From: a virus
Lineage: Duplodnaviria; Heunggongvirae; Uroviricota; Caudoviricetes
Length of the DNA: 64,000 bases
Reading direction: 5' to 3' (one strand)
Virus record (IMG/VR): IMGVR_UViG_3300032167_005013
Under the pieces are notes generated by a model, which searched no databases, was not told the DNA's origin, and was given only the letters and a program-made list of their open reading frames with translations. The position numbers and the translations under genes are program-made. Shown here piece after piece: positions 1 through 64,000 of the stretch (position 1 is the first letter of the stretch; every line of letters starts with the position of its first letter).

Positions 1-145
1 TTTTCGTTTCTCGGATATGAGATTATTAACCTTTTCTTTAAGAAGATTATAATCATTAAAATCCCTTCCTCCTGCGATGATTATTCTGAATATTGGCTTT
101 TTAATTCCCATATCTCAACTATATTTTTGTATAAAAATACAAATT

Positions 146-1330
146 TTATTCCAAATCAACAAATTTTTGTTTTATTTTGATAGAATAAAACAACCCTATT
201 GAGTAAAAAACAAATAATATCACAAAAAGAGCGTTATAGGATAGTCCCATTATATTGATAATGAAATTGGATAATTGATTACCCGACAATCCAGCAAAAG
301 CCCATGCTGATAATGTAAGCCCATGCAAGGTACTAATATTGCTCATCCCAAAATGACTTTGAATGAGTGTTGGTAGTGTACTGAACCCACCTCCATATCC
401 TGCATTGACAACACATAACATCATAGGAATTACAAGAGGTAAAAATGTTCCAAATACCAATGTTAATGAAGAAGATAAAAATATTACAACATAAACCCAT
501 GCTTTATTTTTCATGAAATCAGATGCTGTTGAATAACCAAATCTTCCTACCGTATTGAAAAATGCTGTTAATGTGGCAAGTATTCCAATATTTGTGAGAC
601 CTGAGTATAAACCAATGTTTTTTTCAAATGAAATCAATGCTAAACCACATGTAATATTAAGGTAAAAAACAAACCATATTTGACGATATGTTTTATTTTT
701 AAAAATTTTTAGTGTCTCCCTAAAATGTGTTTTCACAACCGGTTCCACCCACCCATCAGGCTTTTTTATACAATACGTTGCCAAACCCATAAGAATTATA
801 CTAACGCCTGATATTATACCTAATGTCCATTCAACTCCCATATTGAAATTACACCATTCAATGAACGGGGAAAATATGACTTTAGATAGGCCAAACCCCG
901 ATATTGCAATTCCTGTTGCAAGTCCTTTATGTTCTGAAAACCAAAGCATTAATGTTTTTACCGGGCTCAGATAACCAATACCCAAGCCAATGCCCATAAG
1001 ACAACCGTATGATAATATAAGACCTATTCTACTTTTCAAATATATTGCTATAATTGACAATACAAGACCTGATACAAAACATATAGTTGATAATAGTGAA
1101 GATTTTTTGACATTTTTTTCAACAAAACTCCCACCAAAAGCCGCTGACATACCTAAAAAGAAAATTGCCAACGAAAAACAAATCTCAATTGAAGCAACGC
1201 TACAGCCTATTGATGTTGCAATCTCATCTTTCAATAATGACCAACAATATACACTCCCAATACAAGAGTGTATTAATAAAGCAGGTATAGCACCTCTAAA
1301 CCATTTATTATTTAATATTTCTTTCCCCAT
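146..1330 (-). CDS. MFS transporter, oxalate/formate antiporter (OFA)-like
   Basis: ~12 hydrophobic segments; GSVYCWS start, GxGLGIGYLSPVKTLMLWF and YGGGFSTLP motifs typical of OFA-family MFS proteins. Confidence 0.85.
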   Translation of the reverse strand: MGKEILNNKWFRGAIPALLIHSCIGSVYCWSLLKDEIATSIGCSVASIEICFSLAIFFLGMSAAFGGSFVEKNVKKSSLLSTICFVSGLVLSIIAIYLKSRIGLILSYGCLMGIGLGIGYLSPVKTLMLWFSEHKGLATGIAISGFGLSKVIFSPFIEWCNFNMGVEWTLGIISGVSIILMGLATYCIKKPDGWVEPVVKTHFRETLKIFKNKTYRQIWFVFYLNITCGLALISFEKNIGLYSGLTNIGILATLTAFFNTVGRFGYSTASDFMKNKAWVYVVIFLSSSLTLVFGTFLPLVIPMMLCVVNAGYGGGFSTLPTLIQSHFGMSNISTLHGLTLSAWAFAGLSGNQLSNFIINIMGLSYNALFVILFVFYSIGLFYSIKIKQKFVDLE

Positions 1331-1947
1331 AGTATAAATCCATAAACACAGTTAATTGTCCAAAACACATATTGCGCCACCATGAACCAATTTTCTATTG
1401 ACACCCACATTGCAATGCATATTATATCTTGAATAAACCATAATATCCAATTTTCCTTATATCTTAACATCATCAAAATCTGTGCCAAAATACCTAAGAC
1501 AGTAGTGATGCTGTCAAACATAGGATGTGAATCCCCTAAATTATCAAGAATAGCCCATCCCATGATGGTTAATCCGACTACAACTCCAAATACCCCAAGT
1601 ATTGAATGGAAATCCAATGATTTTGTTTTTACAAGTTTTTCATCATCAAGGTTTTTCAACCATATGAAAATACCGGTAATCATTGTAAGAAAATAGAAAA
1701 GATTTTCAATGATTTTTCCATGAAGACCCTCCTGTACGCAAATTATCGTATATGTACTCATCTGTAGAAAAGACCAAAAGTAGTAAGTCATTTTCTTTTC
1801 ACTACACTGTACAACGGATATCATGCCAGCAATACCACTTACAAATGATAAAAAACTGTCCTTAGTGACTATATATACAATCACCTGAGACAACAAACCA
1901 CATGCAAGCAGCATCGAACCAAAGTCAATTTTCCTTCTTATCTCCAC
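1312..1947 (-). CDS. pnuC: PnuC/PnuT-family vitamin (nicotinamide riboside or thiamine) transporter
   Basis: 7-8 TM helices; DSITTVLGILAQILMMLRYKENWILW matches the Pnu-family signature. Confidence 0.85.
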   Translation of the reverse strand: MEIRRKIDFGSMLLACGLLSQVIVYIVTKDSFLSFVSGIAGMISVVQCSEKKMTYYFWSFLQMSTYTIICVQEGLHGKIIENLFYFLTMITGIFIWLKNLDDEKLVKTKSLDFHSILGVFGVVVGLTIMGWAILDNLGDSHPMFDSITTVLGILAQILMMLRYKENWILWFIQDIICIAMWVSIENWFMVAQYVFWTINCVYGFILWGKKY

Positions 1948-2171
1948 TTCTCAAAATCTTCCGGATATTCAACATAAACCCATGCCCAAACATCGTCAAT
2001 GATAAAATCAATATCGGGTTCGGGAAAATTATAAAAGGCTTTTCTTCCTTTTTCCTCAGAGTAAATACCATAATAGAACCAACTGCCGTCACGAGTAAAA
2101 AGAACCCGCTGCCCCTCATAAGGAACTTCTTCCTCAGTCAGGAACCATGTCAAATGTGTAACACTATTCAT
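1938..2171 (-). CDS. hypothetical protein
   Basis: ATG overlaps the upstream stop; fits operon packing. Confidence 0.55.
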   Translation of the reverse strand: MNSVTHLTWFLTEEEVPYEGQRVLFTRDGSWFYYGIYSEEKGRKAFYNFPEPDIDFIIDDVWAWVYVEYPEDFEKWR

Positions 2172-3249
2172 CGTTAAATTTTTTAATAAATTTCTCTGCT
2201 TTGTTTCGTTTTTCCATGTATTTTTTACGTCGGAATTCATTGGTTTTTTCAATGTTTTCCCTTATCTTGTCATTATGCTTCCTGCATTTCTCATAGGTAT
2301 TTAATTCTCTTGCCCAATCTTCAATCGAAGCCGCAGAAATATCTTTCTTTATTGCCTTGTACCCATCATAAGGTGAAAGAATGTCGACAGTATCATCAAT
2401 GATATATTCCCAATCCCATCCGTTATTGTTTGAAAATTTTATATTGAACCAATTATCTGTTTCGGATTCAACATTACCGTTCGCACGTGGATTTACAGCA
2501 AGTTCCTCAAGTGTATTTCCTATCCAACCCTGACCATTCCTATGATAACCGTTCATTGTAAGGAAATCAATAGACGATTTATCATTGAATTTATAACCTG
2601 TTTTCAATGTCAAGGCCTGTGAACTATTAAAACCGAAATCTCTAAAACCCGCTGTCTGCTGATGTCCTGCCCTTACATGTAATCCCCATCCATTCTGAGG
2701 AAGCATATTATATACTGCAGTTGCCTTAAATGAATTAAAACTACCGCCACCAAAATAAACATATGAGTCCTGTGGTTTATGAATATTGACCGATTCCAAA
2801 AGGATTCCTCCGGCCACACCCGCAATTCCATTATATGATGAAGCAGTACCCTTTTCTACCCTAACTGTCTGCATCGAAGACAAAAGGTCAGGACTGTTAG
2901 CAAAATAAGCACCATAGTCCTCAGCCTCATTCCATGGGCAACCATCAAGAGATACATTTATACGGGTTTGGTCAAGTCCTCTGATTCTAAAGTAACCGTA
3001 ACCAAATTCTGTACCATTGTCATTCAATGAAATAATTGATGGCATCTTACTAAAAACATTTGATGGTTCCTGTCCGTAATTGGTTTCAGTAAGCGTTTTA
3101 ATATCAACTACCGAACTTACTGTTGTTGAACTACTATAAAATGAAGATACGACAATTTCGTCAAGCGCCACAACCGTAGTATCTGATTCCTGTGCAAACG
3201 TAATAATCGCAATAAATGCAGAAATAAATGCCAAAATAAATTTTCTCAT
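2164..3249 (-). pseudogene. truncated TonB-dependent receptor (signal peptide, plug, start of barrel) fused to an unrelated C-terminus
   Basis: Signal peptide, LDEIVVSS TonB-box region, GYGYFRIRGLDQTRINVSLDG plug motif; barrel stops near aa 268 and a charged coiled tail follows. Confidence 0.75.
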
Positions 3250-3275
3250 ATTTTTTTTAATTTAAAATGTTCGAT

Positions 3276-3310
3276 TGCAAATATACAAATATTATGCCAA
3301 ACTAACAAAA
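3276..3310 (-). promoter_or_regulatory. Bacteroidetes housekeeping promoter with nested sigma54-like box
   Basis: Minus strand TTTG-ttagtttggcataatatttg-TATATTTGC (20-nt spacer containing TTGGCATaatatTTGT). Confidence 0.75.
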
Positions 3311-3413
3311 AATATGAAAATTATTTGAACAGAGTTTGTCGTTTACTTGTCTTATAACTATTTATAGTTATAAGACAAGTGTTTATATTAATAAAAATAA
3401 CAATATATATTAT

Positions 3414-4004
3414 ATGGCAACCGGAGCAACTAACGGTATTCCTACCGCAAGAGAATTAGAAAATACAGGCGCATTTTCTTTCAATACAACAAACGCAAAT
3501 GTTTTATCATATGTTCCGAGTTTGGATATGTGTCCAACAAGACAAACAATCTTGGCTGCTATAAAAAGTGGTTATGGGGCGGAAATTTCAACAACCTATA
3601 GTAATGGGCGACTTGTGCCTTACAATGCAATACAATGGCAGAAAAATGTTGGTAAACTAACCATATCCTTGCTAAATACGCCTCCGTATAGTCTCAATGA
3701 TTATATGATGATACCAATCAAGTATTCAACAAATACTTCTTACCTACCATCAAAATACAGCGATTTAAATTCTTTATCGAATTTGAGTGGTGCATTGATA
3801 AATACGTTTACTAACACCAGTGTGACAATATATTCTCCTTCATGGAGTGCATATACACAAAATATTAGAATTTATTATTCATGGGAAACATTTTCCACCC
3901 AGTCCATTTATCTTTACGGAAACGTAACGTCAGCTCAATTATCTTCTTTAAAAAATGGAACTAACATTACTATAACCGGTTATTGGACAACAAATATTGG
4001 CTAA
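3414..4004 (+). CDS. S/T/N-rich protein, paralogue of 27047..27664; possible virion decoration protein
   Basis: Lone plus-strand gene; shares MCPT...GY...Y...LVP...KN.GKLTI with 27047. Confidence 0.75.
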   Translation: MATGATNGIPTARELENTGAFSFNTTNANVLSYVPSLDMCPTRQTILAAIKSGYGAEISTTYSNGRLVPYNAIQWQKNVGKLTISLLNTPPYSLNDYMMIPIKYSTNTSYLPSKYSDLNSLSNLSGALINTFTNTSVTIYSPSWSAYTQNIRIYYSWETFSTQSIYLYGNVTSAQLSSLKNGTNITITGYWTTNIG

Positions 4005-4050
4005 ATTAAAAAACACATTTTTACTTACTTATTATATACTTACACACGAA

Positions 4051-4084
4051 AAAACGGGATGTGTCGTGAGACACATCCCGTTTT
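4051..4084. terminator. bidirectional intrinsic terminator
   Basis: aaaacgggatgtgtc-gtga-gacacatcccgtttt perfect hairpin between convergent genes. Confidence 0.85.
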
Positions 4085-4550
4085 ATAATTTCCAATATTC
4101 AATATCAATGTCCATATCCTTAAAAACTGCTTCAACCATGCTGCAGATTACCTGCCAATCAGCACCACCCCTATCAGAACTCATCTTCCAAGGAAATGCA
4201 ACTGATTTGATTCCGTTTTCGGCGCAATAGACACTCAATTTTTCCAACGCAACATATATTCCCTCATAGTTGGTATATCGTTTTCTATCATACCCATATT
4301 TTTCCTGGCCACAAAGGTTTGCTACCAATCTGTTATCATCACCTCCGGGGTTTGTTTTCACAATTTGGCACATACCCAATTTCATTAAACCTTTCTTACA
4401 CGCCTTATGATATTGTTCAGCAACACGTGGATACTTTTCCTTAATTGCCCTTGCAACCCCACTTCCAAATCCATCGGATGCATTTGTTTGATGAGCAATT
4501 ATATCTGCTTCTGAATCCAATAAACTGCCGTTATAAATATTCTCCTTCAT
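4083..4550 (-). CDS. macrodomain (ADP-ribose hydrolase-like) protein
   Basis: IIAHQTN..GFGSGVARAIK and VAFPWKMSSDRGGADW macrodomain motifs. Confidence 0.85.
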   Translation of the reverse strand: MKENIYNGSLLDSEADIIAHQTNASDGFGSGVARAIKEKYPRVAEQYHKACKKGLMKLGMCQIVKTNPGGDDNRLVANLCGQEKYGYDRKRYTNYEGIYVALEKLSVYCAENGIKSVAFPWKMSSDRGGADWQVICSMVEAVFKDMDIDIEYWKL

Positions 4551-4584
4551 ATTCTTAAATTTTTAATCATATCGCAAATATACA

Positions 4585-4612
4585 AAAAAGGTTTGGATTT
4601 GCCAAACCTTTT
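4585..4612 (-). terminator. hairpin terminator after thyX, overlapping a promoter for the macrodomain gene
   Basis: aaaaggtttgg-atttg-ccaaacctttt; adjacent gcaaatata is TATATTTGC on the minus strand. Confidence 0.6.
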
Positions 4613-4614
4613 AA

Positions 4615-5565
4615 CTAATCTTTCTTCTCAGCAAAATCCTTAGGGAGATACCCTCTATTAATGAATTCATCCATCAATGGTACAGCCAATTCTGCAGCCT
4701 GTGGATGGGGTTTTCCTGTTGTACCAAGAGCTCTCAAATTGAAGAAATTTTTCCAATCACTAATAAATGCAGTTTTAATAAGAGGTGAAGAAATTGCACA
4801 AGGTAAAACAGTTCTTGCCTCTTCAGCCTTCCATCCAAACTGATTTGTTAGCGTACAATACGACCATTCACATGCTTTCAATGCAAACATCCAAGCACAC
4901 ACATCATCCATTGGTCCTACCCCATATTCAAAATCAATTACGCATCTACAAAAATCATTTATACTATAATCCTTAAGAGTATTGATTTCATCTATTCTAT
5001 CAAGCATCCATACAGGAATGATATACTTAATAGAACCACCACCAAACTTCTCTTTTGTGAATAGCACATATCTTGTACTCTCCCTATTGAACGATGCAAC
5101 TCTGTGGCGTAGGAACTCTTCACCTGTAAACCTGTCAATTTGAAACCTTACCTGATATCTTCTCTCATGAAACTCAGTGGGTTCACACCAATATTTCAAG
5201 TCATCCATCCAACCATTCTCAAAAAGAACTCGGAGATTGGTGGTTACATACATATAATCATTGTCTGATGTACACTTAGAATATTTATTATGTTGATATT
5301 TGTCAAGGACACAACCAAGATATTCAATATCAATATTATTCACATAATCATAATCAAGTGGCGCTTTAAGATATACTGTACCATGTTCTAGTGGTGCCCC
5401 ATGATTAGATTTCATCAATCCATTGCAAAACTTCTCTGCAGTTCCCGGAGCCATCTTATCCTGAGAACCATAACATATTCTTCCCGGGAGTTCCGCTGCT
5501 TTATACATACCCTCAAGACCCGGCTCCTGTTCAATAATTTCAAATCCTGCTACTAAAAATTCCAT
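4615..5565 (-). CDS. thyX: FAD-dependent thymidylate synthase
   Basis: HGAPLEHG, RHRVASFNRESTRY ThyX motif, EEARTVLP, WKNFFNLR, HPQA. Confidence 0.92.
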   Translation of the reverse strand: MEFLVAGFEIIEQEPGLEGMYKAAELPGRICYGSQDKMAPGTAEKFCNGLMKSNHGAPLEHGTVYLKAPLDYDYVNNIDIEYLGCVLDKYQHNKYSKCTSDNDYMYVTTNLRVLFENGWMDDLKYWCEPTEFHERRYQVRFQIDRFTGEEFLRHRVASFNRESTRYVLFTKEKFGGGSIKYIIPVWMLDRIDEINTLKDYSINDFCRCVIDFEYGVGPMDDVCAWMFALKACEWSYCTLTNQFGWKAEEARTVLPCAISSPLIKTAFISDWKNFFNLRALGTTGKPHPQAAELAVPLMDEFINRGYLPKDFAEKKD

Positions 5566-5670
5566 ATCCTGTTTTCTTTTTTATTTTATCTTTTGACCCA
5601 AACACAATGGGAACAATCAATATCAGCGCAAAACAAATTGTACAACCGAATAATATTAAACCGTCTATCA

Positions 5671-6543
5671 TCATTTTATAAACCAATCTGTTTTTTCTAA
5701 TTTAATGTGTTCGTGGTAATAAAGCATTGCGTTTTTCTCAATATATTTCAATGCTATCTTGGATTTTCGTTCAATAAAGGTAAACATACGGTCCAAACCA
5801 TCTTCATCAAAATCAAAGCCCCAATATTGCAAAACAAATAAAATAGCATGAGTTCTATTTCTTGCTTCAGGCAAAATTTTATATAATGCAGTATAATATC
5901 TTTGAAATGGTTCGGAACTTTTCAAGGCCTCAATAAAAGTATCTCTATCATAACTCCCTTTCTCCCTAACATAATTTTCAATATGAGGTGTTGTTTCAGA
6001 AATTATAGCCTTCATTTCTTTTTCATGGCAAGCATATAGTGCCTGCACAAATTGGTATGCAATATCATTATTCTTATAATCGTTAAGAAAAACAACGCAT
6101 TGGTTATACCATAAAGGAAGAGGATTTACCAAATTTTTACCGCCCTTCTCATTGTATTTCGCCTGATTCAATATCACATAACCATGATTCAACTCATGAA
6201 CAGCAATGTGATATATTGTCTGTTCCAACTTATCATAACTTTGTTTCAATATATCATTTCTTGATATAAAGAATTTAATTCCCACAGTATCATCATTAAC
6301 ACCATTAAATGTCCCTGATGTCGGACGCATATCTATCATCATGTCCCGATAATTCACATCATCTTCCGAATATTCAATAGTAATAATATATTTTTTAAAT
6401 TGACAGTCTGTTTGTGTGTCGAAAACGCCATTTCTATGATGTGATTTAATCATAGAAACAGCTTTTTCTGCAATTTCTTTCGCTAAATTATATTGATTGG
6501 AAAACTCCCCTAACGCTTCGTTGATAACCTCCAATTGTGTCAT
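5671..6543 (-). CDS. HExxH putative metallopeptidase (paralogue family member 1)
   Basis: HELNHGY plus downstream Y....E..A; N-terminal VINEALG. Confidence 0.7.
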   Translation of the reverse strand: MTQLEVINEALGEFSNQYNLAKEIAEKAVSMIKSHHRNGVFDTQTDCQFKKYIITIEYSEDDVNYRDMMIDMRPTSGTFNGVNDDTVGIKFFISRNDILKQSYDKLEQTIYHIAVHELNHGYVILNQAKYNEKGGKNLVNPLPLWYNQCVVFLNDYKNNDIAYQFVQALYACHEKEMKAIISETTPHIENYVREKGSYDRDTFIEALKSSEPFQRYYTALYKILPEARNRTHAILFVLQYWGFDFDEDGLDRMFTFIERKSKIALKYIEKNAMLYYHEHIKLEKTDWFIK

Positions 6544-6578
6544 ATCATTTAATTTTGAGCAAAAATATGGAAAAAATA

Positions 6579-7319
6579 TTATTTTTCCAAATCAATTTCT
6601 TCTCTAAACATAATTTTCCTATACTCGACAATCCCATCAGTCACCACTATATAGTAATTAGGAAGAAGGTCGTTAACATAAATCCCCTCTTCATTGCCTA
6701 ATTTCATAAATTCATCAAATTTTTCAGCCCAAACAACCGTATGTCCCACAACCTGTTTGTACCCCTCAAGTTTACTCTTGCTTAATGCATTTGGCCTTAT
6801 CCATATCGGTGAATTTGAAATAGTATCCCCCTCTTCACTGTAACCCACATGACAGTTCCAAGCAAGAAGTCTTGTATCGAACTCAGGTCCGTTGATTTCT
6901 TCTAATGTATCCACGTTACATAGTTCTTCAAACCACCATTTTGAAACACCTGCATGTGAATAAAGAACACCATCTTCAATGTGAAGAATCTTCATTTTTC
7001 CTGATTTTAGTGCATCTACCAGTAACTCATGAGCATTAAAGTAAGTGACCTGATTATACCCGCTGTATTTTTCTCTATAATCATAATAATGAAAATCATG
7101 ATTTCCTAACAGCAATATAACCCTATCCTCGCCCAATTCTTTTTGGAGTTTCAATATCTCTTTGAAATTAAAAATCTGCCTTGCCGGATGATATTTCTTT
7201 TCATGGGAATCAAAATAGTCCCCTAAAAAAATAAATTTATCCGCATCAGGATTCTCATCAACTATTTTCCTCCATATTGCACGGCCATGTATATCACCTA
7301 TAGCAACTATCTTACTCAT
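6579..7319 (-). CDS. calcineurin-like metallophosphoesterase
   Basis: GDIHG, GDYFD, GNHD, SHAG, GHT motifs. Confidence 0.9.
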   Translation of the reverse strand: MSKIVAIGDIHGRAIWRKIVDENPDADKFIFLGDYFDSHEKKYHPARQIFNFKEILKLQKELGEDRVILLLGNHDFHYYDYREKYSGYNQVTYFNAHELLVDALKSGKMKILHIEDGVLYSHAGVSKWWFEELCNVDTLEEINGPEFDTRLLAWNCHVGYSEEGDTISNSPIWIRPNALSKSKLEGYKQVVGHTVVWAEKFDEFMKLGNEEGIYVNDLLPNYYIVVTDGIVEYRKIMFREEIDLEK

Positions 7320-7368
7320 AATCAATTATATATGTTTAAAATTTGCGATTTGCAAATCGCGAATTCAT

Positions 7369-7701
7369 TTATACAAAATACCTTGCAAACCATTCTTTGT
7401 CATTAACAATGACCTTTAGATATTTCTCGCCATCCTCAGTCTGAAACGCATTTTCAATGCCACGAACCTTTTTTAGAGGAAGATAATTCCTGTCAAGATG
7501 CTTTTCAATTGATTTTAATTTCTCCTCAATGGAAAGCCCATCATAATCGGCCTTATAATGGCAAAAATAAGTCATTTTAGGCGTTTTCTTTACAAAGTGG
7601 ACTAACTCTTCGTCTGAAAGATTTAAAGCCTTTTTAGGGCCCTTTTTGTAAGGATATGACTTATCATCAGTCTTGGCTGGTAGAACAAATATCCCGAACA
7701 T
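7369..7701 (-). CDS. hypothetical protein
   Basis: ORF in operon orientation; start uncertain. Confidence 0.55.
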   Translation of the reverse strand: MFGIFVLPAKTDDKSYPYKKGPKKALNLSDEELVHFVKKTPKMTYFCHYKADYDGLSIEEKLKSIEKHLDRNYLPLKKVRGIENAFQTEDGEKYLKVIVNDKEWFARYFV

Positions 7702-7987
7702 AAGAATCTTTTTTATACATAACGGTGGAATCAGTTGGCGTAAAAACGCCATCTTTCCAAGTTCCTTCAATCTTTAATTCTGTTTTACCTTCATATACTT
7801 CCAATGCGGTAGGATTATTGATATGATAAATTAGCACCGAAAGCGATAAGGCGAACAATATTAATCCTAATATTATTAAATGAGGGACAGCGCTGTTCCC
7901 TTTTTTTTCTTCGTATATACCGTGACTGCCTATGAACACTGTTGATAGGCTACCCAAAAATGCTAAAAAGATTATAAATGTCAACAT
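7667..7987 (-). CDS. hypothetical membrane protein
   Basis: Two TM segments followed by PTALEVYEGKTELKI. Confidence 0.7.
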   Translation of the reverse strand: MLTFIIFLAFLGSLSTVFIGSHGIYEEKKGNSAVPHLIILGLILFALSLSVLIYHINNPTALEVYEGKTELKIEGTWKDGVFTPTDSTVMYKKDSYVRDICSTSQD

Positions 7988-8001
7988 AATATTATTGGTT
8001 T

Positions 8002-8206
8002 TTAAATAAACAAATATATTCCACAGCCAAGCATTACAATACCCGCCATAATAGTCATGAATAACACAAAATGTAATGAGAAACCACTGTGTGGTGACTC
8101 AGTAAGAGCACTTGTCAACGTGCCATGCCAAAGGGTTTCACCCTTTGCTCAAGCACCCTCCTTTAGGTGGGTGTAGTTGACATACTCTCTTAACTAATTC
8201 AAGCAT
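8002..8206 (-). pseudogene. small membrane protein gene interrupted by a 70-bp mini-element
   Basis: Removing 8113..8182 restores MLELVKRV-SALTESPHSGFSLHFVLFMTIMAGIVMLGCGIYLFI* in frame. Confidence 0.7.
8113..8182 (-). mobile_element. 70-bp non-autonomous IS200/IS605-type (PATE-like) mini-element
   Basis: TGTCAAC...GTTGACA ends; GTCAACTACACCCACCTAAAGGAGGGTGCTTG hairpin typical of IS200/605/IscB left ends; second hairpin caaagggt-gaa-accctttg. Confidence 0.7.
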
Positions 8207-8211
8207 ACTTT

Positions 8212-9126
8212 TTAATATAAATCTTCTGAAAATAATTTACTCTTTTGACTTTTAATCTGTCCGGCTGTATATGCAATTTTCGCTGCTTCCTCTCGGCTGA
8301 CAAACCGCCCTTTCGATGTATAGAAACCCTGCGAATACAAACCATCTTCCAATTCCTCACCAAATCTCCAAATTATGTCATGATGACGATAACCAAGTTC
8401 AATATTTATAAGGTCATTTGTCCCCTCATGATATGGGTTATCACAATTTCTTCTCTCATTTCTTTTAATTGCGCTGCAGAGAATCCACTCCACATCCTTA
8501 TCATGGTTATAAATGTTATTCAACTCAGATACAGCAATATCATAGACTGCATGCCATTCGGGACGGAGCCACTCTTTCCAAAAGGCATGGTATTTTCTCT
8601 CGCCATATTTCTTGGTATGCTGTGTCATTGTACCCATCTGCTTGATACATTCTTTCAGGTCACCGGCATCAACACCACTAAGATATTCCATCATGAATTC
8701 ATAATATTCATCCTCATGGTATTTATCCTCAGTGTCAAGAGGTATTTCAAGATAGAAAGAAAGTGCTATACCAAACGCAACAATGGAAAAATGGCCTTTT
8801 CTTTCAAAACACGGGTTATCATATTTCCACTTACTTGCAAAATCGAAGTTAATAATTCTAAACGTCATCCAATCAGGTAATCTGATTCTTATCGACTTAT
8901 CAGGGAAAGACGGGAAGAATTTCCTCATTTTCATTACGAACTTCGGGTCATACTCATATTCAAAAGTCTCTCTGTTAAGATACCTGTGTTTGGTAAACAA
9001 ATCGAACGAGAACGGTGGTATATAAAACGGTTGTCTCGACATTCTGCCGAACATCATCTTAAGTTTTGGACGAACCAAAATATGCTTAACCTTATTGAAG
9101 GTATTATATAATTTAATCTTCCCCAT
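8212..9126 (-). CDS. hypothetical protein (two-domain; C-terminal QGFYTSKGRFVSREEA domain)
   Basis: 304-aa ORF in operon. Confidence 0.75.
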   Translation of the reverse strand: MGKIKLYNTFNKVKHILVRPKLKMMFGRMSRQPFYIPPFSFDLFTKHRYLNRETFEYEYDPKFVMKMRKFFPSFPDKSIRIRLPDWMTFRIINFDFASKWKYDNPCFERKGHFSIVAFGIALSFYLEIPLDTEDKYHEDEYYEFMMEYLSGVDAGDLKECIKQMGTMTQHTKKYGERKYHAFWKEWLRPEWHAVYDIAVSELNNIYNHDKDVEWILCSAIKRNERRNCDNPYHEGTNDLINIELGYRHHDIIWRFGEELEDGLYSQGFYTSKGRFVSREEAAKIAYTAGQIKSQKSKLFSEDLY

Positions 9127-9129
9127 ATA

Positions 9130-9292
9130 TTATCTGACCAACAAAAATATTATAAATGCAATAAAGAAACAAATGCCACATCCTTTGTAATATTTTATTG
9201 CAGTATCATCATCGACATAAGTATCAAAAGAGGAGTGAATTAGGCCAATAAAAAAAAAATACCCAACCAAGCATAAAAATAAAAAAAACCAT
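9130..9292 (-). pseudogene. small membrane protein frameshifted in a T10 tract
   Basis: With T9 instead of T10 (9250-9259) a 53-aa two-TM ORF runs from the ATG at 9292 to the TAA at 9130. Confidence 0.5.
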
Positions 9293-9338
9293 AATTTTTC
9301 GTTTAAATTTTTTTTAAAAATTAATACTCAATTTTACT

Positions 9339-9355
9339 ACAAATACCGTGCCAAA
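9339..9355 (-). promoter_or_regulatory. sigma54-type -24/-12 box
   Basis: TTTGGCACGGTATTTGT on minus strand in an intergenic gap. Confidence 0.7.
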
Positions 9356-9358
9356 CTA

Positions 9359-10285
9359 TTAAAATGCCTCATCCTCCACATCATCATCATTATCATCACT
9401 ATAATGACATAATATAGATTTTTCGATGAATTTCACCATTTCCTCATAATAAGGGAGTGATGTCTTATAGTGAGTTTGTTGTGTTCCATATACATGATAT
9501 CCAAAACACCATTGGTGATGCACAAATACGTTAACAAACGTCAGAAAATCTATATAATTAGATTTTAACTCGGTGCAGAGTTTTTTAGTTTCATCATCAC
9601 TGTTATACACTGCAAGAGCCGATGATTCATCAAAACCATCATAAATCCCCCAAAAGGAAAGTGGATATATAAACCCCGGCTTTACCGAAATAATACGTCT
9701 TGAATCATTATAATCCAATCCTGCATTATAAACATTAAATTCATTATCACCCAATCCCCAACATTTCTTATCACCTATAAGAGCAAAGGTTTTATCAATT
9801 GACATATTAAAATCAAATGTCGCAGGCATCAATTTTTTGATTGTTTCGTACATGAAACGATGGTCCATGGTGAAAACGATATCATATATCTGTTCAAATT
9901 CACTACCCATCGTAAATCTCGACTGCATGTCATGAATTTTAGTACAAATATCATTATATGTCTTTATATCATCCTCTTTCATGTAACGACCCGCCATTTC
10001 ATCGTCAACAATTCTCAGAACCTTTTCAATATCATGTCCAAAAAAACGTTCTATCGCAGCAACATTCTCATCTCTTATGATATTTTCTATATTTCCATAA
10101 TCATTATATGTTCCGAATATAGGGAGGGCAATAGGGGTAAATACTGTACCTGGCGCAAATTTAAATGTGTCTGGTAAAACAGTCTTATTCTTATATCTCG
10201 GCTTTACCCCAAGAAAAAGCACAACATCATCATAACATACAATTGGTAGGTGGGTATGGAAACCCATAACATTAAAACACCCCAT
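9359..10285 (-). CDS. hypothetical phage protein
   Basis: 308-aa ORF; MGCFN...LPIFGTYNDYG N-terminal motif. Confidence 0.8.
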   Translation of the reverse strand: MGCFNVMGFHTHLPIVCYDDVVLFLGVKPRYKNKTVLPDTFKFAPGTVFTPIALPIFGTYNDYGNIENIIRDENVAAIERFFGHDIEKVLRIVDDEMAGRYMKEDDIKTYNDICTKIHDMQSRFTMGSEFEQIYDIVFTMDHRFMYETIKKLMPATFDFNMSIDKTFALIGDKKCWGLGDNEFNVYNAGLDYNDSRRIISVKPGFIYPLSFWGIYDGFDESSALAVYNSDDETKKLCTELKSNYIDFLTFVNVFVHHQWCFGYHVYGTQQTHYKTSLPYYEEMVKFIEKSILCHYSDDNDDDVEDEAF

Positions 10286-10290
10286 AATCT

Positions 10291-10692
10291 TTAAATTGAA
10301 GTTCCTATTTCTTTTCTTTTATTACAATCGTAACCATATACAGTCAATGACGAATCGGTTTCGGGGCACCATTTACCATAGTCGACTGATGCCTGAAGGT
10401 CATCCACACCGAACGCCACCTCTTGTATTTCATGGTTTTCCTTTTCCCTGCAGAAATCAACAACCGTCTGAACAAGTCTTTCATGAAGTTCTGTAATATC
10501 ATCGGAAGTTGTTACAGGATTTGGATAATGTTCTTCATCTTTCTTTGCCCGCAGAACAACAGTCTTAGGGTCAACTTCATACCAAGCGTATCTATCATAT
10601 AGATATGCGTAGCCATCGACAAAATTGATTCCTGTACCTACAATTTTCTCACCGTTTTCGAGTTTTTTCGCTCTTACAATTAGTTCAGTCAT
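10291..10692 (-). CDS. hypothetical protein (YopX-like N-terminus)
   Basis: RAKKLENGEKIVG...YEVDPKTV. Confidence 0.65.
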   Translation of the reverse strand: MTELIVRAKKLENGEKIVGTGINFVDGYAYLYDRYAWYEVDPKTVVLRAKKDEEHYPNPVTTSDDITELHERLVQTVVDFCREKENHEIQEVAFGVDDLQASVDYGKWCPETDSSLTVYGYDCNKRKEIGTSI

Positions 10693-10759
10693 AATATATT
10701 ATACAGTTTTTTTGCTTTATTATACGCATACCATATAATAATGCAAAATTATTTTCATC

Positions 10760-10794
10760 TGCAAATATACAAAAATTATGCCAAACTAACAAAA
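10760..10794 (-). promoter_or_regulatory. housekeeping promoter with nested sigma54-like box
   Basis: Near-identical to 3276..3310. Confidence 0.7.
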
Positions 10795-10807
10795 AAAAAT
10801 AAAAAGA

Positions 10808-10845
10808 AAAGGGACCTGCTGTGAAGCACATCCCGTTTATTTTTT
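10808..10845. terminator. repeated hairpin terminator (gggacctgctgtgaagcacatccc family)
   Basis: Same 24-nt core at ~23934 and inverted at ~27701. Confidence 0.75.
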
Positions 10846-10846
10846 A

Positions 10847-11221
10847 TTAATCAACTTTTGTTCCTTTCTGTTGGATTATACTGAATTCCGTCATGTTCAT
10901 GCAATGCCAATGTTTATCAGGAACGGTTCTGAGATTGTCAATATCAATTATATCCTCTACATCAATAACATAGACACCGGTTTCTTTATGGCAAATCCCA
11001 CATCTTGTTTCATAGATAACATGAGGATGTTCATCCTCATTTGCAAATAAATATTCTTTTACTCTATACTCCCTGCCATAGGGGTGATTACAAAGCCTGA
11101 AAGTTCTCCTGAACCACCTTAAGACATCCCATTCAAAATCAATCATATCCACAAAAAGACTAATGAACAAATATATTACAACCCCCAAAAACAATAGGCT
11201 GAAAAAGAAATCCCAAAACAT
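10847..11221 (-). CDS. hypothetical membrane protein with putative zinc ligands
   Basis: N-terminal TM; CNH...CGIC. Confidence 0.65.
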   Translation of the reverse strand: MFWDFFFSLLFLGVVIYLFISLFVDMIDFEWDVLRWFRRTFRLCNHPYGREYRVKEYLFANEDEHPHVIYETRCGICHKETGVYVIDVEDIIDIDNLRTVPDKHWHCMNMTEFSIIQQKGTKVD

Positions 11222-11277
11222 AATTCAAGTTATTTTACCTATATAAATATAATGTTTAAAGAGTTCCTATTCAAGTT

Positions 11278-11961
11278 TTATCTCAGTATTTCTACCACTA
11301 TATTAAATCTATCTTCGTATTCAAGGCATGAATGAGTTAAACTCCTCTTAAGTTTCAGAGGGTCATAGGAACCTTCCTGCAAATCTGAAATACATAAACT
11401 ACAATCAGAGATACCATACAACTCTGTTCTACTAATTGGGTTGTAAAGTGTTACGGCAGTACATTCAACTTCTCCGAAAGACGTTAGTCTTCTTAAGCGA
11501 TAACAACTCGCAGTGCGTGGCTCTTCAATTACCTTGAAAGGTATAGAGTCGTCAAGAATTGAATTAAGTTTTGACAAATCTTCCACTTCGTATCTTCCTG
11601 AGGTGCGTTCGATTACATATGTGTTTCTGAAAAAATCATCATACATCTCAGCGAACATCTCTTCACCGACATCAGGCCATTCGCCATAAGGCTTTATGTC
11701 GTGAAGATGGATTATACGAAGTTCAAGAAGGTTATAAAATCTCACCTGAACACAACCGTCACCTCTGAATTCTTCTGACCAATCAAAATCATCATCTTTC
11801 TTAATGTTATATTCTTTATCATACATTACAATATACCACTCCTCCTGCCTTTCATTGATTTGATTACAACGATAAAATGTGGCATTTTCAGGAATATTCT
11901 TCAATTCCCCGTCCCAATCGTCGCCATAAGCATATGCCTGTCTAAATCTATAATCCGCCAT
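11278..11961 (-). CDS. hypothetical protein
   Basis: 227-aa ORF in operon. Confidence 0.75.
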   Translation of the reverse strand: MADYRFRQAYAYGDDWDGELKNIPENATFYRCNQINERQEEWYIVMYDKEYNIKKDDDFDWSEEFRGDGCVQVRFYNLLELRIIHLHDIKPYGEWPDVGEEMFAEMYDDFFRNTYVIERTSGRYEVEDLSKLNSILDDSIPFKVIEEPRTASCYRLRRLTSFGEVECTAVTLYNPISRTELYGISDCSLCISDLQEGSYDPLKLKRSLTHSCLEYEDRFNIVVEILR

Positions 11962-11963
11962 AT

Positions 11964-12581
11964 TTAATTTCCCTTTATAAATTTAACTGTACCGTCAACA
12001 TTTATACGATATTCTTCACCATTAACTGTATATGTATATCCCTCTAAGTGTTTTTTAAAAACCTGTGCAACAACGTCAGCCAATGTTTCTTCGCTATCAG
12101 TTATAAACATAGGCGCCCCAAAACGTTTTACAACATATTCTTTTCTTGGAAACTTATGTGGTACGACAACGTCTCCAACTTCATGAAGTTGATAGTCAAC
12201 TGAAAACAGTTCATCAATTTCTTCAAGTATGAACACACCTAATAGGTCATATTTCCTATAAAAACCCCAAGTGCTTTTTTCAACTGGAGGAATTACCTCC
12301 ACACAATATTTTTCAGCGTATGCCCATAAGAGTCTATAAAGCGATTTATAATACCCCATATTATCGTCATTAAAACGCTTATAATATTCAGCGCTATCAT
12401 ATTTCTCCTTTAATTTATAAAGGAACGCAATCTTCTCCTCATTTGACATCGAGTGAAATTTCTCAATGTATTTTTCATTGATTGATTCCACATGAGCCAT
12501 ATGCGCTTTTTCTTGCTGAAGACGGATTTTGCCCTCTTCACTTTCAAGATATTCTTTCAACTGTTCACTCAATTTTCCCAT
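11964..12581 (-). CDS. hypothetical protein
   Basis: 205-aa ORF in operon. Confidence 0.75.
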   Translation of the reverse strand: MGKLSEQLKEYLESEEGKIRLQQEKAHMAHVESINEKYIEKFHSMSNEEKIAFLYKLKEKYDSAEYYKRFNDDNMGYYKSLYRLLWAYAEKYCVEVIPPVEKSTWGFYRKYDLLGVFILEEIDELFSVDYQLHEVGDVVVPHKFPRKEYVVKRFGAPMFITDSEETLADVVAQVFKKHLEGYTYTVNGEEYRINVDGTVKFIKGN

Positions 12582-12593
12582 AACACCCCAAAA

Positions 12594-12788
12594 TTAACAA
12601 AACAACATCAAAAAACCAATAACAGTATAGATGAGTCCCAAAGCAAAGGTCAGCCAACACTGTTGTTTCTCAACTGCGCTAAGTTGTGAGAATACGGTAA
12701 CGTCTTTCAAATACGTCACCGCCACCACATAACATAAAACCGCAAGTAACATACAGATAAATGATGCGAGTATATCAAAAAATGCCAT
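12594..12788 (-). CDS. small two-TM membrane protein
   Basis: Hydrophobic ORF, operon packing. Confidence 0.6.
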   Translation of the reverse strand: MAFFDILASFICMLLAVLCYVVAVTYLKDVTVFSQLSAVEKQQCWLTFALGLIYTVIGFLMLFC

Positions 12789-12791
12789 AAA

Positions 12792-12983
12792 TTAGTCTAT
12801 TTTAATATTATATAAATCTTCAATAACCTCTTTAATCTCATCCTGAGGGAAAATATCAAAACATTCAGAAAAGCACAGATGGTCAGCAACATGCTTTTTC
12901 AAGAATTCAGTCTGATGATAAGCACTTAAGTCAGTAAAAAGGTCTTCAATATCAACCTCGATAGTTGTCTTAAATTTTGTCAT
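12792..12983 (-). CDS. hypothetical protein
   Basis: Operon packing; sigma54-like box just upstream. Confidence 0.6.
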   Translation of the reverse strand: MTKFKTTIEVDIEDLFTDLSAYHQTEFLKKHVADHLCFSECFDIFPQDEIKEVIEDLYNIKID

Positions 12984-13020
12984 AACTTTTTTCTAAAATT
13001 TCTTTAACATCATTGTCTAC

Positions 13021-13040
13021 TGCAAATACCGTGCCAAACT
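13021..13040 (-). promoter_or_regulatory. sigma54-type -24/-12 box
   Basis: TTTGGCACGGTATTTGCA, perfect TGGCAC-N5-TTGC. Confidence 0.7.
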
Positions 13041-13117
13041 TTTCAAGTTCTTCAATTCCTTTTTTTGTTAATCTTGTACTTTCTTTCCTGCCAAGACGTA
13101 TTTGCTGCTTAATAGCA

Positions 13118-14002
13118 TTAATAATTGTCATGTCTTTCAGCAAGTTTAATAAGATATTGTCCATATGGATTATTTTTCATACCCATACCAAGTTCCATAA
13201 GTTTCTCCCTATCAATCCAATCATTGTTGTAGGCAATCTCCTCAAGGCAAGCAATTTTCTGTCCCTGCCTCTTTTCAAGTACCTCGATATAAGTTGATGC
13301 CTCCGAGAGAGAATCATGTGTTCCGGTATCAAGCCAAGCAAAACCTCTCCCCAACACTTCAACATGAAGCCTCTCTTCTTCAAGATAATGCTGATTCACT
13401 GCAGTTATTTCAAGTTCGCCTCTTGCTGATGGCTTAATTGTCTTTGCTACTTCAACAACCGAATTTGGATAAAAATATAAACCGGGGACAGCATAATTTG
13501 ATTTTGGGTTAACCGGTTTCTCTTCAAGAGAAATGGCGAAAGCATTATCACTGAGTTCAACAACACCATATCTACTAGGGTCGTCAACATAATATCCGAA
13601 AATGGAGGCGTAGCCACAATCAACCCATAATTTCGCTGTTTCAAGATTATGAGTAAAACCCGCACCGTGAAAAACGTTATCGCCAAGAATAAGACAGACA
13701 TCATCATCACCGATGAACTCCTCGCCAATTATAAACGCCTGTGCAATTCCATCAGGAGACGGCTGTTCCGCATATTCAAAACGAACACCATAATCGCTTC
13801 CGTCGCCAAGGAGTCGTTTAAACCCCGGCAAATCCTGAGGCGTCGATATAATCAATATATCCTTAATACCCGCCAACATCAATACGGATATCGGATAATA
13901 GCAAGTTGGTTTGTCATAAATTGGAATTAACTGCTTAGATATTCCTTTGGTTATCGGGTGGAGTCTCGTTCCTGCCCCACCGCAGAGACATATTCCTTTC
14001 AT
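13118..14002 (-). CDS. rmlA: glucose-1-phosphate thymidylyltransferase
   Basis: [52 protein letters not shown]. Confidence 0.95.
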
Positions 14003-14008
14003 AATCAA

Positions 14009-14068
14009 TTAGTTATATAGATTTTCGTTATAATCAAATAAGTTATTCCACATTGTTAAAGATGTAGT
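14009..14068 (-). pseudogene. rmlC: C-terminal remnant of rmlC
   Basis: ...NNLFDYNENLYN* resembles the Bacteroidetes RmlC C-terminus and ends immediately before rmlA. Confidence 0.55.
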
Positions 14069-14146
14069 GTCAAGCACCGTATGTAAAATTCTAAGAAAAT
14101 CTACCTTTCCTATATTTTACTTCTTATTTCAACGAACCACTGCTTT

Positions 14147-15346
14147 TTAGAAGGCATTGCCTCGGTCATCCACAGTTAGGTTCTCCATAAGCGTATATTC
14201 GGTGCTACGGACACCTATTATTCTTTCTCCCTCTAATAAGATATTCATCGCTGCATTTATATCCCTGTCATGATGTTCGCCACATTGTGGACATGTCCAT
14301 TCCCTGTCACTTAACTTCAAATCATGTTTCTTATATCCACAAACTGAACATGTTTTACTGCTTGGATAGAATCTATCAACAAATATTACTTGTTTTCCGT
14401 TATTGAATGCTTTATCAACAAGTATTGATTTAAATCTATAAAATCCTACTTCTTGTATCGCTTTCGCTAACTTATGATTCTTTAACATTCCACTAACATT
14501 TAAGTCTTCCATGAAGATTACATCATAATATATAAGCAATTCATTTACTACACTATGAATATAATTCTCTTTCTGATTGTTTAACTTCTCAAATGCCTTT
14601 GCAAGTTTGATTCTTGCTTTATTTCTGTTATTAGAACCTTTTTGTTTCTTTGATAATTGATGTTGGAGTTTTGCTATCTTCTGTTCTTGTAATTTATAGA
14701 AATGTTTATTTTCAAACACTTCACCATCACTTGTAATTACAAAATCTTTAACTCCTAAGTCAATACCAACATGTTCATCAGTTAATTTGAATTTAACAAC
14801 TTCTTCATTTGGTAACTCAATTAAGATAGATAAGAAGAAATTACCACTCTTGGTTTTCGATAAGGTAGCACTTCTTATTCCATCACGATATTGTCTGAGT
14901 CTGTTGTGATTCAAATCAGAACATCTGAAACGAATATCTTTTAAAGGTTGTGTCAACGTTATTTTTCTTGTTTCAAATGTATTCTTCTTTGAAATCGCTT
15001 CAAGTGGGAATAACGCTGACTGTTTATCTTTTTTACTTTTGAATTTTGGGAAACCATTATGTTGTTTAAAGAACTTCTCATAAGCAGATAGCATCTGCCT
15101 TATTGACTGTTTCATTATCTTTGTGTTTTCTTCTTTCAACCATGAGTATTGTTCATCCTTCAATAGTTCATTATGAAAATACTTTGATAAATCAGTTAAA
15201 CCTAATGATTTCTTATTTTCAGTATATTCTTGTTGTTTACGAGCAAGTGTTTGATTATAAACAAAACGGTAACACCCCAATACTTTATTCAGTTTCAGTT
15301 CTTGCTCCTTATTTGGATATAATCTTATTTTAATTGCTCTTAACAT
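14147..15346 (-). CDS. tnpB: RNA-guided endonuclease TnpB
   Basis: KIRLYPN HTH, GIDLGVKD RuvC-I, MEDLNV RuvC-II, CSVCG/CPQCG zinc finger, DRDINAA RuvC-III. Confidence 0.95.
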   Translation of the reverse strand: MLRAIKIRLYPNKEQELKLNKVLGCYRFVYNQTLARKQQEYTENKKSLGLTDLSKYFHNELLKDEQYSWLKEENTKIMKQSIRQMLSAYEKFFKQHNGFPKFKSKKDKQSALFPLEAISKKNTFETRKITLTQPLKDIRFRCSDLNHNRLRQYRDGIRSATLSKTKSGNFFLSILIELPNEEVVKFKLTDEHVGIDLGVKDFVITSDGEVFENKHFYKLQEQKIAKLQHQLSKKQKGSNNRNKARIKLAKAFEKLNNQKENYIHSVVNELLIYYDVIFMEDLNVSGMLKNHKLAKAIQEVGFYRFKSILVDKAFNNGKQVIFVDRFYPSSKTCSVCGYKKHDLKLSDREWTCPQCGEHHDRDINAAMNILLEGERIIGVRSTEYTLMENLTVDDRGNAF

Positions 15347-15371
15347 TATTCTTTTTATATTTCTCCTAAAA

Positions 15372-15539
15372 TTATTTTTCTTTGTATTTCGTAGTTAACT
15401 CGATGATTTCAGTTTTTTGGGATAATCTATCACTAAGTTCTTTACTTATCTCGTGTAACATTTTATTAATATATGGTTCATCATTAATGTATCCGTTTTT
15501 CTTTAAATCATCATACATTTCCTTTGTGAACTCTGCCAT
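15372..15539 (-). CDS. small hypothetical passenger ORF within IS607
   Basis: Fills the tnpA-tnpB gap. Confidence 0.45.
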   Translation of the reverse strand: MAEFTKEMYDDLKKNGYINDEPYINKMLHEISKELSDRLSQKTEIIELTTKYKEK

Positions 15540-15543
15540 ATCG

Positions 15544-16161
15544 CTATTCCCCCATATTCTTTTTCTTTCTTCTTTCAGCACTTCGCTTACCATAGAATTT
15601 ACCTGAGAAACTTGCCAATAAAGACATCATGTCAGCAGCAAGTTCTTCCTCATTTGATACATCTAAACCATTTATAACAATAACCTCACATCCATAACTT
15701 TCAAACATTTTCTTTATGAATTTGAATTGGAATCGTGTAAGTCTGTCTTTATGTTCAATAACCAATTTATTAACCTTTCCTTGTATAATCAAATCAGTTA
15801 ATCTGATGAATCCACTTCTATTATCATTTAAACCACTACCAACATCTTTAATGATATGCGTAACTAAAAGTCCTTTCTTAGCACAATACTCTGATAATCT
15901 TTGTGATTGTCTATCCAAATCTCCTTTTTGCTTTTGTTCATGAGAACTAACCCTTGCATATGTTGCACAAACAATAGGTTTGGCTTCAGTTTCTTTCACT
16001 TCTTTACCAAGAAATTCATCAAGTGCATCAGTATCATATCTTCTATGTCCACCAGCAGTTTCAAGAGGTTTCAGTTTATTTGCTTTATCCCACTTTCTTA
16101 GAGTATCTTGAGATACATTGAGATATTGTGCTGCTTCTCCAATTTTCAGTAATCTTCCCAT
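15544..16161 (-). CDS. tnpA: IS607 transposase (MerR-type HTH + serine recombinase)
   Basis: KIGEAAQYLNVSQDTLRKW, YARVSS, DVGSGLN, DRLTRF. Confidence 0.95.
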   Translation of the reverse strand: MGRLLKIGEAAQYLNVSQDTLRKWDKANKLKPLETAGGHRRYDTDALDEFLGKEVKETEAKPIVCATYARVSSHEQKQKGDLDRQSQRLSEYCAKKGLLVTHIIKDVGSGLNDNRSGFIRLTDLIIQGKVNKLVIEHKDRLTRFQFKFIKKMFESYGCEVIVINGLDVSNEEELAADMMSLLASFSGKFYGKRSAERRKKKNMGE

Positions 16162-16382
16162 TATATCTCATTTTTTTCTATTTTATTAAGTGTATTCAAT
16201 ACAGTTTCTCTTGCATTATCAAGTAATGCTTGGAATTCTTCTACTGTTATACTTGAATCAATAACAAATGTATGTTCATAAACATCCCCATTTTCAAGAG
16301 TATAATTTGTTTCCGTTACATCAACTACTTTCATTTGCATATTTTGCAACACTTTCTTTACATTATTTATTTTTGTGTTCAT
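16161..16382 (-). CDS. small hypothetical passenger ORF within IS607
   Basis: 73-aa ORF whose stop overlaps the tnpA start. Confidence 0.6.
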   Translation of the reverse strand: MNTKINNVKKVLQNMQMKVVDVTETNYTLENGDVYEHTFVIDSSITVEEFQALLDNARETVLNTLNKIEKNEI

Positions 16383-16480
16383 ATATAAATATCTTTAACT
16401 TTACAAAAATACTAAAAATCTTTCATAAAAACAAATATTTTTTCTTAATTTTTCTCAGTTTTTAAATGAACAGTTATCCA

Positions 16481-16507
16481 CCCTCCTTTAGGTGGGTGTA
16501 GTTGACA
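16481..16507 (-). repeat. second copy of the IS200/IS605-type end, split by IS607
   Basis: Identical to the first 27 nt of the 70-bp element (tgtcaactacacccacctaaaggaggg). Confidence 0.8.
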
Positions 16508-16585
16508 GAAATATCCTCTATTATCTTTATACACCTGAGGCTCAATGATTTTAACCTCAGGTATTGCTATATCAATAACTAACAT
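16508..16585 (-). pseudogene. rmlC: N-terminal remnant of dTDP-4-dehydrorhamnose 3,5-epimerase
   Basis: MLVIDIAIPEVKIIEPQVYKDNRGYF is a classic RmlC start; ATG overlaps the rmlB stop. Confidence 0.8.
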
Positions 16586-17589
16586 TTTTCAAACATATCT
16601 TTAACAGTTATTTCAATTCCCTTTTCAAAATCCATTTCAGGCTTCCAACCCAGTTCCCTCTGCAATTTGGAACTGTCAATGGCATATCTGAAATCATGGC
16701 CGGGTCTGTCAGTGACATAAGTTATCAGGTTATTAGAATATCCTTCAGGATGTCCAAGAAACCTGTCGGTAACCTTAATCAACGTCCTTACCATATCAAT
16801 ATTAGTGACTTCATTATTTCCGCCGATGTTATATGTCTCTCCGGTTTTTCCTTTATGGAAAATCATGTCAATGGCACGGACATGGTCTCCCACATACAGC
16901 CAATCCCTTATATTTGTACCATCGCCATATACTGGAATCTTTTCATTGTTCACAATCTTGGTAATCACAAGGGGAATCAATTTTTCGGGATATTGGTTAG
17001 GGCCATAGTTGTTGGAACAGTTTGAAATAACAGTTGGTAAACCATATGTATCGTGATATGCTCTAACAAAATGGTCGGATGATGCCTTGGAAGCACTGTA
17101 TGGACTATGAGGCTCATATCTATTATCTTCTGTAAAAGGAACACCATCAGCATCCAATGCCCCATATACTTCATCAGTAGATACATGGTAGAACAATTTG
17201 CCATCAAAACCGTCAGGACATTCCTTCCAATAGGTAAGTGCAGCATGAAGAAGAGAAAGTGTTCCCATTACATTGGTCTTTGCAAATACAAACGGGTCCT
17301 TAATTGAATTGTCAACATGGGATTCCGCAGCAAGATGGATTACGCCACTCACCTTCCAATTTCTCATGAAAGCCAATATGTTGTCATAATCACAAATGTC
17401 TGTTTTAGAGAAGAAGAAATTATCTTTTCTCTTCACCTCCTTAAGGTTATTAAGATTTCCTGCATATGTCAGGTTATCAACAACCAATATATTATATTCA
17501 GGATATTTGTTAACAAAATAGTTAACAAGATTACTACCAATGAAACCGCAGCCACCGGTAATCATAATTGTCTTTCTATCTTTCGCCAT
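16579..17589 (-). CDS. rmlB: dTDP-glucose 4,6-dehydratase
   Basis: TGGCGFIGS, HLAAESHVDNSI, STDEVYG, YSASKAS, DRPGHDFRYAID. Confidence 0.95.
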   Translation of the reverse strand: MAKDRKTIMITGGCGFIGSNLVNYFVNKYPEYNILVVDNLTYAGNLNNLKEVKRKDNFFFSKTDICDYDNILAFMRNWKVSGVIHLAAESHVDNSIKDPFVFAKTNVMGTLSLLHAALTYWKECPDGFDGKLFYHVSTDEVYGALDADGVPFTEDNRYEPHSPYSASKASSDHFVRAYHDTYGLPTVISNCSNNYGPNQYPEKLIPLVITKIVNNEKIPVYGDGTNIRDWLYVGDHVRAIDMIFHKGKTGETYNIGGNNEVTNIDMVRTLIKVTDRFLGHPEGYSNNLITYVTDRPGHDFRYAIDSSKLQRELGWKPEMDFEKGIEITVKDMFEKC

Positions 17590-17592
17590 ATC

Positions 17593-18351
17593 TTAAAACT
17601 TGAATTTTCTTAACTGCGATTTATGGACGAAAACACGTTCAACCCTAACATTCTGTGCAACACCCATCTTAGTTGTGCCCATACCATCTTTTCTTGCTTT
17701 CTCCCATATACAGACAAAATCAGAAGGTGCTGAATATTCCGACACCATTATCTTATGCCCCTTATCACACATTCCACGGCACCACTCCCAAAACAGTTCA
17801 TTATCAAACCCGTTCTTATTGTATCCTTTAGTTGATGCATAAGGCGGGTCACAATAGATAAAAGAATTCTTAGGGTATTCCAATGTTCTATAATCACCAT
17901 GCACAAATGTACAACTATCAAGGCCAATGAAACTGTTTATATGTTTCAAAAGTCCTCGTCGTGCCTCAGCAATATGGTCCTCATTTCTGTTAGGATTAAA
18001 ATGTGCATATCCATTCCACCATCCACATCCGTTTGAACAGGCATTTCCCACGTAACCAAGGAGGGCTGAATCATATTTCCCACTATTGGTTAAACAATCT
18101 TCGCGCATTGCCTTGTATTCGGTTTCAGTAACTCTCTCAGGTATTTTAAATGTATTGTTTTGAATTGCTTTCCACATGGCAATTACATGTGGATTAATAT
18201 CCATTGCAATTTTATTGTCGTGGTTTATTACCGCAAATGAATTCATTCCACCGCCAAACGGCTCAATATAAGCCTGACACTCATCAAGATTTCTCTCAAT
18301 GAGTGCTTTTAAGTTTTTCATCAAACCTCTTTTACTTCCTTGATATCTCAT
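17593..18351 (-). CDS. DNA adenine methyltransferase (D12/Dam-like)
   Basis: RYQGSK, YIEPFGGG, YCDPPY, VSEY. Confidence 0.88.
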   Translation of the reverse strand: MRYQGSKRGLMKNLKALIERNLDECQAYIEPFGGGMNSFAVINHDNKIAMDINPHVIAMWKAIQNNTFKIPERVTETEYKAMREDCLTNSGKYDSALLGYVGNACSNGCGWWNGYAHFNPNRNEDHIAEARRGLLKHINSFIGLDSCTFVHGDYRTLEYPKNSFIYCDPPYASTKGYNKNGFDNELFWEWCRGMCDKGHKIMVSEYSAPSDFVCIWEKARKDGMGTTKMGVAQNVRVERVFVHKSQLRKFKF

Positions 18352-19145
18352 TAAATCTGTGGGATTATATTGCGGTCCTTAAAAAACGTTCTGTTTGTTT
18401 CATCATTAAGCGGAACAGCCGGGAATACCTCAGGGTTATGTCTTGTATATACATCACCATTATTGTTGGTAAATTGGGTTTCAACCCTATAGATAAATCT
18501 ACCGAACTTCCATCTATCAGGATACTTATCCCAATCCTCACCGTTATATTCCTTAAGTTTTTCAATCTGTTGGTCAACAAGCAATCCCATAAGTTCCTTG
18601 TGAGGAAAAAATGTCTGTGCTGTCTGCGCCTTAGAATTCCTGATACAGTCATTCTGTCTATACAACAACCATGCAACTACATCATTATAAGTTGGAACAT
18701 TCCACGCCTTGCAATCAAATTCATAAAGGCCAATCTTCTCAGCAATGACCTGAGAACCTTCAATACTTGTCCTCAATTCATACTGCATCATCAGATTATT
18801 AAACTTTGCAGTTGCCATAGATGCAACAATAGACAATATCTTGGTAAGCCTATATCCAAAAAATGAGTCTGTTGTTGGCGTTTCGAAATCAGTAATAACA
18901 AGAGTGATTTCATCTGACTGTGTATATGCAAATTTACAACCCTGAACATTCTTTACCAAGTATTTTGCTGTTTCATCCATCATATCAATGAAATCATCAT
19001 CAAAAGGCTTCGCAAACTTCTTCTTGATTTTGGAAGAAAAACTTCTTCCATCAAGCATTACCAACACATAAGAGTTAGGCATAAGCCTATAATCCGTAAG
19101 ACTACGAAAATACTCACATTTCTCTTTTAAACTATCAAACTGCAT
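18351..19145 (-). CDS. tRNA(His) guanylyltransferase Thg1-like protein
   Basis: LDGRSFS, KPFD, YTQSDEI, FDCKAW, YRQNDCIRNS. Confidence 0.92.
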   Translation of the reverse strand: MQFDSLKEKCEYFRSLTDYRLMPNSYVLVMLDGRSFSSKIKKKFAKPFDDDFIDMMDETAKYLVKNVQGCKFAYTQSDEITLVITDFETPTTDSFFGYRLTKILSIVASMATAKFNNLMMQYELRTSIEGSQVIAEKIGLYEFDCKAWNVPTYNDVVAWLLYRQNDCIRNSKAQTAQTFFPHKELMGLLVDQQIEKLKEYNGEDWDKYPDRWKFGRFIYRVETQFTNNNGDVYTRHNPEVFPAVPLNDETNRTFFKDRNIIPQI

Positions 19146-19180
19146 ATAAATCTGTTTTTAAAATATTCAAACCAAAATAT

Positions 19181-19200
19181 TACAAATACCGTGCCAAACT
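19181..19200 (-). promoter_or_regulatory. sigma54-type -24/-12 box upstream of Thg1
   Basis: AGTTTGGCACGGTATTTGTA. Confidence 0.7.
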
Positions 19201-19271
19201 TTTACAAATATTTTTCTTCACTGTATTTTTTGCAAAAATAGAAAAAAGAAATGTAAAAAACAAATAAAAAA

Positions 19272-19300
19272 AAGAAACCACTCATTACGAGTGGTTTCTT
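19272..19300 (-). terminator. intrinsic terminator
   Basis: aagaaaccactc-attac-gagtggtttctt followed by a poly-T run on the minus strand. Confidence 0.8.
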
Positions 19301-19340
19301 AAAACAAGGTGAGATAGAACAAACACTCTACACCAGACTT

Positions 19341-19940
19341 CTATTTTACATCTTTATATAAATATGTAAATATTTCATAATCGTATATAAAATTTTTCAT
19401 AATTAATTTATTATTTCGTATTGGCTGCCCATCAAAATGACATTGTATAAAACAAACCCTAACGCCAAACGTAAATCTCCAATCATCAGGTAATTCTCCA
19501 CTGGTCCCACCATCAAACAGTCTTTTGGCATTTGTTTCATAATTATATATTCTTCTATGAGGTTTGATAACATAAATATCAACTGACTGTTCAATCTCAG
19601 CAAAATGAGGGTATAAGTTACCTCTTTCGTTTGGGTTATTATAGCCGCCTATTATTTCAATAGCAACATAAAAATTATTATCAATTAAATAATCATCAAT
19701 TGCATCGAAAGAAACTGTTACTACTAATATTCCACCACTATTAAATTGCGCTTCTACACTATATTTTGTTGTTTCATCAAAATGCCATCCCGCTTCCGGA
19801 TAATCAGGAGATACATAAAAAACTTCGTATTCATTAGGATTAACTTCACGTACACATACGCTTTCACCGTACCATTGTTGATTCCTTGCCTTGTCAACAA
19901 TATGGCTGTATCCATCGTATTTTCTTATATATTTTCCCAT
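19341..19940 (-). CDS. hypothetical protein
   Basis: ~200-aa ORF followed by a terminator. Confidence 0.7.
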   Translation of the reverse strand: MGKYIRKYDGYSHIVDKARNQQWYGESVCVREVNPNEYEVFYVSPDYPEAGWHFDETTKYSVEAQFNSGGILVVTVSFDAIDDYLIDNNFYVAIEIIGGYNNPNERGNLYPHFAEIEQSVDIYVIKPHRRIYNYETNAKRLFDGGTSGELPDDWRFTFGVRVCFIQCHFDGQPIRNNKLIMKNFIYDYEIFTYLYKDVK

Positions 19941-20011
19941 AACACAATTACACATGTTCTAATATTTAACATTAGAACATGTGTAAAACTACTAATATTT
20001 TTCAAAAAAAG

Positions 20012-21208
20012 TTATTCTACTCCAACGAGATACTTATAGACCTCAATTTCATGTGGGTCTCCCATTGCTTTCGTAGGCACATCGGATAACTTAACACAAT
20101 TATACACAGGCTGTCGAGGATTAACCTGAAACTTGGTAAGTTTGCAGACGATATTCATCGGTTTGATTCTGACACCACAATCAACATCATAAAGATTATT
20201 CGACAAATTGGTTCCAATTCCAAACGATACTTTTATCCTGTTTTCAAAATGTTTCTTCAATTCAGCACACTTCTCAAAAGTAAGGGCATCTGAAAAAACA
20301 ATTGTCTTGCTCATAGGGTCAATACCATATGATTCATATTTCTTGATTATCTTTTCACCGAACTCAATAGGGTCTCCCGAGTCATGACGCACTCCATCGA
20401 ACAACTTTGCGTTCTTCCTTGAAAACTGTCTCAAGAACTCGTCAACTGTATATGTATCAGTGAGGACTGTACCGAGATTACCGTCATATACCTTACTCCA
20501 ATTTTCCATCACAATATGATTTGCCTCCTTAGGCGAAGTTACTGCTGCAGTTGCCATAAACATTTCATGGGCCATTGTTCCCATAGGCTTCAAACCATAT
20601 TTCTTCGCAAAATAGACATTGGATGTTCCCACGCAATTAGCGCATTTTTTTGAAAGATACTCACACACAGCGTCTTGTACATCGAAAGAATAACGTCTGC
20701 GGGTTCCAAACTCCATGAATTTGAAATCTTCGGTCATTGCAATTTGACAGTTCTTTCTGAGAGGCTCATGAACCTGATAGTTAAAATCTCCCAAATTTAT
20801 TGCATAATATTTGTAATAGATTTCAGATACTGTTGCAAGAATAGGAATTTCATATAATGAAACTTTATATATCACATCAGTGACATTAATATGAAGATGC
20901 TGTTCCTCATCAAGCCATGCGTTAATCTTATTATGGTCAAAACGGAATGTCTTAAGCCATTCCCAGTAATGTCTTGGGATATATGGAATGTTTTCAATAC
21001 ACCACTCGCACTCTTCGTCAGTGAGGGCAAGGACATCAAGGTCCATAAATGCATTTTGTAGTGTAATCAGAAACATCTGATTAAATTTCATGCCATTTCG
21101 GTCCTTAAATGTAAATGTTCCTCTTGCTTCAGGATACATTTGCTGATAATAATAATTCATTGACAGTTTATATAAATCATTGTCCAGTATCGATTTAATT
21201 GTACTCAT
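20012..21208 (-). CDS. pncB: nicotinate phosphoribosyltransferase
   Basis: LDNDLYKLSM, EFGTRRR, GTSNV, GTMAHE, LTDTY, RHDSGDP, FSDAL, FGIGT, KLSD. Confidence 0.95.
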   Translation of the reverse strand: MSTIKSILDNDLYKLSMNYYYQQMYPEARGTFTFKDRNGMKFNQMFLITLQNAFMDLDVLALTDEECEWCIENIPYIPRHYWEWLKTFRFDHNKINAWLDEEQHLHINVTDVIYKVSLYEIPILATVSEIYYKYYAINLGDFNYQVHEPLRKNCQIAMTEDFKFMEFGTRRRYSFDVQDAVCEYLSKKCANCVGTSNVYFAKKYGLKPMGTMAHEMFMATAAVTSPKEANHIVMENWSKVYDGNLGTVLTDTYTVDEFLRQFSRKNAKLFDGVRHDSGDPIEFGEKIIKKYESYGIDPMSKTIVFSDALTFEKCAELKKHFENRIKVSFGIGTNLSNNLYDVDCGVRIKPMNIVCKLTKFQVNPRQPVYNCVKLSDVPTKAMGDPHEIEVYKYLVGVE

Positions 21209-21406
21209 AATATTTCGTTTTTAAAGTAAATCAAAAAAATTTTCGTCTATTATTCTTGATGAAGATAAGTGTAAGGTTCTACCTCTTCACTTTTTTTCTT
21301 AATATAATCTTTGCACCTATAAAATCTCAGGTGTTTCATGCAATACCCAACATAGGCGCATGTTTCGCACAGGGATATCTTTCCCTTTTTGTTTCTCCCG
21401 TATAAA

Positions 21407-21769
21407 CTATTGTCTTCCACTGGATGGTTCTATATAACAATTATAAAAAACATCAAATGATGTTGAATTAATTTTTGTCTTGCGTTTTCCCTTTTCGGGT
21501 TTGGTAACTTCATATTTCACATAAAGTTCTCCCTCCCCATTTTTTCTCAAATCAATGACTTTGGCAACAATGTTAGGAGATATCTCATTAAATGGATTAT
21601 CTTCATGAGGAAAACCTTTCGGTACAATTGTATATTCACTTCCAATGAAAATTGAATTCAACGCTTTTAAATAACGCCTTCGCTCTATATAATAACCAAT
21701 TGCACAGCCACCCAAAACTATCACCGCAAAACCTATCATCACAATAACACCAATTTCTTTATATCCCAT
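21407..21769 (-). CDS. hypothetical membrane-anchored protein
   Basis: N-terminal TM, NPF motif. Confidence 0.7.
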   Translation of the reverse strand: MGYKEIGVIVMIGFAVIVLGGCAIGYYIERRRYLKALNSIFIGSEYTIVPKGFPHEDNPFNEISPNIVAKVIDLRKNGEGELYVKYEVTKPEKGKRKTKINSTSFDVFYNCYIEPSSGRQ

Positions 21770-22250
21770 TGTTTATTTCCTCCTCTTGATGTTCAATTGA
21801 TTTGATTAGAGTCTGAACTCCATCAAGTACACAATCATCATAAGTTTCATAATACAATGCCGTGCGATGCTTCAAACCATCACTCATTGTAATATAATAC
21901 CATTCCCATTTCTTGTCTCCCAGAAAATCGACTTTCACAAATACCTTATGTTCATCAATGAGATATTTGAAAGCCTCCCACACTGTAGGGGCATAAACTT
22001 CTTCGCCAAGGCCATAGGGTCTGTCAAGTTTCATCGAGGTATCATATATGTCTTCCCATTGTAGTTTACCACCACCCCTAACGGTCAAGTCATAAAAACC
22101 ATCGTCGGTAAGTTCACCATATTTTTCAACGATGTCCTCCCTGATTGTGGTTCTTACAGCATAGCATAGTCCGCCCCAAAAAGATTTTGGTTTAAAACCG
22201 AGTTTTTGCATTGCCAATGCCGTGTCATAATCAACGTAAATTGTATCCAT
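21759..22250 (-). CDS. hypothetical phage protein
   Basis: YVDYDTALAMQKLGF...APT motif. Confidence 0.75.
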   Translation of the reverse strand: MDTIYVDYDTALAMQKLGFKPKSFWGGLCYAVRTTIREDIVEKYGELTDDGFYDLTVRGGGKLQWEDIYDTSMKLDRPYGLGEEVYAPTVWEAFKYLIDEHKVFVKVDFLGDKKWEWYYITMSDGLKHRTALYYETYDDCVLDGVQTLIKSIEHQEEEINNGI

Positions 22251-22274
22251 AATTCAAAATTTTTCTTATCTTAC

Positions 22275-22292
22275 TGCAAATACCGTGCCAAA
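22275..22292 (-). promoter_or_regulatory. sigma54-type -24/-12 box
   Basis: TTTGGCACGGTATTTGCA. Confidence 0.7.
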
Positions 22293-22301
22293 GTTCTTAT
22301 C

Positions 22302-22583
22302 TTAGAGATAAGATTCTAACGAACTTAAGATAATCGGGGCTTTATCACCCATATAAGGGCATGCACGAACAGTATTATAGTCAATAAATTCCTGAGCCTC
22401 CTCGTAATCCATTCCATCTTTCTCCATAAGATGCTCAATCATCATATTGTAATCATAGACGATTCTTTCGCTATTGATGTCCCAACCAACAATCGCTGAA
22501 TCATAATCAGGATTCTCAAAAACTACCGAGTCTTCCAACCCAAGTTCTACTAAAAGTTCTCTATTTGTCGTTTCCACTTTCAT
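22302..22583 (-). CDS. hypothetical phage protein
   Basis: YDSAIVG...EEAQEFIDYN...YMGDKAP motif. Confidence 0.75.
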   Translation of the reverse strand: MKVETTNRELLVELGLEDSVVFENPDYDSAIVGWDINSERIVYDYNMMIEHLMEKDGMDYEEAQEFIDYNTVRACPYMGDKAPIILSSLESYL

Positions 22584-23226
22584 TATTTTTTCTCCATTCG
22601 TTTATCATAAAATCAGTTTCTTCATTGATTTTTACCACAGTGTTTCCTTTGGATAGGAGGTGATTTCTATAACATTTAAGAAATTCTCTAAAATGATGGT
22701 CTTCCATCGGAAGAATCCTACACCAATCGTATAACAATTTCTTTTCAATAGATGTGTCAAACGTTGTATCAATTAACAATACCCCCCTTATTAACACCCC
22801 ATCAACAATTTTTTCTGAATACGTTACATAGCACCATAACGTATTGCGTTCTCCGCTTGCAATAATCCTGACAAATGGATTTCTGCTAAAGTCGAATGCC
22901 TTATTACCCTCTATATAATCGTCATAATTGATGGAACGATTCCTTAAGGTTGTTTCCATGGTATTTCTAAATACCGTATATTTAAAAACAGCATTTTTAA
23001 GACATTTTTTAAGTTCTTCTATATCTTTATAATGTATTCCAGTTGTGCAGTCGTATACCGTGCTCATTGTAATGTAATGAGTGATATGCTGAGGAAAAGT
23101 ATTGTTATTAACCAAATCCCATTTATATTTATACAGCCTACGTTCCCATGCCATAATACGGTCAATCAAAGCCTGCTTGTACTTTGCGACCCTCCCATAA
23201 TCCAACCTTTTTAAAAACTTTCTCAT
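22561..23226 (-). CDS. hypothetical protein
   Basis: ORF in operon. Confidence 0.65.
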   Translation of the reverse strand: MRKFLKRLDYGRVAKYKQALIDRIMAWERRLYKYKWDLVNNNTFPQHITHYITMSTVYDCTTGIHYKDIEELKKCLKNAVFKYTVFRNTMETTLRNRSINYDDYIEGNKAFDFSRNPFVRIIASGERNTLWCYVTYSEKIVDGVLIRGVLLIDTTFDTSIEKKLLYDWCRILPMEDHHFREFLKCYRNHLLSKGNTVVKINEETDFMINEWRKNNESGNDK

Positions 23227-23837
23227 AAAAAAAATTCTTTGATATAATCTTTTCCCAACCTTGTCATCTCCCATTTATTAGTCACATCGTTAACATAGAT
23301 AAAGCCAATTGATTCAAACTCGTCCACAATACTGCTGCCAATAACAGATTTTAAATCATTGACATCATCCGACTGCAGTCCCATAATATAAGATAATGCT
23401 TCCATTCTTATATTATTGTTTTCGTGAGATAATTCCAATTGATGCAATTGTGATGCTGTCAATGCCCCAAGTTTCACGAGTTCTTCAGCAATTTTAATCC
23501 AATCAACAACTTTATGCCCATAATAGTTTATTAATGGGCAACCTATATTAATATCATCAATGAAATAATCTGCGAGTTGTTTCGGCGAAGAAGATGGATG
23601 TATAGGGCTCTCATTATAACCGTCAATGGCAATTCCATTGTCAACACAAAAAGAACGTGCATTGTTCAACGCATTTTCCTCGAAAACCACATTATCCCCT
23701 CTGACTGTCCATAAAAAACAATGATGCCCATTTTCGTGAAGCATATTAATAACCTCTTTAGCATAAGGGACCAATTTGCCCGTATAGGGATATGCATGGG
23801 TGGATATTGTATTATCAAAATCTATTCCAAAAACCAT
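23223..23837 (-). CDS. HAD-superfamily phosphatase-like protein
   Basis: IDFDNT motif I, LWTVR, K..ADYFIDD. Confidence 0.8.
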   Translation of the reverse strand: MVFGIDFDNTISTHAYPYTGKLVPYAKEVINMLHENGHHCFLWTVRGDNVVFEENALNNARSFCVDNGIAIDGYNESPIHPSSSPKQLADYFIDDINIGCPLINYYGHKVVDWIKIAEELVKLGALTASQLHQLELSHENNNIRMEALSYIMGLQSDDVNDLKSVIGSSIVDEFESIGFIYVNDVTNKWEMTRLGKDYIKEFFL

Positions 23838-23929
23838 ATATTTTTCTTTGTTGCAAAGATAGGAATATTATTGGTAATAACCAAAAATATTCAGATAAAA
23901 TATCTATTTTTATACACACATAAAACAAT

Positions 23930-23963
23930 AAACGGGACCTGCTGTGAAGCACATCCCGTTTTT
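23930..23963 (-). terminator. repeated hairpin terminator closing the ncRNA unit
   Basis: aaacgggacctgctgtgaagcacatcccgttttt. Confidence 0.75.
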
Positions 23964-23971
23964 ATTATTTG

Positions 23972-24136
23972 TGAGCCATGAGGGGCTCGAACCCTCATCC
24001 CTTGCCCCCGGCAAGTGTTTTTTAATAGTGTTTCAGAAACGGCAAAACTCCATACCGAATTTCCGGACATTTCAATATTTGAAAACCATTCCCTCAGCAT
24101 ATGCTGATACCACCAACCAATTAAATCCAATGGCTC
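23972..24136 (-). ncRNA. 165-nt tRNA-like RNA with intact acceptor and T arms and a large internal insert
   Basis: GAGCCAT/ATGGCTC-A acceptor; GAGGG-TTCGAGC-CCCTC T arm; no canonical D or anticodon loop. Confidence 0.7.
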
Positions 24137-24148
24137 GAAGTTTTTTCG

Positions 24149-24229
24149 TGCGGATGAAGGGACTCGAACCCCCACGCCTTTCGGCAACAGGTTTTGAATC
24201 TGTCGTGGCTACCATTACACCACATCCGC
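24149..24229 (-). tRNA. tRNA-Leu(CAA), CCA not encoded
   Basis: GCGGATG/CATCCGC-A acceptor, TTCAAAA anticodon loop, long variable arm GCCGAAAGGC, TTCGAGT T loop. Confidence 0.9.
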
Positions 24230-24424
24230 ATAAAACTCCGATTAAAGCACCGCTCGGAGCAACACGTCCAACCAACGATTTGGCCAAGGGCTTGACTTAC
24301 ATGCACATAGATATGATGAACAGGGACTATAAGGGATTCTTACCATATAGTTTGAACATCCTATGACAAAGCCTTGTCGTTTCGTTTCCACCTTAACCGC
24401 GAATCCGGTGGACTAACTTTAGTC

Positions 24425-24748
24425 TTAAATATATGCCTCCCAATAGGTAACAACAAAATCAAGTGTGATTGAATCAACTTCCCCTTTTTCTGTTGTTATT
24501 CTTATTTTGAACGGACCGCAATGGGAATAGAAAGTATCTCCTTTATAATCTCCGAGTCTTCCTAACAACCCATATATCATATTTCTTGCGTCTTCTCTTA
24601 AATAGGTTTCATCAGGAATGCCCCTATTTTCAAGGTCACCTCCCATATAAACCTCCCAATTAAGAAGTTGCATTGTCTTCGCAACTTTATTGAAATCAAA
24701 ATTATCCATGATTTCATTAACAAGTTGCTGTGTTTTACTTATTTCCAT
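24425..24748 (-). CDS. hypothetical phage protein inside the ncRNA unit
   Basis: IMDNFDFNKVAKTMQLLNW motif. Confidence 0.75.
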   Translation of the reverse strand: MEISKTQQLVNEIMDNFDFNKVAKTMQLLNWEVYMGGDLENRGIPDETYLREDARNMIYGLLGRLGDYKGDTFYSHCGPFKIRITTEKGEVDSITLDFVVTYWEAYI

Positions 24749-24762
24749 ATTTTTTAAAATTG

Positions 24763-24880
24763 ATGTGATGGAGGGATTCGAACCCCCGGTCCCGGTTTAG
24801 CAAACAGTCTCAAACATTGCTGTTCATTTCCATAAGCAGGAAACTAAATTTACGGAGCATTACCACTTTGCTACATCACA
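24763..24880 (-). ncRNA. 118-nt tRNA-like RNA with a branched, enlarged anticodon arm
   Basis: TGTGATG/CATCACA acceptor, GCA-AAGTGGTAA-TGC D arm, GGGGG-TTCGAAT-CCCTC T arm; two hairpins replace the anticodon loop. Confidence 0.75.
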
Positions 24881-24893
24881 TGCCATAATTGAT

Positions 24894-25170
24894 AAAGGAT
24901 ATATGTGCTGTTACGCCAAAGCATTCTCGTATGTCCTACCGAAAATCGGGTTCATAACCCCGCCATACTGCCAACTGATGAGGAATAACGGTGGACTTTT
25001 ACCGAACCTCAAAAGGCAGACCAAACTCGAAGTTTGTCATGTTGTGGAATATTCCCTCACGGCACATCACCTACGGCTTTTCATCTCACGCAAGCATATC
25101 GCACTCACAGGGCACTTTCTGCGCACTCCTTAGAAAATGGCTGCTTCCAAGCCAATTTTTATATCCTTTT
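24894..25170 (-). ncRNA. structured RNA mimicking 23S rRNA H43/H44 (uL11-binding GTPase-associated centre) with ~200-nt insert
   Basis: TTGGCTTGGAAGCAGCCAT...TAAGGAG at the 5' end and GCGTAACAGCACA at the 3' end, closed by a 10-bp AAAGGATATA/TATATCCTTT helix. Confidence 0.75.
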
Positions 25171-25175
25171 CAAAT

Positions 25176-25209
25176 GCAAATATATTGATAATATATTGAA
25201 TTACCAAAT
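25176..25209 (-). promoter_or_regulatory. Bacteroidetes housekeeping promoter driving the ncRNA unit
   Basis: TTTG-N20-TATATTTGC ending a few nt before the RNA 5' end. Confidence 0.8.
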
Positions 25210-25354
25210 ATTATTTATCTAATAATAGATTTCAGATGGACAAAATCTCTGTTTTTCGTCCTGTTCTTTCCAAAATTCCTTTAATCGTTCTTCGTATTCC
25301 TTAACATCCCGGTTAAATGAGAGTGTCGGCCACTCAGGAACAAAATTTTCAAAA

Positions 25355-25795
25355 TCACTCATTGGTTACCTCCTCCTGTACTACATGTGGTTTGTTACAA
25401 TAAAAACGAACATTCTTAATGGCGGGATATACCCATTCAAAACGTTTATCCGTTTCAAGTTTCTTGATATCTTCTCTAATTTTATTAGTAAGATGCAATT
25501 CAACTGATTTAAATGTATTTATTTCATCATCTAACTCATATTCCTTCTCCCAATAAAATGAACAACTAACAAGATGAGACGTTTCTGAATTTGACGTAAT
25601 GCTACGTTCACTCATGATTTTATCATTCATCATTGTATATTGCGAAAGGACGCCAAGTTTTTCCCTGATTATCTGAAAACCGATATTAAAAAGATTAATA
25701 ATCTCATCAGTTGTAAGTCTTTCAGGGTCAGCAACAGTCACCACATCATCAACCTTAATGGTAACATGAATATTTGATTCAACTATATATCTCAT
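25355..25795 (-). CDS. hypothetical protein
   Basis: 146-aa ORF. Confidence 0.7.
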   Translation of the reverse strand: MRYIVESNIHVTIKVDDVVTVADPERLTTDEIINLFNIGFQIIREKLGVLSQYTMMNDKIMSERSITSNSETSHLVSCSFYWEKEYELDDEINTFKSVELHLTNKIREDIKKLETDKRFEWVYPAIKNVRFYCNKPHVVQEEVTNE

Positions 25796-25873
25796 ATCAT
25801 TTCTCTAAATGGTTCTATGTTTGAAACGAGTTCATCACCATTGTAATCGACGAATAAATACAATTTTTCCATA

Positions 25874-26071
25874 TCACCTCAAAAGGGCGCATACTCCCAA
25901 TATAAGTCCCACCAAAACCAAAATAGCAATTCCAAGACCAAGTGGTATCCAAAGAGGGGCTGTTACCCACCACCAAGACCATGTAATCACATTAGTCAAC
26001 TTAAGTACCAAGAATACAATAAAAAGTACCGACATCATCGGAAACGAAATTCTAATAGTATTTTCTGCCAT
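25874..26071 (-). CDS. small membrane protein (LKLT..ITWSWWWVTAPLWIP family)
   Basis: Characteristic Trp-rich phage membrane motif. Confidence 0.75.
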   Translation of the reverse strand: MAENTIRISFPMMSVLFIVFLVLKLTNVITWSWWWVTAPLWIPLGLGIAILVLVGLILGVCALLR

Positions 26072-26088
26072 ATCTTTTTTAAAGTTAT

Positions 26089-26892
26089 TTAATTATTTGT
26101 TCTTGTATGTGTTAAATCTATATCAGGAATATGAGTCTGAAGACATTCCCTAATCGCAGTCAACATCGCGTCATCATATGAATATGTACCTTCACCGAAT
26201 AAATCAATTGATTTCTTTGTTCCCTCTCTATAAATCTCATAATGACAATCATACTGAGCACCATCGAACCCATCAAAACGAGGAACAACATAAATATAGA
26301 GATGATAAATCTGTCTCAACCATTTATGAACCCAATCAACACTTCTACTTGGAGAAGAATACAGGCTTCCGTTAAACCTTTCACACCGTCTTAGGAGTTC
26401 CATCATATCCTTAGGAAGAGTTTGAACTTCAATATGTTGCTTGCTTCCACAGAAATACTCATATAATTCCTTCACATCAGCCTTATGGTATTTATAATCT
26501 GCACTATTCTTATCCTCATAGGAATATGAATAACTTCCCTCGGGGATATATCCTATTGATGGCCCAAGGTTAACTGTTTCATCAACCACAAAATACTGAT
26601 GGAAATCATTTTCATCATTAACAGCAACAACGGCTAAAAAATAAGCAAAATTGTCAAGACAATCAATACACCAACTCCGTAAACTATTATCTGATGAAGT
26701 AATGTACACAACACCATAACCATGCTCATCAAGCCCCGTAAATATATATTGAGTATCATCTGTATTAACCTCATTGTCTCCCGGACAATTATAACCTAAA
26801 ATTCTTAGGGAACTTAGTGCCTTTAATACAGTACTCTTCTTATCTGCCTTGAAAAAGGCCACATATTTTGGTTTTATTTGCCTATCACCCAT
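26089..26892 (-). CDS. hypothetical protein
   Basis: 267-aa ORF downstream of a promoter. Confidence 0.75.
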   Translation of the reverse strand: MGDRQIKPKYVAFFKADKKSTVLKALSSLRILGYNCPGDNEVNTDDTQYIFTGLDEHGYGVVYITSSDNSLRSWCIDCLDNFAYFLAVVAVNDENDFHQYFVVDETVNLGPSIGYIPEGSYSYSYEDKNSADYKYHKADVKELYEYFCGSKQHIEVQTLPKDMMELLRRCERFNGSLYSSPSRSVDWVHKWLRQIYHLYIYVVPRFDGFDGAQYDCHYEIYREGTKKSIDLFGEGTYSYDDAMLTAIRECLQTHIPDIDLTHTRTNN

Positions 26893-26912
26893 AAATTAAA
26901 TTCTTTTACGAA

Positions 26913-26946
26913 GCAAATATACAAATAATGTACCAAATTAACAAAA
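26913..26946 (-). promoter_or_regulatory. housekeeping promoter with degenerate nested sigma54-like box
   Basis: Homologous to 3276..3310. Confidence 0.6.
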
Positions 26947-27046
26947 AAATGTGAAAAATATTTTTAACAGAATTTGTCGTTTACCTATTTATAATTAAAA
27001 GTCAAGTATTTATATTAATAACGAAAAGTAAAAATATAAAATACAT

Positions 27047-27664
27047 ATGGCTACGAATAATAGTAATGCTATATACATGGCAAAAGAAATGCAAGATGGA
27101 GGAACATTTCTTTTTAGAGATACCATTCCTAAGATGTGCCCAACAAAAGCCCAAATTACTGTAGCGGCAAAAACCGGCTATACTTTAACAATTCCAACTT
27201 CATATCATGCAAAACAACTTGTACCATCCAAAGATTGGTCTATGACAAAAAACATTGGTAAACTTACAATAAATATTTCCCCAAGCCCTTATTTAAATGG
27301 CCAAGGTGACTCTTCATTATGGTTAGTGCATTTCGGTAGCAGACCACAATTTACTGATACAAAGATACATGAAAATGCCAGTTATCTTTATTGTCAAGCC
27401 GATGCTAATAATGGTGGTTTCAATAGTTCAACCACAAGCATAACAATGACTTTAATAACATATGAAACACCAACATGGCCAACAAGTGGAACTAATCTCG
27501 TATTTCTTTCTTATGTTTGTTACACCAACGATGGAGGAGCCGCGGTTCTAAATGGTTTTTATACATCTTCAGAAGCAAGTCAATTGAATTCAGGAACTAA
27601 TGTGACAGCGGGAACATGGTTTACCGTTACATATGTCTCAGCAGAAAATTGGCATGATTATTAG
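27047..27664 (+). CDS. S/T/N-rich protein, paralogue of 3414..4004
   Basis: Shared N-terminal motifs and homologous flanking DNA. Confidence 0.75.
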   Translation: MATNNSNAIYMAKEMQDGGTFLFRDTIPKMCPTKAQITVAAKTGYTLTIPTSYHAKQLVPSKDWSMTKNIGKLTINISPSPYLNGQGDSSLWLVHFGSRPQFTDTKIHENASYLYCQADANNGGFNSSTTSITMTLITYETPTWPTSGTNLVFLSYVCYTNDGGAAVLNGFYTSSEASQLNSGTNVTAGTWFTVTYVSAENWHDY

Positions 27665-27695
27665 ACACATTTACTTACTTATATACTTACACGAA

Positions 27696-27730
27696 AAAAC
27701 GGGATGTGCTTCACAGCAGGTCCCGTTTTA
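27696..27730. terminator. bidirectional terminator (repeat family, inverted copy)
   Basis: aaaacgggatgtgcttcacagcaggtcccgtttt between convergent genes. Confidence 0.8.
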
Positions 27731-27733
27731 TTT

Positions 27734-28189
27734 TTATTCATTATCGTCATCCCTCATATCAGGGTCATATCTTGACACGTTGTCCTTGAATTTTCTCCAC
27801 CGTTCATTTTCTTCAGATTCCTGTCGTTGACGCACAGCCGTTTTCCAAGCCTGATAATATTCCCATGCCTTTGGCTTCCAAAGAAAATTCCCATCAGCCC
27901 CTTTTAGATAGAATCCCGAGTTATCACGCTGAAGAAGGAGTTGGAAAAGCCATGCGAGGTAATACAGTCTGATTTTCGTGCCGTCAGGTTTTACCATCCA
28001 TCCACCCTGTTTATATTTTCCTTCTCGAAGCAACAATTTTATGAACTCAGGCTCGATTCCCCCGGGTATTGTATTGTTTGCCTTTACCGCAAGATTATCA
28101 AACGTTGAAAAACATTTATTGAAATAATCATAATCAACTTCCTCACCTTTCATTGTGAAGAATCTCATGGGTATTCTACTCTTTGCCAT
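27734..28189 (-). CDS. hypothetical protein
   Basis: 151-aa ORF. Confidence 0.7.
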   Translation of the reverse strand: MAKSRIPMRFFTMKGEEVDYDYFNKCFSTFDNLAVKANNTIPGGIEPEFIKLLLREGKYKQGGWMVKPDGTKIRLYYLAWLFQLLLQRDNSGFYLKGADGNFLWKPKAWEYYQAWKTAVRQRQESEENERWRKFKDNVSRYDPDMRDDDNE

Positions 28190-28194
28190 ATATC

Positions 28195-28632
28195 TTATAC
28201 AAATTGAACGATTTCGTTATTTTTCTCAACCATACTTTCCACCAACGACATGTCATAACCGAACTGCAACACAAAACGTGTTGACGGATATTCCTCAAGA
28301 GTTTCAATATTAACCCAACATAATGCAACAACGCCTTGAATTGCATGTTCCATTGAAAAACAGTTGGTATTCTGCAATGTTGTCAATTCATATTTAATCC
28401 CAATTCGTTTAACGACACTATAAGTGACTGAATCGGGCGTCAGGTCGCCACATGACGATGGATTCGGGTCATCCCAAAACAAAGCCCACACTTCATCAGG
28501 AAACTCCGAGAAAAGAAGGTCATATTCATAAATATCACCATCACTTTTTCCCACAGGGCGAACATAAACCAATTTCAAATTACCATTCGAGTCCATCCGA
28601 ATCCCCTCCAAGTTTTTCAATAAGGTTATCAA
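28195..28632 (-). CDS. hypothetical protein, tandem paralogue of 28580..29059
   Basis: Shared FSE.P..VW...W, CFSM, ALxW, FG motifs; true start may be downstream of 28632. Confidence 0.7.
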   Translation of the reverse strand: MITLLKNLEGIRMDSNGNLKLVYVRPVGKSDGDIYEYDLLFSEFPDEVWALFWDDPNPSSCGDLTPDSVTYSVVKRIGIKYELTTLQNTNCFSMEHAIQGVVALCWVNIETLEEYPSTRFVLQFGYDMSLVESMVEKNNEIVQFV

Positions 28633-29059
28633 TCATATCATCAGTTTCATCTACTTTCTCATAATTAAGATTCATTTCGTAGTTGAAAGACAATATTTTT
28701 CTCTCTACATATTCAAAATCCTCACCGAACTTGAACTTTGTTACCTGTTTTTCATCTTCAAACACCATACCACTGTCAATATCAAACCAACCAAGTGCGA
28801 TTATTTGGTCAATACAATCTTGCATGGAGAAACAAGAATTTTTCGTCACAAGATTAAGAGGCTTTTCAAAATGGCACTCATATATTTTGGATATTGCCGA
28901 CAAATCAGGCTTCACCTCAGGAATAATTGATGCTGGGCAAACATTCCAATAATCGCCCCACACAACCTCAGGAGTTTCTGAAAAATAGAAATAATATACA
29001 TATTTTTCATCCAAGTTTGTTCCAACATCAGCAATAAATACAAGATAATTTCTATTCAT
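28580..29059 (-). CDS. hypothetical protein, tandem paralogue of 28195..28632
   Basis: Shared motifs as above. Confidence 0.75.
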   Translation of the reverse strand: MNRNYLVFIADVGTNLDEKYVYYFYFSETPEVVWGDYWNVCPASIIPEVKPDLSAISKIYECHFEKPLNLVTKNSCFSMQDCIDQIIALGWFDIDSGMVFEDEKQVTKFKFGEDFEYVERKILSFNYEMNLNYEKVDETDDMIDNLIEKLGGDSDGLEW

Positions 29060-29060
29060 A

Positions 29061-30032
29061 TTATAATAAGAAAATTTTTTTATTAAGACTTTCATTCATT
29101 CTCGAACCAAAAAAACCCATTGCATTCCAAATACTGCGATTAATTACATATCTCATTTTTTTCACAGTATAGTCAAGAACAGAATAAAACCATTTCAAGG
29201 ATTTACCATATATATTTTCTAAATAACCACCAACAATCTCTTCATTATCTTCAATAGTTTTTTTCAAAACTTTAATCTTTTCAAAATCTTGATAAAAATC
29301 AAGAGTTTTTATATATTCATAAACCTCATTTTTGCTATTTGTATGGTTAATGATATTTCGATATATTTCCTGTTCAAAAGCGGTCTGTTCTGTTTTAAAG
29401 GAATAATAGACAACCTGATTTATTACGGTAAAAATTTCTTTCAATTTTTTATCATCAACACCTTCCGCATAGGCCTTACCTTGTCGTTGCCTATTTCGCA
29501 AATTATTTGTTTTATCGCTTTCATAAGAAGAAATGGAAAAGGCTCCATGTTTTAAATACGTCTGATATGCATGCTTAAGTTCATGTTCAATCAACCCTTC
29601 AAAGTCACTTCCAAATTTATTGAATCTAAAGTTCTCAACTGTCTTTGACAGGCCGAAAATTTTAAAAGTTAATACTCTTGGGTCGGGAGAAAAATGTATA
29701 TCATTCCCCTTTAATTTGGCTTTATTAGCATACCAAAACAATATTTCTTCATTATCTGCAACACACACATCCAAATCCACCCTAATACTGAATTCATTGA
29801 AAAATAATCTATTGTATTGACAAACGATTCTTCTTACCGTACCGGGAATTTCGGGGTTATAATAACCTCTATCTGAACACAGTCTATTTTCAATTCTCTC
29901 ATTAAGGTCATCAATAAATAAATCTGATTCCAATGAAACTAATTCTGATATACCATATGATTCTTTCAGGAGAGTCTTTTCAACCAGACTCCCCAAATCA
30001 TTTATATTTATATTAATAACATTGTCACACAT
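29061..30032 (-). CDS. HExxH putative metallopeptidase (member 2)
   Basis: HELKHAY, YYSFKTEQTA; N-terminal LLKESYGIS. Confidence 0.7.
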   Translation of the reverse strand: MCDNVINININDLGSLVEKTLLKESYGISELVSLESDLFIDDLNERIENRLCSDRGYYNPEIPGTVRRIVCQYNRLFFNEFSIRVDLDVCVADNEEILFWYANKAKLKGNDIHFSPDPRVLTFKIFGLSKTVENFRFNKFGSDFEGLIEHELKHAYQTYLKHGAFSISSYESDKTNNLRNRQRQGKAYAEGVDDKKLKEIFTVINQVVYYSFKTEQTAFEQEIYRNIINHTNSKNEVYEYIKTLDFYQDFEKIKVLKKTIEDNEEIVGGYLENIYGKSLKWFYSVLDYTVKKMRYVINRSIWNAMGFFGSRMNESLNKKIFLL

Positions 30033-30033
30033 A

Positions 30034-31032
30034 CTAATAAATACCAACTAAGTTCAGAGGATAAGTAAAAGTTGCCAACTGCCCCTCAGCCAAAAATACG
30101 AGGTCATGACTATTAATATCCTCTTCCCTTCCTTTCCAAATCTTATAGAACTGAGGATAGAAAATCTGAGAACATGATTTCAATGTCTCTTCTCCCGTAA
30201 GCAGATTTGTTCTTATATAACAATCCACAATAACGTCATTGTGATTTCTCGTTTCAATCCTGCCCACCTTAAACAGGTCTATATGAACATCAATATCAAA
30301 CTTTTCTTTTATCCGGGCCTTCCAATAGTCAAAAAGAGGTTGTGTGCCTACAGCAGGATTTTCAGAATTGACTTCAAATATCAATTCATCAGACTTAAAT
30401 GCAACCAACTTTGCGTCATATTCACTGGTAATGTTCATTATGTCTTCCATAAGAAAAGCATATATCTTTGACATAATGAATTTCTCAACAGTAATGGTTC
30501 TCTTTGGATTTAACTTACCGAAGATAACCTGCCTTGTATACTTCGAGGTTCTGAAATATTCAGATTCATAACCAATAAACTTATCAATGAACTCCTCATA
30601 AGTTTCAGCCTCAAGTACAATATCAGGATTAACAAATCTCAGGGCTTGAAAATTTGCCTTCTTAAGGTCAATCGAAATAAATGTCTTGCCAACTGACGAC
30701 TGATTATAAATGTTCATGTCAGGGAATGACCTCATTTCCTTAGGAACCTCCCATTCTTTCATATCACGAGAATTGAAATCCTTATATGCATCAAGATTCT
30801 CCAATGTCGTGATTATATCATCCCTGATTGCAGCATATTCTTCAAGCCACAAATTCAGGTTTCCTTGGAAACGATTATCAATATCCGCAAGCAATTCGTT
30901 ATATTCCTTCTTTGGAAACCAATCATATGTTTCCATATAATATTCAAAAAAGGGACTGTCAACCACATTAATGGGAAGATTATAATCCTTAACAAACCTT
31001 CTTCTAAATGATATTAAATTTCTATCAACCAT
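30034..31032 (-). CDS. hypothetical protein with polymerase-palm-like acidic motifs
   Basis: ISIDLKKANF, KYTRQVIFG, KSDELIF. Confidence 0.6.
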   Translation of the reverse strand: MVDRNLISFRRRFVKDYNLPINVVDSPFFEYYMETYDWFPKKEYNELLADIDNRFQGNLNLWLEEYAAIRDDIITTLENLDAYKDFNSRDMKEWEVPKEMRSFPDMNIYNQSSVGKTFISIDLKKANFQALRFVNPDIVLEAETYEEFIDKFIGYESEYFRTSKYTRQVIFGKLNPKRTITVEKFIMSKIYAFLMEDIMNITSEYDAKLVAFKSDELIFEVNSENPAVGTQPLFDYWKARIKEKFDIDVHIDLFKVGRIETRNHNDVIVDCYIRTNLLTGEETLKSCSQIFYPQFYKIWKGREEDINSHDLVFLAEGQLATFTYPLNLVGIY

Positions 31033-31057
31033 AAATTTTGTATTTTCCTTAATTTAC

Positions 31058-31076
31058 TGCAAATACCGTGCCAAAC
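31058..31076 (-). promoter_or_regulatory. sigma54-type -24/-12 box
   Basis: TTTGGCACGGTATTTGCA. Confidence 0.7.
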
Positions 31077-31915
31077 TACCTACCCAAACTCTTCAGATAT
31101 TTCATCTTATCTTTCGTCATCTCATTAATGGCAAAAAACATCTGCAGCGACAAATGAGGATGATAGATATTCAATTCAGGTGGCGAATCAGGATATCTCC
31201 TGACCTGTTTCTTGGTAACCCATTCTTCAAGGGACTTCGTCTGATAGTGTTTCAATATCGCCTCATCATATATATAAGGAGTATGGAACTCCATCGGCAC
31301 TTCATTTCCAACACTGTTGCAACATTTTGTTGCATTTGACGGAGTATGACTTCCATAACGTCGTTCAAATACGAGGGTTTCAAAACAGCCACGTCCTCTT
31401 ACAAATGACTTATGATGGTTATTCTCCGGAAAAGGATATTTAATCTCTTTCTTATAAGGCATGGTCTTGGTAAATCTTTCCTGTACAGGCTTCTTCTCAT
31501 AGCGAATCTTTCCGCTATCGGTATAGATTTTCCAATTTACATAAATGCATTGGAAACCATTGAACTTCTCCTGCTGTAGATACTCACTTACATTATCAAC
31601 CTTTTTCAGTTCAAGGAATTCATCAATGTCAAAAAATGCAAGCCAATCATATTCCGCATTGTATTTGTTATAACAATTAATATAAGCGGGCCATTGGTAG
31701 CATGTCTTGCCACGACAGTCCTCGACAATGACATAACCTTCTTCAATGTAATCACCAATCACATCTTCAAAACGTTCGCCATCAACATCATTGTTATCGT
31801 ATAACACTACATTGGTGAATCCTATTTTCTTATAGTGTCCCACCCATTCCCTGATATAATCATTTTCAAGTTTTGCGATTCCGCAAACCAATGTCTTTAT
31901 TCCTGTGGTTTCCAT
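31076..31915 (-). CDS. glycosyltransferase (GT2/GT92-like)
   Basis: IAKLENDYIREWVGHY..IGF, YDNN, FFDIDEF, HYQTKS. Confidence 0.85.
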   Translation of the reverse strand: METTGIKTLVCGIAKLENDYIREWVGHYKKIGFTNVVLYDNNDVDGERFEDVIGDYIEEGYVIVEDCRGKTCYQWPAYINCYNKYNAEYDWLAFFDIDEFLELKKVDNVSEYLQQEKFNGFQCIYVNWKIYTDSGKIRYEKKPVQERFTKTMPYKKEIKYPFPENNHHKSFVRGRGCFETLVFERRYGSHTPSNATKCCNSVGNEVPMEFHTPYIYDEAILKHYQTKSLEEWVTKKQVRRYPDSPPELNIYHPHLSLQMFFAINEMTKDKMKYLKSLGR

Positions 31916-32505
31916 TCCTCAATATCGTTTTCTTTCATGAATTCTCTTATCGTTGTGCCATCATCAATTGATACACCACCATCAAGCCATACATAGCATT
32001 TGATTTCAGGATATCGTTCAATAAAATTAGCAACAGTTTCTTTTACGCAATGAGAAAGAGCAATGCCACAAAAAACAACCTCACATTCAGCATATTTGCA
32101 ATTCTCAGTTGGAAAACTTGTTCGCAGTTTAATTGCATCAGCCCCATATTCTTCATATAAATAAACTTCTCCTTTAGAGATTACATTTTTATTTTGTATT
32201 CCAATACCTACCCAATTTTCAAGCCCTTCCCTTATAAATGGTATAAACTCCTTTGGTAATGATGCACCCTCAGTATATGCGACACAATGCATAGGCCATG
32301 TGCCCTCAACACCATTTTCATCTTTATTACCAATAAAACTACAATGATTAAAAGGATGCCAATCAACTGTAAAAATAACATCATCAAAATCAGGGATTAC
32401 CTTAGCAATCTTCTCAGGAAGAACTTCTCCTCCCTTTACATATAATGCACCATCAGGATGATAAAAGTCCTTCTGTACATCTACAACAACCAATACTTTC
32501 TTCAT
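31897..32505 (-). CDS. pncA: nicotinamidase/pyrazinamidase (isochorismatase family)
   Basis: VVDVQKDF..GAL, DWHP.NH.SF, WPMHCV, KG, GIALSHCV. Confidence 0.9.
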   Translation of the reverse strand: MKKVLVVVDVQKDFYHPDGALYVKGGEVLPEKIAKVIPDFDDVIFTVDWHPFNHCSFIGNKDENGVEGTWPMHCVAYTEGASLPKEFIPFIREGLENWVGIGIQNKNVISKGEVYLYEEYGADAIKLRTSFPTENCKYAECEVVFCGIALSHCVKETVANFIERYPEIKCYVWLDGGVSIDDGTTIREFMKENDIEEWKPQE

Positions 32506-32596
32506 ATTTTTATTTTTGGTACAAAGATAGGGAAATTAATAAATAAAACCAAATTTTTAGGAAACAATACACATGTTTACACAAATAGCACAAAAT

Positions 32597-32625
32597 AAAA
32601 GGCAGGTAATTTACCTGCCTTTTTC
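32597..32625 (-). terminator. intrinsic terminator
   Basis: aaaaggcaggtaa-t-ttacctgcctttt. Confidence 0.8.
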
Positions 32626-32627
32626 TT

Positions 32628-33074
32628 TTATTTCAACTTTAAACTGCTAAGAATCTTATCAATTGCAATTTCATCTTGTTTATCCTTTGAATAGAATTTC
32701 TCCAATTGATATGCTGAATCTTCAAGATGCCCAATTGCCTCCTTATAAGCAAGTTTCTTTAAAAGGTATTCGATATCCGAAAGCCAATCATCAACATGAA
32801 AACCTTGCATATTGAAAACATTGTCATAATCAGAAAAGGTTTCTTTCAGGAAAGGTAGTTTCTCAGTAACGACTGTCTTGAACTCACGATACTGATAAAC
32901 CTTATGATAACACTGAAGCAATTCTCCCAACGACAATGTCTTAATGTTCTTGTCATCAAATCTGCAATTAGTCTTGAATTTATAGAATTCTGCAGGTTTG
33001 AAACTGACAAATTCTTTCTTCTTTTCTTCAATTTCTTTCAGCGCATTGCTGATTACCAAGTCTTTGTTTTCCAT
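32628..33074 (-). CDS. hypothetical protein
   Basis: 148-aa ORF; FKTNC...GF.VDDWLSDI motifs. Confidence 0.75.
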   Translation of the reverse strand: MENKDLVISNALKEIEEKKKEFVSFKPAEFYKFKTNCRFDDKNIKTLSLGELLQCYHKVYQYREFKTVVTEKLPFLKETFSDYDNVFNMQGFHVDDWLSDIEYLLKKLAYKEAIGHLEDSAYQLEKFYSKDKQDEIAIDKILSSLKLK

Positions 33075-33297
33075 ATTTTTTAAATTTTATTTTTTATTCT
33101 ATATATTCCTCTTCCATTTTGGATTTGATTTCCGCTGCTATGTGTCTATTGACACTAATAGTTTCACCGTTATTGAAATGTACATACCAAAGATTATCAT
33201 CTCCTTCTTCAAGAAAACAGATACTACTTATGGGAAAGAAAAAATATCCTACATTAATCATATAAACTTCTTTTTAAATAATCATATAAATTTCTTT

Positions 33298-34620
33298 TTA
33301 AATGTTTTCAGGTAGCGGGGCATTTTCATTAAAACTCAATTCAGCATGAGAAATGCTTCCATTGCTTATTTTTTTCACAAACTCTCCCTTTGAATTTAAG
33401 AAACCCCCAACGTTATAGATATCATAAGAAGTCCCGCAACACATGTACTTCCAATCATCTTTTGTTAAGTTAATGGCCGGATACTCAAATCGGTTATGCT
33501 GCACTTCTTCTCTCCTGAATCTCCCATCTTTGAATGTTAAGTATGCAACTACAGTGAAATGTATTTCAATCTGTTTTCCCTTTTCAAACTCAGCCGTAAG
33601 TTTTTCTTTCGCTTCATAATCCATGAATCCCCATTTATTGGCCGAATGTTTGTTAAGCCATTCGCTTAATAAATAACCCTGATATTTGTATTGCTTTGTA
33701 CCCTTTATACATGTAATATGTTCATCTCCGGGCTTCTGTAAAAGAAGACTCATACCCCATGAATAATTGGAATCGTCAGTTTCCACGTATTTAATCCATT
33801 CGTCAAGGCCGCCTTTCAATGTAAGGGTTTTCAAATCACTTCCTTTATAGGCTGCAGTCGTTTTATAGTTTTCGACATAAGTTGCAATATCGTCTGCTGT
33901 AATGGCGTGTTCCTCAATGAGATAATCAAGTTTATCGGTTGTTTTATAACCCACAAACTTTTTGTTTTCAACATCAACAAACGTACTCATCTTGACTAAA
34001 CGTATCTGTTCATAAGTAGGTTTCGACCACCTGTTAGGGGAATATGCGTTCTTATCTTCCTTTTCCTCCCATAAATACCATTCCATCTTACCAATATAAA
34101 TAAGATATGGATATTCTTTTGACTTATAAGCAGCACCAAGTTTAAGGTCTCTCACAATTATCTTCTCCTTACGGTCCTGAAGTTCAGTGGAAAGCCTATA
34201 ATCTTCAGAACAAACAGGAAGAAGAATCAATTCAGGCCCCTCCCATGCGTAAACAAACTCACCTTCAAGACCCTTTCCTTTTGTGGAAGTGCATTCCTGC
34301 AATATGAAAAGAAGATTTTCGAGAGTGATTTCTATTTCAAATCCACGAGGGTCATAAACTCGGCATTTTGTTTCCCTATAATTCCAACCTGATTTATAAC
34401 CCCCCACACGTTTATTAAGAACAAAACCCTCAGTAGGTTTGTTTTCAAACTCACCAATACCAAGTTCCTTGGTTCTCCAATGTTCCCATGACGTATGTTT
34501 AGCAATTTTATTCTTTTTATCAAGATAAGTCACATAAGCCAATTTTCCTGAATATGTGTTTTCTCTCTTCTGATATCCAACCCTCAATTCCTGAGGAATA
34601 TTCAATCTCTCATTTGCCAT
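33298..34620 (-). CDS. hypothetical phage protein
   Basis: 440-aa ORF; KLAYVTY...SWEHWR...RVYDPRGFEIEIT.ENL motifs. Confidence 0.8.
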   Translation of the reverse strand: MANERLNIPQELRVGYQKRENTYSGKLAYVTYLDKKNKIAKHTSWEHWRTKELGIGEFENKPTEGFVLNKRVGGYKSGWNYRETKCRVYDPRGFEIEITLENLLFILQECTSTKGKGLEGEFVYAWEGPELILLPVCSEDYRLSTELQDRKEKIIVRDLKLGAAYKSKEYPYLIYIGKMEWYLWEEKEDKNAYSPNRWSKPTYEQIRLVKMSTFVDVENKKFVGYKTTDKLDYLIEEHAITADDIATYVENYKTTAAYKGSDLKTLTLKGGLDEWIKYVETDDSNYSWGMSLLLQKPGDEHITCIKGTKQYKYQGYLLSEWLNKHSANKWGFMDYEAKEKLTAEFEKGKQIEIHFTVVAYLTFKDGRFRREEVQHNRFEYPAINLTKDDWKYMCCGTSYDIYNVGGFLNSKGEFVKKISNGSISHAELSFNENAPLPENI

Positions 34621-35137
34621 ATTTTTCTAATGTTTCCGTTTCTATTTTTATTACTTCTCTTACCCATGTGAGGCATTTGCCCAAAAGATTCTGTCCAAGC
34701 CAATTTTTCTCATCATCAATCATCTGGTCATCCTCACCTAAACCAACACCCCACACTTTATCATATGGTGACGCTTCGACAAATGTCTTTCCATCAAACT
34801 CAGGATTAAGAAGAAAATCCCGTAATTCTTTATTATAAACGAATTTTTTGTATAATGCACTTTTCATCACATTTTCCTTCACAAGATTCCAAGTATCCTC
34901 ATTAAATCCTTTCACTTTCCTACCCAATTTCTTGGCCTCCTTAGGTGTTTCCGCATCAAGAATCAATTTAGCAGTTTCATCATCACCAAACATTATTGCT
35001 TTCCACCACATGAAAAACTGTTCACTTGTAGTGAATTTATACCAACAATTATCAACGCCAAAAAATGTTATATTGCAAGGATAGAAATTAGATAACTCCC
35101 CACCCCAAAAGAAAACATACTTATCAGTTACTCTCAT
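34610..35137 (-). CDS. NADAR (YbiA-like) family protein
   Basis: SNFYP, SEQFFMWWKA..FGD, KKLGRKV, EASPYDKVWGVG, GQNLLGK. Confidence 0.92.
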   Translation of the reverse strand: MRVTDKYVFFWGGELSNFYPCNITFFGVDNCWYKFTTSEQFFMWWKAIMFGDDETAKLILDAETPKEAKKLGRKVKGFNEDTWNLVKENVMKSALYKKFVYNKELRDFLLNPEFDGKTFVEASPYDKVWGVGLGEDDQMIDDEKNWLGQNLLGKCLTWVREVIKIETETLEKYGK

Positions 35138-36101
35138 ATTTTTTAATTAAATTGTTATCATCAATAATTGAAACTTCACCATATTTCTCATAGACATCAT
35201 ATGCTATTTTGGCTACAGTTCTCTTAAGTTTTTTCCACTGTTTGTTGTAACGTTTCTCTATTTCACTAAGAATATCATACGCCTTTCCCTTCTTTCCTGT
35301 TGCATTGTACCAAGCCTGTTCAATAATCTTAGCATTTGATGTATCAAATGTTTTCCACAGATAATCAAGATTCATGCCATTAACAATATAATTCTGATAA
35401 ACAACCGTATTTTTTATGATTTCAAAAGCATCTGCAGATGCTTTAATTTTGTCAACATTAGATTTCAATGCACCATATATTGAACCAATATAAGCACGTA
35501 GTTCAAAATTGGTTGTGAAATAAACAAGATTTGATATCGCACGTTCAGCATCAACAGTAGAGTAATATCTATCTACATTCTTATCATAGTTGATTTTACG
35601 TGCATAATCAAACAGGGATTCGGCACCATTTTTTTTACGTTTAAACTCCTCATAGGCATGAGTCAATTCATGCGCGAAAATCGCAGATGTATGTTCTTCA
35701 ATTTGATGGACTCCAGTAAATATAATGAACTCTCCTCTCAATAACGGAATTTTACCATCCACCAATTCACTGGCCATACCTGTAAATACACCTTTGACAT
35801 TAGACTTATCACTGACACAATAATTGATTTTTATATTAACATCTTTGAAAAAACATCCTTCAATATCTTTCCATATATTATCAGTCAAAACAGTTGTCTG
35901 TTTTTTGTCAGTGAAATTAAGCGTATTGATGAAATCAAGAAAAGCATCAATGTAATAATCCATGTTAGGTATTATACCATGTTTCTCACATAACAGATTT
36001 TTATTTTCCGTTAAATAATATGATGGTACAATTTTTCTACCATAATAAAATTCTATGAACAGCGATTTCTTAATCTCTTCATTTAATATTTTTCTAATCA
36101 T
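35124..36101 (-). CDS. HExxH putative metallopeptidase (member 3)
   Basis: HELTHAY, YFTTNFELRA; N-terminal ILNEE/LTE/LCEKHG. Confidence 0.72.
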   Translation of the reverse strand: MIRKILNEEIKKSLFIEFYYGRKIVPSYYLTENKNLLCEKHGIIPNMDYYIDAFLDFINTLNFTDKKQTTVLTDNIWKDIEGCFFKDVNIKINYCVSDKSNVKGVFTGMASELVDGKIPLLRGEFIIFTGVHQIEEHTSAIFAHELTHAYEEFKRKKNGAESLFDYARKINYDKNVDRYYSTVDAERAISNLVYFTTNFELRAYIGSIYGALKSNVDKIKASADAFEIIKNTVVYQNYIVNGMNLDYLWKTFDTSNAKIIEQAWYNATGKKGKAYDILSEIEKRYNKQWKKLKRTVAKIAYDVYEKYGEVSIIDDNNLIKKYESN

Positions 36102-36954
36102 AGTCTTCAATTGTTTCGTCACTTAAATTTATTAACAGGTTTTCATTTGTTTCTGCAATATCTTTTTTTAACAAATAAAGTAATCTACCAAATGCTTTTG
36201 TATATTCGCTAACAACCCTGTTTGCAATTTTCAAATATGAATCAATCGTTTTGTTAAACGGTTTCAACGCTCTCACTATCCTTTCATGTTGGTTCCTATC
36301 CTCAATAACCTGTTTAATTGCATTAATGTTTTTATATACTGCTGTATTCTTGATTTCTTCCAAAGGATTCAATACATGGCCATTAATGTTCTTTCCCATT
36401 ACATCACCATAAATCCCATTAATCAACGCATTCTTTTCCACACGAGCATAATAATAATATGTACACCCAATTATTTTTTCAATGAAATCAGAACTATGCA
36501 TCAACTGCATAAATGCCTGATATTGTTGATTCTGTTTTGTATTCAATAACGGTTTGCCTTTCTTATATAATTGGAACAAATGTTCTATCTCATGCTGAAT
36601 TGTTCTGTTATGCTTCTCCCACAATATTCTATCCCCATGTCCAACTAAGTAAAACGTTAATTCATATTTTTCTATGTTTGATGTGGAGTTAAATCTTCTT
36701 AAATAATAGGATACCACATTTTTATCAGCATCATCAACAACATAATATATCACATTTATAACAATGTCTTTCCATTTTACATTCAAATCTCCATGAAATG
36801 CTTTATATGGGAAGTTATTGTTTAGAGCATAAAATCGAGTTTTATTTTTATAATTTTTAGAAAAATTATCTCCTATCGAGCTCTTAATTTTCACAACAAG
36901 TTGTTTAACATCATTGGAAATCCCAAGTTCCTCATTAATTATCTGTTTTTCCAT
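36094..36954 (-). CDS. HExxH putative metallopeptidase (member 4)
   Basis: HEIEHLF, YYARVEKNA; N-terminal IINEELGIS. Confidence 0.7.
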   Translation of the reverse strand: MEKQIINEELGISNDVKQLVVKIKSSIGDNFSKNYKNKTRFYALNNNFPYKAFHGDLNVKWKDIVINVIYYVVDDADKNVVSYYLRRFNSTSNIEKYELTFYLVGHGDRILWEKHNRTIQHEIEHLFQLYKKGKPLLNTKQNQQYQAFMQLMHSSDFIEKIIGCTYYYYARVEKNALINGIYGDVMGKNINGHVLNPLEEIKNTAVYKNINAIKQVIEDRNQHERIVRALKPFNKTIDSYLKIANRVVSEYTKAFGRLLYLLKKDIAETNENLLINLSDETIEDYD

Positions 36955-37201
36955 TTTTCAACCTCTCCATATCTTTTAGAACAATCTCTTCACAATCAAC
37001 AAGCATATTATATATTTTCTCCTTATCCTTAATATTATTCTCAGGAAGAATTTCAAGGCAATAATCAATCTCTCTTAACAATTCTTCACAATCCTCTACA
37101 GTAAGCAATTCATCTGATGATATCAAAGACACAAGATACAGGTATAGAAGACCTTCTTTTTCAAGGCCTTCCATCCATTTATTCTTATCAATATTACCCA
37201 T
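36935..37201 (-). CDS. hypothetical protein
   Basis: 88-aa ORF in operon. Confidence 0.65.
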   Translation of the reverse strand: MGNIDKNKWMEGLEKEGLLYLYLVSLISSDELLTVEDCEELLREIDYCLEILPENNIKDKEKIYNMLVDCEEIVLKDMERLKNGKTDN

Positions 37202-37202
37202 A

Positions 37203-37595
37203 TTAACGGTTTTTAATTAAGTCAGGATTATCATGGATATTTCCCACAACAGTCGCCCATTCATGAGTTGGAGCATTTATTGGGCACTCATCATCAAGGT
37301 CTCCATCCCATAAGAAAGCAAACACACCTCGGACAAAACGTACCTCCAATAAAGATTCCGTAGTAGGTTCACCATCACCCCATAGAAAAGCAATTACATC
37401 ACCCTCAAATATCTCGTTATGATTCTTATCGTAAAGGCTCGTAAACTCTCCAATTGTTTCAGGGTCAACTTCTTCTTGGAATCCTTCTTTATCCCACATA
37501 AAATATCCAACGCCCTCTTTTGCCGGTACCTGCAGGTTCCCATACAGCCATTCACCCGTTCTCTTGCATTTTCCTCTGAATTTAATTTTTCTCAT
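37203..37595 (-). CDS. YopX family protein
   Basis: MRKIKFRGK, TIGEFT.L.DKN..EIFEGD, VVGNIHDNPDL. Confidence 0.9.
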   Translation of the reverse strand: MRKIKFRGKCKRTGEWLYGNLQVPAKEGVGYFMWDKEGFQEEVDPETIGEFTSLYDKNHNEIFEGDVIAFLWGDGEPTTESLLEVRFVRGVFAFLWDGDLDDECPINAPTHEWATVVGNIHDNPDLIKNR

Positions 37596-37624
37596 ATCTT
37601 ATTATTGCCAAAAAATTACTAAAT

Positions 37625-38053
37625 TTATCTTCCTGTTGAACCAAAACCACCTTCTCCTCGTTCCGTTTCATCAAGAACTGCAACCTCATCCCATTCTACC
37701 TTTTCATAACGTGCAACTACCAACTGTGCAATTCTTTCACCAGGCTTAATTACAAAATCATTATCTGAAAAATTGAACAGTTTTACACCAATAGGACCCC
37801 GATAATCAGCATCAATTGTGCCAACATGCGACACAATATCATATTTAAATGCCAAACCACTTCTTCCCCTTACTTGTGCTTCACAACCCTCAGGTAATTG
37901 AATATGAATGTTTGTTGGAACCACAATACTCCCTCTTGCTTTAAGAACCATAGGTTCAAGAATATCTGCTTTCAAATCCATACCCGCAGCACCGGGAGTT
38001 GCATACTCAGGAAGTCTATGATTAGACTTATTTACAATCTTTACTTTTACCAT
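37625..38053 (-). CDS. dut: dUTP diphosphatase
   Basis: AAGMDL, RSGLA, GTIDADYRG, RIAQLV, RGEGGFGSTG. Confidence 0.96.
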   Translation of the reverse strand: MVKVKIVNKSNHRLPEYATPGAAGMDLKADILEPMVLKARGSIVVPTNIHIQLPEGCEAQVRGRSGLAFKYDIVSHVGTIDADYRGPIGVKLFNFSDNDFVIKPGERIAQLVVARYEKVEWDEVAVLDETERGEGGFGSTGR

Positions 38054-38066
38054 ATATTTTTTATTA

Positions 38067-38543
38067 TTACATGTTTATCGTCATGTTTCCGTTAACCTCT
38101 CCAATATTAAGAGTTTTTGTTGGTTTAATACCTTCCCCCCAATTCAGCATTTCAACTGACCTGATAAGGAATTCATCAATCTTACTATCGTCGTAATAAC
38201 AATCTACGCCACAACAGAATTGCACTATTCTTGCTACTCCATATAGTTCATTAACCATATTGAACACAAACTGTCCCTCTCGCCAATTTTTTGGCTTTTC
38301 ATATGAATATATTTCGTTTTTAACTTCTTCTACTGTAAACAGTTGTTTATGCTCAGCAAAATTTTCATTGAAATCATTCAATTCCCTGACAAAAATCATT
38401 GTTTCTCCTGTGTGTCTATCATCACCTTTATATACAACACCATCGACCCACTCACCATTGATTTTGATTTTGCATTTATCCACAATTGTTTCAATAACAC
38501 CTTTTTTCTTGTGCTCAATGATTTTTCCACTAACTATTTCCAT
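38067..38543 (-). CDS. hypothetical protein
   Basis: 158-aa ORF; WREGQFVFN motif. Confidence 0.7.
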   Translation of the reverse strand: MEIVSGKIIEHKKKGVIETIVDKCKIKINGEWVDGVVYKGDDRHTGETMIFVRELNDFNENFAEHKQLFTVEEVKNEIYSYEKPKNWREGQFVFNMVNELYGVARIVQFCCGVDCYYDDSKIDEFLIRSVEMLNWGEGIKPTKTLNIGEVNGNMTINM

Positions 38544-38553
38544 ATATCATTCC

Positions 38554-39489
38554 TTATTTCTTATTTTTTCTTTTCTGTCCGTGATAAGGTTCCCCCATAA
38601 AAGATTTTTCATCAAAACCAAGCCTATCGCGGTCGACAATATTTTTCTCCTGTTCTTTCTCTTTTTTTCTTTGTTCTAAATCATGTAAAAGGGTTTCGTT
38701 TCTTAATTCCCTTTCTTTCAAACGTTCCCTATACTCTTTCTTCTTTTGTTTTAACGTTTCCTTTTTCCATTGTCTATACTCAGGACTATTATACTCATAA
38801 TAATAACGAATTTGCCCTTCCACTTCAAAGCAAGATTCCACAAAATCTCTTGCGTGTGAAGTTTCATTGTACCATTTATATCCATGTTTACTGACCTCAG
38901 TACTTTCATTTTTTATGTGATAAATGATACTATCATATTTTTCCTGATTAATTCTGCCACCGCAACAAATATGATGAAACCAACCCCCAAGATTAACACC
39001 GTTATCCACCAAGATAGTACGTAAAAGAAGAATCTGATTTTCACTCAAATCTGTACGAAGAAAAAACATTGCATTGGAAACATCCTTGCCTACAGTTGTC
39101 CTCCTTTCTTTCTTTTTATCTATCCAAAGTTGTGTTCTTTCAGCCTCTTTTTTATTAATCTGCAGTCGCCCCTGTGAATCAATAATGTATTCTTTTAAAC
39201 GAGTATCACCTTCTTTAAATTCAACTCTTGAACTTAACAATAATTCAACTAAATTAGGTTCATGCCTTGCGACATTGAAATCTTTCATTTTTTCGAGAAT
39301 ATGCTCCTTGACTTTGTCATAGTTTCTACCAACAGATTTCTTTAGATACCTGTCAATATATCTACCAACAATCTTGTAATTTTGTGTACCTTGGTCGTAT
39401 ATCTTCATATCATAACTTTCCCGAAAATGAGTCTTTCTCATTGAAATCCTCTGAGGAGAATTATCTATTGTTTCAATATCTTTCATCAC
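38554..39489 (-). CDS. hypothetical basic protein
   Basis: 311-aa ORF. Confidence 0.7.
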   Translation of the reverse strand: MMKDIETIDNSPQRISMRKTHFRESYDMKIYDQGTQNYKIVGRYIDRYLKKSVGRNYDKVKEHILEKMKDFNVARHEPNLVELLLSSRVEFKEGDTRLKEYIIDSQGRLQINKKEAERTQLWIDKKKERRTTVGKDVSNAMFFLRTDLSENQILLLRTILVDNGVNLGGWFHHICCGGRINQEKYDSIIYHIKNESTEVSKHGYKWYNETSHARDFVESCFEVEGQIRYYYEYNSPEYRQWKKETLKQKKKEYRERLKERELRNETLLHDLEQRKKEKEQEKNIVDRDRLGFDEKSFMGEPYHGQKRKNKK

Positions 39490-39529
39490 TTTATTAAGTT
39501 TCTTAATGCAAATATACCTATTTTTCTAA

Positions 39530-40492
39530 TTAAAACAAAGTACTTAAATCAATTTCTTCGTTTTTAAATGGTTTTAACCGGCTGTTTTCAAAAGCATCCA
39601 AACACACCTTTGCTATCACTTTTCTTAACTGATTCCACCTTTTATAATAAAGGGATGTTATTTTTTTTATGATTTTATTATATGATAAGTGTCTTTTTGT
39701 TATTTGTAACCATATTTCTTCAACGTCACTTTTATTATTGGTATTAGCAATTTCTTCAATCCAATTATAGATGATTTTAAAATTATTAAACGTTATATTT
39801 TCTTCTATCTGTTTCAAACCATCCTGAGGATTTGCCCATTTTGATGCGCTATACAATAATGACGTGTATAATGAAGCAGCATAAGCATTTGTTTCAAAAT
39901 CAAACAGATAATAAACTATATAACCAATTTTCTTTTCAAGAGATGTAGAATTACTCGACGTTATCAAATCTCTGGTTGTTACGTAACTATCAATGTAATT
40001 ATCAACGGTATAAGGTCTCTGTCCTTTCTTCAAACGCATATAAATCTCATATGCATGGGTGAGTTCATGGGCAAATAAACTCCTTGCACGGTTCACAAAT
40101 CCATTCCAATCTTTACCGCTTAATGTAAAATTCATTCTTAGTGTATTAATTTTCCCTTCCTCATTAAGCTTTCTAATATCCCCAACAAGATAACCATTAT
40201 TGCCCCCCTTTTCTTGTTTATTTACCACAATATCCACATTAGAGAAAAAACAGTTCTCAATCTTATTGAAATTATTTTGTGTTAATAGAAACTTCCCATA
40301 TGAATCTTTATGCTTCTTAAGAAAATTGATAAACACATTTATATATTGTTCTACATTTGGAATCATTCCATGCTTTTCAAGCAAAATGGTTTTTTGCTCA
40401 TTAAGTTTACCAAAACCATTCCGTAAATAATCTTCAAGCACGATACTATTTTCCACAGTATCGTGCAAAAACTTATTAATATCTAACTCCAT
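39530..40492 (-). CDS. HExxH putative metallopeptidase (member 5)
   Basis: HELTHAY, YYLFDFETNA; N-terminal LNE/LLEKHG; closest to member 3. Confidence 0.72.
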   Translation of the reverse strand: MELDINKFLHDTVENSIVLEDYLRNGFGKLNEQKTILLEKHGMIPNVEQYINVFINFLKKHKDSYGKFLLTQNNFNKIENCFFSNVDIVVNKQEKGGNNGYLVGDIRKLNEEGKINTLRMNFTLSGKDWNGFVNRARSLFAHELTHAYEIYMRLKKGQRPYTVDNYIDSYVTTRDLITSSNSTSLEKKIGYIVYYLFDFETNAYAASLYTSLLYSASKWANPQDGLKQIEENITFNNFKIIYNWIEEIANTNNKSDVEEIWLQITKRHLSYNKIIKKITSLYYKRWNQLRKVIAKVCLDAFENSRLKPFKNEEIDLSTLF

Positions 40493-41144
40493 CTTTCTCT
40501 GTTTTCCATTCTATATATTTCTCAAAATCAGTGAAACCTTTTTCACCAACCTTGTTTTTCATAAATTTATATAGTGATTCAAGACTAACAAGACTAAAAT
40601 TAGCAAGTTCACTGTCAAGACCAACATCCACCCTAAGTTCCTCACTTTCTTCATTTATCTTTAAAAGTGAGTTATGTGTATGGCCATGAACCATGAAAGC
40701 CCCGTGTAATCTTCTGTTCCACGCAACCATTGGAAAATGACAGAGCACAAGATAAATGTTTTCTTCAAGAAAATCATACTGATGTTTCTTTATCGGGAAC
40801 TCTTTAATCTGAGAAACCGATACAAAATAATTCTCAAGCCCTTTGCATGACTTATCATGGTTTCCTATAATAAGATGCTTCTGCCCATGCAGCCTTTCGA
40901 GAAATTTTCTCGTATCCTCCGGAGTACCAAAAGACACATCACCAAGTATATATACATGGTCATGCTTTGCAACAGTCATATTCCACATCTTTACAATCCA
41001 TTCGTTGTGTTTCTCCATTGCCTCAGTATCACTCATGTCATCGGTTATCCCCATGGTTTCCCTACGCTCTTTCTGAAATTTCAAAATGTTTCGATGAAAA
41101 GCGTGTAAATCTGCAGTAAACCATATCTTATATGCATTTTCCAT
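40476..41144 (-). CDS. calcineurin-like phosphoesterase
   Basis: ADLH..H.NI, LGD, GNHD, CHFP, HGHTH, VDVGLD. Confidence 0.9.
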   Translation of the reverse strand: MENAYKIWFTADLHAFHRNILKFQKERRETMGITDDMSDTEAMEKHNEWIVKMWNMTVAKHDHVYILGDVSFGTPEDTRKFLERLHGQKHLIIGNHDKSCKGLENYFVSVSQIKEFPIKKHQYDFLEENIYLVLCHFPMVAWNRRLHGAFMVHGHTHNSLLKINEESEELRVDVGLDSELANFSLVSLESLYKFMKNKVGEKGFTDFEKYIEWKTEKDGVRY

Positions 41145-41146
41145 TT

Positions 41147-41407
41147 TTAATACCAATCTTTTAAAAAATCTTCATAATTTTCGTATGTTGTACCTTCTGA
41201 ATATATCCTTCCTTTAGCATCAATACTCCAACATTCTGTCCATTCAGAACCTTCACCTTGGTCACTATGCCCATAGACTTCAAACGAAAAATAATCATCA
41301 TATTCTTCTATATTCCCGCAACAATAGGTACAGTGATAATCCCAATAATGTGATATCGCATCAAGCACCTTATCTAACAGATTTTGCAATTCTATTTTAT
41401 TATCCAT
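41147..41407 (-). CDS. hypothetical protein
   Basis: Operon packing. Confidence 0.65.
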   Translation of the reverse strand: MDNKIELQNLLDKVLDAISHYWDYHCTYCCGNIEEYDDYFSFEVYGHSDQGEGSEWTECWSIDAKGRIYSEGTTYENYEDFLKDWY

Positions 41408-41409
41408 TC

Positions 41410-41616
41410 TTATCCCTCCTTATCCATTACAGCCATTGCAACCTTTTCTCCCCTATACTGTCTAAGTTTTTCTTCTACAGCCTTAGCGTCAACATGATAT
41501 CCCTCGGATTTAAGATGCTCAATTAGTTTTTCAATATAAACTTCCCCACGTTTTTCTTTAGGTATTAACTCAATTAACCTAAGCATGGGGGTAAAACATA
41601 ATCTATCTGTACTCAT
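41410..41616 (-). CDS. hypothetical protein
   Basis: Operon packing. Confidence 0.6.
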   Translation of the reverse strand: MSTDRLCFTPMLRLIELIPKEKRGEVYIEKLIEHLKSEGYHVDAKAVEEKLRQYRGEKVAMAVMDKEG

Positions 41617-41831
41617 AATATTCCAAACAATCTTTTAAACCATCCAATAATTGCTGATGGTAAAGTTCTATAAGGGTACCACCAACAATTCCTATTGGAA
41701 TAGCCGACTTCATACCTATAATTCCTCAAATTAGATTTCTTAATTACCGGAATTTTAAACATAATGTTCACGATTCTATACAAATTATACTGTTTTTGTT
41801 CAGGATTCTAAACACATTTCCTTTTCTTTTA

Positions 41832-42176
41832 TTATATAATACTCCCAAGTCTTTTGTTGTCTTCAATCCATTCTCCAATAAAATCCCAATCAAAATCATA
41901 CATGGGGGTATCATCCATAATAGGATAACCATCATAATCTGCAATGTAACCGTTCAATTCATAATCCCCCTTTTCGATTTTATCTGCAATTTTTCTTAGA
42001 TGATTAGCAAGTTCAAGCCTGAAACGTTTATCACCTTCAACAACATTTACGATATAGTTTTCAGCATCATCTAATGAAACTTTATGTTTGGTACAATCTA
42101 TTGGAGATGTAAATACATAATGGTCAAAATCTATGTCAATACACGGTCTATATTTAAAAACATCTGCTTCTTTCAT
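41832..42176 (-). CDS. hypothetical protein
   Basis: Operon packing. Confidence 0.65.
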   Translation of the reverse strand: MKEADVFKYRPCIDIDFDHYVFTSPIDCTKHKVSLDDAENYIVNVVEGDKRFRLELANHLRKIADKIEKGDYELNGYIADYDGYPIMDDTPMYDFDWDFIGEWIEDNKRLGSII

Positions 42177-42177
42177 A

Positions 42178-42378
42178 TTATTTTTTGTTTAAAACAGCCA
42201 TTGCAGTTACAATACCCATTATATGATTCTCCTCATAATTTTTGTTAACCATTGCAAGCGTATCATCACCAACAACATTAAATGTGTTAATAGGGACATA
42301 TCCCCCATTGTGATGATATGCAAGATTAACATCATCCCTCATATTTTTTGTATATTCTCTAAATTCTCCTAACGTCAT
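42178..42378 (-). CDS. hypothetical protein
   Basis: Operon packing. Confidence 0.6.
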   Translation of the reverse strand: MTLGEFREYTKNMRDDVNLAYHHNGGYVPINTFNVVGDDTLAMVNKNYEENHIMGIVTAMAVLNKK

Positions 42379-42824
42379 GATATTTTATTTTTAGTTTCTT
42401 CGTGATTCTCAAATTTTGCTTTCAACCTAAGATATGTTTGATATTCTTCTTGAAACTCCTTTTCCCTTTTATCATTAACTGCTTTTACCAAGGCTTGTTC
42501 ATCAATATGCGGATGAACGCCCATCTCAATCTGCATGCTTCGACGTGGGCTATAAACGACCTTATCATCCTTTACATAACAATCATCCATATTGTGAAAA
42601 ACATGCAACGGGCGAATTACAACATTTTCCAAGTAATAGTCAACACAATTCAAAAAATCATTTTTGTCAATCCCAATATGTATATAAGTGTCATCAGTAA
42701 AAGTGATTATAAGTTGATTGTCGTCATGGTCAGTCATAGTCCTAAGAAAACCAACCTCACGAACCACCTTCCCTGATAATACATCATTTTCAACTATACC
42801 GGATTGTAATTTAATCTGTTCCAT
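42375..42824 (-). CDS. hypothetical protein
   Basis: Ends EYQTYLRLKAKFE; downstream of a sigma54-like box. Confidence 0.7.
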   Translation of the reverse strand: MEQIKLQSGIVENDVLSGKVVREVGFLRTMTDHDDNQLIITFTDDTYIHIGIDKNDFLNCVDYYLENVVIRPLHVFHNMDDCYVKDDKVVYSPRRSMQIEMGVHPHIDEQALVKAVNDKREKEFQEEYQTYLRLKAKFENHEETKNKIS

Positions 42825-42855
42825 AATATTCTTTTTTTTTAATGTTATTATCTAA

Positions 42856-43065
42856 CTATACTACAAATATCGTGCCACGAATTCTCTCCTTCGTGGTTTT
42901 TCTCGTTCTTTTCTCAAAACAACTTTCATCCGGAAAAAACCAAGAGGAATCTCCCGCCATCCCATCAAGCCACAAGTTACATACATATCCTTTGGTTTTT
43001 CCTTTCCTGTCAACAACTCTACAATAGTGTTCACAGCGTTCACAGCATATCTTATTCTTTCCCAT
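42856..43065 (-). CDS. small Cys-rich hypothetical protein
   Basis: CCERCEHY...CNL...SC pattern. Confidence 0.55.
   Translation of the reverse strand: MGKNKICCERCEHYCRVVDRKGKTKGYVCNLWLDGMAGDSSWFFPDESCFEKRTRKTTKERIRGTIFVV
42862..42877 (-). promoter_or_regulatory. sigma54-type -24/-12 box
   Basis: TGGCACGATATTTGTA. Confidence 0.6.
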
Positions 43066-43870
43066 CGTCTTTTGGATTTAAATCAGGACGTTTCTTATAT
43101 ATCTCCTCTAACTCTTTTTCTCTCTTCTCTTTTTTTACTCTTTCAGATTCATGGTAAATATCCCATGTCTCCTTCTCCCATTCCTCCCCATATTCCTCAA
43201 TCATGGCCTCTTCAAACTCATCACCATAGTAATCCATATCCCAAAGAAGCATTGGGTTTCTTTTTTCAATTTGAACATCAACCCCTTGTTTCTTCCAATA
43301 TTCAACAACTTTATCCGGATTTGAAGTCGGTGATGCTCCTAAAGCAATACCACATCTGAAACTACTTTCCTCTCTTTCAAATGAATAAAAATTCTTGCAG
43401 TCAGCAATTATACTATCCACCATATCAGAAAGGTCCTTTACATATATACTAACATCAGGATTATCCTCGCCAAGCACAAGTTTGAAATAGTTTTCAAGTT
43501 GCTTCTTCATCGGAAGAACCTTCTCATAGTCTCTATGGCCAGGATGCCATTCACCATCCTTATCAGTATAATCAGGCTTGTAAACATCCTTACTACCACC
43601 ATTTGATACATATTCTTGTAGAATCTCCATATAACGGTTCCACTTACCCTCAATATTATATGCTTTCACATATTTGTCAAGAATATATGAAAATTCTTCT
43701 GAAGACAAATAATATCTATCATATATATGGTCGTTTGGCCCCTCAGTTATTTTTCCTGATTTAAAATCAGCAATGAGTTGGTCATAATCAACCGAAGGTT
43801 GTGCCTTTGCATACATTTCTTTCATGCAGTCGTGAAATGCCTGTGATATCACTTTTTCCCTATCTAACAT
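43052..43870 (-). CDS. hypothetical protein
   Basis: ORF preceded by a TTTG-N20-TATATTTG promoter. Confidence 0.75.
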   Translation of the reverse strand: MLDREKVISQAFHDCMKEMYAKAQPSVDYDQLIADFKSGKITEGPNDHIYDRYYLSSEEFSYILDKYVKAYNIEGKWNRYMEILQEYVSNGGSKDVYKPDYTDKDGEWHPGHRDYEKVLPMKKQLENYFKLVLGEDNPDVSIYVKDLSDMVDSIIADCKNFYSFEREESSFRCGIALGASPTSNPDKVVEYWKKQGVDVQIEKRNPMLLWDMDYYGDEFEEAMIEEYGEEWEKETWDIYHESERVKKEKREKELEEIYKKRPDLNPKDDGKE

Positions 43871-43955
43871 AATCCTAAAAATTGTTTGTGGCAAATATAC
43901 TATTTTTTCTTTAAAAAACAAAAAAGAGAAGAACATTTCTATTCTTCTCCTTAAA

Positions 43956-44723
43956 CTATTTCTCGTCATTTTTCAATCTTTCATTTTCTCGCTTTAATAT
44001 TCGATTCTCAGACCTTAAAGTGAGAACTTCACCAAAAAGTTGTTCCCTATATTTTTCACTGTCTATTTTTTCTTTAATAAGAGCCTCATACATTTTCTTA
44101 TATTCACCTGCTGTATGTGGATATTTGTTTCCATCCTCATCAGTCTTAGCCTCTTTCAATAACTGTCTTGTTACATCAAGTTCACGCTTATAATCGTTAA
44201 TCGCCTTATTTCGCCAAGAAACCATGTTATAATAGAACTTCTCGCACAGATTAAGGTCATCTTCACCTAACTTTTCACCGTGAATTTTAGGGGCTTTTTT
44301 AACCCATTTAATATATGGCCATACATCGCACATATAAACTAAGCCGGCATATTCAGGCACTTCTTCAGGTTCAATAAGGCCCTCAGGAACTGCATAGAAA
44401 AAATAATTCGGCTTTAAAACTTTCTCGGTATATGCCTCTTTACCCCATGGCTGAATCATTTTTGGTTCATATGTTCCTTCAAGAATTTGATGCTTTCTCT
44501 TTTTCTTCATGTCGGCCTTGAAATCTGCACGTGAAATTTTCACTTCACCCTCATAAAGGTATCCTGATTTTGTCATTGCAAGATAATCAGATTCCCATGA
44601 TTTATCAAAAACATACAAATTTCTTATCACATATTTAGGCTGTGATAAGAAATTGCGTTCAAGAACATCAATTATTTTTTCTTCAGACCATTCAACTTTC
44701 TCTGTCTTTTTTTTAAATCCCAT
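43956..44723 (-). CDS. PD-(D/E)xK nuclease-like (MmcB-related) protein
   Basis: ESDYL...YEGEVKISRADFKAD, PNYFFYAVP, PEYAGL. Confidence 0.75.
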   Translation of the reverse strand: MGFKKKTEKVEWSEEKIIDVLERNFLSQPKYVIRNLYVFDKSWESDYLAMTKSGYLYEGEVKISRADFKADMKKKRKHQILEGTYEPKMIQPWGKEAYTEKVLKPNYFFYAVPEGLIEPEEVPEYAGLVYMCDVWPYIKWVKKAPKIHGEKLGEDDLNLCEKFYYNMVSWRNKAINDYKRELDVTRQLLKEAKTDEDGNKYPHTAGEYKKMYEALIKEKIDSEKYREQLFGEVLTLRSENRILKRENERLKNDEK

Positions 44724-44816
44724 ATTATTTTTTTTCTAAAAATTAGTTTCCAACCCATCTCTTATCACAATCAACGGCCCGGGAGTTAAATCTCTTAAAA
44801 TAACCATATAAATAGT

Positions 44817-45272
44817 TTAAAGACATATATTTAAACGTTCTTTTGCATGTTCAATCATATCTTTATGGTCAAATGCAAGAGGAGGGAGTTGTCTGAGACT
44901 AAACCATTTACATTCGACAGCATCGTCACCTGCAAAAAATTCAGTATCGCATGGCACAACGACAATTGATAGTACCGAAATTACCCTTCCTCTCTCATCC
45001 CTGTCAGGATTATCGAAAATCTTATCATTAAAATATTTAAAGCATGACCTATTAATGTCAATACCCGTTTCCTCCTTAACTTCCCTCTTTACTGCATCTT
45101 CAAGAGTTTCATTTATTTCCATGTAACCACCAGGTAAAGCCCAACAGCCTTTATGAGGCTCATTTTTCCTCTTAATGAGCAGGATATCAATTCCTGCATT
45201 TTCATTGTACTTTAAAACCGCACAATCAGCTGCCAACGACGGCATTGGATATTCATATACGTATGTTCCCAT
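44817..45272 (-). CDS. Nudix hydrolase, ADP-ribose pyrophosphatase-like
   Basis: WALPGG...ETLEDAVKREVKEETGI Nudix box, RD.RGRVIS, AGDDA, LAFDH. Confidence 0.88.
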   Translation of the reverse strand: MGTYVYEYPMPSLAADCAVLKYNENAGIDILLIKRKNEPHKGCWALPGGYMEINETLEDAVKREVKEETGIDINRSCFKYFNDKIFDNPDRDERGRVISVLSIVVVPCDTEFFAGDDAVECKWFSLRQLPPLAFDHKDMIEHAKERLNICL

Positions 45273-45273
45273 T

Positions 45274-46434
45274 TTAATTCTGTTTTACAACCCAAAGGCT
45301 ATGATATTCATTATGTTCAGGAAATTCAAAATTCTGAACCATATTGTAAAATACATTCTCAGGTATCTGTCCCTTACGTCTCTTGATATTATCCTTAAAC
45401 GTAGGTGCCTCAATATACCAATAGTTCCAACGGATTTTCTTTCCTCCTAAGAAACCTTTCAATTCCTTTCTTCTCTTGGCAGATAGATTAATGTTATTCA
45501 ATATAACAGGACGATTATTTTCTATTGCCTCAAGAAGCCTTTCATTAAAAATCTTGGTAACTTTATTCTCCTGTTTGTTTGTTCCAACAATCTTTTCATC
45601 TGCAGAACAATAACCCAATTCCACCCTGATATCATCTCTTGACAACACCACAGGGTTATCCATCTTATGAATGAGTGTATTCTCAATGAAAGTATTCTTG
45701 CCTGACCCAGGAAGCCCAATCATCACATTGACCTCAACGGCATCGTCAGCAAATTTAGGAAGACTACCACTGCAACCGTAAGGACTTTCACCAATCTTGA
45801 ACATATTCAGCCATGAAATGTTGTTCAATTCTTCACCGATGATTAGGAATCTTTCAAGAATCTTCTTGTCTTCCTCTTTAGTAGAACAACTTGGTTTCTG
45901 AATTGCACCCTCAAGGTCACACATCTTCAGCCTGTATATATCATAATAAGGGAGAGTTTTTGTAATTTTATCAACAACATCCCTTGGCTTCTTGGCTTTT
46001 TCGAAGAAGAGAGGCTCCATATGCCACTTAACCATATGAACAATATACTCACGGTCATAAAGAGGCCAATCCCACAGCATTTCACGTGCAAGTTTTGAAC
46101 CTACATTTTCATGACCATAAGAGTGCCAATTACCATCTTTTTCTCCCTTGAAAGTCGTCTTAGGCTTTCCAACATCATGGAAAAGTGCTGAGAGCATAAA
46201 AAGTCTCTTCTCGTGAAGGTTCTTCTCAGTATCTTCTTCCATAAATCCCAAAGCATGCTTGCACACAAGACGGGTATGTTCCAATGTATTTCCCTCACTA
46301 TGCCAACGAGGATTCTGCATAGTATTCTCCATATCTCTAAAATGTGGAAGTTTCAAAATGAAATCCCAATTCAAGTTCAAAGTATTATCAATAAAAAAAT
46401 CTTCAAGTACCATATTATTCTTTTCCAAATACAT
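45274..46434 (-). CDS. HD-domain phosphohydrolase fused to a P-loop polynucleotide kinase
   Basis: QNPRWHSEG..LEHT, LFHDVGK, GHE; GLPGSGK, SRDDIR. Confidence 0.85.
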   Translation of the reverse strand: MYLEKNNMVLEDFFIDNTLNLNWDFILKLPHFRDMENTMQNPRWHSEGNTLEHTRLVCKHALGFMEEDTEKNLHEKRLFMLSALFHDVGKPKTTFKGEKDGNWHSYGHENVGSKLAREMLWDWPLYDREYIVHMVKWHMEPLFFEKAKKPRDVVDKITKTLPYYDIYRLKMCDLEGAIQKPSCSTKEEDKKILERFLIIGEELNNISWLNMFKIGESPYGCSGSLPKFADDAVEVNVMIGLPGSGKNTFIENTLIHKMDNPVVLSRDDIRVELGYCSADEKIVGTNKQENKVTKIFNERLLEAIENNRPVILNNINLSAKRRKELKGFLGGKKIRWNYWYIEAPTFKDNIKRRKGQIPENVFYNMVQNFEFPEHNEYHSLWVVKQN

Positions 46435-46903
46435 GTTCTATTACATTAATATTCTTGATTTTCTCAAGTTCTTTCTCTTTCTTCTCAATAGAATTGCGCA
46501 TAGATATTATGTTTCGTTCAATTTCGCTGACATATTCGTCAGTGGCAATTTCCACCCACTTCCTCAAAAACTCATTACGGTCTTTAAACCACTCCAATGG
46601 AATATATACATAATATCCAAAAGGAGATACGTAATTTATATGGATATAATCACCATTTACACCACTTTGAAAATCTGCACAATCAATCTTTTTAATGTCA
46701 TCCCTATTATCAACAATTCTTCCAATAAGTTGCCAACCAATTGTATCTATTTTAAATGGGACAGCCCTTGCTAATTTCCAATAATCGGCAGAATAATCAG
46801 CAAGTATGTCTTTCCAAAAATCCTGATATATGTCAGAATCTTTAGGCTCTGACATATACTTTTCAAGTACCTTTTCTTCAATCTTATTCCACATTTTTTT
46901 CAT
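46415..46903 (-). CDS. hypothetical protein
   Basis: 162-aa ORF; weak similarity to 58805..59293. Confidence 0.7.
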   Translation of the reverse strand: MKKMWNKIEEKVLEKYMSEPKDSDIYQDFWKDILADYSADYWKLARAVPFKIDTIGWQLIGRIVDNRDDIKKIDCADFQSGVNGDYIHINYVSPFGYYVYIPLEWFKDRNEFLRKWVEIATDEYVSEIERNIISMRNSIEKKEKELEKIKNINVIEHVFGKE

Positions 46904-46906
46904 TTT

Positions 46907-47362
46907 TTAGTCAACCAGATTTTCTTTTAAAGGGTCATTATTCCTAACATACTGAGCAATTTTTATCTCATAATCAGTGAGTTTGAAATCTGTCTTGTCA
47001 TGCAACCACATAGCATAATGAGGTTCTGTATTGATAATTTCCCAAACAGTTCTTCCTTGATGTTTCCCAAATGGAATGCATCTGCAAATATCTACACCCT
47101 CATTCTTGGCTTTAATTTCATCCGACAGTTTATTGATAACCATCATTGCTTTCTCAAGCATCTCTTGTGCTCTGTTAAAAGGCATCCGCAAAAGATTATC
47201 AGTTGTTAAGCACACGATTTTCTGAGGTGCGATTCCGTAAATATCCTCAAAATCCTTTTGCCTTTTTCTGTGAGTTTCCAATCTCCTCTCGGCTTCCCTC
47301 GCCCATCTTGCACGTTCTTTTTCCTCAAACTCTTGATAGAGTTTCATATCACCTAAGTTCAT
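46907..47362 (-). CDS. hypothetical protein with C-terminal PFGKH.G (DUF3820/ExoX-like) domain
   Basis: IPFGKHQGRTVWEIINTEPHYAMWL. Confidence 0.7.
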   Translation of the reverse strand: MNLGDMKLYQEFEEKERARWAREAERRLETHRKRQKDFEDIYGIAPQKIVCLTTDNLLRMPFNRAQEMLEKAMMVINKLSDEIKAKNEGVDICRCIPFGKHQGRTVWEIINTEPHYAMWLHDKTDFKLTDYEIKIAQYVRNNDPLKENLVD

Positions 47363-47398
47363 AAAATTTTCTATTTAAAAATTAACAACCTAATTCAA

Positions 47399-47417
47399 TA
47401 CAAATATCGTGCCAAAC
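47399..47417 (-). promoter_or_regulatory. sigma54-type -24/-12 box
   Basis: TTTGGCACGATATTTGTA. Confidence 0.7.
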
Positions 47418-47704
47418 TATCTGAAATTGATATCATCTAACGCTCTTTCAAGTCTATTTATTGCATTTTCAATATTATCTTTGATATTGTCAAATGTCCG
47501 GTCATCATCTTCTTTAGATTTTTCTGATGCTTCAATTTTTTCCCACATAGATTCCAACATACCATGTATTGATAATACATCATCAAGGACATCAAGTATT
47601 TCGTCCTTTGTAGGTCCCGTATAAACCGGGTTCTGTGCAGGAGTTTGTAAATCTGATACAAGTCCTGCAACTCTATCCATTACAATGCTAATTCGTTCAA
47701 TCAT
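47417..47704 (-). CDS. small helical protein, tandem paralogue
   Basis: PAQNPVYTGPTKDEI shared with the adjacent gene. Confidence 0.7.
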   Translation of the reverse strand: MIERISIVMDRVAGLVSDLQTPAQNPVYTGPTKDEILDVLDDVLSIHGMLESMWEKIEASEKSKEDDDRTFDNIKDNIENAINRLERALDDINFR

Positions 47705-47707
47705 AAC

Positions 47708-47938
47708 CTATACTTCCTCAGACATCTCTATCCAATAATTCAAATCACTGTTCAAATTTTCAATCTCAATTTGTGCTGAAGCAAAAACATCCAATACTGT
47801 TTTTAGAGTGTCAATAATCTCTTCCTTTGTAGGTCCCGCATAAGCAGGGTTCTGTGCAGGAGATTCCAAATCTGAAATAAGGGCAGATATCTTCTCTGCC
47901 TCAATTTCAATTTTGTTTACAACGTTTAAAAGTGCCAT
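47708..47938 (-). CDS. small helical protein, tandem paralogue
   Basis: PAQNPAYAGPTKEEI. Confidence 0.7.
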   Translation of the reverse strand: MALLNVVNKIEIEAEKISALISDLESPAQNPAYAGPTKEEIIDTLKTVLDVFASAQIEIENLNSDLNYWIEMSEEV

Positions 47939-47951
47939 ATATTAATGTATA

Positions 47952-48167
47952 TTATTTAATAGTTAATCTACTCAGAAAAGGTACATCATAGTTTCGATAC
48001 CTTGGATGTTTCCACCAAGGCTCATATTCAAATCTATTATTTAACCAAACCACATTACAACCGTACTTAAAAATACGCCCACCTATAGGAGAATCAAAAC
48101 GGTCTTCACAATATAATTGTGACGGTTCAACATTTGGAACGTCACCACTTTCTAACTTTTTTCGCAT
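47952..48167 (-). CDS. hypothetical protein
   Basis: First gene after the divergent promoter region. Confidence 0.5.
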   Translation of the reverse strand: MRKKLESGDVPNVEPSQLYCEDRFDSPIGGRIFKYGCNVVWLNNRFEYEPWWKHPRYRNYDVPFLSRLTIK

Positions 48168-48446
48168 GCAACTACGTTTTCGGTGCAAAAATAGACTTTT
48201 TTTCTGAAACAACAAAAAAAAGTTGTATTTTTTTTCAATACTTCTATATTTTAAAAAATTAAATAATATACCGTTATTAACAAATTATAACTTATTAATA
48301 TATAGTTAATTATAAAATATTATTTAATATATTATTTTAATTATAAATTATAATTAAACGCGCGTGCGCGAGGCTCTAATGTGAAATTTTGTTTTTTAGA
48401 AAATTGTTATTATATTTGCCGTCGGAAACATTTAAAGTTAAAATTT

Positions 48447-48623
48447 ATGATTGAAGAAACCGTTAAAATTGCGAGTAAATTTTTAAGAAATGCTTATAAT
48501 GATGATATTATTGCTCTTGCACAAATCCTTAATGCTGAGGCGGAAAATAATAAGGAAGTACTGAGAGATTATATTAATTGTGTAAGAACATTTTGTGATA
48601 AACTCTACGATAGTTTGGCATAA
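48447..48623 (+). CDS. hypothetical protein
   Basis: Follows a TTTG-N20-TATATTTGC promoter at ~48388-48419. Confidence 0.6.
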   Translation: MIEETVKIASKFLRNAYNDDIIALAQILNAEAENNKEVLRDYINCVRTFCDKLYDSLA

Positions 48624-48657
48624 TTTTTGTTATAAGCAATTGAAAACACAATTTTGT

Positions 48658-49053
48658 ATGAGAAAAATTTTATTTATTTCGTTTATTAGTATCATGTTTA
48701 TCTCTTGTGAGAAATATGATTTGGAAACAGCTTACTTTCACCAAATTAATTTAGAATTAGACTTTAACCTTGACTACCCTGATGACAATGGTGGATGTGA
48801 TTGTTTCATACATTTGGTTAATAACTACCAAATGCCTATTGATAACATTGTAATTACATACGAGATTCAAAACGCAGATGGGGAATCTGTAAAAGATTAT
48901 AAAACAGAATCTGCAGTAAATAAAGTGAGAATAAAAAGTACTGAACCATTTTATGTTGGGGACAGTTATTGGACCGTGGTTTCTGATATGGTCCATAATA
49001 GTACGGCTCGTTTCTTAAAAATACTTGATATTGAAATTAATTTTTTGAAATAA
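48658..49053 (+). CDS. putative lipoprotein
   Basis: MRKILFISFISIMFIS-C lipobox; sigma54-like box at 48613-48630. Confidence 0.7.
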   Translation: MRKILFISFISIMFISCEKYDLETAYFHQINLELDFNLDYPDDNGGCDCFIHLVNNYQMPIDNIVITYEIQNADGESVKDYKTESAVNKVRIKSTEPFYVGDSYWTVVSDMVHNSTARFLKILDIEINFLK

Positions 49054-49283
49054 TGGTGACTAACAAACAAAAACACGCGGTTCGTTTCATCGTGGAAACA
49101 ATGAGAATCCCCTTTAAAGGAGATATTAATGATATTAAAGACGTGTCCCGTTTTCTTGATGAATACTTTGATGACGCTAAACTATTGAATTCTCAACTTG
49201 AAGAAATTGCTAATTATCATGATGACTGTGCCGCAAGAGAAGATATAATGTATGACTATTGGTTAAGTCAAAATGGTTTTTAA
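49053..49283 (+). CDS. hypothetical protein
   Basis: Overlapping stop/start. Confidence 0.6.
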   Translation: MVTNKQKHAVRFIVETMRIPFKGDINDIKDVSRFLDEYFDDAKLLNSQLEEIANYHDDCAAREDIMYDYWLSQNGF

Positions 49284-49285
49284 TT

Positions 49286-49534
49286 ATGGTTAGAGATTAT
49301 GAGAGTCCAAGACTTTACAGGAGTATGTTCTTAGTCAATAAGACATTATTTGATGGGGCGGTCTATGATATATTTGAAACCGACCGTGCCAGATATCGTA
49401 TTGATGAACCCATATATAATGTAGACGGTGGAGTAAGCGGTGCATATTATCATGAAGGAGGGGCTGATAATACTTTTAGTACTATAGAAAACGGGAGATT
49501 TCTGCTAAAAAATCAAAATAACTTTTTTTGGTAA
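49286..49534 (+). CDS. hypothetical protein
   Basis: Operon packing. Confidence 0.55.
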   Translation: MVRDYESPRLYRSMFLVNKTLFDGAVYDIFETDRARYRIDEPIYNVDGGVSGAYYHEGGADNTFSTIENGRFLLKNQNNFFW

Positions 49535-49584
49535 TTATAACTATTTATTAATTTTGTGGATTAATTTTTTAAAATATTTTTGAT

Positions 49585-50244
49585 ATGAAAAATAAAATTC
49601 TTATTACATTGGGCGTGATGATGATGCTTGCAACACTTGGAGTTTCAGTATTTAATACTATTTCAATTTCAAGACTTTCAGAACATCACGTTCCCGGAGA
49701 GGAAGGCTACTCATACGCCATTGACTGTGTTAGGGAGGCTGAATTGGAATACCATAGATATTATTATGAATATGTAACTGAGGTTCAAAACTATATATCC
49801 TCAGTGGCTCCAACTTCAAATTTAAGGGGATATGCACTTGTTGAACAATGTGAAAAATATGGCGTTGACGTCAAGTTTGTCCTTGTTCAAGGAGAAATTG
49901 AATCCCATTACGGAACAAAGGGAATTGGCGCAAAACTGAATAATGTGTTTAACGTAGGAGTTTTTGACGGTTTGTCCCATTCTGAGATTAATAGTAAGTA
50001 TCGTTACAGTTATCCAAATGAATCCATTGAACCTTATCTAAAACTACTTACAACACGTTACCTCGTCAATAAACTTGAGGGAGACCTCATGGAAAACTAC
50101 GTTGATGTTAATGGTAAACGTTATGCTTCAGATGAACTTTATGAGACAAAATTCAAGGCAAAGTATGAAGCAATTAGCAATACAACAAAGATAGATGAAC
50201 TTCAAGCAAAGGTAAGAAGTTATGCCATTAAATGTGGAAGATAG
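49585..50244 (+). CDS. glucosaminidase-domain cell-wall hydrolase with N-terminal TM
   Basis: QGEIESHYGTKG...NNVFNV...RYASD..Y lysozyme-like (GH73-related) motifs. Confidence 0.7.
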   Translation: MKNKILITLGVMMMLATLGVSVFNTISISRLSEHHVPGEEGYSYAIDCVREAELEYHRYYYEYVTEVQNYISSVAPTSNLRGYALVEQCEKYGVDVKFVLVQGEIESHYGTKGIGAKLNNVFNVGVFDGLSHSEINSKYRYSYPNESIEPYLKLLTTRYLVNKLEGDLMENYVDVNGKRYASDELYETKFKAKYEAISNTTKIDELQAKVRSYAIKCGR

Positions 50245-50247
50245 AAA

Positions 50248-50556
50248 ATGAGGAAGAAGTCATTAAATAACCCCAAATACCTTGATTTTCATTCTTTTGA
50301 ACGATTTTCAATTTTTAAGAAGGAGAATTCTTTTCGAAAACCATTAAAAAAAATTCGAGGAGAATCTCTCCTTAGTGTAGCAAACGCCGGATATTTGGAA
50401 TATGATGACGAACATGCAATTTTTCAGCCATCTGTTGATGCGATTTTTGAAAGCCGTGATAAATCTTTATTTTCTGACTGTCTTTTTGTGGAACCCAAAA
50501 ATAATGAACAATCATTTTTTTGTGGAGGGAATTTTGGTATACTAAAACTTTTATAG
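50248..50556 (+). CDS. hypothetical protein
   Basis: Operon packing. Confidence 0.55.
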   Translation: MRKKSLNNPKYLDFHSFERFSIFKKENSFRKPLKKIRGESLLSVANAGYLEYDDEHAIFQPSVDAIFESRDKSLFSDCLFVEPKNNEQSFFCGGNFGILKLL

Positions 50557-50560
50557 GTAT

Positions 50561-50577
50561 TTTGGCACGGTATTTGT
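50561..50577 (+). promoter_or_regulatory. sigma54-type -24/-12 box
   Basis: TTTGGCACGGTATTTGT on the plus strand before a plus-strand gene. Confidence 0.7.
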
Positions 50578-50611
50578 TGTAATTCACCGTAGATTTTTAC
50601 ACATTTTTATT

Positions 50612-51229
50612 ATGCACATACTTTCACTACAGGACCTTAATAAGTGGTTTAAGGAATTTAATACCAAATATTTCGATGGGGAACTTAAAGCACCAATTTT
50701 TAGTATATCAAACACTAAAGTTGCTTTAGGTGACTTTAAACCTATGGGTAATCTTTCCCGTATCCGTATATCATCTTTTTTCAAAAGAGAAATCAGAGGA
50801 TATCAGCAAACCCTCATTCATGAAATGATTCATTTATGGCAATGGCAGAATAAACTTACTGATAGAAAACATGGTTATGATTTCAAAAGAAAAGCACGTG
50901 AAATCAATCGTGATGGGTGGGATATTTCAAGAGTTACTTCATTAACTTACGATGAAGCAAAATCCGTAGACCCAGTTTATTGTGACTTGATGATTTGGAG
51001 GAATGATAGAGGTATTGCAGTTGCAAGAGTATCCGATACGTCTGCAGCATTATTTTACCATCAATATCAGTCATCCCTTGATGACTTGAAATTTGTACGG
51101 GCTTATGGTTCCTATTTTTCACAGTTCAAAGTTAGTAGAAAACGTGTAACTTATTACACATTAACAGAAACAGAGTTCAAAGAAAAAATCAAACCTTACA
51201 TTATAAAAGAATATTCTTATGCGGCGTAA
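50612..51229 (+). CDS. SprT-like zinc metalloprotease
   Basis: FNTKYFDGEL, TLIHEMIHLW, HGYDFK. Confidence 0.85.
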   Translation: MHILSLQDLNKWFKEFNTKYFDGELKAPIFSISNTKVALGDFKPMGNLSRIRISSFFKREIRGYQQTLIHEMIHLWQWQNKLTDRKHGYDFKRKAREINRDGWDISRVTSLTYDEAKSVDPVYCDLMIWRNDRGIAVARVSDTSAALFYHQYQSSLDDLKFVRAYGSYFSQFKVSRKRVTYYTLTETEFKEKIKPYIIKEYSYAA

Positions 51230-51401
51230 AAGAAAAGCAACTACTTTTTCAGATACTGTGCATGGCAGTATGATACAAAATTTCAATAAATGGTTGACTT
51301 TAGCTGATGAATGTGATTATGAAATTATCAGCATTACACCACTTAAAGAAAATAGAATACTAGTTTTATATACTTATATCAACAAAGAAGAAAAAATATG
51401 A
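51219..51401 (+). CDS. hypothetical protein
   Basis: Operon packing. Confidence 0.55.
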   Translation: MRRKRKATTFSDTVHGSMIQNFNKWLTLADECDYEIISITPLKENRILVLYTYINKEEKI

Positions 51402-51649
51402 AAAATTTTCTAACAGTTATATTCGGTGCAATTTATCAATGTTTTATCATCGGAGGTATGGTTCTTGCTATAATGTTTGCTATTGGTATGTTCACATACG
51501 GTTATTGCACAGATATTATTTCAAAAATATGTTTTGGTGGTATCATTCTTTGTATTGGCGTTGAAATTCTCCATAAAGCGCAAGAACTTACAGAACTTAT
51601 AATGTATGTCATTGAACGTCGAAAAGATAAAAAAGGCTCCGAGAAATAA
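51398..51649 (+). CDS. small membrane protein
   Basis: Two TM segments. Confidence 0.6.
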   Translation: MKNFLTVIFGAIYQCFIIGGMVLAIMFAIGMFTYGYCTDIISKICFGGIILCIGVEILHKAQELTELIMYVIERRKDKKGSEK

Positions 51650-51688
51650 TCCTCAGAGCCAAAAAAAGATAAAGTATGTTTGAATGGT

Positions 51689-53611
51689 TTAGAGATTTAA
51701 ATGTTTTTTAATCATTTGAATTTCTGAATAAAGGATATCAAGCCCTTTTAAAGCAATGACACTCAATTTTGAATAATCCACTGATAATTTTCCCGTATCA
51801 TCTTCAGAAACCAATTCAGGATAAAGTTCACGAACTTTTTGTGCGGATGTACCCATTTGCATATCCTCATTACCGTTGTTCCACGTGAAATATGCTTTCG
51901 GTAATTTTAAAAGTTTTTCAAAATCAACTTCCACATCACCATGGAATGTCTTAAGTCGCTCATCGGAATCCTGATAATAACCCGTACAACCATGAAGAGT
52001 ATTTCCTGACATGTAGATACTTGACTTGGTAAGTCCTGTTGTGGTAGTTCCTGATGATACCGCACCTACCAAATATGATGTTGTACCTGAATCATATGTT
52101 GAAGTAACTGCACTATCGGTGAATTTTGCATTTGAAGGGACAGACTTAGCTAAAGTATAAGTACATGTTACAGGTTGTCCACTTGAATTAAAATATACAG
52201 GCTGATTTTCTGAACCAATTGCGTTTATATTAGTCAATCTTGCTGCAGATGCTGCAGTATTTGCACTTGCAACCGTTGCTGCTGATGTTATGAAATCGCT
52301 GTCATTTGTCAAATGGCTCGTCTTTGTCGGGATGTTGATTGTCTTTGCAGCTGCATTTGGGTCATAAGTAACGGCAGTGAAGGCGCCTGCCTGTGCAGTT
52401 AGGCTATATATTGTCTGATGGTCAATTAAATACTGACCGTGGGTGTGGGCTGCTGATGCAGCCTCACCTGCAGCATACGTTTTACCGTTTAAGTCGCCAC
52501 TAATCAATTTTGCAATACCATATCCGGTTGTTGCCGATGTTCCTGTTACTGCAGTCCACTTTCCATTTGCAAGGTCATATGCAGCCTTTACAGCACTTGG
52601 AGTTGCAGCAAGGGATGTGGATGTACTATTCGTTGCTGTACTTAACTGGGTCAAACCATAGGTACTTGTGGTTGCTGTTGCTGCTGTATATTTTCCGTTT
52701 GCTGTATTTTGCGCTGTTGTAGCTGCATTTTGTGCTGCATTTGCAGTTGACTGTGCTGCAACTGCGGCATCATACGCTGTTTTAACAGCATTTGCTGTTG
52801 CGGCACTGATGGTACTTGTACTATCAACTCCGTTATATACAGGTCTCCATGTATCAGGATTTGTAGGCATTGTATAAGTTGTTGTTGATGAACTTACATA
52901 ATGCCCCTTATTATCAAATTTAATAGAAGGAATTGTAATAGTCCCTTCCCAATCAAGAGTACCACTGCCTCCTTGTGCAGTCACTGCTGTTGCTGACGGC
53001 ACATAGTGCCCATCCTGTGTTGTTGCAGTATCTGTAAAAACAGCATTTGAAGGAACATTTTTATTTATTTCATAACTAATTTCGGCAGGCTTTCCCTCTT
53101 TAAAGTAAACAGGTTTATTGGTTGCCCCTGCAGATGCAGTATCCAATTTAACCGCTGATATTGCGGAACCACCTACAGATGCGGAACCGGCATAATTATG
53201 TGTGTGGTTTCCAATTGCGACTGTGGAATCTGTTGTTCCTATCGGGAGTCTCCCTATGTTTATTGTACCTGCAGTTATTGCACTTGCATCATGTGTATGA
53301 CCCGTATCGGATTTGGTTGCGAGGGTTCTGATAATTTCAGAATTGTCTCCAATTTTAACCCATGAGTTTTCTAATGTTGGGTCTGCAGCGATTGGAGTAC
53401 CATTTGCGTCAAATGACGCTGTTTTAAGTGCATATATCACATTTTCCTCACAAACAAGGACCGATAAACCCGCATAAGCAGGTGCTGTTTTATCATCCCA
53501 TACTGTGGTTAGGTCACTTTTCTTTGGGACCCTCATTCTTGAATCAACAGGGCCCGCAGCTGTAATATTAAAACCATATCCGTATGTTAAAGCGTTTTTT
53601 ACAATTGCCAT
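51689..53611 (-). CDS. tail fibre protein with C-terminal intramolecular chaperone (peptidase S74-like)
   Basis: YGLTQLSTAT..STS..AATPSAVKAAYDLA fibre repeats; YQDSDERLK chaperone motif. Confidence 0.85.
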   Translation of the reverse strand: MAIVKNALTYGYGFNITAAGPVDSRMRVPKKSDLTTVWDDKTAPAYAGLSVLVCEENVIYALKTASFDANGTPIAADPTLENSWVKIGDNSEIIRTLATKSDTGHTHDASAITAGTINIGRLPIGTTDSTVAIGNHTHNYAGSASVGGSAISAVKLDTASAGATNKPVYFKEGKPAEISYEINKNVPSNAVFTDTATTQDGHYVPSATAVTAQGGSGTLDWEGTITIPSIKFDNKGHYVSSSTTTYTMPTNPDTWRPVYNGVDSTSTISAATANAVKTAYDAAVAAQSTANAAQNAATTAQNTANGKYTAATATTSTYGLTQLSTATNSTSTSLAATPSAVKAAYDLANGKWTAVTGTSATTGYGIAKLISGDLNGKTYAAGEAASAAHTHGQYLIDHQTIYSLTAQAGAFTAVTYDPNAAAKTINIPTKTSHLTNDSDFITSAATVASANTAASAARLTNINAIGSENQPVYFNSSGQPVTCTYTLAKSVPSNAKFTDSAVTSTYDSGTTSYLVGAVSSGTTTTGLTKSSIYMSGNTLHGCTGYYQDSDERLKTFHGDVEVDFEKLLKLPKAYFTWNNGNEDMQMGTSAQKVRELYPELVSEDDTGKLSVDYSKLSVIALKGLDILYSEIQMIKKHLNL

Positions 53612-53630
53612 TTCTAAAATTGTTTAAATA

Positions 53631-55577
53631 TTATGCATTAAGGGCGCTGTTAAGCACTATCTGATATGTATTGCCTTCACCCTGAGTTCCATCAGTTTTA
53701 AGTCTCTTATATGTATAAGATGTTCCGTTAATTGTTTTTGTAACTGTTGTATCTGTTGTATATGCAGCAGAGAAATTAGTCCAATTACCCGAAGGGTCTT
53801 TTATTTTGAAAGATGAAATTGACTTAGTTGAAGGGAAATCAAACATAAATGGGTTACTTCCAACCTCACCCGGAACACTTGTAAATGTAAATGTTGCGCT
53901 TGTTTGAAGCGTTTGCTTTGCACTTGCATCAGCAATTAACGCACCTCCTGAAATATTGGTATAAACCGGATAAACTCCCGTCACACTATATGTTGATGAT
54001 GCTGTCGGACGATTTGAATCTGTTGCAGATTTTGCTGCGACTGCTGCTGATTTATGTCTTTCGCTTCTTTCTCCAAGGTTTGAAACAATGTATTTAGCAC
54101 CAATTCCTGCATAAGAATAAGTATAAATAGGTCCTGTTTCGGTAACCGTATACTTATTACTTCCAAGACTTGCTGTCAATGTCACTGAAGCCAATGAACA
54201 AGAGTCATATGCGGCATTCGATGCAGATGCAGGAACATCCCCTACGAATCCTGACTTGGACGCTGACAACGAGTAAACCTCGCCTGACTTCTGACTATAT
54301 GACATCGTATCGGTAATCGTGGTGCTTGTATTGATGGCCCCATCAATTGTGTCTGAATAACCATGTTCAAAGCCGCTTACCTCAGGATTTGTAACACTTG
54401 TGGACACTGACTTTGCTGTTACTGCATTTATTGTGATGTTCTTTCCTACCTCAACAAGCGAATCTGAACTCACATTTGCACTTATGGAAGGGCTTGAAAG
54501 TGACAATGAGAATGAACCTGATGAAGACGATGCAATAGGGTAAATCTCAACACAAAGAAGATTTTTAAGAAACTCTTGAATTGATGTTCCAACCGGTATT
54601 TTACCATCTGTATAAACCTTTTTTGCTATATCCGCGAGTGGTCCACCTTCGATAGTTATTTCCTCAGAAACAAAAGTGTCATCAGTAGTTATGCCTGTAA
54701 CAGTTAATTCATTTAAATCATTTAATGTCAAATGATTATCATCAGCGATAAGGACATTAACAGTGTTACCTGATAAGCCAAGGCCATCACCATAAGAAAC
54801 TGTTGAAGCCATGTTTTGCTTAATGGTTTCAATTTCTTGTGTATTTCCTGTTATGAGGTCATAATATTCACCCAATGTTTCAGTGTGAGAGGTAACAGTA
54901 TTATTTACAGTCTTGATTTCTTGTGTATTTTTAGTAATCGCTTCATAATGCTCACTCAATGTTTCAGTATGTGCGGTTACTATATCGTTAATACCGCCCA
55001 CAGTTTCAGACAATGATGTTAATCCATTTGAAATTGTTTCGACATCATCATTGATAGCGACAGCCTTATTGCCCATGTACAATGTACCACCACTCATCCA
55101 AACATTTGTATTTGAATATGTTTCAATACCATCACCATTTTGCTCCGAAGCACCTATCAAATAAAGTTTTTCTTCTGAATTAGAAGAGCCTGCAGTATTT
55201 TTGGTATCATTGTCAGACATTGTTTTCAATGTTTCTTCAATACTTTTAATTGATTCTGTATTTGAAGATACATTATCGGTTATTCCACTTATACTATCAG
55301 TGATACCGCTGATGGTTTCATTTATTGTTTCAATTTCATTTCCACCTATTTTTCCCCATGAACTTTCAAGCGTATAATCTGAATTCAAACAAATTCTAAC
55401 CTCCCCTTTAGGGTCAGACACAATAAGTCCGGGATAAGGTTTTACTTTATCCCAGTTCTCAGGTAAGTAGATATGAGATATGTCGGAAACAAAAGTTCTC
55501 GAATCAATTGGCTCCGCATTGGTGATATTAAAACCACCGGCCAGAGAAAATGAGTTATTATATCTAATTTCAGCCAT
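53631..55577 (-). CDS. putative virion fibre/structural protein
   Basis: S/T-rich; N-terminus like 51689, C-half paralogous to 55586. Confidence 0.75.
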   Translation of the reverse strand: MAEIRYNNSFSLAGGFNITNAEPIDSRTFVSDISHIYLPENWDKVKPYPGLIVSDPKGEVRICLNSDYTLESSWGKIGGNEIETINETISGITDSISGITDNVSSNTESIKSIEETLKTMSDNDTKNTAGSSNSEEKLYLIGASEQNGDGIETYSNTNVWMSGGTLYMGNKAVAINDDVETISNGLTSLSETVGGINDIVTAHTETLSEHYEAITKNTQEIKTVNNTVTSHTETLGEYYDLITGNTQEIETIKQNMASTVSYGDGLGLSGNTVNVLIADDNHLTLNDLNELTVTGITTDDTFVSEEITIEGGPLADIAKKVYTDGKIPVGTSIQEFLKNLLCVEIYPIASSSSGSFSLSLSSPSISANVSSDSLVEVGKNITINAVTAKSVSTSVTNPEVSGFEHGYSDTIDGAINTSTTITDTMSYSQKSGEVYSLSASKSGFVGDVPASASNAAYDSCSLASVTLTASLGSNKYTVTETGPIYTYSYAGIGAKYIVSNLGERSERHKSAAVAAKSATDSNRPTASSTYSVTGVYPVYTNISGGALIADASAKQTLQTSATFTFTSVPGEVGSNPFMFDFPSTKSISSFKIKDPSGNWTNFSAAYTTDTTVTKTINGTSYTYKRLKTDGTQGEGNTYQIVLNSALNA

Positions 55578-55585
55578 ATCCTATA

Positions 55586-57217
55586 TTACTTGGTATTAAG
55601 ATTTTTATTTAATGTAAAGCGGAATTTTGTTGTTTCCGAATATGCATTACCGGCTCTTTTCCAAACTTTATAAGCGAGTTCATTACCTTGCACGGTATAT
55701 GTTGCATCTTCAGTTGAACTACCTCCCGTATATGTCTCATATGCTTTTGACATTGTATTGTAGATTTCTACGGTCGAAAGACTATGTGTCGCAGGGTAAG
55801 CAAATGCATGGTATGCATCAGTTTCAGGTCCAAAAGAAATCTCAAAGACTTTTCCTGAAGAAAGACTGAGACGTTTATTAACATCAACAGTGTTTGAAAC
55901 GGTTTCCGATACCATATTAGTATAAACAGGATAAACACCCGTCACACTATATGATGCTGATGAAGAAGGTCTGTTTGATGTTGTTGTTGAAACAGCAGCA
56001 ATCGAAACTGACTTGTTATCATTATTCCTTCCCCCGAGATTGGACACAATATATTTGGAAGGTATCCCCGGATGTGAATATTCATAAGCAGGTCCCCCAT
56101 TGCTGACACTATATGTATTGGTACCTACCGCCACAGTAAATGCTACTGAAGCCAATGAGCAAGAGCCATATGTTGCGTTAGATGCAGATGCAGGGACATC
56201 CCCAACAAATCCTGACTTGGATGCTGACAACGAATAAACCTCGCCCGATTTCTGTGCATATGTATATGATGTTGAAATAGAAGTGCTTGTATTAATTGTT
56301 CCGTCAATTGTATCCGAATAACCATGTTTGAATCCACTCACCTTAGGGTCTGTCTTGGACACCCCCACCCCTTTAGAAACGACTGAATTAATAACAACCT
56401 CAGTACCTACCTCAACAAGCGAACCGGAATTCACATTTGCTGAGATTGAAGGATTTGAAAGTGACAGTGAGAATGAAGGGCTGTTTTTTGATGTAGTTGG
56501 GTAGATTTCAACGCAAAGAAGAGCCTTAAGGAATGATTGTATGTCAGTTCCTTTCGGTAACACACCACTTGGATAAGCCTGTTTTACTGTACTTGCAAGA
56601 GGCCCACCTTCAATTGTTATATCCTCATTTATAATTGTTTTATTTGTATTAATATCATCAACGACGAGTTCATTGTTATCATTAACTGAGAGGAAGTTAT
56701 TGTCCTCTTGTATCTTTACATTAATATTGGAACCATCGACAACATCAATGCCAACGCCTTCATAAACTTCAGTCCTGATATTACTAACAGTTTCTTCAAG
56801 AGTTGCAATGGCTTCGTTAATCGGTTTGAAAGAGATTGTCCCTGTCTTGACCTTATTGACATGGCCAAGCGGATTTGCCTCTACAGCCGTTACTATATTG
56901 ATATTATCTTCAGGCACATCTTCTTGTTCCTTAACGACATTCACTGAAGTGTGAACAACATTATATATTGTCTGTCCGCTTTTAATTTCCGGAGTAATCT
57001 TTACCGCACCCTCAGTTGTTCCTGCATCTCCTTTCACTGAAACCCCATGTATCTCATAGGTATTCATATTGTTGTCCTTGATAAGGATTGCGGGAAGTTT
57101 GCTGTCATTAACGACAACCATTTCACCGAGAGCGAATTTGGAAACGTCACTGAACATCCCTTCGGCTGTTGCCCTGTCCTTTCCAAACTTATTAACTATC
57201 TTTCTATTCCCATTCAT
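55586..57217 (-). CDS. putative virion fibre/structural protein
   Basis: Shares ITIEGGPLA...LLCVEIYP...SVTGVYPVYTN with 53631. Confidence 0.75.
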   Translation of the reverse strand: MNGNRKIVNKFGKDRATAEGMFSDVSKFALGEMVVVNDSKLPAILIKDNNMNTYEIHGVSVKGDAGTTEGAVKITPEIKSGQTIYNVVHTSVNVVKEQEDVPEDNINIVTAVEANPLGHVNKVKTGTISFKPINEAIATLEETVSNIRTEVYEGVGIDVVDGSNINVKIQEDNNFLSVNDNNELVVDDINTNKTIINEDITIEGGPLASTVKQAYPSGVLPKGTDIQSFLKALLCVEIYPTTSKNSPSFSLSLSNPSISANVNSGSLVEVGTEVVINSVVSKGVGVSKTDPKVSGFKHGYSDTIDGTINTSTSISTSYTYAQKSGEVYSLSASKSGFVGDVPASASNATYGSCSLASVAFTVAVGTNTYSVSNGGPAYEYSHPGIPSKYIVSNLGGRNNDNKSVSIAAVSTTTSNRPSSSASYSVTGVYPVYTNMVSETVSNTVDVNKRLSLSSGKVFEISFGPETDAYHAFAYPATHSLSTVEIYNTMSKAYETYTGGSSTEDATYTVQGNELAYKVWKRAGNAYSETTKFRFTLNKNLNTK

Positions 57218-57257
57218 GATAAAAATCAACCTATTATGTTATAAATAGTTCTTCAGA

Positions 57258-57291
57258 TTTGTTTGTTTGGCATGATATTTGTATATTTGCA
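57258..57291 (+). promoter_or_regulatory. housekeeping promoter with nested sigma54-like box
   Basis: TTTG-tttgtttggcatgatatttg-TATATTTGC. Confidence 0.7.
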
Positions 57292-57314
57292 TCGTAGATT
57301 TTAAAGTAAAAAAT

Positions 57315-58604
57315 ATGCTATATACTGATTTCTTAAAACACAAAGTTTTTACGATTCTCCATGACGTCGCAAAGGAACTTAACGTTCACGCATATGTTGT
57401 TGGGGGATATGTTAGAGATTGTTTTCTTGGTATAGAAAACAAAGATATTGACATTGTTGTTGAAGGTTCAGGAATTGAATTTTCAGCGGCTTTTGCGGAA
57501 AAAGTTAATGAAAAACATCATTTCTATGAAAATTATGGAACGGCAATGGTCCGTTATAAAGGAATTGAAGTCGAATTCGTTGGAGCGAGAAAAGAAATGT
57601 ATGAGAGGGGGTCACGAAATCCGATTGTTGAAGACGGCACGCTTCTTGATGACCTTCTAAGAAGAGATTTTACCATTAATGCAATGGCTTTATCTCTCAA
57701 TGATGATTTCGGCGCCCTTGTTGACCCTTTTGACGGGAAAGCCGACCTTGAAAAAAGAATTATAAGAACTCCAGGTGGTATCCCTAATGTTACATTTTCT
57801 GATGACCCCCTCAGAATATACAGGGGTATACGTTTTGTTGCAAAACTTTCTAAAGAAGGTGAATTATTCAAAATTGATGACAATACATGGGAGGGAATGA
57901 AAAACAATACAAGTAGAATCTACATTCTTACTCAGGAACGCATCACTGAAGAGATTGATAAGATTCTGAGTTATGATAACTCAGCCCTCGGTTTGGAATT
58001 GATTAATCTTCTTGGTATTTGGGATTTAACGTTTGAATATGACGGGCGTACAATGGTAAAAATTGGGATGGTTGCTAAAATCGATGAAGTTCTTGATAAA
58101 TATCAAAACAAAAAACTCCTAAAATGGGCAGTATTACTCGGTAAAGGCGCATTTACTCTTGAAAAACTTAAGGACCGTGTTCAAGGAATGAGATTACCTA
58201 ATTCCACTTACAATTTCATTGAAAAGGTTGTGACAAATAGAACTGTATTCACAGATAAGCAACCGCTTAGTGTTTTCAGAAAATTTGTTGCTGAAAATGG
58301 TCTTGCAATATATGATATATATAATTATTGGTTTTGTCATGAGCTTTATTATGCAGATGAAACTAATGTACCTTTAATTTTTGAAAAATATAAAAGAATT
58401 AGATTCTTGTTTAGTTCATTAACGCAATTTATTGATTTTAAACTTCCGTTAAACGGAAATGTAATTAGTGAATATATCGGGGTTCCACCGGGTCCACAAC
58501 TTGGTTTGATTCTTAATAGTATTAAAGAAGGCATTTTCGATGGTAGAATCGAAAATACTGTGGATGGCGTTTATTGGTGGTTGTTTAACACATTTAAAAA
58601 CTAA
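57315..58604 (+). CDS. cca: CCA-adding tRNA nucleotidyltransferase (class II)
   Basis: VGGYVRD, DIDIVV, ARKEMY..GSRNP, DLLRRDFTINAMA, FSDDPLR, ERITEE. Confidence 0.9.
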   Translation: MLYTDFLKHKVFTILHDVAKELNVHAYVVGGYVRDCFLGIENKDIDIVVEGSGIEFSAAFAEKVNEKHHFYENYGTAMVRYKGIEVEFVGARKEMYERGSRNPIVEDGTLLDDLLRRDFTINAMALSLNDDFGALVDPFDGKADLEKRIIRTPGGIPNVTFSDDPLRIYRGIRFVAKLSKEGELFKIDDNTWEGMKNNTSRIYILTQERITEEIDKILSYDNSALGLELINLLGIWDLTFEYDGRTMVKIGMVAKIDEVLDKYQNKKLLKWAVLLGKGAFTLEKLKDRVQGMRLPNSTYNFIEKVVTNRTVFTDKQPLSVFRKFVAENGLAIYDIYNYWFCHELYYADETNVPLIFEKYKRIRFLFSSLTQFIDFKLPLNGNVISEYIGVPPGPQLGLILNSIKEGIFDGRIENTVDGVYWWLFNTFKN

Positions 58605-58607
58605 AAT

Positions 58608-58808
58608 ATGGAAGATATTATTGTACCGAAATTTGTTCTTAAAAACATTGAAAATACATTAAGATTATGGGCAAATACCTATAACTCTTACGAGAAGACA
58701 ACATGCCTTGACAGAGAAACAATTGGTTGTCTTAATAGCGTTAGAAAATTATTGAAAGGTAAGGAAATAACAGGAATGGAAAGACTTGAACCATTGGAGG
58801 AGTATTGA
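58608..58808 (+). CDS. hypothetical protein
   Basis: Operon packing. Confidence 0.6.
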   Translation: MEDIIVPKFVLKNIENTLRLWANTYNSYEKTTCLDRETIGCLNSVRKLLKGKEITGMERLEPLEEY

Positions 58809-59293
58809 TTATGATTGATATTAATAGAGATAATTTCGAAGAAGTTTGTCGAAAATTGAACGACATGGAGTATGATGATGCTGTTGATAAGGAAGTTTGT
58901 CAATGGTTCAAAGATAAAATAAATTGTTTTGGTGAGGAGGCGGAGGCTCTCGAAGACTTGGGTTATACCTATGATGAAGTCTGTTTTGAATATTGGGGAG
59001 CATGGCATTCTGAACGCAATATTGAAGATATTGTTGATGCTGAAATTAAAGATAATAAAGTATGGATTAATTATACAACAAAATGGTGGGACGGACGTGC
59101 ACTTAACCACCAAGCAAGATTGCCATTGGATTGGATTTTTGACCACACCAACTTTATGGCGAAATGGAAAATCGAAATATCCAAAGCGCATATCAAAACT
59201 TTGGTTAACGAAATTAATGAACACGAGAGGAAATTAGATGAACTCAAACAAGAGTTAATTGTAGAAAAAAATAAGATAACTCTTGTTAGTTAA
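58805..59293 (+). CDS. hypothetical protein
   Basis: 162-aa ORF. Confidence 0.7.
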   Translation: MIMIDINRDNFEEVCRKLNDMEYDDAVDKEVCQWFKDKINCFGEEAEALEDLGYTYDEVCFEYWGAWHSERNIEDIVDAEIKDNKVWINYTTKWWDGRALNHQARLPLDWIFDHTNFMAKWKIEISKAHIKTLVNEINEHERKLDELKQELIVEKNKITLVS

Positions 59294-59334
59294 AGAAAAA
59301 ATCGTTATATTTGCAACGACTAAAACTATTGTTT

Positions 59335-59565
59335 ATGTGGTTTGTATATATATTAAAATTCATATGCATTGGAGCGCTTATTTTTTGTGGTTTGGCTTAT
59401 GTTAATAACATAATTGTTGATATTGGCTCAGCCATTGCAAGTTCGAGGACATTGTCCCCAACAGGGGCTGATGATGCGGAAAAAAGTGGACAATATGCTG
59501 CTTTTAGGATAAATCTAAGTTTAATCATGGCAATTGCAGGAGGTATATTGATATGTCTTCCGTAG
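59335..59565 (+). CDS. small membrane protein
   Basis: Two TM segments. Confidence 0.55.
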   Translation: MWFVYILKFICIGALIFCGLAYVNNIIVDIGSAIASSRTLSPTGADDAEKSGQYAAFRINLSLIMAIAGGILICLP

Positions 59566-59786
59566 AACTTAAGTGGATGGAAGAAACCGTTGAAGATGTT
59601 CCTTCCAATAAATGGTTATATAAACTGTTATGTTTTTGCATTGGTAGAAGAAAAGAAAAAATAACATATAAAGAACTATATATCTTCTATACCAATGTGT
59701 ATAATAAAAATGAGGATTATAAAAAAAAAGCAATTAATACAATTCTCAATATATATGAATATAATAAGGGACGATTACCAGAGTAA
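59553..59786 (+). CDS. hypothetical protein
   Basis: Operon packing. Confidence 0.5.
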   Translation: MSSVELKWMEETVEDVPSNKWLYKLLCFCIGRRKEKITYKELYIFYTNVYNKNEDYKKKAINTILNIYEYNKGRLPE

Positions 59787-59788
59787 TT

Positions 59789-60859
59789 ATGGAAAATAAA
59801 AATTATTACGATATTTTAGGTCTTTCCGAAGAAGATAAAGCACTTAATGGAAAAGAATTTGAAGAAAAGTTGAAGAAATCTTACAAAAATCTTGCAAGAA
59901 AATGGCATCCTGACAGATTTTCAACAAAATCCGAGAAAGAACAGAAGGAGGCTGAGGAGAAATTCAAAGAAATTACTGAAGCATATAATGTTCTTTCGGA
60001 CCCCGAACAGAGACAACAATATGATTTTCAGACTGGAGATGGTCCTGATTTTGACCCGTTTGCGGGTTTTAACCCATGGGATATATTTAGTGGGCGTGGT
60101 AGAACACAGCAGAAACCAATGTATAAAGGACAGAATGTTGATATTGAAGTTGTATTAACTCTCGAAGAGGCTTATAGTGGGGTAACAAAAGATGTTACTT
60201 ATAATAGGGATGTAATGTGTGGCCACTGTAACGGCACGGGTTCCGATGATGGTAAAACACATGCATGTCCTCATTGTAACGGTACGGGTATGGTTTCAGA
60301 AAGAGTGCAACGCGGTAATATGACAATGGTATCAAACCATCCATGTTATCATTGTAATGGGTCGGGAAAAACCTATTCAAAACCTTGCTCACATTGTAAT
60401 GGAAAAGGCATGAAGAAGGCTCCTTCAACAGAAAGAATTGTAATCCCTGCGGGAGTTGTTGATGGTGCTTTTGAAACTTATTCAGGAAAAGGAAATGAAC
60501 TCCCTAAAGGATATGAAGGAATACCGGGAGACCTTAATATTATTTTCAGAGTAAAACCTCATGACGTTTTTAAACGTGAAAGTGCTTTTTCAAATTTAAG
60601 AATTGACATTGATTTAAATGTATTTGATGCTGTCCTTGGTTGTGAAAAAGAGGTGCCTTGCATTGATGGCTCAACTGTAAAAATCAAGATTCCTGAACTT
60701 ACGGAAAATGGTCATACATTTGTTATTAAAGGTAAGGGAATGCCTGTATATAATAATAACAAAGAACGTGGAAATATGAAAGTTGTGGTAAATGTTAAGA
60801 TGCCTAAAACACTTTCAAATAAACAACGCGAATTACTTAAAAAAATTAAAAATATATAA
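59789..60859 (+). CDS. dnaJ: molecular chaperone DnaJ
   Basis: J domain with HPD, four CxxCxGxG zinc repeats, C-terminal domain. Confidence 0.95.
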   Translation: MENKNYYDILGLSEEDKALNGKEFEEKLKKSYKNLARKWHPDRFSTKSEKEQKEAEEKFKEITEAYNVLSDPEQRQQYDFQTGDGPDFDPFAGFNPWDIFSGRGRTQQKPMYKGQNVDIEVVLTLEEAYSGVTKDVTYNRDVMCGHCNGTGSDDGKTHACPHCNGTGMVSERVQRGNMTMVSNHPCYHCNGSGKTYSKPCSHCNGKGMKKAPSTERIVIPAGVVDGAFETYSGKGNELPKGYEGIPGDLNIIFRVKPHDVFKRESAFSNLRIDIDLNVFDAVLGCEKEVPCIDGSTVKIKIPELTENGHTFVIKGKGMPVYNNNKERGNMKVVVNVKMPKTLSNKQRELLKKIKNI

Positions 60860-60862
60860 GAA

Positions 60863-60886
60863 AAGGAGGACTGAATGTCCTCCTTA
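60863..60886. terminator. bidirectional terminator
   Basis: aaggaggac-tgaat-gtcctcctt between convergent genes. Confidence 0.75.
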
Positions 60887-60890
60887 ATTT

Positions 60891-61265
60891 TTAGTTTCCT
60901 ATATCGTAAAATCCGTTCGCTTTAATATTCGTATTCCTAAGGTCAAGAACTTCAAGTTTTGATAAAAGTGATACAACATCCTCAGCCGTAAGGTCACCGA
61001 CTTCTTTGATTACTGATTTCCCGTCAATTCCATCTTTACCCGGTGCACCATCGTCCCCCTTTTCTCCTTTCTCACCCTTGATTCCTCTTGGGCCTCTCTC
61101 ACCTTGCTCTCCTTTTTCTCCTTGTGGGCCTATTTTTCCTTGTTCACCTTTCTCACCCCTTTCTCCCTTTGGTCCCTGCGGCCCCTCTTTCTTACTAAGA
61201 AAAGCAAATACACTGCAAGCCAACGCAGCAATTGCTAAAATCAAACTAATAATACTTAATACCAT
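60891..61265 (-). CDS. membrane-anchored collagen-repeat protein
   Basis: N-terminal TM followed by ~18 Gly-X-Y triplets. Confidence 0.85.
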
Positions 61266-61286
61266 GATATTTAATGTTTTCTATCT

Positions 61287-61583
61287 TTATATTCTATTTA
61301 ATTTTCCCCAATTGAATGCTTCAGTATCAGTGATGAATCTATTGGTATCTTCAAAAAAGTTGCCATAAACAGTGAATTCACAGGTAGAATCTTTTCCATA
61401 ATCACATGCATACGGTATTTCAGGAAGAAAAAACTCGGTATCGCCTTCAAGAATATCCACTTTTCTAAAACGCATCTCGGGAAAATCTTTTCTCCACTCA
61501 AATTCATTTTCATCAACAAGATTTGTATATAATGTTTCTGTCCATGTTTTCTTCCCGTAATACTTCCTCATTTTCCTCGGCAT
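61287..61583 (-). CDS. hypothetical protein
   Basis: 98-aa ORF. Confidence 0.6.
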   Translation of the reverse strand: MPRKMRKYYGKKTWTETLYTNLVDENEFEWRKDFPEMRFRKVDILEGDTEFFLPEIPYACDYGKDSTCEFTVYGNFFEDTNRFITDTEAFNWGKLNRI

Positions 61584-61689
61584 ACCAACAAAATATTTTT
61601 ATATATAAATATATAGAAAAAACGTATAAAAAACAAGCCTTGAACCATTAAAGGTCCAAGACTTGCAAAAATAATATGAATTAACCGAA

Positions 61690-64000
61690 TTAAATTCCAA
61701 ATTTTTGTTTGATAACATCAAGTTCTGATTTCATTGTTTCCATTTCAGACCTTGTTTTCTCTAGTTCATCATAAAGAACGTCAATTCCTCGAAGAGCAAT
61801 GACTGCCAATTTTGTATAATCAACATCGAGACGAGTGTCATCACTTCCTGATACAATCTCAGGATAAAGTTCCCTAACCTTCTGAGCGGATGTACCAATC
61901 TGCATCTTGCCTTCTTCATCACCGTTCCAAGTGAAATATGCTTTTGGTAATTTACGCAATTTTTCAAGGTCAAGTGGGATTTCCCCATGGAATGTCTTAA
62001 GTCGCTCATCGGAATCCTGATAATAACCCGTACAACCATGAAGAGTATTTCCTGACATGTAAATACTACATTTAGTTGTTACGCCTGTAACGGAACTAGA
62101 TGATGTTGAACCTATTATATAGGATGTTGTACCTGAATTATATGATGATGCAACGTTGTAGTCTGTATTGGTTGTTTTTGTATGGGCGGATACTACAATC
62201 GTTCCAGCTGAAGAAAAACATTTACATCCACCGAGACCATAAAATCTTACATAATCTTGCTGAGCCCCATTACCATCAAGGAGTTTTAAATAACAGTTAC
62301 CATTGACAGTGCTTACCGGTGTATCAACCACTAACGTTGCTGTTGATGCTGAAGTAACCACACAACCTGTTACAAAAGTTTCTCCTATACTTGCTGACAA
62401 ATTACTAAGTGCTGTAGTTGTTGCATAACCTGAGTGTGTATGGCTTGTTGTGGAATAACCACTTAAATTAGGACCGGTAATAACAATTGTTCCTGCAGTA
62501 GGTGAAGTAACAGTAACGTTTGTTGCGCCACAAACCAATGTATTTGACCTAACTGACCCATTTTCAACGAGATTAAAATATACTCCATTTGCAGTACCAG
62601 TTGTATTTGATGTCGATGTGGTTGCACTACTTGTTCTAAGATAAGCTGTATGGTGGGTATCAGTATCGGTGTTCGTATCTTTAGGCGTACCTGTAACAAC
62701 TGCAGTAATGTGACCCCTTGAGTCAAGTTTCAAACCCTTAATATAATTATCTCCTGAATCGAATCCAAGGGTTGTTGATGAAGTAGGGGTGTAATGGTTG
62801 GCTGCTGAAGTTACCTTGGTATCAGTATTGTTGTCCGTACTTGAAATTGTGATATTACCGCTTGCATCACTTGATATGGATGTTGCACCACCACCGATAA
62901 AACGTACCTGGTTTCTATAGGTATTATTATCGGTCACCTTAAGGTATGGATTTGTTGCTGATTCATTAGCAGCAGTACCTGAATTTCCTGCATATATACG
63001 TGTTGTATAATGGGTATCAGTATCGGTGTTCGTATCTTTAGGCGTACCTGTAACAACTGCAGTAATGTGGCCTTTTGCATCCACCCTAATTCCCTTGATA
63101 TAATTATCACCTGATGTGAAACCAATTGTTGTTGATGAAGCAGGAGTATAGTGGTTATCAACTGAAGTTACCTTAGTATCGGTATTTGTTTGGCAATATA
63201 AATCAGTACCAGTTCCATTAATGGTTATTGTACCAACTTTAGTTCCTGATGTCAAATTACGGGAAATTGAAACTGTTGATTTTTCATTGACTTTGTCAGC
63301 CAAATCAGTCAATGTTGCTGCAACACCTTCTTGGTCTGAATCATAGTCGGAGGTTTTCAAGTAGCCTGCACTTGCATGATTACCCCAATTATATGCAGTG
63401 ACACCTGATGAGGCACGGTCATACGCAGTTTTAACCGCTTTTGATGAAGCACCAACAGTTGAACTTGTGCTGCTAACTGAATCTGAAATATCCCTCCAAG
63501 TGTTAGTATCAGTAAAAACAGCATCTGCAGGTACTGATTTGGCCAATGTGTAAGTACATGCCACAGGCACTCCGTCATCAAAATACACAGGCTGTGTTGC
63601 AGAACCCTTATCCCCTGTACTTAATTTTGTTGCTTGTGCAGCACTGTTTGCAGTTGTCGCTGTAACTGCAGTTGCCACTGTTGGCGTACCAGCAGATGTA
63701 AAATATACAGGTTGTGAATTAGAACCAATTGCAGATGTATTGCTCAATTTGCTTGCAGTTGTTGCGGATGTTGCGGATTTTACACTCGCGTTTGCATATG
63801 TTGTACATGTTACAGGCACTCCATTTTTAAAATATACAGGTTGCGTTGCAGAACCAGTATCGCTGACTGTCAGTTTTGTTGCTTGTGCAGCACTGTTTGC
63901 AGTTGTCGCTGTAACTGCAGTTGCCACTGTTGGCGTACCAGCAGATGTAAAATATACAGGTTGTGAATTAGAACCAATTGCAGATGTATTGCTCAATTTG
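61690..64000 (-). CDS. tail fibre protein with S74-like chaperone (5' end outside the window)
   Basis: GS..QPVYF..G.P repeats; YQDSDERLK chaperone; ORF open to the window edge. Confidence 0.85.
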   Translation of the reverse strand, partial: KLSNTSAIGSNSQPVYFTSAGTPTVATAVTATTANSAAQATKLTVSDTGSATQPVYFKNGVPVTCTTYANASVKSATSATTASKLSNTSAIGSNSQPVYFTSAGTPTVATAVTATTANSAAQATKLSTGDKGSATQPVYFDDGVPVACTYTLAKSVPADAVFTDTNTWRDISDSVSSTSSTVGASSKAVKTAYDRASSGVTAYNWGNHASAGYLKTSDYDSDQEGVAATLTDLADKVNEKSTVSISRNLTSGTKVGTITINGTGTDLYCQTNTDTKVTSVDNHYTPASSTTIGFTSGDNYIKGIRVDAKGHITAVVTGTPKDTNTDTDTHYTTRIYAGNSGTAANESATNPYLKVTDNNTYRNQVRFIGGGATSISSDASGNITISSTDNNTDTKVTSAANHYTPTSSTTLGFDSGDNYIKGLKLDSRGHITAVVTGTPKDTNTDTDTHHTAYLRTSSATTSTSNTTGTANGVYFNLVENGSVRSNTLVCGATNVTVTSPTAGTIVITGPNLSGYSTTSHTHSGYATTTALSNLSASIGETFVTGCVVTSASTATLVVDTPVSTVNGNCYLKLLDGNGAQQDYVRFYGLGGCKCFSSAGTIVVSAHTKTTNTDYNVASSYNSGTTSYIIGSTSSSSVTGVTTKCSIYMSGNTLHGCTGYYQDSDERLKTFHGEIPLDLEKLRKLPKAYFTWNGDEEGKMQIGTSAQKVRELYPEIVSGSDDTRLDVDYTKLAVIALRGIDVLYDELEKTRSEMETMKSELDVIKQKFGI
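63628..64000. repeat. internal direct repeats in the tail-fibre gene
   Basis: LSNTSAIGSNSQPVYFTSAGTPTVATAVTATTANSAAQATKL encoded twice with near-identical DNA (~63628-63750 and ~63874-64000). Confidence 0.85.

Follow-up and report, generated by a model that had tools for sequence, protein, structure and literature searches.

A free-standing mimic of the 23S GAC in a candidate stable-RNA operon of a large Bacteroidota-type phage

Phage tRNA clusters are usually taken as a codon supply or as spares against anticodon nucleases. The minus strand of the phage window studied here (the whole stretch of DNA analysed, 64 kb) presents a different arrangement, in which a near-exact, free-standing copy of the uL11- and GTPase-docking site of 23S rRNA lies beside one ordinary tRNA, two tRNA-shaped RNAs and a small protein gene. 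The locus, carried by a large Bacteroidota-type phage, raises the question of whether these parts form one system or simply share a transcript. The first-pass annotation had described them as a single transcription unit of rRNA and tRNA decoys; all of the elements that it listed, from promoter to terminator, are present on the minus strand, and most are conserved. That earlier interpretation is partly supported, and the joint work of the parts as one decoy system stays a proposal. The unit appears to be described better as a stable-RNA operon: the reduced tRNA region of the phage, with tRNA-shaped elements that probably serve as punctuation or scaffolds and a GAC RNA that probably acts off the ribosome, an account that we consider moderately probable.

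The outline of the unit can be drawn from motifs and from comparison with relatives. A pattern search places a Bacteroidota-type promoter (-33 TTTG, N20, -7 TATATTTG) at 25177-25208 (minus strand), so that the expected transcription start falls a few nucleotides 5' of the closing helix of the GAC RNA. The -33/-7 motif matches 20 times in the 64-kb window against 3.95 matches expected, and alignment shows this promoter to be kept in all relatives. Folding identifies an intrinsic terminator at 23921-23970 (minus), made up of an A-tract, a 28-nt hairpin and a U-tract, with a folding energy of -22.5 kcal/mol (z = -6.5) that none of 200 shuffled sequences equals. The next promoter, TTTG-N20-TATCTTTG at 23854-23885 (minus), was found by the same pattern search, belongs to a downstream HAD-like gene and marks the end of the unit. 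Between the 25177-25208 promoter and the terminator, the -33/-7 search, which covers one sigma type, returned no internal consensus promoter. Relatives were found through a protein database, and the loci compared include L122, L127, L125 and L130; with three neighbouring proteins as queries, no close relatives were retrieved among viral contigs. The order promoter, GAC RNA, 118-nt RNA, 107-aa gene, ~190-nt RNA, tRNA-Leu(CAA) is syntenic in these relatives at 79-97% identity. Synteny is thus kept through tRNA-Leu but ends directly after it, where the 165-nt RNA stands in the window. The motif evidence of one consensus promoter, one strong terminator and no internal consensus promoter speaks for the single transcription unit claimed earlier, although the 165-nt RNA lies outside the conserved core; co-transcription of the whole cluster is suggested by the placement of promoter and terminator.

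The most constrained part of the unit is its first RNA, a GAC mimic of ~277 nt at 24894-25170 (minus) that is delimited by family boxes, covariation and conservation. Its 5' half (25125-25170) and 3' half (24894-24920) together rebuild the end of H42, H43 and H44 of 23S rRNA, with the H43 loop box at 25139-25153, the 3' box (TTTGGCGTAACAGCACA) at 24904-24920 and a closing helix formed by GGATATA/TATATCC. A conserved multi-helix insert of ~200 nt (24921-25124), in which 21 pairs are compensated, splits the 5' strand of H44. Comparison with L130 reveals no change in this RNA (0/275 positions), against differences of 3-5% outside it and 15-21% in linkers, and identity to L122, L127 and L125 is 87-89%, versus 69-80% for genes. 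On its 3' side, an unconserved 13-nt linker (24881-24893, minus; 2/13 positions differ in a 97% relative) separates the GAC RNA from the 118-nt RNA and would be the region of RNase P cleavage.

The domain imitated is the 23S GAC (E. coli 1051-1108; end of H42, H43 and H44), also known as the uL11/thiostrepton domain. The phage H43 loop is nearly identical to it, with 18 of 19 nt matching Salmonella 23S, and the phage H44 loop reads GCGUAAYAGC. Unlike the ribosomal domain, the phage RNA is a gene of its own rather than part of a 23S gene, and its H44 5' strand is split across the family by a variable insert of 60-350 nt. The subfamily to which the unit belongs further departs from 23S in carrying G at 1067, where 23S has A, and A:U at 1059:1079, and the insert takes the place of 1089/1090; the G at 1067 together with the loss of 1089/1090 could alter binding of uL11 or of factors. 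Outside the GAC boxes, matches to Salmonella 23S are at chance level. The insert was considered as another 23S segment, a candidate rejected on matches of just 8-11 nt, again at chance level. A search of the window with Rfam 15 found no family or LSU match to the GAC RNA.

RNAs of the same design recur in other phages. The family was analysed with regex boxes and pair counts, under a working definition that comprises a 5' box (GGCUURGAAGCAGCCAU, then ...UAARGAGU), a 3' box (YUUUGGCGUAAYAGCACA) at most 450 nt downstream, and covariation among members in three stems, namely the closing helix, the lower stem of H43 and the stem at the base of the insert. The unit carries the 5' box at 25125-25153, and its 3' box lies 238 nt beyond the start of the 5' box; GGAUAUA/UAUAUCC closes the window RNA, and GCUGGA/UCUGGC closes that of L036. 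The 17-nt H43 box is present in at least 118 viral contigs, and the matches listed contain 100 distinct sequences whose divergence sets in immediately past GAGU, from which it follows that the family members are not 23S genes. Consistent with this conclusion, an Rfam search of the window and of 20 loci found no match to LSU. Pairing is observed in 90% of cells, versus 31-49% in controls with slid 3' partners; 16 pairs have changes on both sides, and the covariation score of 0.54 compares with 0.15, with none of 500 shuffles as high. Covariation is seen in the H42-type helix that closes the RNA and in the lower stem of H43, as it would be in a fold resembling the 23S domain, and also in the tertiary lone pair 1082:1086 (U:A in 37/75, C:G in 27/75 and A:U in 3/75; C:G in the window). 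This covariation, together with the unchanged sequence in L130, establishes the 23S-GAC mimic that the first-pass annotation had named as genuine and as strongly selected. In 185,579 species genomes, the two boxes occur together at only 28 loci, and the 3' box alone gives 106 matches where ~139 are expected by chance. These sequence counts point to a large family, strongly associated with phages and without a family in Rfam 15; literature searches turned up no account of a GAC or rRNA mimic in phages.

The surroundings of the family members bear on how such an RNA might be made. Many are placed inside tRNA arrays, and 30 of 62 lie no more than 40 nt from a tRNA or tRNA-like gene of the same strand, which makes tRNA-type processing plausible. 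Cultured carriers include GAP32, CBB, XacN1, pf16 and Serratia BF, so the gain from imitating this ribosomal site is directly testable. In GAP32 and XacN1, protein genes flank the GAC RNA and no tRNA is close by, and tRNA punctuation is therefore not obligatory. In L036, broken tRNA halves are found near the GAC RNA.

A T arm joined to a perfect 7-bp acceptor occurs at only three sites on both strands of the 64-kb window, and these are the 118-nt RNA, tRNA-Leu and the 165-nt RNA. None of the three encodes CCA, a point of the original description that can be read directly from the sequence. The 118-nt RNA (24763-24880, minus) scores 41.3 bits against the Rfam tRNA model (RF00005; gathering threshold 29) and has acceptor, D and T arms. 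It does not have the 5-bp anticodon stem and 7-nt loop of a tRNA; of the stem, 3 bp are left, and 58 nt occupy the place of an 11-nt anticodon-loop region. This domain forms two hairpins and is marked by a UUUCC/GGAAA hairpin and an invariant ACAGCA. The tRNA-Leu(CAA) gene (24148-24229, minus) is a canonical class II tRNA, called by ARAGORN, with 50.3 bits in Rfam, and is found in all relatives. Nearest the terminator, the 165-nt tRNA-derived RNA (23972-24136, minus) is recognized by its perfect 7-bp acceptor and T arm, with ~105 nt in place of the D arm and an anticodon-position hairpin whose loop has 5 nt. The Rfam tRNA model scores it at 17.8 bits over the 3' 79 nt only, below the gathering threshold; ARAGORN gives no match, and an Rfam search of this RNA alone reports no family above threshold. 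A tmRNA identity was rejected, given that neither ARAGORN nor Rfam makes such a call and that the acceptor GAGCCAU/AUGGCUC places G:C at 3:70 rather than G3:U70.

The stretch between the 118-nt RNA and tRNA-Leu holds a protein gene and a noncoding segment. Substitutions in the 107-aa open reading frame (24425-24748, minus), counted against relatives, are biased to third codon positions, which identifies it as a real gene. The protein has six homologous clusters at 57-91% identity, and its AF2 model (pLDDT 85) resembles only uncharacterized phage proteins (TM 0.72-0.76), with no PDB match at E<=0.001 and no usable match in the ESM Atlas. The ~190 nt that follow (24230-24424, minus) were delimited by conservation and indels and are noncoding, since identity of 86-88% to L122/L127, versus 77-79% for the ORF, is accompanied by frame-breaking indels; they constitute a conserved noncoding RNA or leader. 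The 3' hairpin of this segment is compensated in relatives, and its single-sequence fold is unexceptional (z = -1.0). No Rfam match was obtained, also when it was searched alone, and its motif has 0 matches in viral contigs. The segment shows a collinear resemblance to 23S H41/H42 (a 17-mer with E = 12, plus AGGAUGUU). Its candidacy as a second rRNA mimic was rejected because the matching letters are lost in L125 and a different pairing is predicted.

Read as a stable-RNA operon, the unit would probably yield one transcript that runs from the -33/-7 promoter to the terminator, on which the 118-nt RNA, tRNA-Leu and the 165-nt RNA probably act as RNase P/RNase Z punctuation or as scaffolds. The tRNA-shaped elements keep an acceptor stem stacked on a T arm, the feature that RNase P, RNase Z and the CCA enzyme need, which argues for a punctuation role. 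A cut just where the 118-nt RNA begins would free the GAC RNA and fix its 3' end, and one where tRNA-Leu begins would free the ORF mRNA, the 190-nt RNA or both; a CCA-adding enzyme may complete the tRNA-shaped RNAs. In MALAT1-mascRNA and in mitochondrial tRNA punctuation, tRNA-like structures serve as 3'-end processing signals in eukaryotic or organellar settings. The spacing here is similar, in that the 118-nt RNA begins 13 nt past the GAC RNA and the ~190-nt RNA stops 1 nt short of tRNA-Leu, and RNase P could set both 3' ends. The 118-nt RNA might in addition serve as a natural tRNA scaffold that shows its conserved 58-nt two-hairpin domain at the anticodon-loop site. Once freed, the GAC RNA would be expected to take the fold of the 23S rRNA domain that binds uL11 and docks factors, and most likely acts as an off-ribosome binder of uL11 or of a factor or toxin, from the host or from a competitor, that targets this domain.

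Phage T4 offers a precedent for such an operon. Its RNAC and RNAD are processed from tRNA-cluster transcripts. Like the present unit, the T4 tRNA region gives rise to stable RNAs that are not tRNAs, namely these two small RNAs of unknown role (PMC3014915). Unlike T4, with its eight tRNAs, the unit combines one canonical tRNA with a mimic of an rRNA domain and with tRNA-shaped RNAs that lack the anticodon loop, and it forms a compact model for dissecting tRNA-punctuation processing and function.

It is unlikely that the whole unit is one dedicated RNA system for counter-defence or against the stringent response, with RNAs that cooperate as decoys and are serviced by a CCA enzyme and a Thg1-like protein. 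The window does encode both proteins, as was first noted: an enzyme of the CCA-adding/poly(A) polymerase family (57279-58604, plus; Pfam PolyA_pol, 6.4e-28, and an RNA-binding domain) and a Thg1-like protein (18351-19145, minus; Pfam Thg1, 2.6e-26). They lie outside the unit, however, at distances of 33 kb and 5 kb, respectively. In an RNA cassette of this kind, which we regard as improbable, the GAC RNA would soak up an effector aimed at uL11/H44 or would divert uL11 and so blunt RelA signalling, the tRNA-scaffold RNAs would soak up effectors that recognize the acceptor or T arm, and the two proteins would keep RNA ends intact. Phage tRNAs that counter tRNA-targeting defences are known from T5, in which functional decoding tRNAs act against PARIS or retron effectors. 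The RNAs of the unit may be likened to them as phage-encoded RNAs of tRNA type whose worth would lie in handling host effectors and not in codon supply alone, but the 118-nt and 165-nt RNAs differ in having no anticodon loop. That these RNAs cannot decode, that the RNAs are clustered under one promoter and that the core is syntenic in relatives all favour a decoy function, as does the existence of GAC-directed toxins, among them one that modifies H44 of the GAC (PMC8661411). Beyond close relatives, however, the parts separate. GAC RNAs occur in many contexts without the partners seen here, either with ordinary tRNA arrays or alone. The RNA with the 58-nt domain was found in none of 99 other phage loci, in which the 118-nt RNA model gave ordinary tRNAs (<=50 bits), and the 165-nt RNA is missing in relatives. 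Distant homologues of the 107-aa protein are likewise unlinked to RNA genes, with a GAC box nearby in 0 of 39 loci and a tRNA in 1 of 39.

A more deflationary reading, that only the GAC RNA and tRNA-Leu matter and that the tRNA-shaped RNAs, the 165-nt RNA especially, are decaying tRNA genes or recombination debris, is doubtful as a description of the unit as a whole. The 165-nt RNA comes closest to it, in that it sits at the synteny break, scores poorly in the tRNA model and is lineage-specific; it is absent from L122, L127 and L125, in which another gene directly follows tRNA-Leu, because synteny breaks at that point. No convincing homology was found between it and a 165-nt element in L125. 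As an unconserved element it may be a functionless remnant. Decay would also be in keeping with the 118-nt region being the fastest-evolving segment (57-63% identity) and with the broken tRNA halves of L036. Both RNAs nevertheless retain perfect 7-bp acceptors and T arms, and the 118-nt RNA bears clear signs of maintenance: its acceptor, T and P1 stems, and its D arm as well, are held in orthologues through compensatory changes, the insert hairpin and ACAGCA are retained, and comparison with L130 gives 2 changes in 118 positions, against 15-21% in the flanking linkers. The earlier expectation that the odd RNAs persist in relatives is thus borne out for the 118-nt RNA, which is kept rather than decaying, and not for the 165-nt RNA.

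Quite unlikely is the view that the long tRNA-like genes of phage arrays, the 118-nt RNA and its relatives among them, are tRNA genes that carry introns and are spliced to decoding tRNAs. ARAGORN in intron mode does call tRNAs with introns of 41-73 nt, and long genes with an acceptor, a T arm, a canonical D arm and an insert within or beside the anticodon loop are common in phage arrays, where ~75 were counted and a control on reversed sequences gave 4. The calls assign a different anticodon to each orthologue, however (Ser GCU, Pro GGG and Gly CCC), and the intron positions are non-canonical. With an anticodon stem of just 3 bp, no excision yields a 7-nt loop with U33, and the insert has a conserved hairpin and ACAGCA of its own. 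A group I intron was rejected in particular, as the insert adds just 47 nt, far under the size of at least 200 nt taken as the criterion, and matches no intron family at E<=10.

Leaders of r-protein operons, such as the L10 leader, are partial rRNA mimics that act in cis before r-protein genes, and the imitation of rRNA by leaders of mRNAs is well established as a mechanism. That the GAC element is such an r-protein-binding leader, controlling the 107-aa gene, is scarcely credible: it does lie upstream of the ORF on the same strand and, like those leaders, imitates an r-protein site of rRNA outside the ribosome, but it is a near-exact, stand-alone, phage-borne copy that precedes a tRNA-shaped RNA and an unrelated gene rather than an r-protein gene, most family members lie between tRNA genes and not before ORFs, homologues of the ORF occur elsewhere without it, and the Rfam r-protein leader families give no match.

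Within the stable-RNA operon favoured here, the 118-nt RNA also has an engineered counterpart, the tRNA scaffold that Ponchon and Dardel reportedly introduced in 2007, in which a cargo RNA replaces the anticodon loop. The 118-nt RNA resembles it in joining intact acceptor, D and T arms to a 58-nt structured cargo and differs in being natural. tRNA bodies of the unit thus display a foreign RNA domain in the anticodon's stead, a natural example of the scaffold principle. L125 carries a second copy of the 118-nt design at 2324-2442, with the same 58-nt replacement set in a different tRNA body, and in its positional orthologue of the 118-nt RNA the T stem is weakened.

On sequence grounds, the minus-strand unit is best supported as a stable-RNA operon, a local reduced form of the phage tRNA region. 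Direct reading of the minus strand of 23700-25500, together with scanners, recovered every element listed in the first-pass annotation, and all coordinates of the unit refer to that strand. A Bacteroidota-type promoter pattern (TTTG-N18-22-TANNTTTG), found 20 times in the window versus 3.95 expected, has one copy at 25177-25208, immediately upstream of the first RNA, a mimic of the 23S rRNA GTPase-associated centre (GAC) located by box and fold comparison at 24894-25170. The pattern scan finds no further match until 23854-23885, past the last RNA, and the unit closes with a terminator hairpin at 23921-23970 (-22.5 kcal/mol, z = -6.5) that has an A-tract on one side and a U-tract on the other. 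The only tRNA that ARAGORN reports in the window is tRNA-Leu(CAA) (24148-24229), also detected by Rfam; a 118-nt tRNA-shaped RNA at 24763-24880 scores 41.3 bits with the Rfam tRNA model (gathering score 29). When both strands of the 64-kb window are scanned for a 5-bp T stem, a TTCRANN loop and then a perfect 7-bp acceptor, exactly three places match: these two genes and the 165-nt RNA (T-arm/acceptor pattern coordinates 23973-24136). The sequence after each of the three (3/3) lacks an encoded CCA, as had been claimed, and the window does supply a CCA-adding-type nucleotidyltransferase (57279-58604) and a Thg1-like protein (18351-19145), both by Pfam. The phage is a large one, given the tail-fibre and other phage genes present in the window.

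Relatives' contigs, reached through homologues of the 107-aa protein, keep the order promoter, GAC RNA, tRNA-shaped RNA, ORF, spacer and tRNA-Leu(CAA). Of the odd RNAs in the earlier proposal, the 118-nt RNA is maintained in these relatives, its stems preserved by compensatory changes, but the 165-nt RNA is not. The latter has a perfect acceptor and T arm, scores 17.8 bits with the tRNA model on its 3' part and is, judged by these features, tRNA-derived; it is missing from three relatives (L122, L127 and L125), where a non-homologous gene stands 27-100 nt past tRNA-Leu, and it therefore falls outside the conserved core. In L125, an additional, mostly noncoding 1.6 kb (1340-3000) separates the GAC RNA from the ORF; this segment contains at least four further long tRNA-like genes (2184-2316, 2324-2442, 2620-2784 and 2791-2985) and a GC-richer stretch of ~350 nt (1640-2000) with no Rfam match.

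The GAC mimic is the most unusual component of the unit. Its 17-nt H43 box occurs in at least 118 IMG/VR contigs, with 100 distinct sequences among the matches listed. These agree over the stretch matching E. coli 1051-1088, the 5' half of the domain in 23S rRNA, and diverge beyond it; the 3' half (YUUUGGCGUAAYAGCACA plus the closing strand) reappears 60-400 nt later in at least 64 of the 100 distinct sequences. Across 23 short members, 90% of cells pair in the proposed structure versus 31-49% with the 3' partners slid, both-side changes occur at 16 pairs, and the covariation score exceeds that of every one of 500 shuffles. Covariation extends to 1082:1086, a tertiary pair of the ribosomal domain (of 75 members among the matches listed, 37 have U:A and 27 have C:G). 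Identity as rRNA genes was rejected, 20 loci having neither an LSU match nor another Rfam family over the element. Only 28 loci in 185,579 species genomes carry both boxes together, and the family is therefore strongly phage-associated. Most members among the matches listed lie within phage tRNA arrays and share the strand of the tRNAs; for 30 of the 62 with defined ends, the nearest tRNA or tRNA-like gene is no more than 40 nt away. Unannotated copies are present in the cultured phages GAP32, CBB, XacN1, pf16, Serratia BF and others; no description of the RNA was found in Rfam 15 or the literature searched.

The copy in the window carries a ~200-nt insert that is itself conserved, with 74.5% identity over 267 nt to the RNA of an unrelated 23-tRNA phage (L036/L077). 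In an alignment of five lineages, 77 pairs are predicted, of which 21 are compensated. Relative to L130, a 97% relative, the RNA has no changes in 275 nt, versus 3-5% differences in the remainder of the aligned 1.25 kb and 15-21% in short linkers; by our own arithmetic, the chance of this is ~2e-5. Identity to L122, L127 and L125 is 87-89%, above the 69-80% of flanking genes.

The 118-nt RNA has 58 nt in place of the 11 nt that the Rfam tRNA model expects for the anticodon loop. It is the fastest-evolving segment of the unit (57-63% identity to relatives), and the compensatory changes preserve its 7-bp acceptor (UGUGAUG/CAUCACA, UGUGGGG/CCCCACA and GGUGGUU/AACCACC in orthologues), its T stem and its first insert hairpin (UUUCC/GGAAA, UUUUC/GGAAA and GUUUU/AAAAA); an ACAGCA motif is invariant. 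L125 has a second gene of this design (39.5 bits), in which the tRNA body differs but the loop region is again replaced by exactly 58 nt. Spliced decoders were set aside as an explanation, since ARAGORN's intron mode returns differing anticodons and odd intron positions across orthologues; these RNAs therefore read as tRNA bodies bearing a cargo domain. A search of 99 other phage loci did not find the 58-nt cargo. Phage arrays do commonly contain long acceptor/T-arm genes with other inserts (~75 versus 4 in a reversed-sequence control).

The 107-aa ORF is a real gene: differences from relatives are concentrated at third codon positions, and its AF2 model has a pLDDT of 85. Uncharacterised phage proteins are its only fold matches. 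Among 39 metagenome loci of distant homologues, none has a GAC box nearby and only one a tRNA, and the ORF seems to be an incidental member of the unit. The ~190-nt spacer, ending one base before tRNA-Leu, shows 86-88% identity to its counterparts in L122/L127 and 74% to that in L125; it contains frame-breaking indels, blocks that are almost invariant and a 3' hairpin kept by compensation. No Rfam family matches it, its most conserved motif has no match in IMG/VR, and it is treated as a putative conserved noncoding RNA or leader.

In the proposed operon, a single transcript would span the unit, RNase P and RNase Z would cut at the tRNA-shaped elements to release the GAC RNA and the 190-nt RNA, and CCA would be added. 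The GAC RNA would act off the ribosome, imitating the uL11/factor site. A decoy role for it is conceivable because a known toxin (PMC8661411) modifies H44 of this site by ADP-ribosylation. The broader initial proposal, one integrated decoy system, seems unlikely, as the parts are found together only in close relatives. Phage tRNA-region operons are an already known kind of locus, of which the unit is a variant; the T4 tRNA region likewise contains small RNAs, of unknown role (PMC3014915). Also conserved but unexplained are the tRNA-scaffold RNAs with 58-nt cargo and the 190-nt RNA.

Several minor observations concern the GAC family and its neighbours. The RNAs of GAP32 (JN882285.1, 289501-289795) and XacN1 (AP018399.1, ~150244-150606) are unannotated in intergenic gaps between protein genes, neither with an adjacent tRNA; in XacN1, a 2'-5' RNA ligase gene immediately precedes the RNA. 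Some members (L048, L068, L085, L104, L051 and L111) have an extra hairpin between 1078 and 1079 (H43 3' strand), and others (L015 and L110) a second H44-like AAUAGCYCAC box within the main insert. One tRNA array (L024) holds both a GOLLD RNA (164.8 bits; 685-1176(-)) and a GAC RNA (4481-4601). In L036 (12120-12340(-) and 11440-11620(-)), the GAC RNA has beside it a gene resembling tRNA-Gly(UCC), whose T loop is aberrant and which ARAGORN misses, with a truncated tRNA 5' half and more odd tRNA-like elements nearby and a small zinc-ribbon-like ORF directly 3'. The insert-bearing tRNA-like genes of phage arrays, missed by standard ARAGORN, span 100-260 nt among the matches listed for loci L001-L118, with canonical acceptor, D and T arms and a 45-110-nt insert in or beside the anticodon loop; examples are L092 190-319(-), L113 1763-1894(-), L056 1687-1831(-) and L014 5002-5119(-), and the L056 and L092 genes have the insert motif GGGGCAGUACCAAA in common.

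Elsewhere in the window, one ORF (45274-46434(-)) has both an HD domain and a P-loop kinase domain (AAA_33/KTI12-like), the make-up of RNA end-healing enzymes, and may be relevant to tRNA repair beside the Thg1-like and CCA enzymes. A TnpB/Cas12f-like OrfB gene (IS605 family; 14147-15346(-)) sits within the dTDP-sugar gene region of the phage, which includes an RmlA-like gene at 13118-14008 and an RmlB-like gene at 16579-17589.

Follow-up and report, generated by a model that had tools for sequence, protein, structure and literature searches.

A gene with the form of an interrupted tRNA lies on the minus strand of the window, that is, the whole 64-kb stretch of viral DNA analysed here. The tRNA-like gene is real. 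It matches the Rfam tRNA model RF00005 over its full length, model positions 1–71, at 41.3 bits (gathering score 29). Read from the sequence, the acceptor stem is UGUGAUG/CAUCACA (7 bp), followed by U8 and A9; the D arm is GCA(A)-AGUGGUA-(A)UGC, with G18 and G19; and the T arm is GGGGG-UUCGAAU-CCCUC, with a canonical T loop. The variable region has 4 nt, GACC. In the Rfam alignment the anticodon region is 58 nt long where 11 nt are expected. Thus, the anticodon arm holds an insert, and the D arm before it and the T arm after it are both intact, which is the placement by which the family described below is recognized. ARAGORN in bacterial mode misses the gene. No copies of the insert were found elsewhere in the window. 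The features are collected in Table 1. The window has a GC content of 34%, and its other genes include tail-fibre repeats with an endosialidase chaperone, Thg1, a CCA-adding enzyme, an NAPRTase, a NADAR gene, a Nudix gene, ThyX, and a glucosaminidase.

Table 1. Features of the interrupted tRNA-like gene and of the associated genes; coordinates are those of the window.
Feature	Coordinates	Strand	Description
Whole tRNA-like gene	24763..24880	(-)	118 nt; no encoded CCA; discriminator U73
Exon 1	24853..24880	(-)	acceptor 5' strand, D arm, U26, C27 C28 G29; read from sequence
Insert	24806..24852	(-)	47 nt, between tRNA positions 29 and 30
Module hairpin GUUUCC-UGCUUAU-GGAAAU	24826..24844	(-)	6 bp, 7-nt loop
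Single-stranded motif ACAGCAA	24817..24823	(-)	family consensus C-N-G-C-A-A/C
Exon 2	24763..24805	(-)	G30 U31, UUGCUAA, ACCGG, GACC, T arm, acceptor 3' strand, U73
Restored anticodon GCU	24799..24801	(-)	within loop UUGCUAA
ORF107	24425..24748		just downstream of the tRNA-like gene
Candidate end-healing enzyme	45274..46434	(-)	HD phosphohydrolase-polynucleotide kinase fusion; Pfam HD + AAA_33

The order of elements in the insert is as follows: the leader UAAAUUUA, the hairpin, the dinucleotide GA, the motif ACAGCAA, and the tail UGUUUGAGACU. Deletion of these 47 nt after G29 (24852–24806) brings the exons together as CCGGU-UUGCUAA-ACCGG, a perfect 5-bp stem with a 7-nt loop that carries U32, U33, the anticodon GCU, A37, and A38. 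The junction reads CCG^UAAAU, an exonic G followed by UA, and the product of the deletion is a 71-nt tRNA. Among all registers, the deletion at 29/30 is the only one that gives a 5-bp stem with a canonical loop, and the boundary of exon 1 was set by it. ARAGORN in intron mode calls the same product, a clean tRNA(GCU) with an intron at 29/30. An earlier reading of this DNA, made from the sequence only, had held that a 7-nt loop with U33 cannot be restored by any clean splice; the deletion and the intron-mode call show this to be wrong. A comparably clean solution arises by chance in 0.7% of whole-region shuffles and in 8–13% of shuffles in which the CCG/CGG top of the stem is kept. Taken alone, the clean deletion at this locus is suggestive, not decisive.

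The sequence-only reading was correct in taking the acceptor, the D arm with its GG, and the T arm as canonical, since the Rfam score and the reading given above agree on all three. It also described the anticodon arm as a fork of two hairpins and took the good pairing of the extra nucleotides as a mark of selection. The fork can be drawn, at −22.7 kcal/mol. The constrained optimum with the tRNA core enforced has −26.4 kcal/mol, and an alternative fold that keeps the exon–exon anticodon arm and bulges out the insert has −21.8 kcal/mol. The insert, the whole arm, and the whole RNA are no more stable than their shuffles (z = −0.9, 0.0, and −0.57, respectively), so good pairing is no evidence of selection by itself. 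Comparison with relatives bears out just one part of the fork, the first hairpin (GUUUCC/GGAAAU), whose homologous helix covaries. Neither the UUUAG/CUAAA stem nor the AACAG/CUGUU hairpin finds support in the relatives, where ACAGCAA is kept as sequence. The proposal that the fold hides the anticodon fares no better, as pairing of the leader with the anticodon (a masking stem at positions 35–39) is at chance level in the family, with a sum of 34 against 34.7 expected. Two further pairings were considered and rejected. Pairing of the A-rich leader with the U-rich tail, as a closing helix, gives runs of 3.88, versus 3.87 for cross-paired sequences, and a second hairpin with a GCAA tetraloop (GAACA-GCAA-UGUUU) is present here and absent in the relatives.

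The identity of the restored tRNA bears on what the gene may be for. A long variable arm (class II) is the main identity element of bacterial SerRS. The GCU product carries a serine anticodon on a class I body with the 4-nt variable region and U73, and bacterial SerRS should not charge it. In favor of a spliced tRNA, AGY codons make up 29% of the serine codons within the window. The sequence-only reading concluded that the gene encodes a non-decoding tRNA mimic; the premise that no splice is available was false, while the class I body with a serine anticodon, and a lineage without a canonical anticodon loop that is described below, speak for the idea. In its general form, the proposal is that the insert is retained and that the product is a stable, non-decoding, tRNA-shaped RNA, in which the scaffold would give processing, a CCA end, and stability, and would present the module, as a decoy or adaptor, to a partner such as an RNA-binding factor, a defence protein, or a nuclease of the host. 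That we know of no splicing machinery in bacteria for a 47-nt insert favors this proposal as well. We consider it a serious candidate, if on balance a doubtful one, and the comparative evidence that weighs on it is taken up with the family.

To find relatives of the insert, IMG/VR was scanned for a pattern in which a T loop comes 57–87 nt after a common D arm, farther than in any normal tRNA. More than 116 loci fit the pattern. Most are tRNA-like genes with 35–60-nt inserts of several recurring kinds, and one subset of these loci has a module in common. We call it the hairpin-CNGCAA module, a label of this analysis. The module recurs in about 50 tRNA-like genes from IMG/VR phages, gut and rumen MAGs, and cultured phages, and many of the phages are unrelated to one another. 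Family inserts are taken to be about 40–50 nt long. Its layout is a 5–10-nt A-rich leader, a 6–9-bp hairpin, a 1–5-nt spacer, the motif C-N-G-C-A-A/C, and a 7–25-nt tail. The leader usually starts with UA directly after an exonic G at position 26–29, and the usual hairpin is of the form ...CUU-GNNA-AAG.... In 34 entries, the motif is CAGCAA in 21, CCGCAA in 6, CUGCAA in 3, CAGCAC in 3, and CGGCAA in 1; its C, G, and C are invariant and its A nearly so in the alignments (A2 and A3).

A covariance model, R1, was built from 13 members with the locus in the window left out. A search of 100 loci with R1 gave 30 matches, and a search of 30 family loci gave 46. A T-loop motif follows within 95 nt downstream in 45 of the 46 matches, versus a background of 20%, and a D arm and a T arm flank all 26 matches inspected. 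Module-bearing genes number up to 5 per phage or MAG contig; several contigs have 3–5 of them, often in tandem. A second pattern, consisting of D arm, CAGCAA, and T loop with no hairpin required, found 10 viral and 14 GTDB contigs (rumen and gut MAGs and one isolate scaffold), and the hairpin is present in 16 of 18 cases even though it had not been asked for. The hairpin covaries: 95.2% of cells are paired, all 7 pairs show compensatory changes, and there are 106 double changes, figures that are flattered by an alignment fitted to the model, though the margin is large. None of 500 shuffles reaches the observed value, and slid controls are 38–50% paired. In the first alignment set, pairing is 89%. 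The sequence-only reading had named an unconserved insert in homologues as the outcome that would speak against it; the insert is, on the contrary, conserved across the family. A literature search turned up only reports of "enigmatic" introns and no description of the module. Thus, the insert family is conserved and, apparently, undescribed.

The insert in the window very probably belongs to this family. Besides the model scores, we rely on an ACAGCAA that is exact and correctly spaced, on the junction G^UA, and on where the insert lies and how long it is. R1 scores the locus at 14.7 bits (E 2.1, rank 2 over 128 kb) and R2, a model also built without the locus, at 15.9 bits (E 0.63, tied rank 1 over 128 kb). 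Neither score is significant window-wide; if the search space is taken as the 47-nt insert alone, they correspond to about 2e-4 to 1e-3. The GUUUCC/GGAAAU hairpin is followed by a spacer, here GA, and then by the motif, an order shared with the relatives, and its 7-nt loop is atypical, since most relatives have G-N-N-A tetraloops. The loop marks the locus as a divergent member. Exact 22–24-mers from the exons and the insert retrieved nothing homologous from IMG/VR. The neighboring ORF107 has homologues that are 58–91% identical in Logan/ENA assemblies (P0001–P0006). Relatives of ORF107 and of the NAPRTase in IMG/VR, metagenomes, GTDB, and GenBank phages are only 30–45% identical, and the matching tRNA is absent from them.

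The junctions of the family as a whole bear on whether the inserts are removed. In 36 distinct members the tRNA frame can be defined. A strict canonical arm, with 5 bp, U33, and R37, can be restored by one deletion in 17 of these, versus 2.6 expected from sequences with a shuffled interior; with one mismatch allowed, the numbers are 24 and 11.5. Most insert sites are at 29/30 or 28/29, one is at 26/27, and a few are in the loop. The last exon nucleotide is almost always G, and UA opens the insert, so that G^UA is found in most stem inserts; in addition to the junction in the window, examples are ACG^UAUUA, GCG^UACUU, and ACG^UAAAAA. There is no target duplication at the insert sites. The restored anticodons are mainly GUU, UUU, GAU, UAU, CAU, and UGU. 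These are readers of A/U-rich codons, typical of phage tRNA sets. The arms and the anticodons both tell against a non-decoding RNA, in that an RNA free of decoding needs no canonical arm, and such arms, split by the insert, are 6–7 times more frequent than chance. The lack of conserved masking of the anticodon by the leader points the same way.

Other members behave as a retained insert would predict. A strict arm is found, after all, in only 17 of the 36. Some of the other "clean" members have Tyr (GUA) or Leu (CAA) anticodons on class I bodies. In a lineage of three related phages (L077_8955, L147_921, and L157_6164), the anticodon-loop site varies freely, with an indel, and there is no canonical anticodon loop, yet the T arm and the acceptor stem change by compensation and the module is intact. 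Tandem arrays of 4–5 module-bearing genes are also easier to reconcile with a non-decoding RNA, as is the array of L154, in which the interrupted genes stand beside intact paralogues, tRNAs for Asn and Tyr that share their anticodons. Recent duplication from these intact L154 paralogues was considered and rejected, as no near-identical exons were found. In view of the class I bodies with Ser, Tyr, and Leu anticodons, the lineage without a loop, and the intact L154 paralogues, the family may be mixed, consisting of spliced tRNAs and of derivatives that have turned into tRNA-scaffolded RNAs.

Cultured carriers were found by BLAST of a module-bearing array against GenBank isolates. In Synechococcus phage BUCT-ZZ01, which infects S. 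elongatus PCC 7942, three tRNAs form an array, as follows: an intact tRNA(CAU), a tRNA(CAU) with the module at 28/29, and a tRNA-Asn(GUU) with the module at 29/30. In record ON615601.1 these genes lie at about 110.9–111.5 kb. The two modules are near-identical, and both interrupted genes have perfect arms and an encoded CCA. Vibrio phage D482 and 18 sister isolates carry an annotated tRNA of 110 nt, a tRNA-Asn(GUU) interrupted at 28/29 by a 41-nt module; in D482 it is labelled tRNA_0023. That two of the three tRNAs in the BUCT-ZZ01 array carry the module, both with perfect arms and CCA ends, is hard to square with a non-decoding role. Further, the occurrence of a near-identical module in two different tRNA genes of one phage points to mobility of the module.

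Mobility invites a third explanation, in which the module is a selfish mini-element that acts at the DNA level and inactivates tRNA genes; the interrupted genes would then be pseudogenes, and the clean arms would mark recent insertion. The near-identical BUCT-ZZ01 copies are what such an element would leave behind, as are the decayed anticodon regions of some members and insertion after a G with no target duplication. We nevertheless think this explanation unlikely. The hairpin has undergone compensatory changes across diverged phages, and the motif stays invariant while the loops and tails drift. The tRNA scaffolds are intact, with compensation in the T arm and encoded CCA ends, and the module persists in many lineages and arrays. 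Nor does the module have terminal inverted repeats or the second end hairpin of IS200/IS605-type elements.

The pattern of conservation, an invariant C-GCA beside a covarying helix, also resembles that of small ribozymes, and the 5' junction is a G^U step. The insert could accordingly be pictured as a very small self-cleaving or self-splicing RNA with the hairpin and CNGCAA in its catalytic core, needing an Rnl1 ligase or nothing at all. This picture is very improbable. Rfam ribozyme families give zero matches at E ≤ 1; the distances from module to junction vary, being 5–10 nt on the 5' side and 7–25 nt on the 3' side; and no conserved second or closing helix was found. At 47 nt, the insert is far below the size of any self-splicing intron that we know of.

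Comparison with known systems leads to none that fits. Group I introns interrupt tRNA genes of bacteria and phages, as the module does; they are mobile, have about 200 nt or more and a P1–P9 ribozyme core, and sit in the anticodon loop, whereas the insert has 47 nt and lies in the stem. Rfam Intron_gpI is unmatched, and the sequence-only reading had rightly judged the insert too short for this class. At E ≤ 1, the only Rfam matches at the locus are tRNA and one weak sRNA match; that is, known small ribozymes and Y RNA give nothing there even at this permissive threshold. A tmRNA is likewise rejected, as ARAGORN finds none and tag frames from the GCA of the motif end inconsistently in the relatives.

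Non-canonical archaeal introns with a bulge-helix-bulge (BHB) structure occur at positions such as 29/30 and are cut by EndA. Like the insert described here, they can be short anticodon-stem introns whose exons restore a perfect stem. They differ in that the carriers of the module are phages of bacteria, and the BHB has no counterpart of CNGCAA. A relaxed BHB at the predicted junctions of the locus forms 10 of 12 pairs, a value reached by 60 of 20,000 shuffles (p ~0.003). In six relatives, the junctions form 5–7 of 12 pairs, no better than 15–61% of the site pairs in each sequence. Since the relatives do not have the structure, the fit at this locus is treated as chance and a BHB intron is rejected. 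No EndA-type splicing endonuclease was found among the ~60 window ORFs scanned.

YrlA (RF02553) is a tRNA-like Y RNA of bacteria and phages, circularly permuted and ending in a Ro-binding stem. It is built on a tRNA-shaped scaffold, as the gene in the window is, with a protein-binding module in place of the anticodon arm, and it serves as the model for a non-decoding RNA; the gene described here differs in ending at the acceptor stem, and RF02553 is unmatched at the locus at E ≤ 1. In MAG arrays, weak YrlA matches bridge two adjacent tRNAs, starting in one T arm and ending in the D arm of the gene that follows, and it is these arms that drive them. None of the 17 carrier phage records searched yielded a Ro60 (TROVE) gene, a further point against the non-decoding proposal; the gene is present in two phages with another type of insert.

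The closest precedents are the "enigmatic" introns in the tRNAs of Lak megaphages (Devoto et al. 2019, PMC6784885, Table S6); these introns have 79–114 nt, lie at 37/38, and include a T arm like that of a tRNA. The account has been repeated for jumbo phages (PMC13037316). The similarities are that both are short inserts, not of group I, in tRNAs of large phages, found via intron-mode tRNA finders, conserved between genomes, and described with no mechanism. The insert in the window differs in its 47 nt, its place at 29/30 in the stem, the lack of a T-arm-like part, and the hairpin-CNGCAA. By length, position, and T arm, it is not a Lak-type intron as tabulated in that study.

A splicing reaction would call for enzymes that heal and seal RNA ends, and candidates are encoded by the carriers. 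In T4, anticodon-loop repair consists of cutting by PrrC, healing by Pnkp, and sealing by Rnl1. The heal-and-seal half of this scheme is what the carriers resemble; the difference is that T4 repair reseals one break and removes nothing, whereas two precise cuts are needed here. The window encodes an HD-Pnk fusion protein (Table 1) that is assigned to the PHROG polynucleotide kinase and whose PDB sequence matches are Pnkp1 (4xrp) and T4 PNK (1ly1). This protein may act on the ends left by the insert. Of 8 near-complete IMG/VR carriers, 7 encode a T4 Rnl1-type ligase, as do both cultured phages, which makes 9 of the 10 complete carriers. The ligase occurs in 5 of 8 phages with other tRNA inserts, which does not differ from the carriers, so its presence is an argument of compatibility only. 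RtcB is rare (1 of 12 carriers), and an association with it is rejected.

Our best reading, held with about half of our confidence, is that the insert is intron-like and mobile and is removed by proteins, with a non-decoding tRNA-shaped RNA nearly as likely. For the insert in the window, actual splicing, as predicted from its junctions, is an even call. The proposed steps are as follows. The module would spread as a mobile element. A putative endonuclease would cut both junctions, guided by the tRNA body, by the hairpin-CNGCAA handle, or by both. The cut ends would be healed by a Pnkp-type enzyme, for which the HD-kinase is the candidate, and sealed by a T4 Rnl1-type ligase. The product would be the 71-nt tRNA, completed by the CCA-adding enzyme of the phage. 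The covarying module, the G^UA site, and the preserved split arms are observed, and from them we infer excision and rejoining that depend on proteins. Put in full, the proposal is that the module is a new class of mobile phage tRNA intron, inserted into the 5' strand of the anticodon stem, 3' of a G, excised by a putative endonuclease (or a minimal ribozyme), and resealed by Pnkp/Rnl1-type enzymes. In this specific form it is tentative, and we put it at somewhat under an even chance.

To our knowledge, the only introns that interrupt tRNA genes in bacteria and their phages are self-splicing ones of group I and, rarely, of group II. Short "enigmatic" introns of giant phages have been noted since 2019, with neither a class nor a mechanism (PMC6784885). 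The locus described here very probably belongs to a family that can be defined: its helix covaries, its motif is invariant, its preferred site is G^UA at 28–30, and there are signs of mobility. Its cultured carriers have laboratory hosts, among them Synechococcus elongatus PCC 7942 and Vibrio. Standard tRNA finders in bacterial mode miss such genes, and phage tRNA inventories are therefore undercounted. If the inserts are spliced, the family would be the first route of tRNA splicing in a bacterial system that does not use a group I intron, a new pathway that may have recruited RNA repair enzymes of the T4 type. If they are not spliced, the family would be a new class of tRNA-scaffolded non-coding RNAs.

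Directly upstream of the insert-bearing tRNA gene, and co-oriented with it, lies a structured RNA (see the table). Its two ends, ...GGCUUGGAAGCAGCCA... and ...GGCGUAACAGCAC..., are separated by ~200 nt and look similar to helices 43/44 of 23S rRNA, i.e., the uL11/GTPase-associated centre. Rfam gave no match to the RNA within the part that was scanned, the scan having covered 24000-25100. The acceptor and T-arm sequences of the tRNA gene itself recur, identical, in a tRNA of three IMG/VR sequences (L001-L003), the anticodon arm of which is that of Ile (GAU) and the D arm of which is class-II-like, with no long variable arm.

A second tRNA-like gene, 165 nt long, has a good acceptor stem, a T arm, a hairpin CUUGCC-GGG-GGCAAG and ~80-110 nt of extra sequence in the D/anticodon region. 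It is called by ARAGORN at a relaxed threshold only, and a terminator-like hairpin comes after it. Covariance-model searches of the window found no hairpin-CNGCAA module (a 6-9-bp hairpin, a short spacer and C-N-G-C-A-A) in this gene.

The window also encodes an RNA-repair toolkit of three genes; those of its ORFs that were scanned include no recognisable RNA ligase. Elsewhere, a TnpB/IS605 OrfB-type gene with HTH, OrfB and Cas12f-like TNB domains sits within a sugar-nucleotide gene cluster.

Coordinates of features in the window and of module-bearing arrays in GTDB MAG contigs
Sequence	Feature	Position	Strand
Window	TnpB/IS605 OrfB-type gene	14147-15346	
Window	Thg1-like 3'-5' polymerase	18351-19145	
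Window	Second tRNA-like gene	23972-24136	minus
Window	Insert-bearing tRNA gene	24763-24880	minus
Window	Structured RNA	24894-25170	minus
Window	HD-phosphohydrolase/polynucleotide-kinase fusion	45274-46434	
Window	CCA-adding enzyme	57279-58604	
L186	Tandem array	3068-3560	
L188	Tandem array	6424-7172	
L190	Tandem array	1834-2810	

Beyond the window, module-bearing tRNA-like genes are found in tandem arrays of 3-5 genes each, with a period of ~115-165 nt. The Rfam model of YrlA, a tRNA-like Y RNA, matches these arrays weakly, the match spanning the junction between neighbouring genes. One module-bearing gene, lacking a canonical anticodon loop, is common to a 368-kb scaffold of an apparently cultured isolate, Oscillospiraceae bacterium 50-58 (L187; JBCLQE010000001.1), and an 87-kb IMG/VR viral contig (L178). 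The element that carries it may be a prophage.

The hairpin-CNGCAA module is not the sole insert of phage tRNA anticodon arms. A second recurrent family, ~39-44 nt in length with the consensus AUUAC-stem-GC..GCA-stem-GUUCCUA, is found in the IMG/VR loci L085, L098, L100, L108, L128, L133, L144, L156 and L170. A third, the 3' end of which reads ...GGUUAUC(U), is found in the IMG/VR loci L071, L072, L082, L094, L121 and L126. In L082, this insert lies at 28/29 of a tRNA-Asn arm, the identical site that holds the hairpin-CNGCAA insert in locus L154 and in the cultured Vibrio phage D482. Because a gene for Ro60/TROVE, the protein partner of Y RNAs, is present in the L082 phage, the third insert family may be Y-RNA-like.

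Follow-up and report, generated by a model that had tools for sequence, protein, structure and literature searches.

A phage RNA family that copies the GTPase-associated centre of 23S rRNA and may act as an off-ribosome decoy

The rRNA mimicry of ribosomal-protein leaders is the closest known principle to the RNA element described here. In the excerpted text of PMC10931766, which cites a 2018 review by Meyer on rRNA mimicry, leaders such as those of L1 and L10(L12)4 are RNAs outside the ribosome that imitate the rRNA site of a protein in order to bind that protein; they are cis-acting 5' elements of cellular operons and imitate their models loosely. In contrast to these leaders, the phage mimic is a separate gene in tRNA arrays and reproduces a whole domain nearly base for base. 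Phage tRNA arrays share with the mimic its place and strand, and the processing is probably the same. According to the excerpt of PMC13096335, phage tRNAs counter tRNA-cleaving defences. The tRNAs replace damaged host molecules, whereas an rRNA domain is not replaceable in trans, so that the mimic must act by binding something. A third comparison is the ToxI mimicry seen in escape from ToxIN, where a phage-borne RNA likewise takes the form of a host RNA and thereby neutralises a protein (PMC3475682, as excerpted); there, however, the RNA, the target and the scale are different, and the imitation arose in escape mutants rather than as a broad natural family.

Phages are also described to encode ribosomal proteins, for example bS21 and bL12, and in the excerpted text of PMC6375957 the sole mention of uL11 is as part of the stalk. 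A review that compares jumbo phages (PMC7824862) contains no occurrence of '23S', 'rRNA' or 'L11'. No description of a phage-encoded copy of the GTPase-associated centre was found in the full-text literature searched. Neither Rfam 15 nor this literature describes any functional centre of the ribosome that is copied as a separate RNA encoded in trans. Among the structured non-coding RNAs that adjoin phage tRNA genes are ROOL and GOLLD, whose function is unknown; neither is, to our knowledge, known to copy an rRNA domain. Both are presumably included in Rfam 15, of which no family matches the element.

The whole stretch of DNA analysed here, 64,000 nt in length and hereafter called the window, is of phage origin; it encodes tail fibres and proteins of many phage families. 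DNA records that contain its sequence come from metagenomes of animal gut and faeces, and we infer that the host is a member of the Bacteroidota. Positions 25169–24894 on the minus strand encode a predicted RNA of 276 nt that rebuilds the 58-nt uL11-binding domain. The features of the element and its surroundings, in the direction of transcription, are as follows.

25177–25208, minus strand: promoter-like motif of Bacteroidota type, TTTG-N20-TATATTTG, ending 7 nt upstream of the RNA.
25160–25169, minus strand: 5' strand of the closing helix, AAAGGATATA, 10 bp, replacing the top of H42.
25134–25159, minus strand: H43 mimic, consisting of an unpaired A (1056), a 3-bp helix, UU and the 17-mer hairpin GGCTTGGAAGCAGCCAT.
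25125–25133, minus strand: 5' strand of H44 together with the junction, C-TAAGGAGT, corresponding to 1082–1090, with TAAGGAGT itself at 25132–25125.
24921–25124, minus strand: insert (expansion domain) of 204 nt, making H44 a three-way junction; base pairs form between its two ends (GC/GC).
24917–24920, minus strand: conserved TTTG linker between the insert and the H44 loop.
24904–24916, minus strand: top and 3' strand of the H44 hairpin, GCGTAACAGCACA, equivalents of 1091–1103, with the A1095 loop.
24894–24903, minus strand: 3' strand of the closing helix, TATATCCTTT, partner of 25169–25160.
24763–24880, minus strand: tRNA-like element, 13 nt downstream of the RNA, scoring 41.3 bits with the Rfam tRNA model and not called by ARAGORN.

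The minus-strand sequence quoted in the initial annotation is present in the window exactly as given, and the new 10-bp helix that was proposed there in place of H42 is formed by 25169–25160 with 24903–24894. The same annotation stated that both functional loops are kept. This is true of the A1095 loop but not of A1067, since the window copy has G at that position. An insert of about 200 nt was expected between H43 and H44; its size is right (204 nt), but it interrupts H44 itself, separating the equivalents of 1090 and 1091. The promoter read just before the RNA corresponds to the motif that ends 7 nt upstream of it, and TTTG-N20-TATATTTG corresponds to the Bacteroidota promoter consensus. This pattern has 20 matches in the window, mostly on the gene strand, against 3.95 ± 2.12 expected, and none of 100 shuffled sequences reaches 20.

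The 1051–1108 domain of 23S rRNA alone folds and suffices for uL11 binding. In the fetched E. coli 23S sequence, GGCTTAGAAGCAGCCAT is found at 1062–1078 and GCGTAATAGCTCAC at 1091–1104. The 17-mer GGCTTGGAAGCAGCCAT of the window, at 25153–25137 of the minus strand, is identical to 1062–1078 except for G instead of A at 1067, and the copy of H44 is close to its model. The 3-bp helix (1057–59/1079–81) is formed by 25158–25156 with 25136–25134, AAA/TTT in the window. Besides the 17-mer and this helix, the element retains the junction UAAAG, the position of the bulged A1088, the pairs 1091–1100 and 1092–1099, and a GUAAYA loop with A1095. It differs from the GTPase-associated centre (E. coli 1051–1108) in that it is stand-alone, phage-encoded and closed by an arbitrary helix, with the rest of 23S rRNA absent; it has a U1090–A1101 pair, the UUUG linker and, in the family as a whole, a domain of 52–331 nt in H44; and the window copy carries G at 1067. 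With up to two mismatches allowed, the window contains a single match to the 17-mer, compared to 0.00 expected (none in 100 shuffles). The energy of the single-sequence fold is unremarkable against shuffles (z = -1.31); it is the family and its covariation that speak against chance.

A search of the whole window with Rfam 15 at gathering scores yielded two tRNA matches only. At E-values up to 10, nothing in the region 24600–25400 matched the element, and there was no LSU, leader or Intron_gpI match. The same is true of 20 related loci, in which no Rfam 15 family, LSU, leaders and Intron_gpI included, matches the element or its insert; the initial annotation had named an existing Rfam family as what would remove novelty, and none describes this RNA in the window or at these loci. 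When 56 elements were compared with the whole E. coli 23S rRNA by blastn-short, consistent matches were seen only at about 1040–1100, so the insert is not rRNA-like. Two further positions, near 1971 and 2265, were also matched repeatedly, but they merely resemble the conserved motifs by chance. A bacterial 23S gene or fragment was rejected, as no LSU match appears at E-values up to 10 and the likeness covers only 1051–1108. A ribosomal-protein leader was rejected as well, the window having no ribosomal-protein gene and no Rfam leader match. A group I intron in an rRNA-like exon was likewise discarded, given the absence of an Intron_gpI match and the members that have a 24-nt hairpin (L148) or no insert at all (L013 and L083).

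The element belongs to a large family of phage RNAs that is under clear structural selection. A scan of IMG/VR for the exact 17-mer with A or G at 1067 returned 118 loci (about 240 stretches estimated). The junction motif follows the hairpin in 110 of these loci, with 104 instances directly after it and 6 beyond a second insert. An H44 loop within 40 nt of the 17-mer, at a spacing like that of rRNA, was seen in one instance only, the self-closed and insert-free L013. A second scan, anchored on the 3' motif, returned 119 loci (about 310 stretches estimated, chance matches included); 87 distinct elements have an H43-like hairpin upstream, and the other 24 are truncated members or chance matches. 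In 185,579 species genomes the 3' 16-mer occurs at 121 loci, of which 6 passed a strict H43 test; another four (L146, L148, L221 and L226) were judged members by eye, and the remaining ones are chance matches in coding DNA. The genomes that passed the strict test are all metagenome-assembled (Ruminococcus, Chloroflexota, Paludibacter), except Clostridiaceae strain 9 (L132). The window element has the self-closing helix of free sequence, by which the equivalents of 1051–1055 and 1104–1108 pair, the H43 17-mer with its 3-bp helix, and a phage genome with a tRNA nearby, as well as the family motif made up of a YUAARGAGU junction, a self-closed insert, the UUUG linker and GCGUAAYAGCACA.

The carriers include virus genomes of 81–225 kb with direct terminal repeats, estimated to be complete. 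With blastn ('distant'), none of 50,697 phage records matched the window region, the conserved blocks being too short; cultured carriers were found by searching with a relative and with the E. coli domain. They are Cronobacter phage GAP32, Pectobacterium phage CBB, Xanthomonas phages XacN1, XaC1 and XbC2, Serratia phage BF, several Erwinia phages, Yersinia phages fHe-Yen9-03 and fHe-Yen9-04, Aeromonas phage 4_4572, and Pseudomonas phages pf16, Milchi, Astolliot and UNO-G1W1. In the three cultured phages examined, the element lies in an unannotated gap. In GAP32 (L363, 2668–2960; JN882285, 289502–289794) the mimic fills such a gap between two hypothetical genes, and a stretch of T comes after its closing helix, which may thus double as a terminator. 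One viral contig (L052) has two copies of the mimic on the plus strand, with the 17-mer-sized segments 601–617 and 919–935 lying 318 nt apart and a tRNA-Pro between them. The GAGU of the junction, the UUUG linker and A1101 are common to the window and to phages of Gammaproteobacteria and differ from E. coli rRNA, which argues for one family spreading among phages and against recapture from each host. Cultured carriers, in which the element is unannotated, infect tractable hosts, for example Pseudomonas putida (phage pf16). The family provides a testable entry to the role of non-tRNA RNAs in phage tRNA arrays.

Structural conservation was evaluated in an alignment of 60 distinct members, composed of the window element, 55 IMG/VR loci and 4 genome loci, by counting 27 pairs of the rRNA-derived structure. 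Paired cells make up 87.0% compared to 67.9% in shuffles. The covariation score is 0.503 versus 0.147 for shuffled alignments, none of 500 shuffles reaching the observed value, and partners slid out of register score 0.08–0.16. Two-sided changes occur at all 13 aligned pairs of the closing helix. All three pairs of the 1057–59/1079–81 helix covary, the middle one being UA in 23 members, GC in 18, AU in 9 and CG in 5. The pairs that close the insert covary too (2 of 2; GC 33, AU 16 and UA 5 for one, GC 23, AU 21, CG 7 and UA 3 for the other). U1090–A1101 is UA in 57 of 60 members and CG in 2. Among homologues, which the initial annotation had proposed as a check of its reading, the closing helix is thus kept by covariation and both loops are mostly kept. 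Its view that the RNA is not a random scrap of rRNA agrees with a self-closed mimic of the H42–H44 domain whose closing helix covaries in homologues.

Conservation of single bases is uneven. Positions 1083–1085 and 1087–1090 each have one base in at least 55 of the 60 members, the linker has T in 56–58 and G in 53, and A1101 is present in 58; E. coli rRNA has U at 1101, and a real 23S rRNA contig of run X17 also reads GCTCAC. Strict constancy of 1091–1099 in the 60-member set is partly due to the selection of members. Position 1067 is A in 49 members and G in 11, and in a set not selected on H43 C and T occur there too; this variability argues against a strict need for the adenine contacted by thiostrepton and factors. 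In the latter set G1068A and A1070G are also found, and changes in the H43 stem are compensatory. Among members located solely by the closing helix, the H44 loop also reads GTAGTA, GTAAAA, GTAGCA, GTAGAA, GTGACA or GTCATA, so that 1095 may be G or C, 1096 G and 1097 A, and in one member (L066) 1092 and 1099 have changed together in a compensatory manner. The fold-defining core varies far less than the loop bases, although the way of finding members accounts for part of this constancy. We also considered whether the UUUG linker pairs with UAAA (1083–1086); this is unsupported, since members with U at 1086 keep the linker unchanged.

The insert turns H44 into a three-way junction. The order of its parts is G1087–C1102, U1090–A1101, the insert helix, the UUUG linker, G1091–C1100 and C1092–G1099 with the loop. 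Across the family, inserts range from 52 to 331 nt and contain recurrent sub-motifs; a module near the 3' end of the insert is present in many members, with a variant in the window. No sequence is common to all inserts. The type of insert seen in the window recurs in L036/L077 and L265 with compensatory changes, three sequences being too few to prove a fold. At the other extreme, the genome member L148 has a plain hairpin of 24 nt, and L013 and L083 have no insert. Six of 119 motif instances have a second insertion site, immediately downstream of the H43 17-mer. In L085, L104, L111, L048 and L068 this position (alignment columns 37–96), which precedes the 3' strand of the 3-bp helix, holds an additional hairpin or an insert of greater length.

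In 38 of 60 loci one or more tRNA genes lie within 600 nt, invariably on the strand of the element and often flush with it; 22 loci have none. In L007 one tRNA ends at 580, the alignment slice with the element occupies 582–762, and the next tRNA starts at 763; in the cultured phage pf16 the element is likewise set among same-strand tRNAs, with tRNA-Asn and tRNA-Pro on either side. Such flush packing suggests release by tRNA-processing enzymes. In the window, a tRNA-Leu lies 0.7 kb downstream of the element. The acceptor, D and T arms of the tRNA-like element at 24763–24880 are normal, but 58 nt replace its anticodon loop. It may be transcribed together with the RNA or serve as a signal for processing. 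At L036, the locus closest to the window, a sub-threshold match to YrlA (Y RNA-like; 40.2 bits versus a cut-off of 69) lies beside the mimic at 719–843. Some mimic arrays contain tRNAs with a CTA anticodon, that is, amber suppressors to which ARAGORN gives the label Pyl (L023, 815–901; L056, 179–267; L046, 1052–1123), and L039 has a tmRNA 0.3 kb downstream of the mimic.

The element was found in contigs of four RNA libraries from two studies, which show no strand, ends or level. A 361-nt contig of run X16 (24791–25151, 3 differences) joins the mimic to part of the tRNA-like element, and a 233-nt contig of run X17 (24918–25150) has no differences. Contigs of runs X18 and X19 represent relatives, with 15 and 13 differences, respectively. 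In the X18 contig the flanking sequence departs from that of the window and yet forms a closing helix again. The contigs stop at 25150–25154, where the sequence equals true rRNA, and the 5' end is therefore not readable there. Absence of RNA contigs over 24222–24770 and 25198–25900 was not counted as evidence. Presence in RNA libraries is suggestive of expression of the element, although such libraries may contain DNA.

We propose, with a probability of about one half, that the RNA is an off-ribosome decoy for host uL11 or for another protein that reads the shape of the GTPase-associated centre; more generally, the phage RNA is probably a lure for a host protein or toxin whose normal site of action is the ribosome. 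A stable non-coding RNA would be transcribed from its own Bacteroidota-type promoter or, in most relatives, cut from a tRNA precursor by tRNA-processing enzymes. Its two ends would fold into an autonomous GTPase-associated centre (1051–1108), with the variable domain projecting from the three-way junction of H44. The free RNA could then capture a host factor that recognises the shape of the centre, most likely uL11 itself, and the capture could alter signalling by, or attack on, the ribosomes of the infected cell, for example by blunting the uL11-dependent RelA response. If this is the case, the family would represent a new viral way to manipulate ribosome signalling or evade attack on the ribosome, and would offer RNA engineering a natural, compact uL11-binding module with a tolerant insertion site.

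Several observations lead us to infer uL11 binding and the effects downstream of it. The copied span is just the minimal uL11-binding domain plus a closing helix of arbitrary sequence; the free sequence of the helix below the domain means that the copy leaves out the site where the L10 stalk protein binds. The bases facing factors and thiostrepton vary and the core of the fold is steady, which fits a partner that reads shape, such as uL11, better than one that depends on bases. No phage uL11 gene is present in the 39 mimic-bearing virus records, 17 of which are at least 90% complete, and any uL11 partner would thus be that of the host. Against capture of uL11 stands the large pool of this protein, most of it bound to ribosomes, which a sponge could deplete only if both its copy number and its affinity were high. 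In addition, A1067 and A1095 are still in the majority, and the factor-facing loops may therefore matter. Nor does capture of uL11 account for the conservation of the UUUG linker or for inserts that are large and conserved in part. Only tentatively do we extend the proposal to the family as a whole, as ribosome-part decoys that phages of hosts from many phyla might release from tRNA operons to capture uL11 or an immune effector, thereby switching off RelA/ppGpp or shielding translation. Host takeover or counter-defence by such RNAs would be of a new class, and would make the uL11 stalk base a battleground between phages and bacteria.

Alternatively, the RNA could be a decoy or pseudo-substrate that soaks up ADP-ribosyltransferases of the Tre23 type, nucleases or thiopeptides and in this way protects translation, much as phage tRNAs do against tRNA-targeting defences. 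We regard this as unlikely, even though the copied H44 loop is a proven toxin target: in the excerpted text of PMC8661411, Tre23 ADP-ribosylates bases 1095–1098 of 23S H44 within the fragment 1043–1123. An anti-phage RNA ADP-ribosyltransferase, CmdTAC, also exists (PMC11618068, as excerpted), the RNA is placed among phage tRNAs, and the window phage has Thg1, a CCA-adding enzyme, a kinase/HD protein, NAPRTase, NUDIX and NADAR. A catalytic toxin, however, would be poorly stopped by a substrate decoy competing with thousands of ribosomes, and the target bases vary (1095–1097, and 1067 as A, G, C or T). Nor does NADAR travel with the mimic, being present in 4 of 39 mimic-bearing virus records and in 1 of 17 complete ones. 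We know of no defence system aimed at the GTPase-associated centre, which also counts against a toxin decoy. The copied fold, perhaps bound by uL11, might instead be a nuclease-resistant handle for an insert that works as an aptamer, guide or binding site. Inserts of 52–331 nt with recurrent sub-motifs, the conserved insert type of the window with its compensatory changes in L036 and L265, and the second insertion site in 6 of 119 motif instances speak for such a chassis; still, it appears quite improbable, as members without an insert (L013, L083) or with only a 24-nt hairpin (L148) keep the copied fold, indicating that the fold itself is selected, and the inserts have neither a sequence common to all nor an Rfam match in the window and 20 other loci.

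The flush packing between tRNAs, the tRNA-like element 13 nt downstream in the window and the RNA-library contig that joins both could also be expected of a cis element of the tRNA operon, that is, a signal for processing, folding or transcription, or a uL11-sensing regulator of the neighbouring genes. Yet a processing signal needs no base-for-base copy of a ribosomal centre, the GAP32 copy lies between protein genes with the nearest tRNA 2.3 kb away, 22 of the 60 loci lack a tRNA gene within 600 nt, and there is neither a ribosomal-protein gene nearby nor an Rfam leader match; a role in cis is very unlikely in our opinion. There remains an origin as a remnant or artefact: a scrap of 23S rRNA, maybe with an intron, host contamination, or a plus-strand protein gene (ORF 24903–25133). 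The 17-mer identical to rRNA and plus-strand ORFs of 62–76 aa that overlap the element are in its favour, and we nevertheless give it hardly any credence. Only 1051–1108 of 23S rRNA is consistently matched, with no Rfam LSU or intron match; the family traits differ from E. coli rRNA; insert lengths ignore the reading frame; and, given the hairpin-only inserts, an intron is excluded in general. Covariation demonstrates that RNA pairing is selected, and the carriers include cultured phages and terminal-repeat virus genomes estimated to be complete; these two lines of evidence largely refute a remnant or artefact.

The gene content of the window contains several further groups. Genes of NAD and ADP-ribose metabolism on the minus strand (34610–35137, 20012–21208, 44817–45272, 1312–1947 and 31897–32505) comprise NADAR (E = 3.2e-43), NAPRTase, NUDIX, a PnuC-like transporter and a weak isochorismatase-like match, a toolkit that suggests counter-measures to NAD-depleting or ADP-ribosylating defences. 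Genes of RNA repair and maturation (18351–19145, minus; 57279–58604, plus; 45274–46434, minus; 6579–7325, minus) encode a Thg1-like tRNA-His guanylyltransferase, a CCA-adding enzyme, a protein with HD and P-loop kinase domains, and a metallophosphoesterase. At 14147–16161 of the minus strand, a transposase (PHROG, E = 2.9e-117) is adjacent to a serine-recombinase-like gene (E = 2.6e-59), and this pair is likely an insertion sequence. An MFS transporter and a TonB-dependent receptor plug domain (146–3249, minus strand) adjoin the PnuC-like gene at the start of the window; they are either unusual phage cargo or the mark of a host-derived segment. A full-length phage homologue of DnaJ, with the J domain, zinc-finger and C-terminal domains, is encoded at 59789–60859 on the plus strand.
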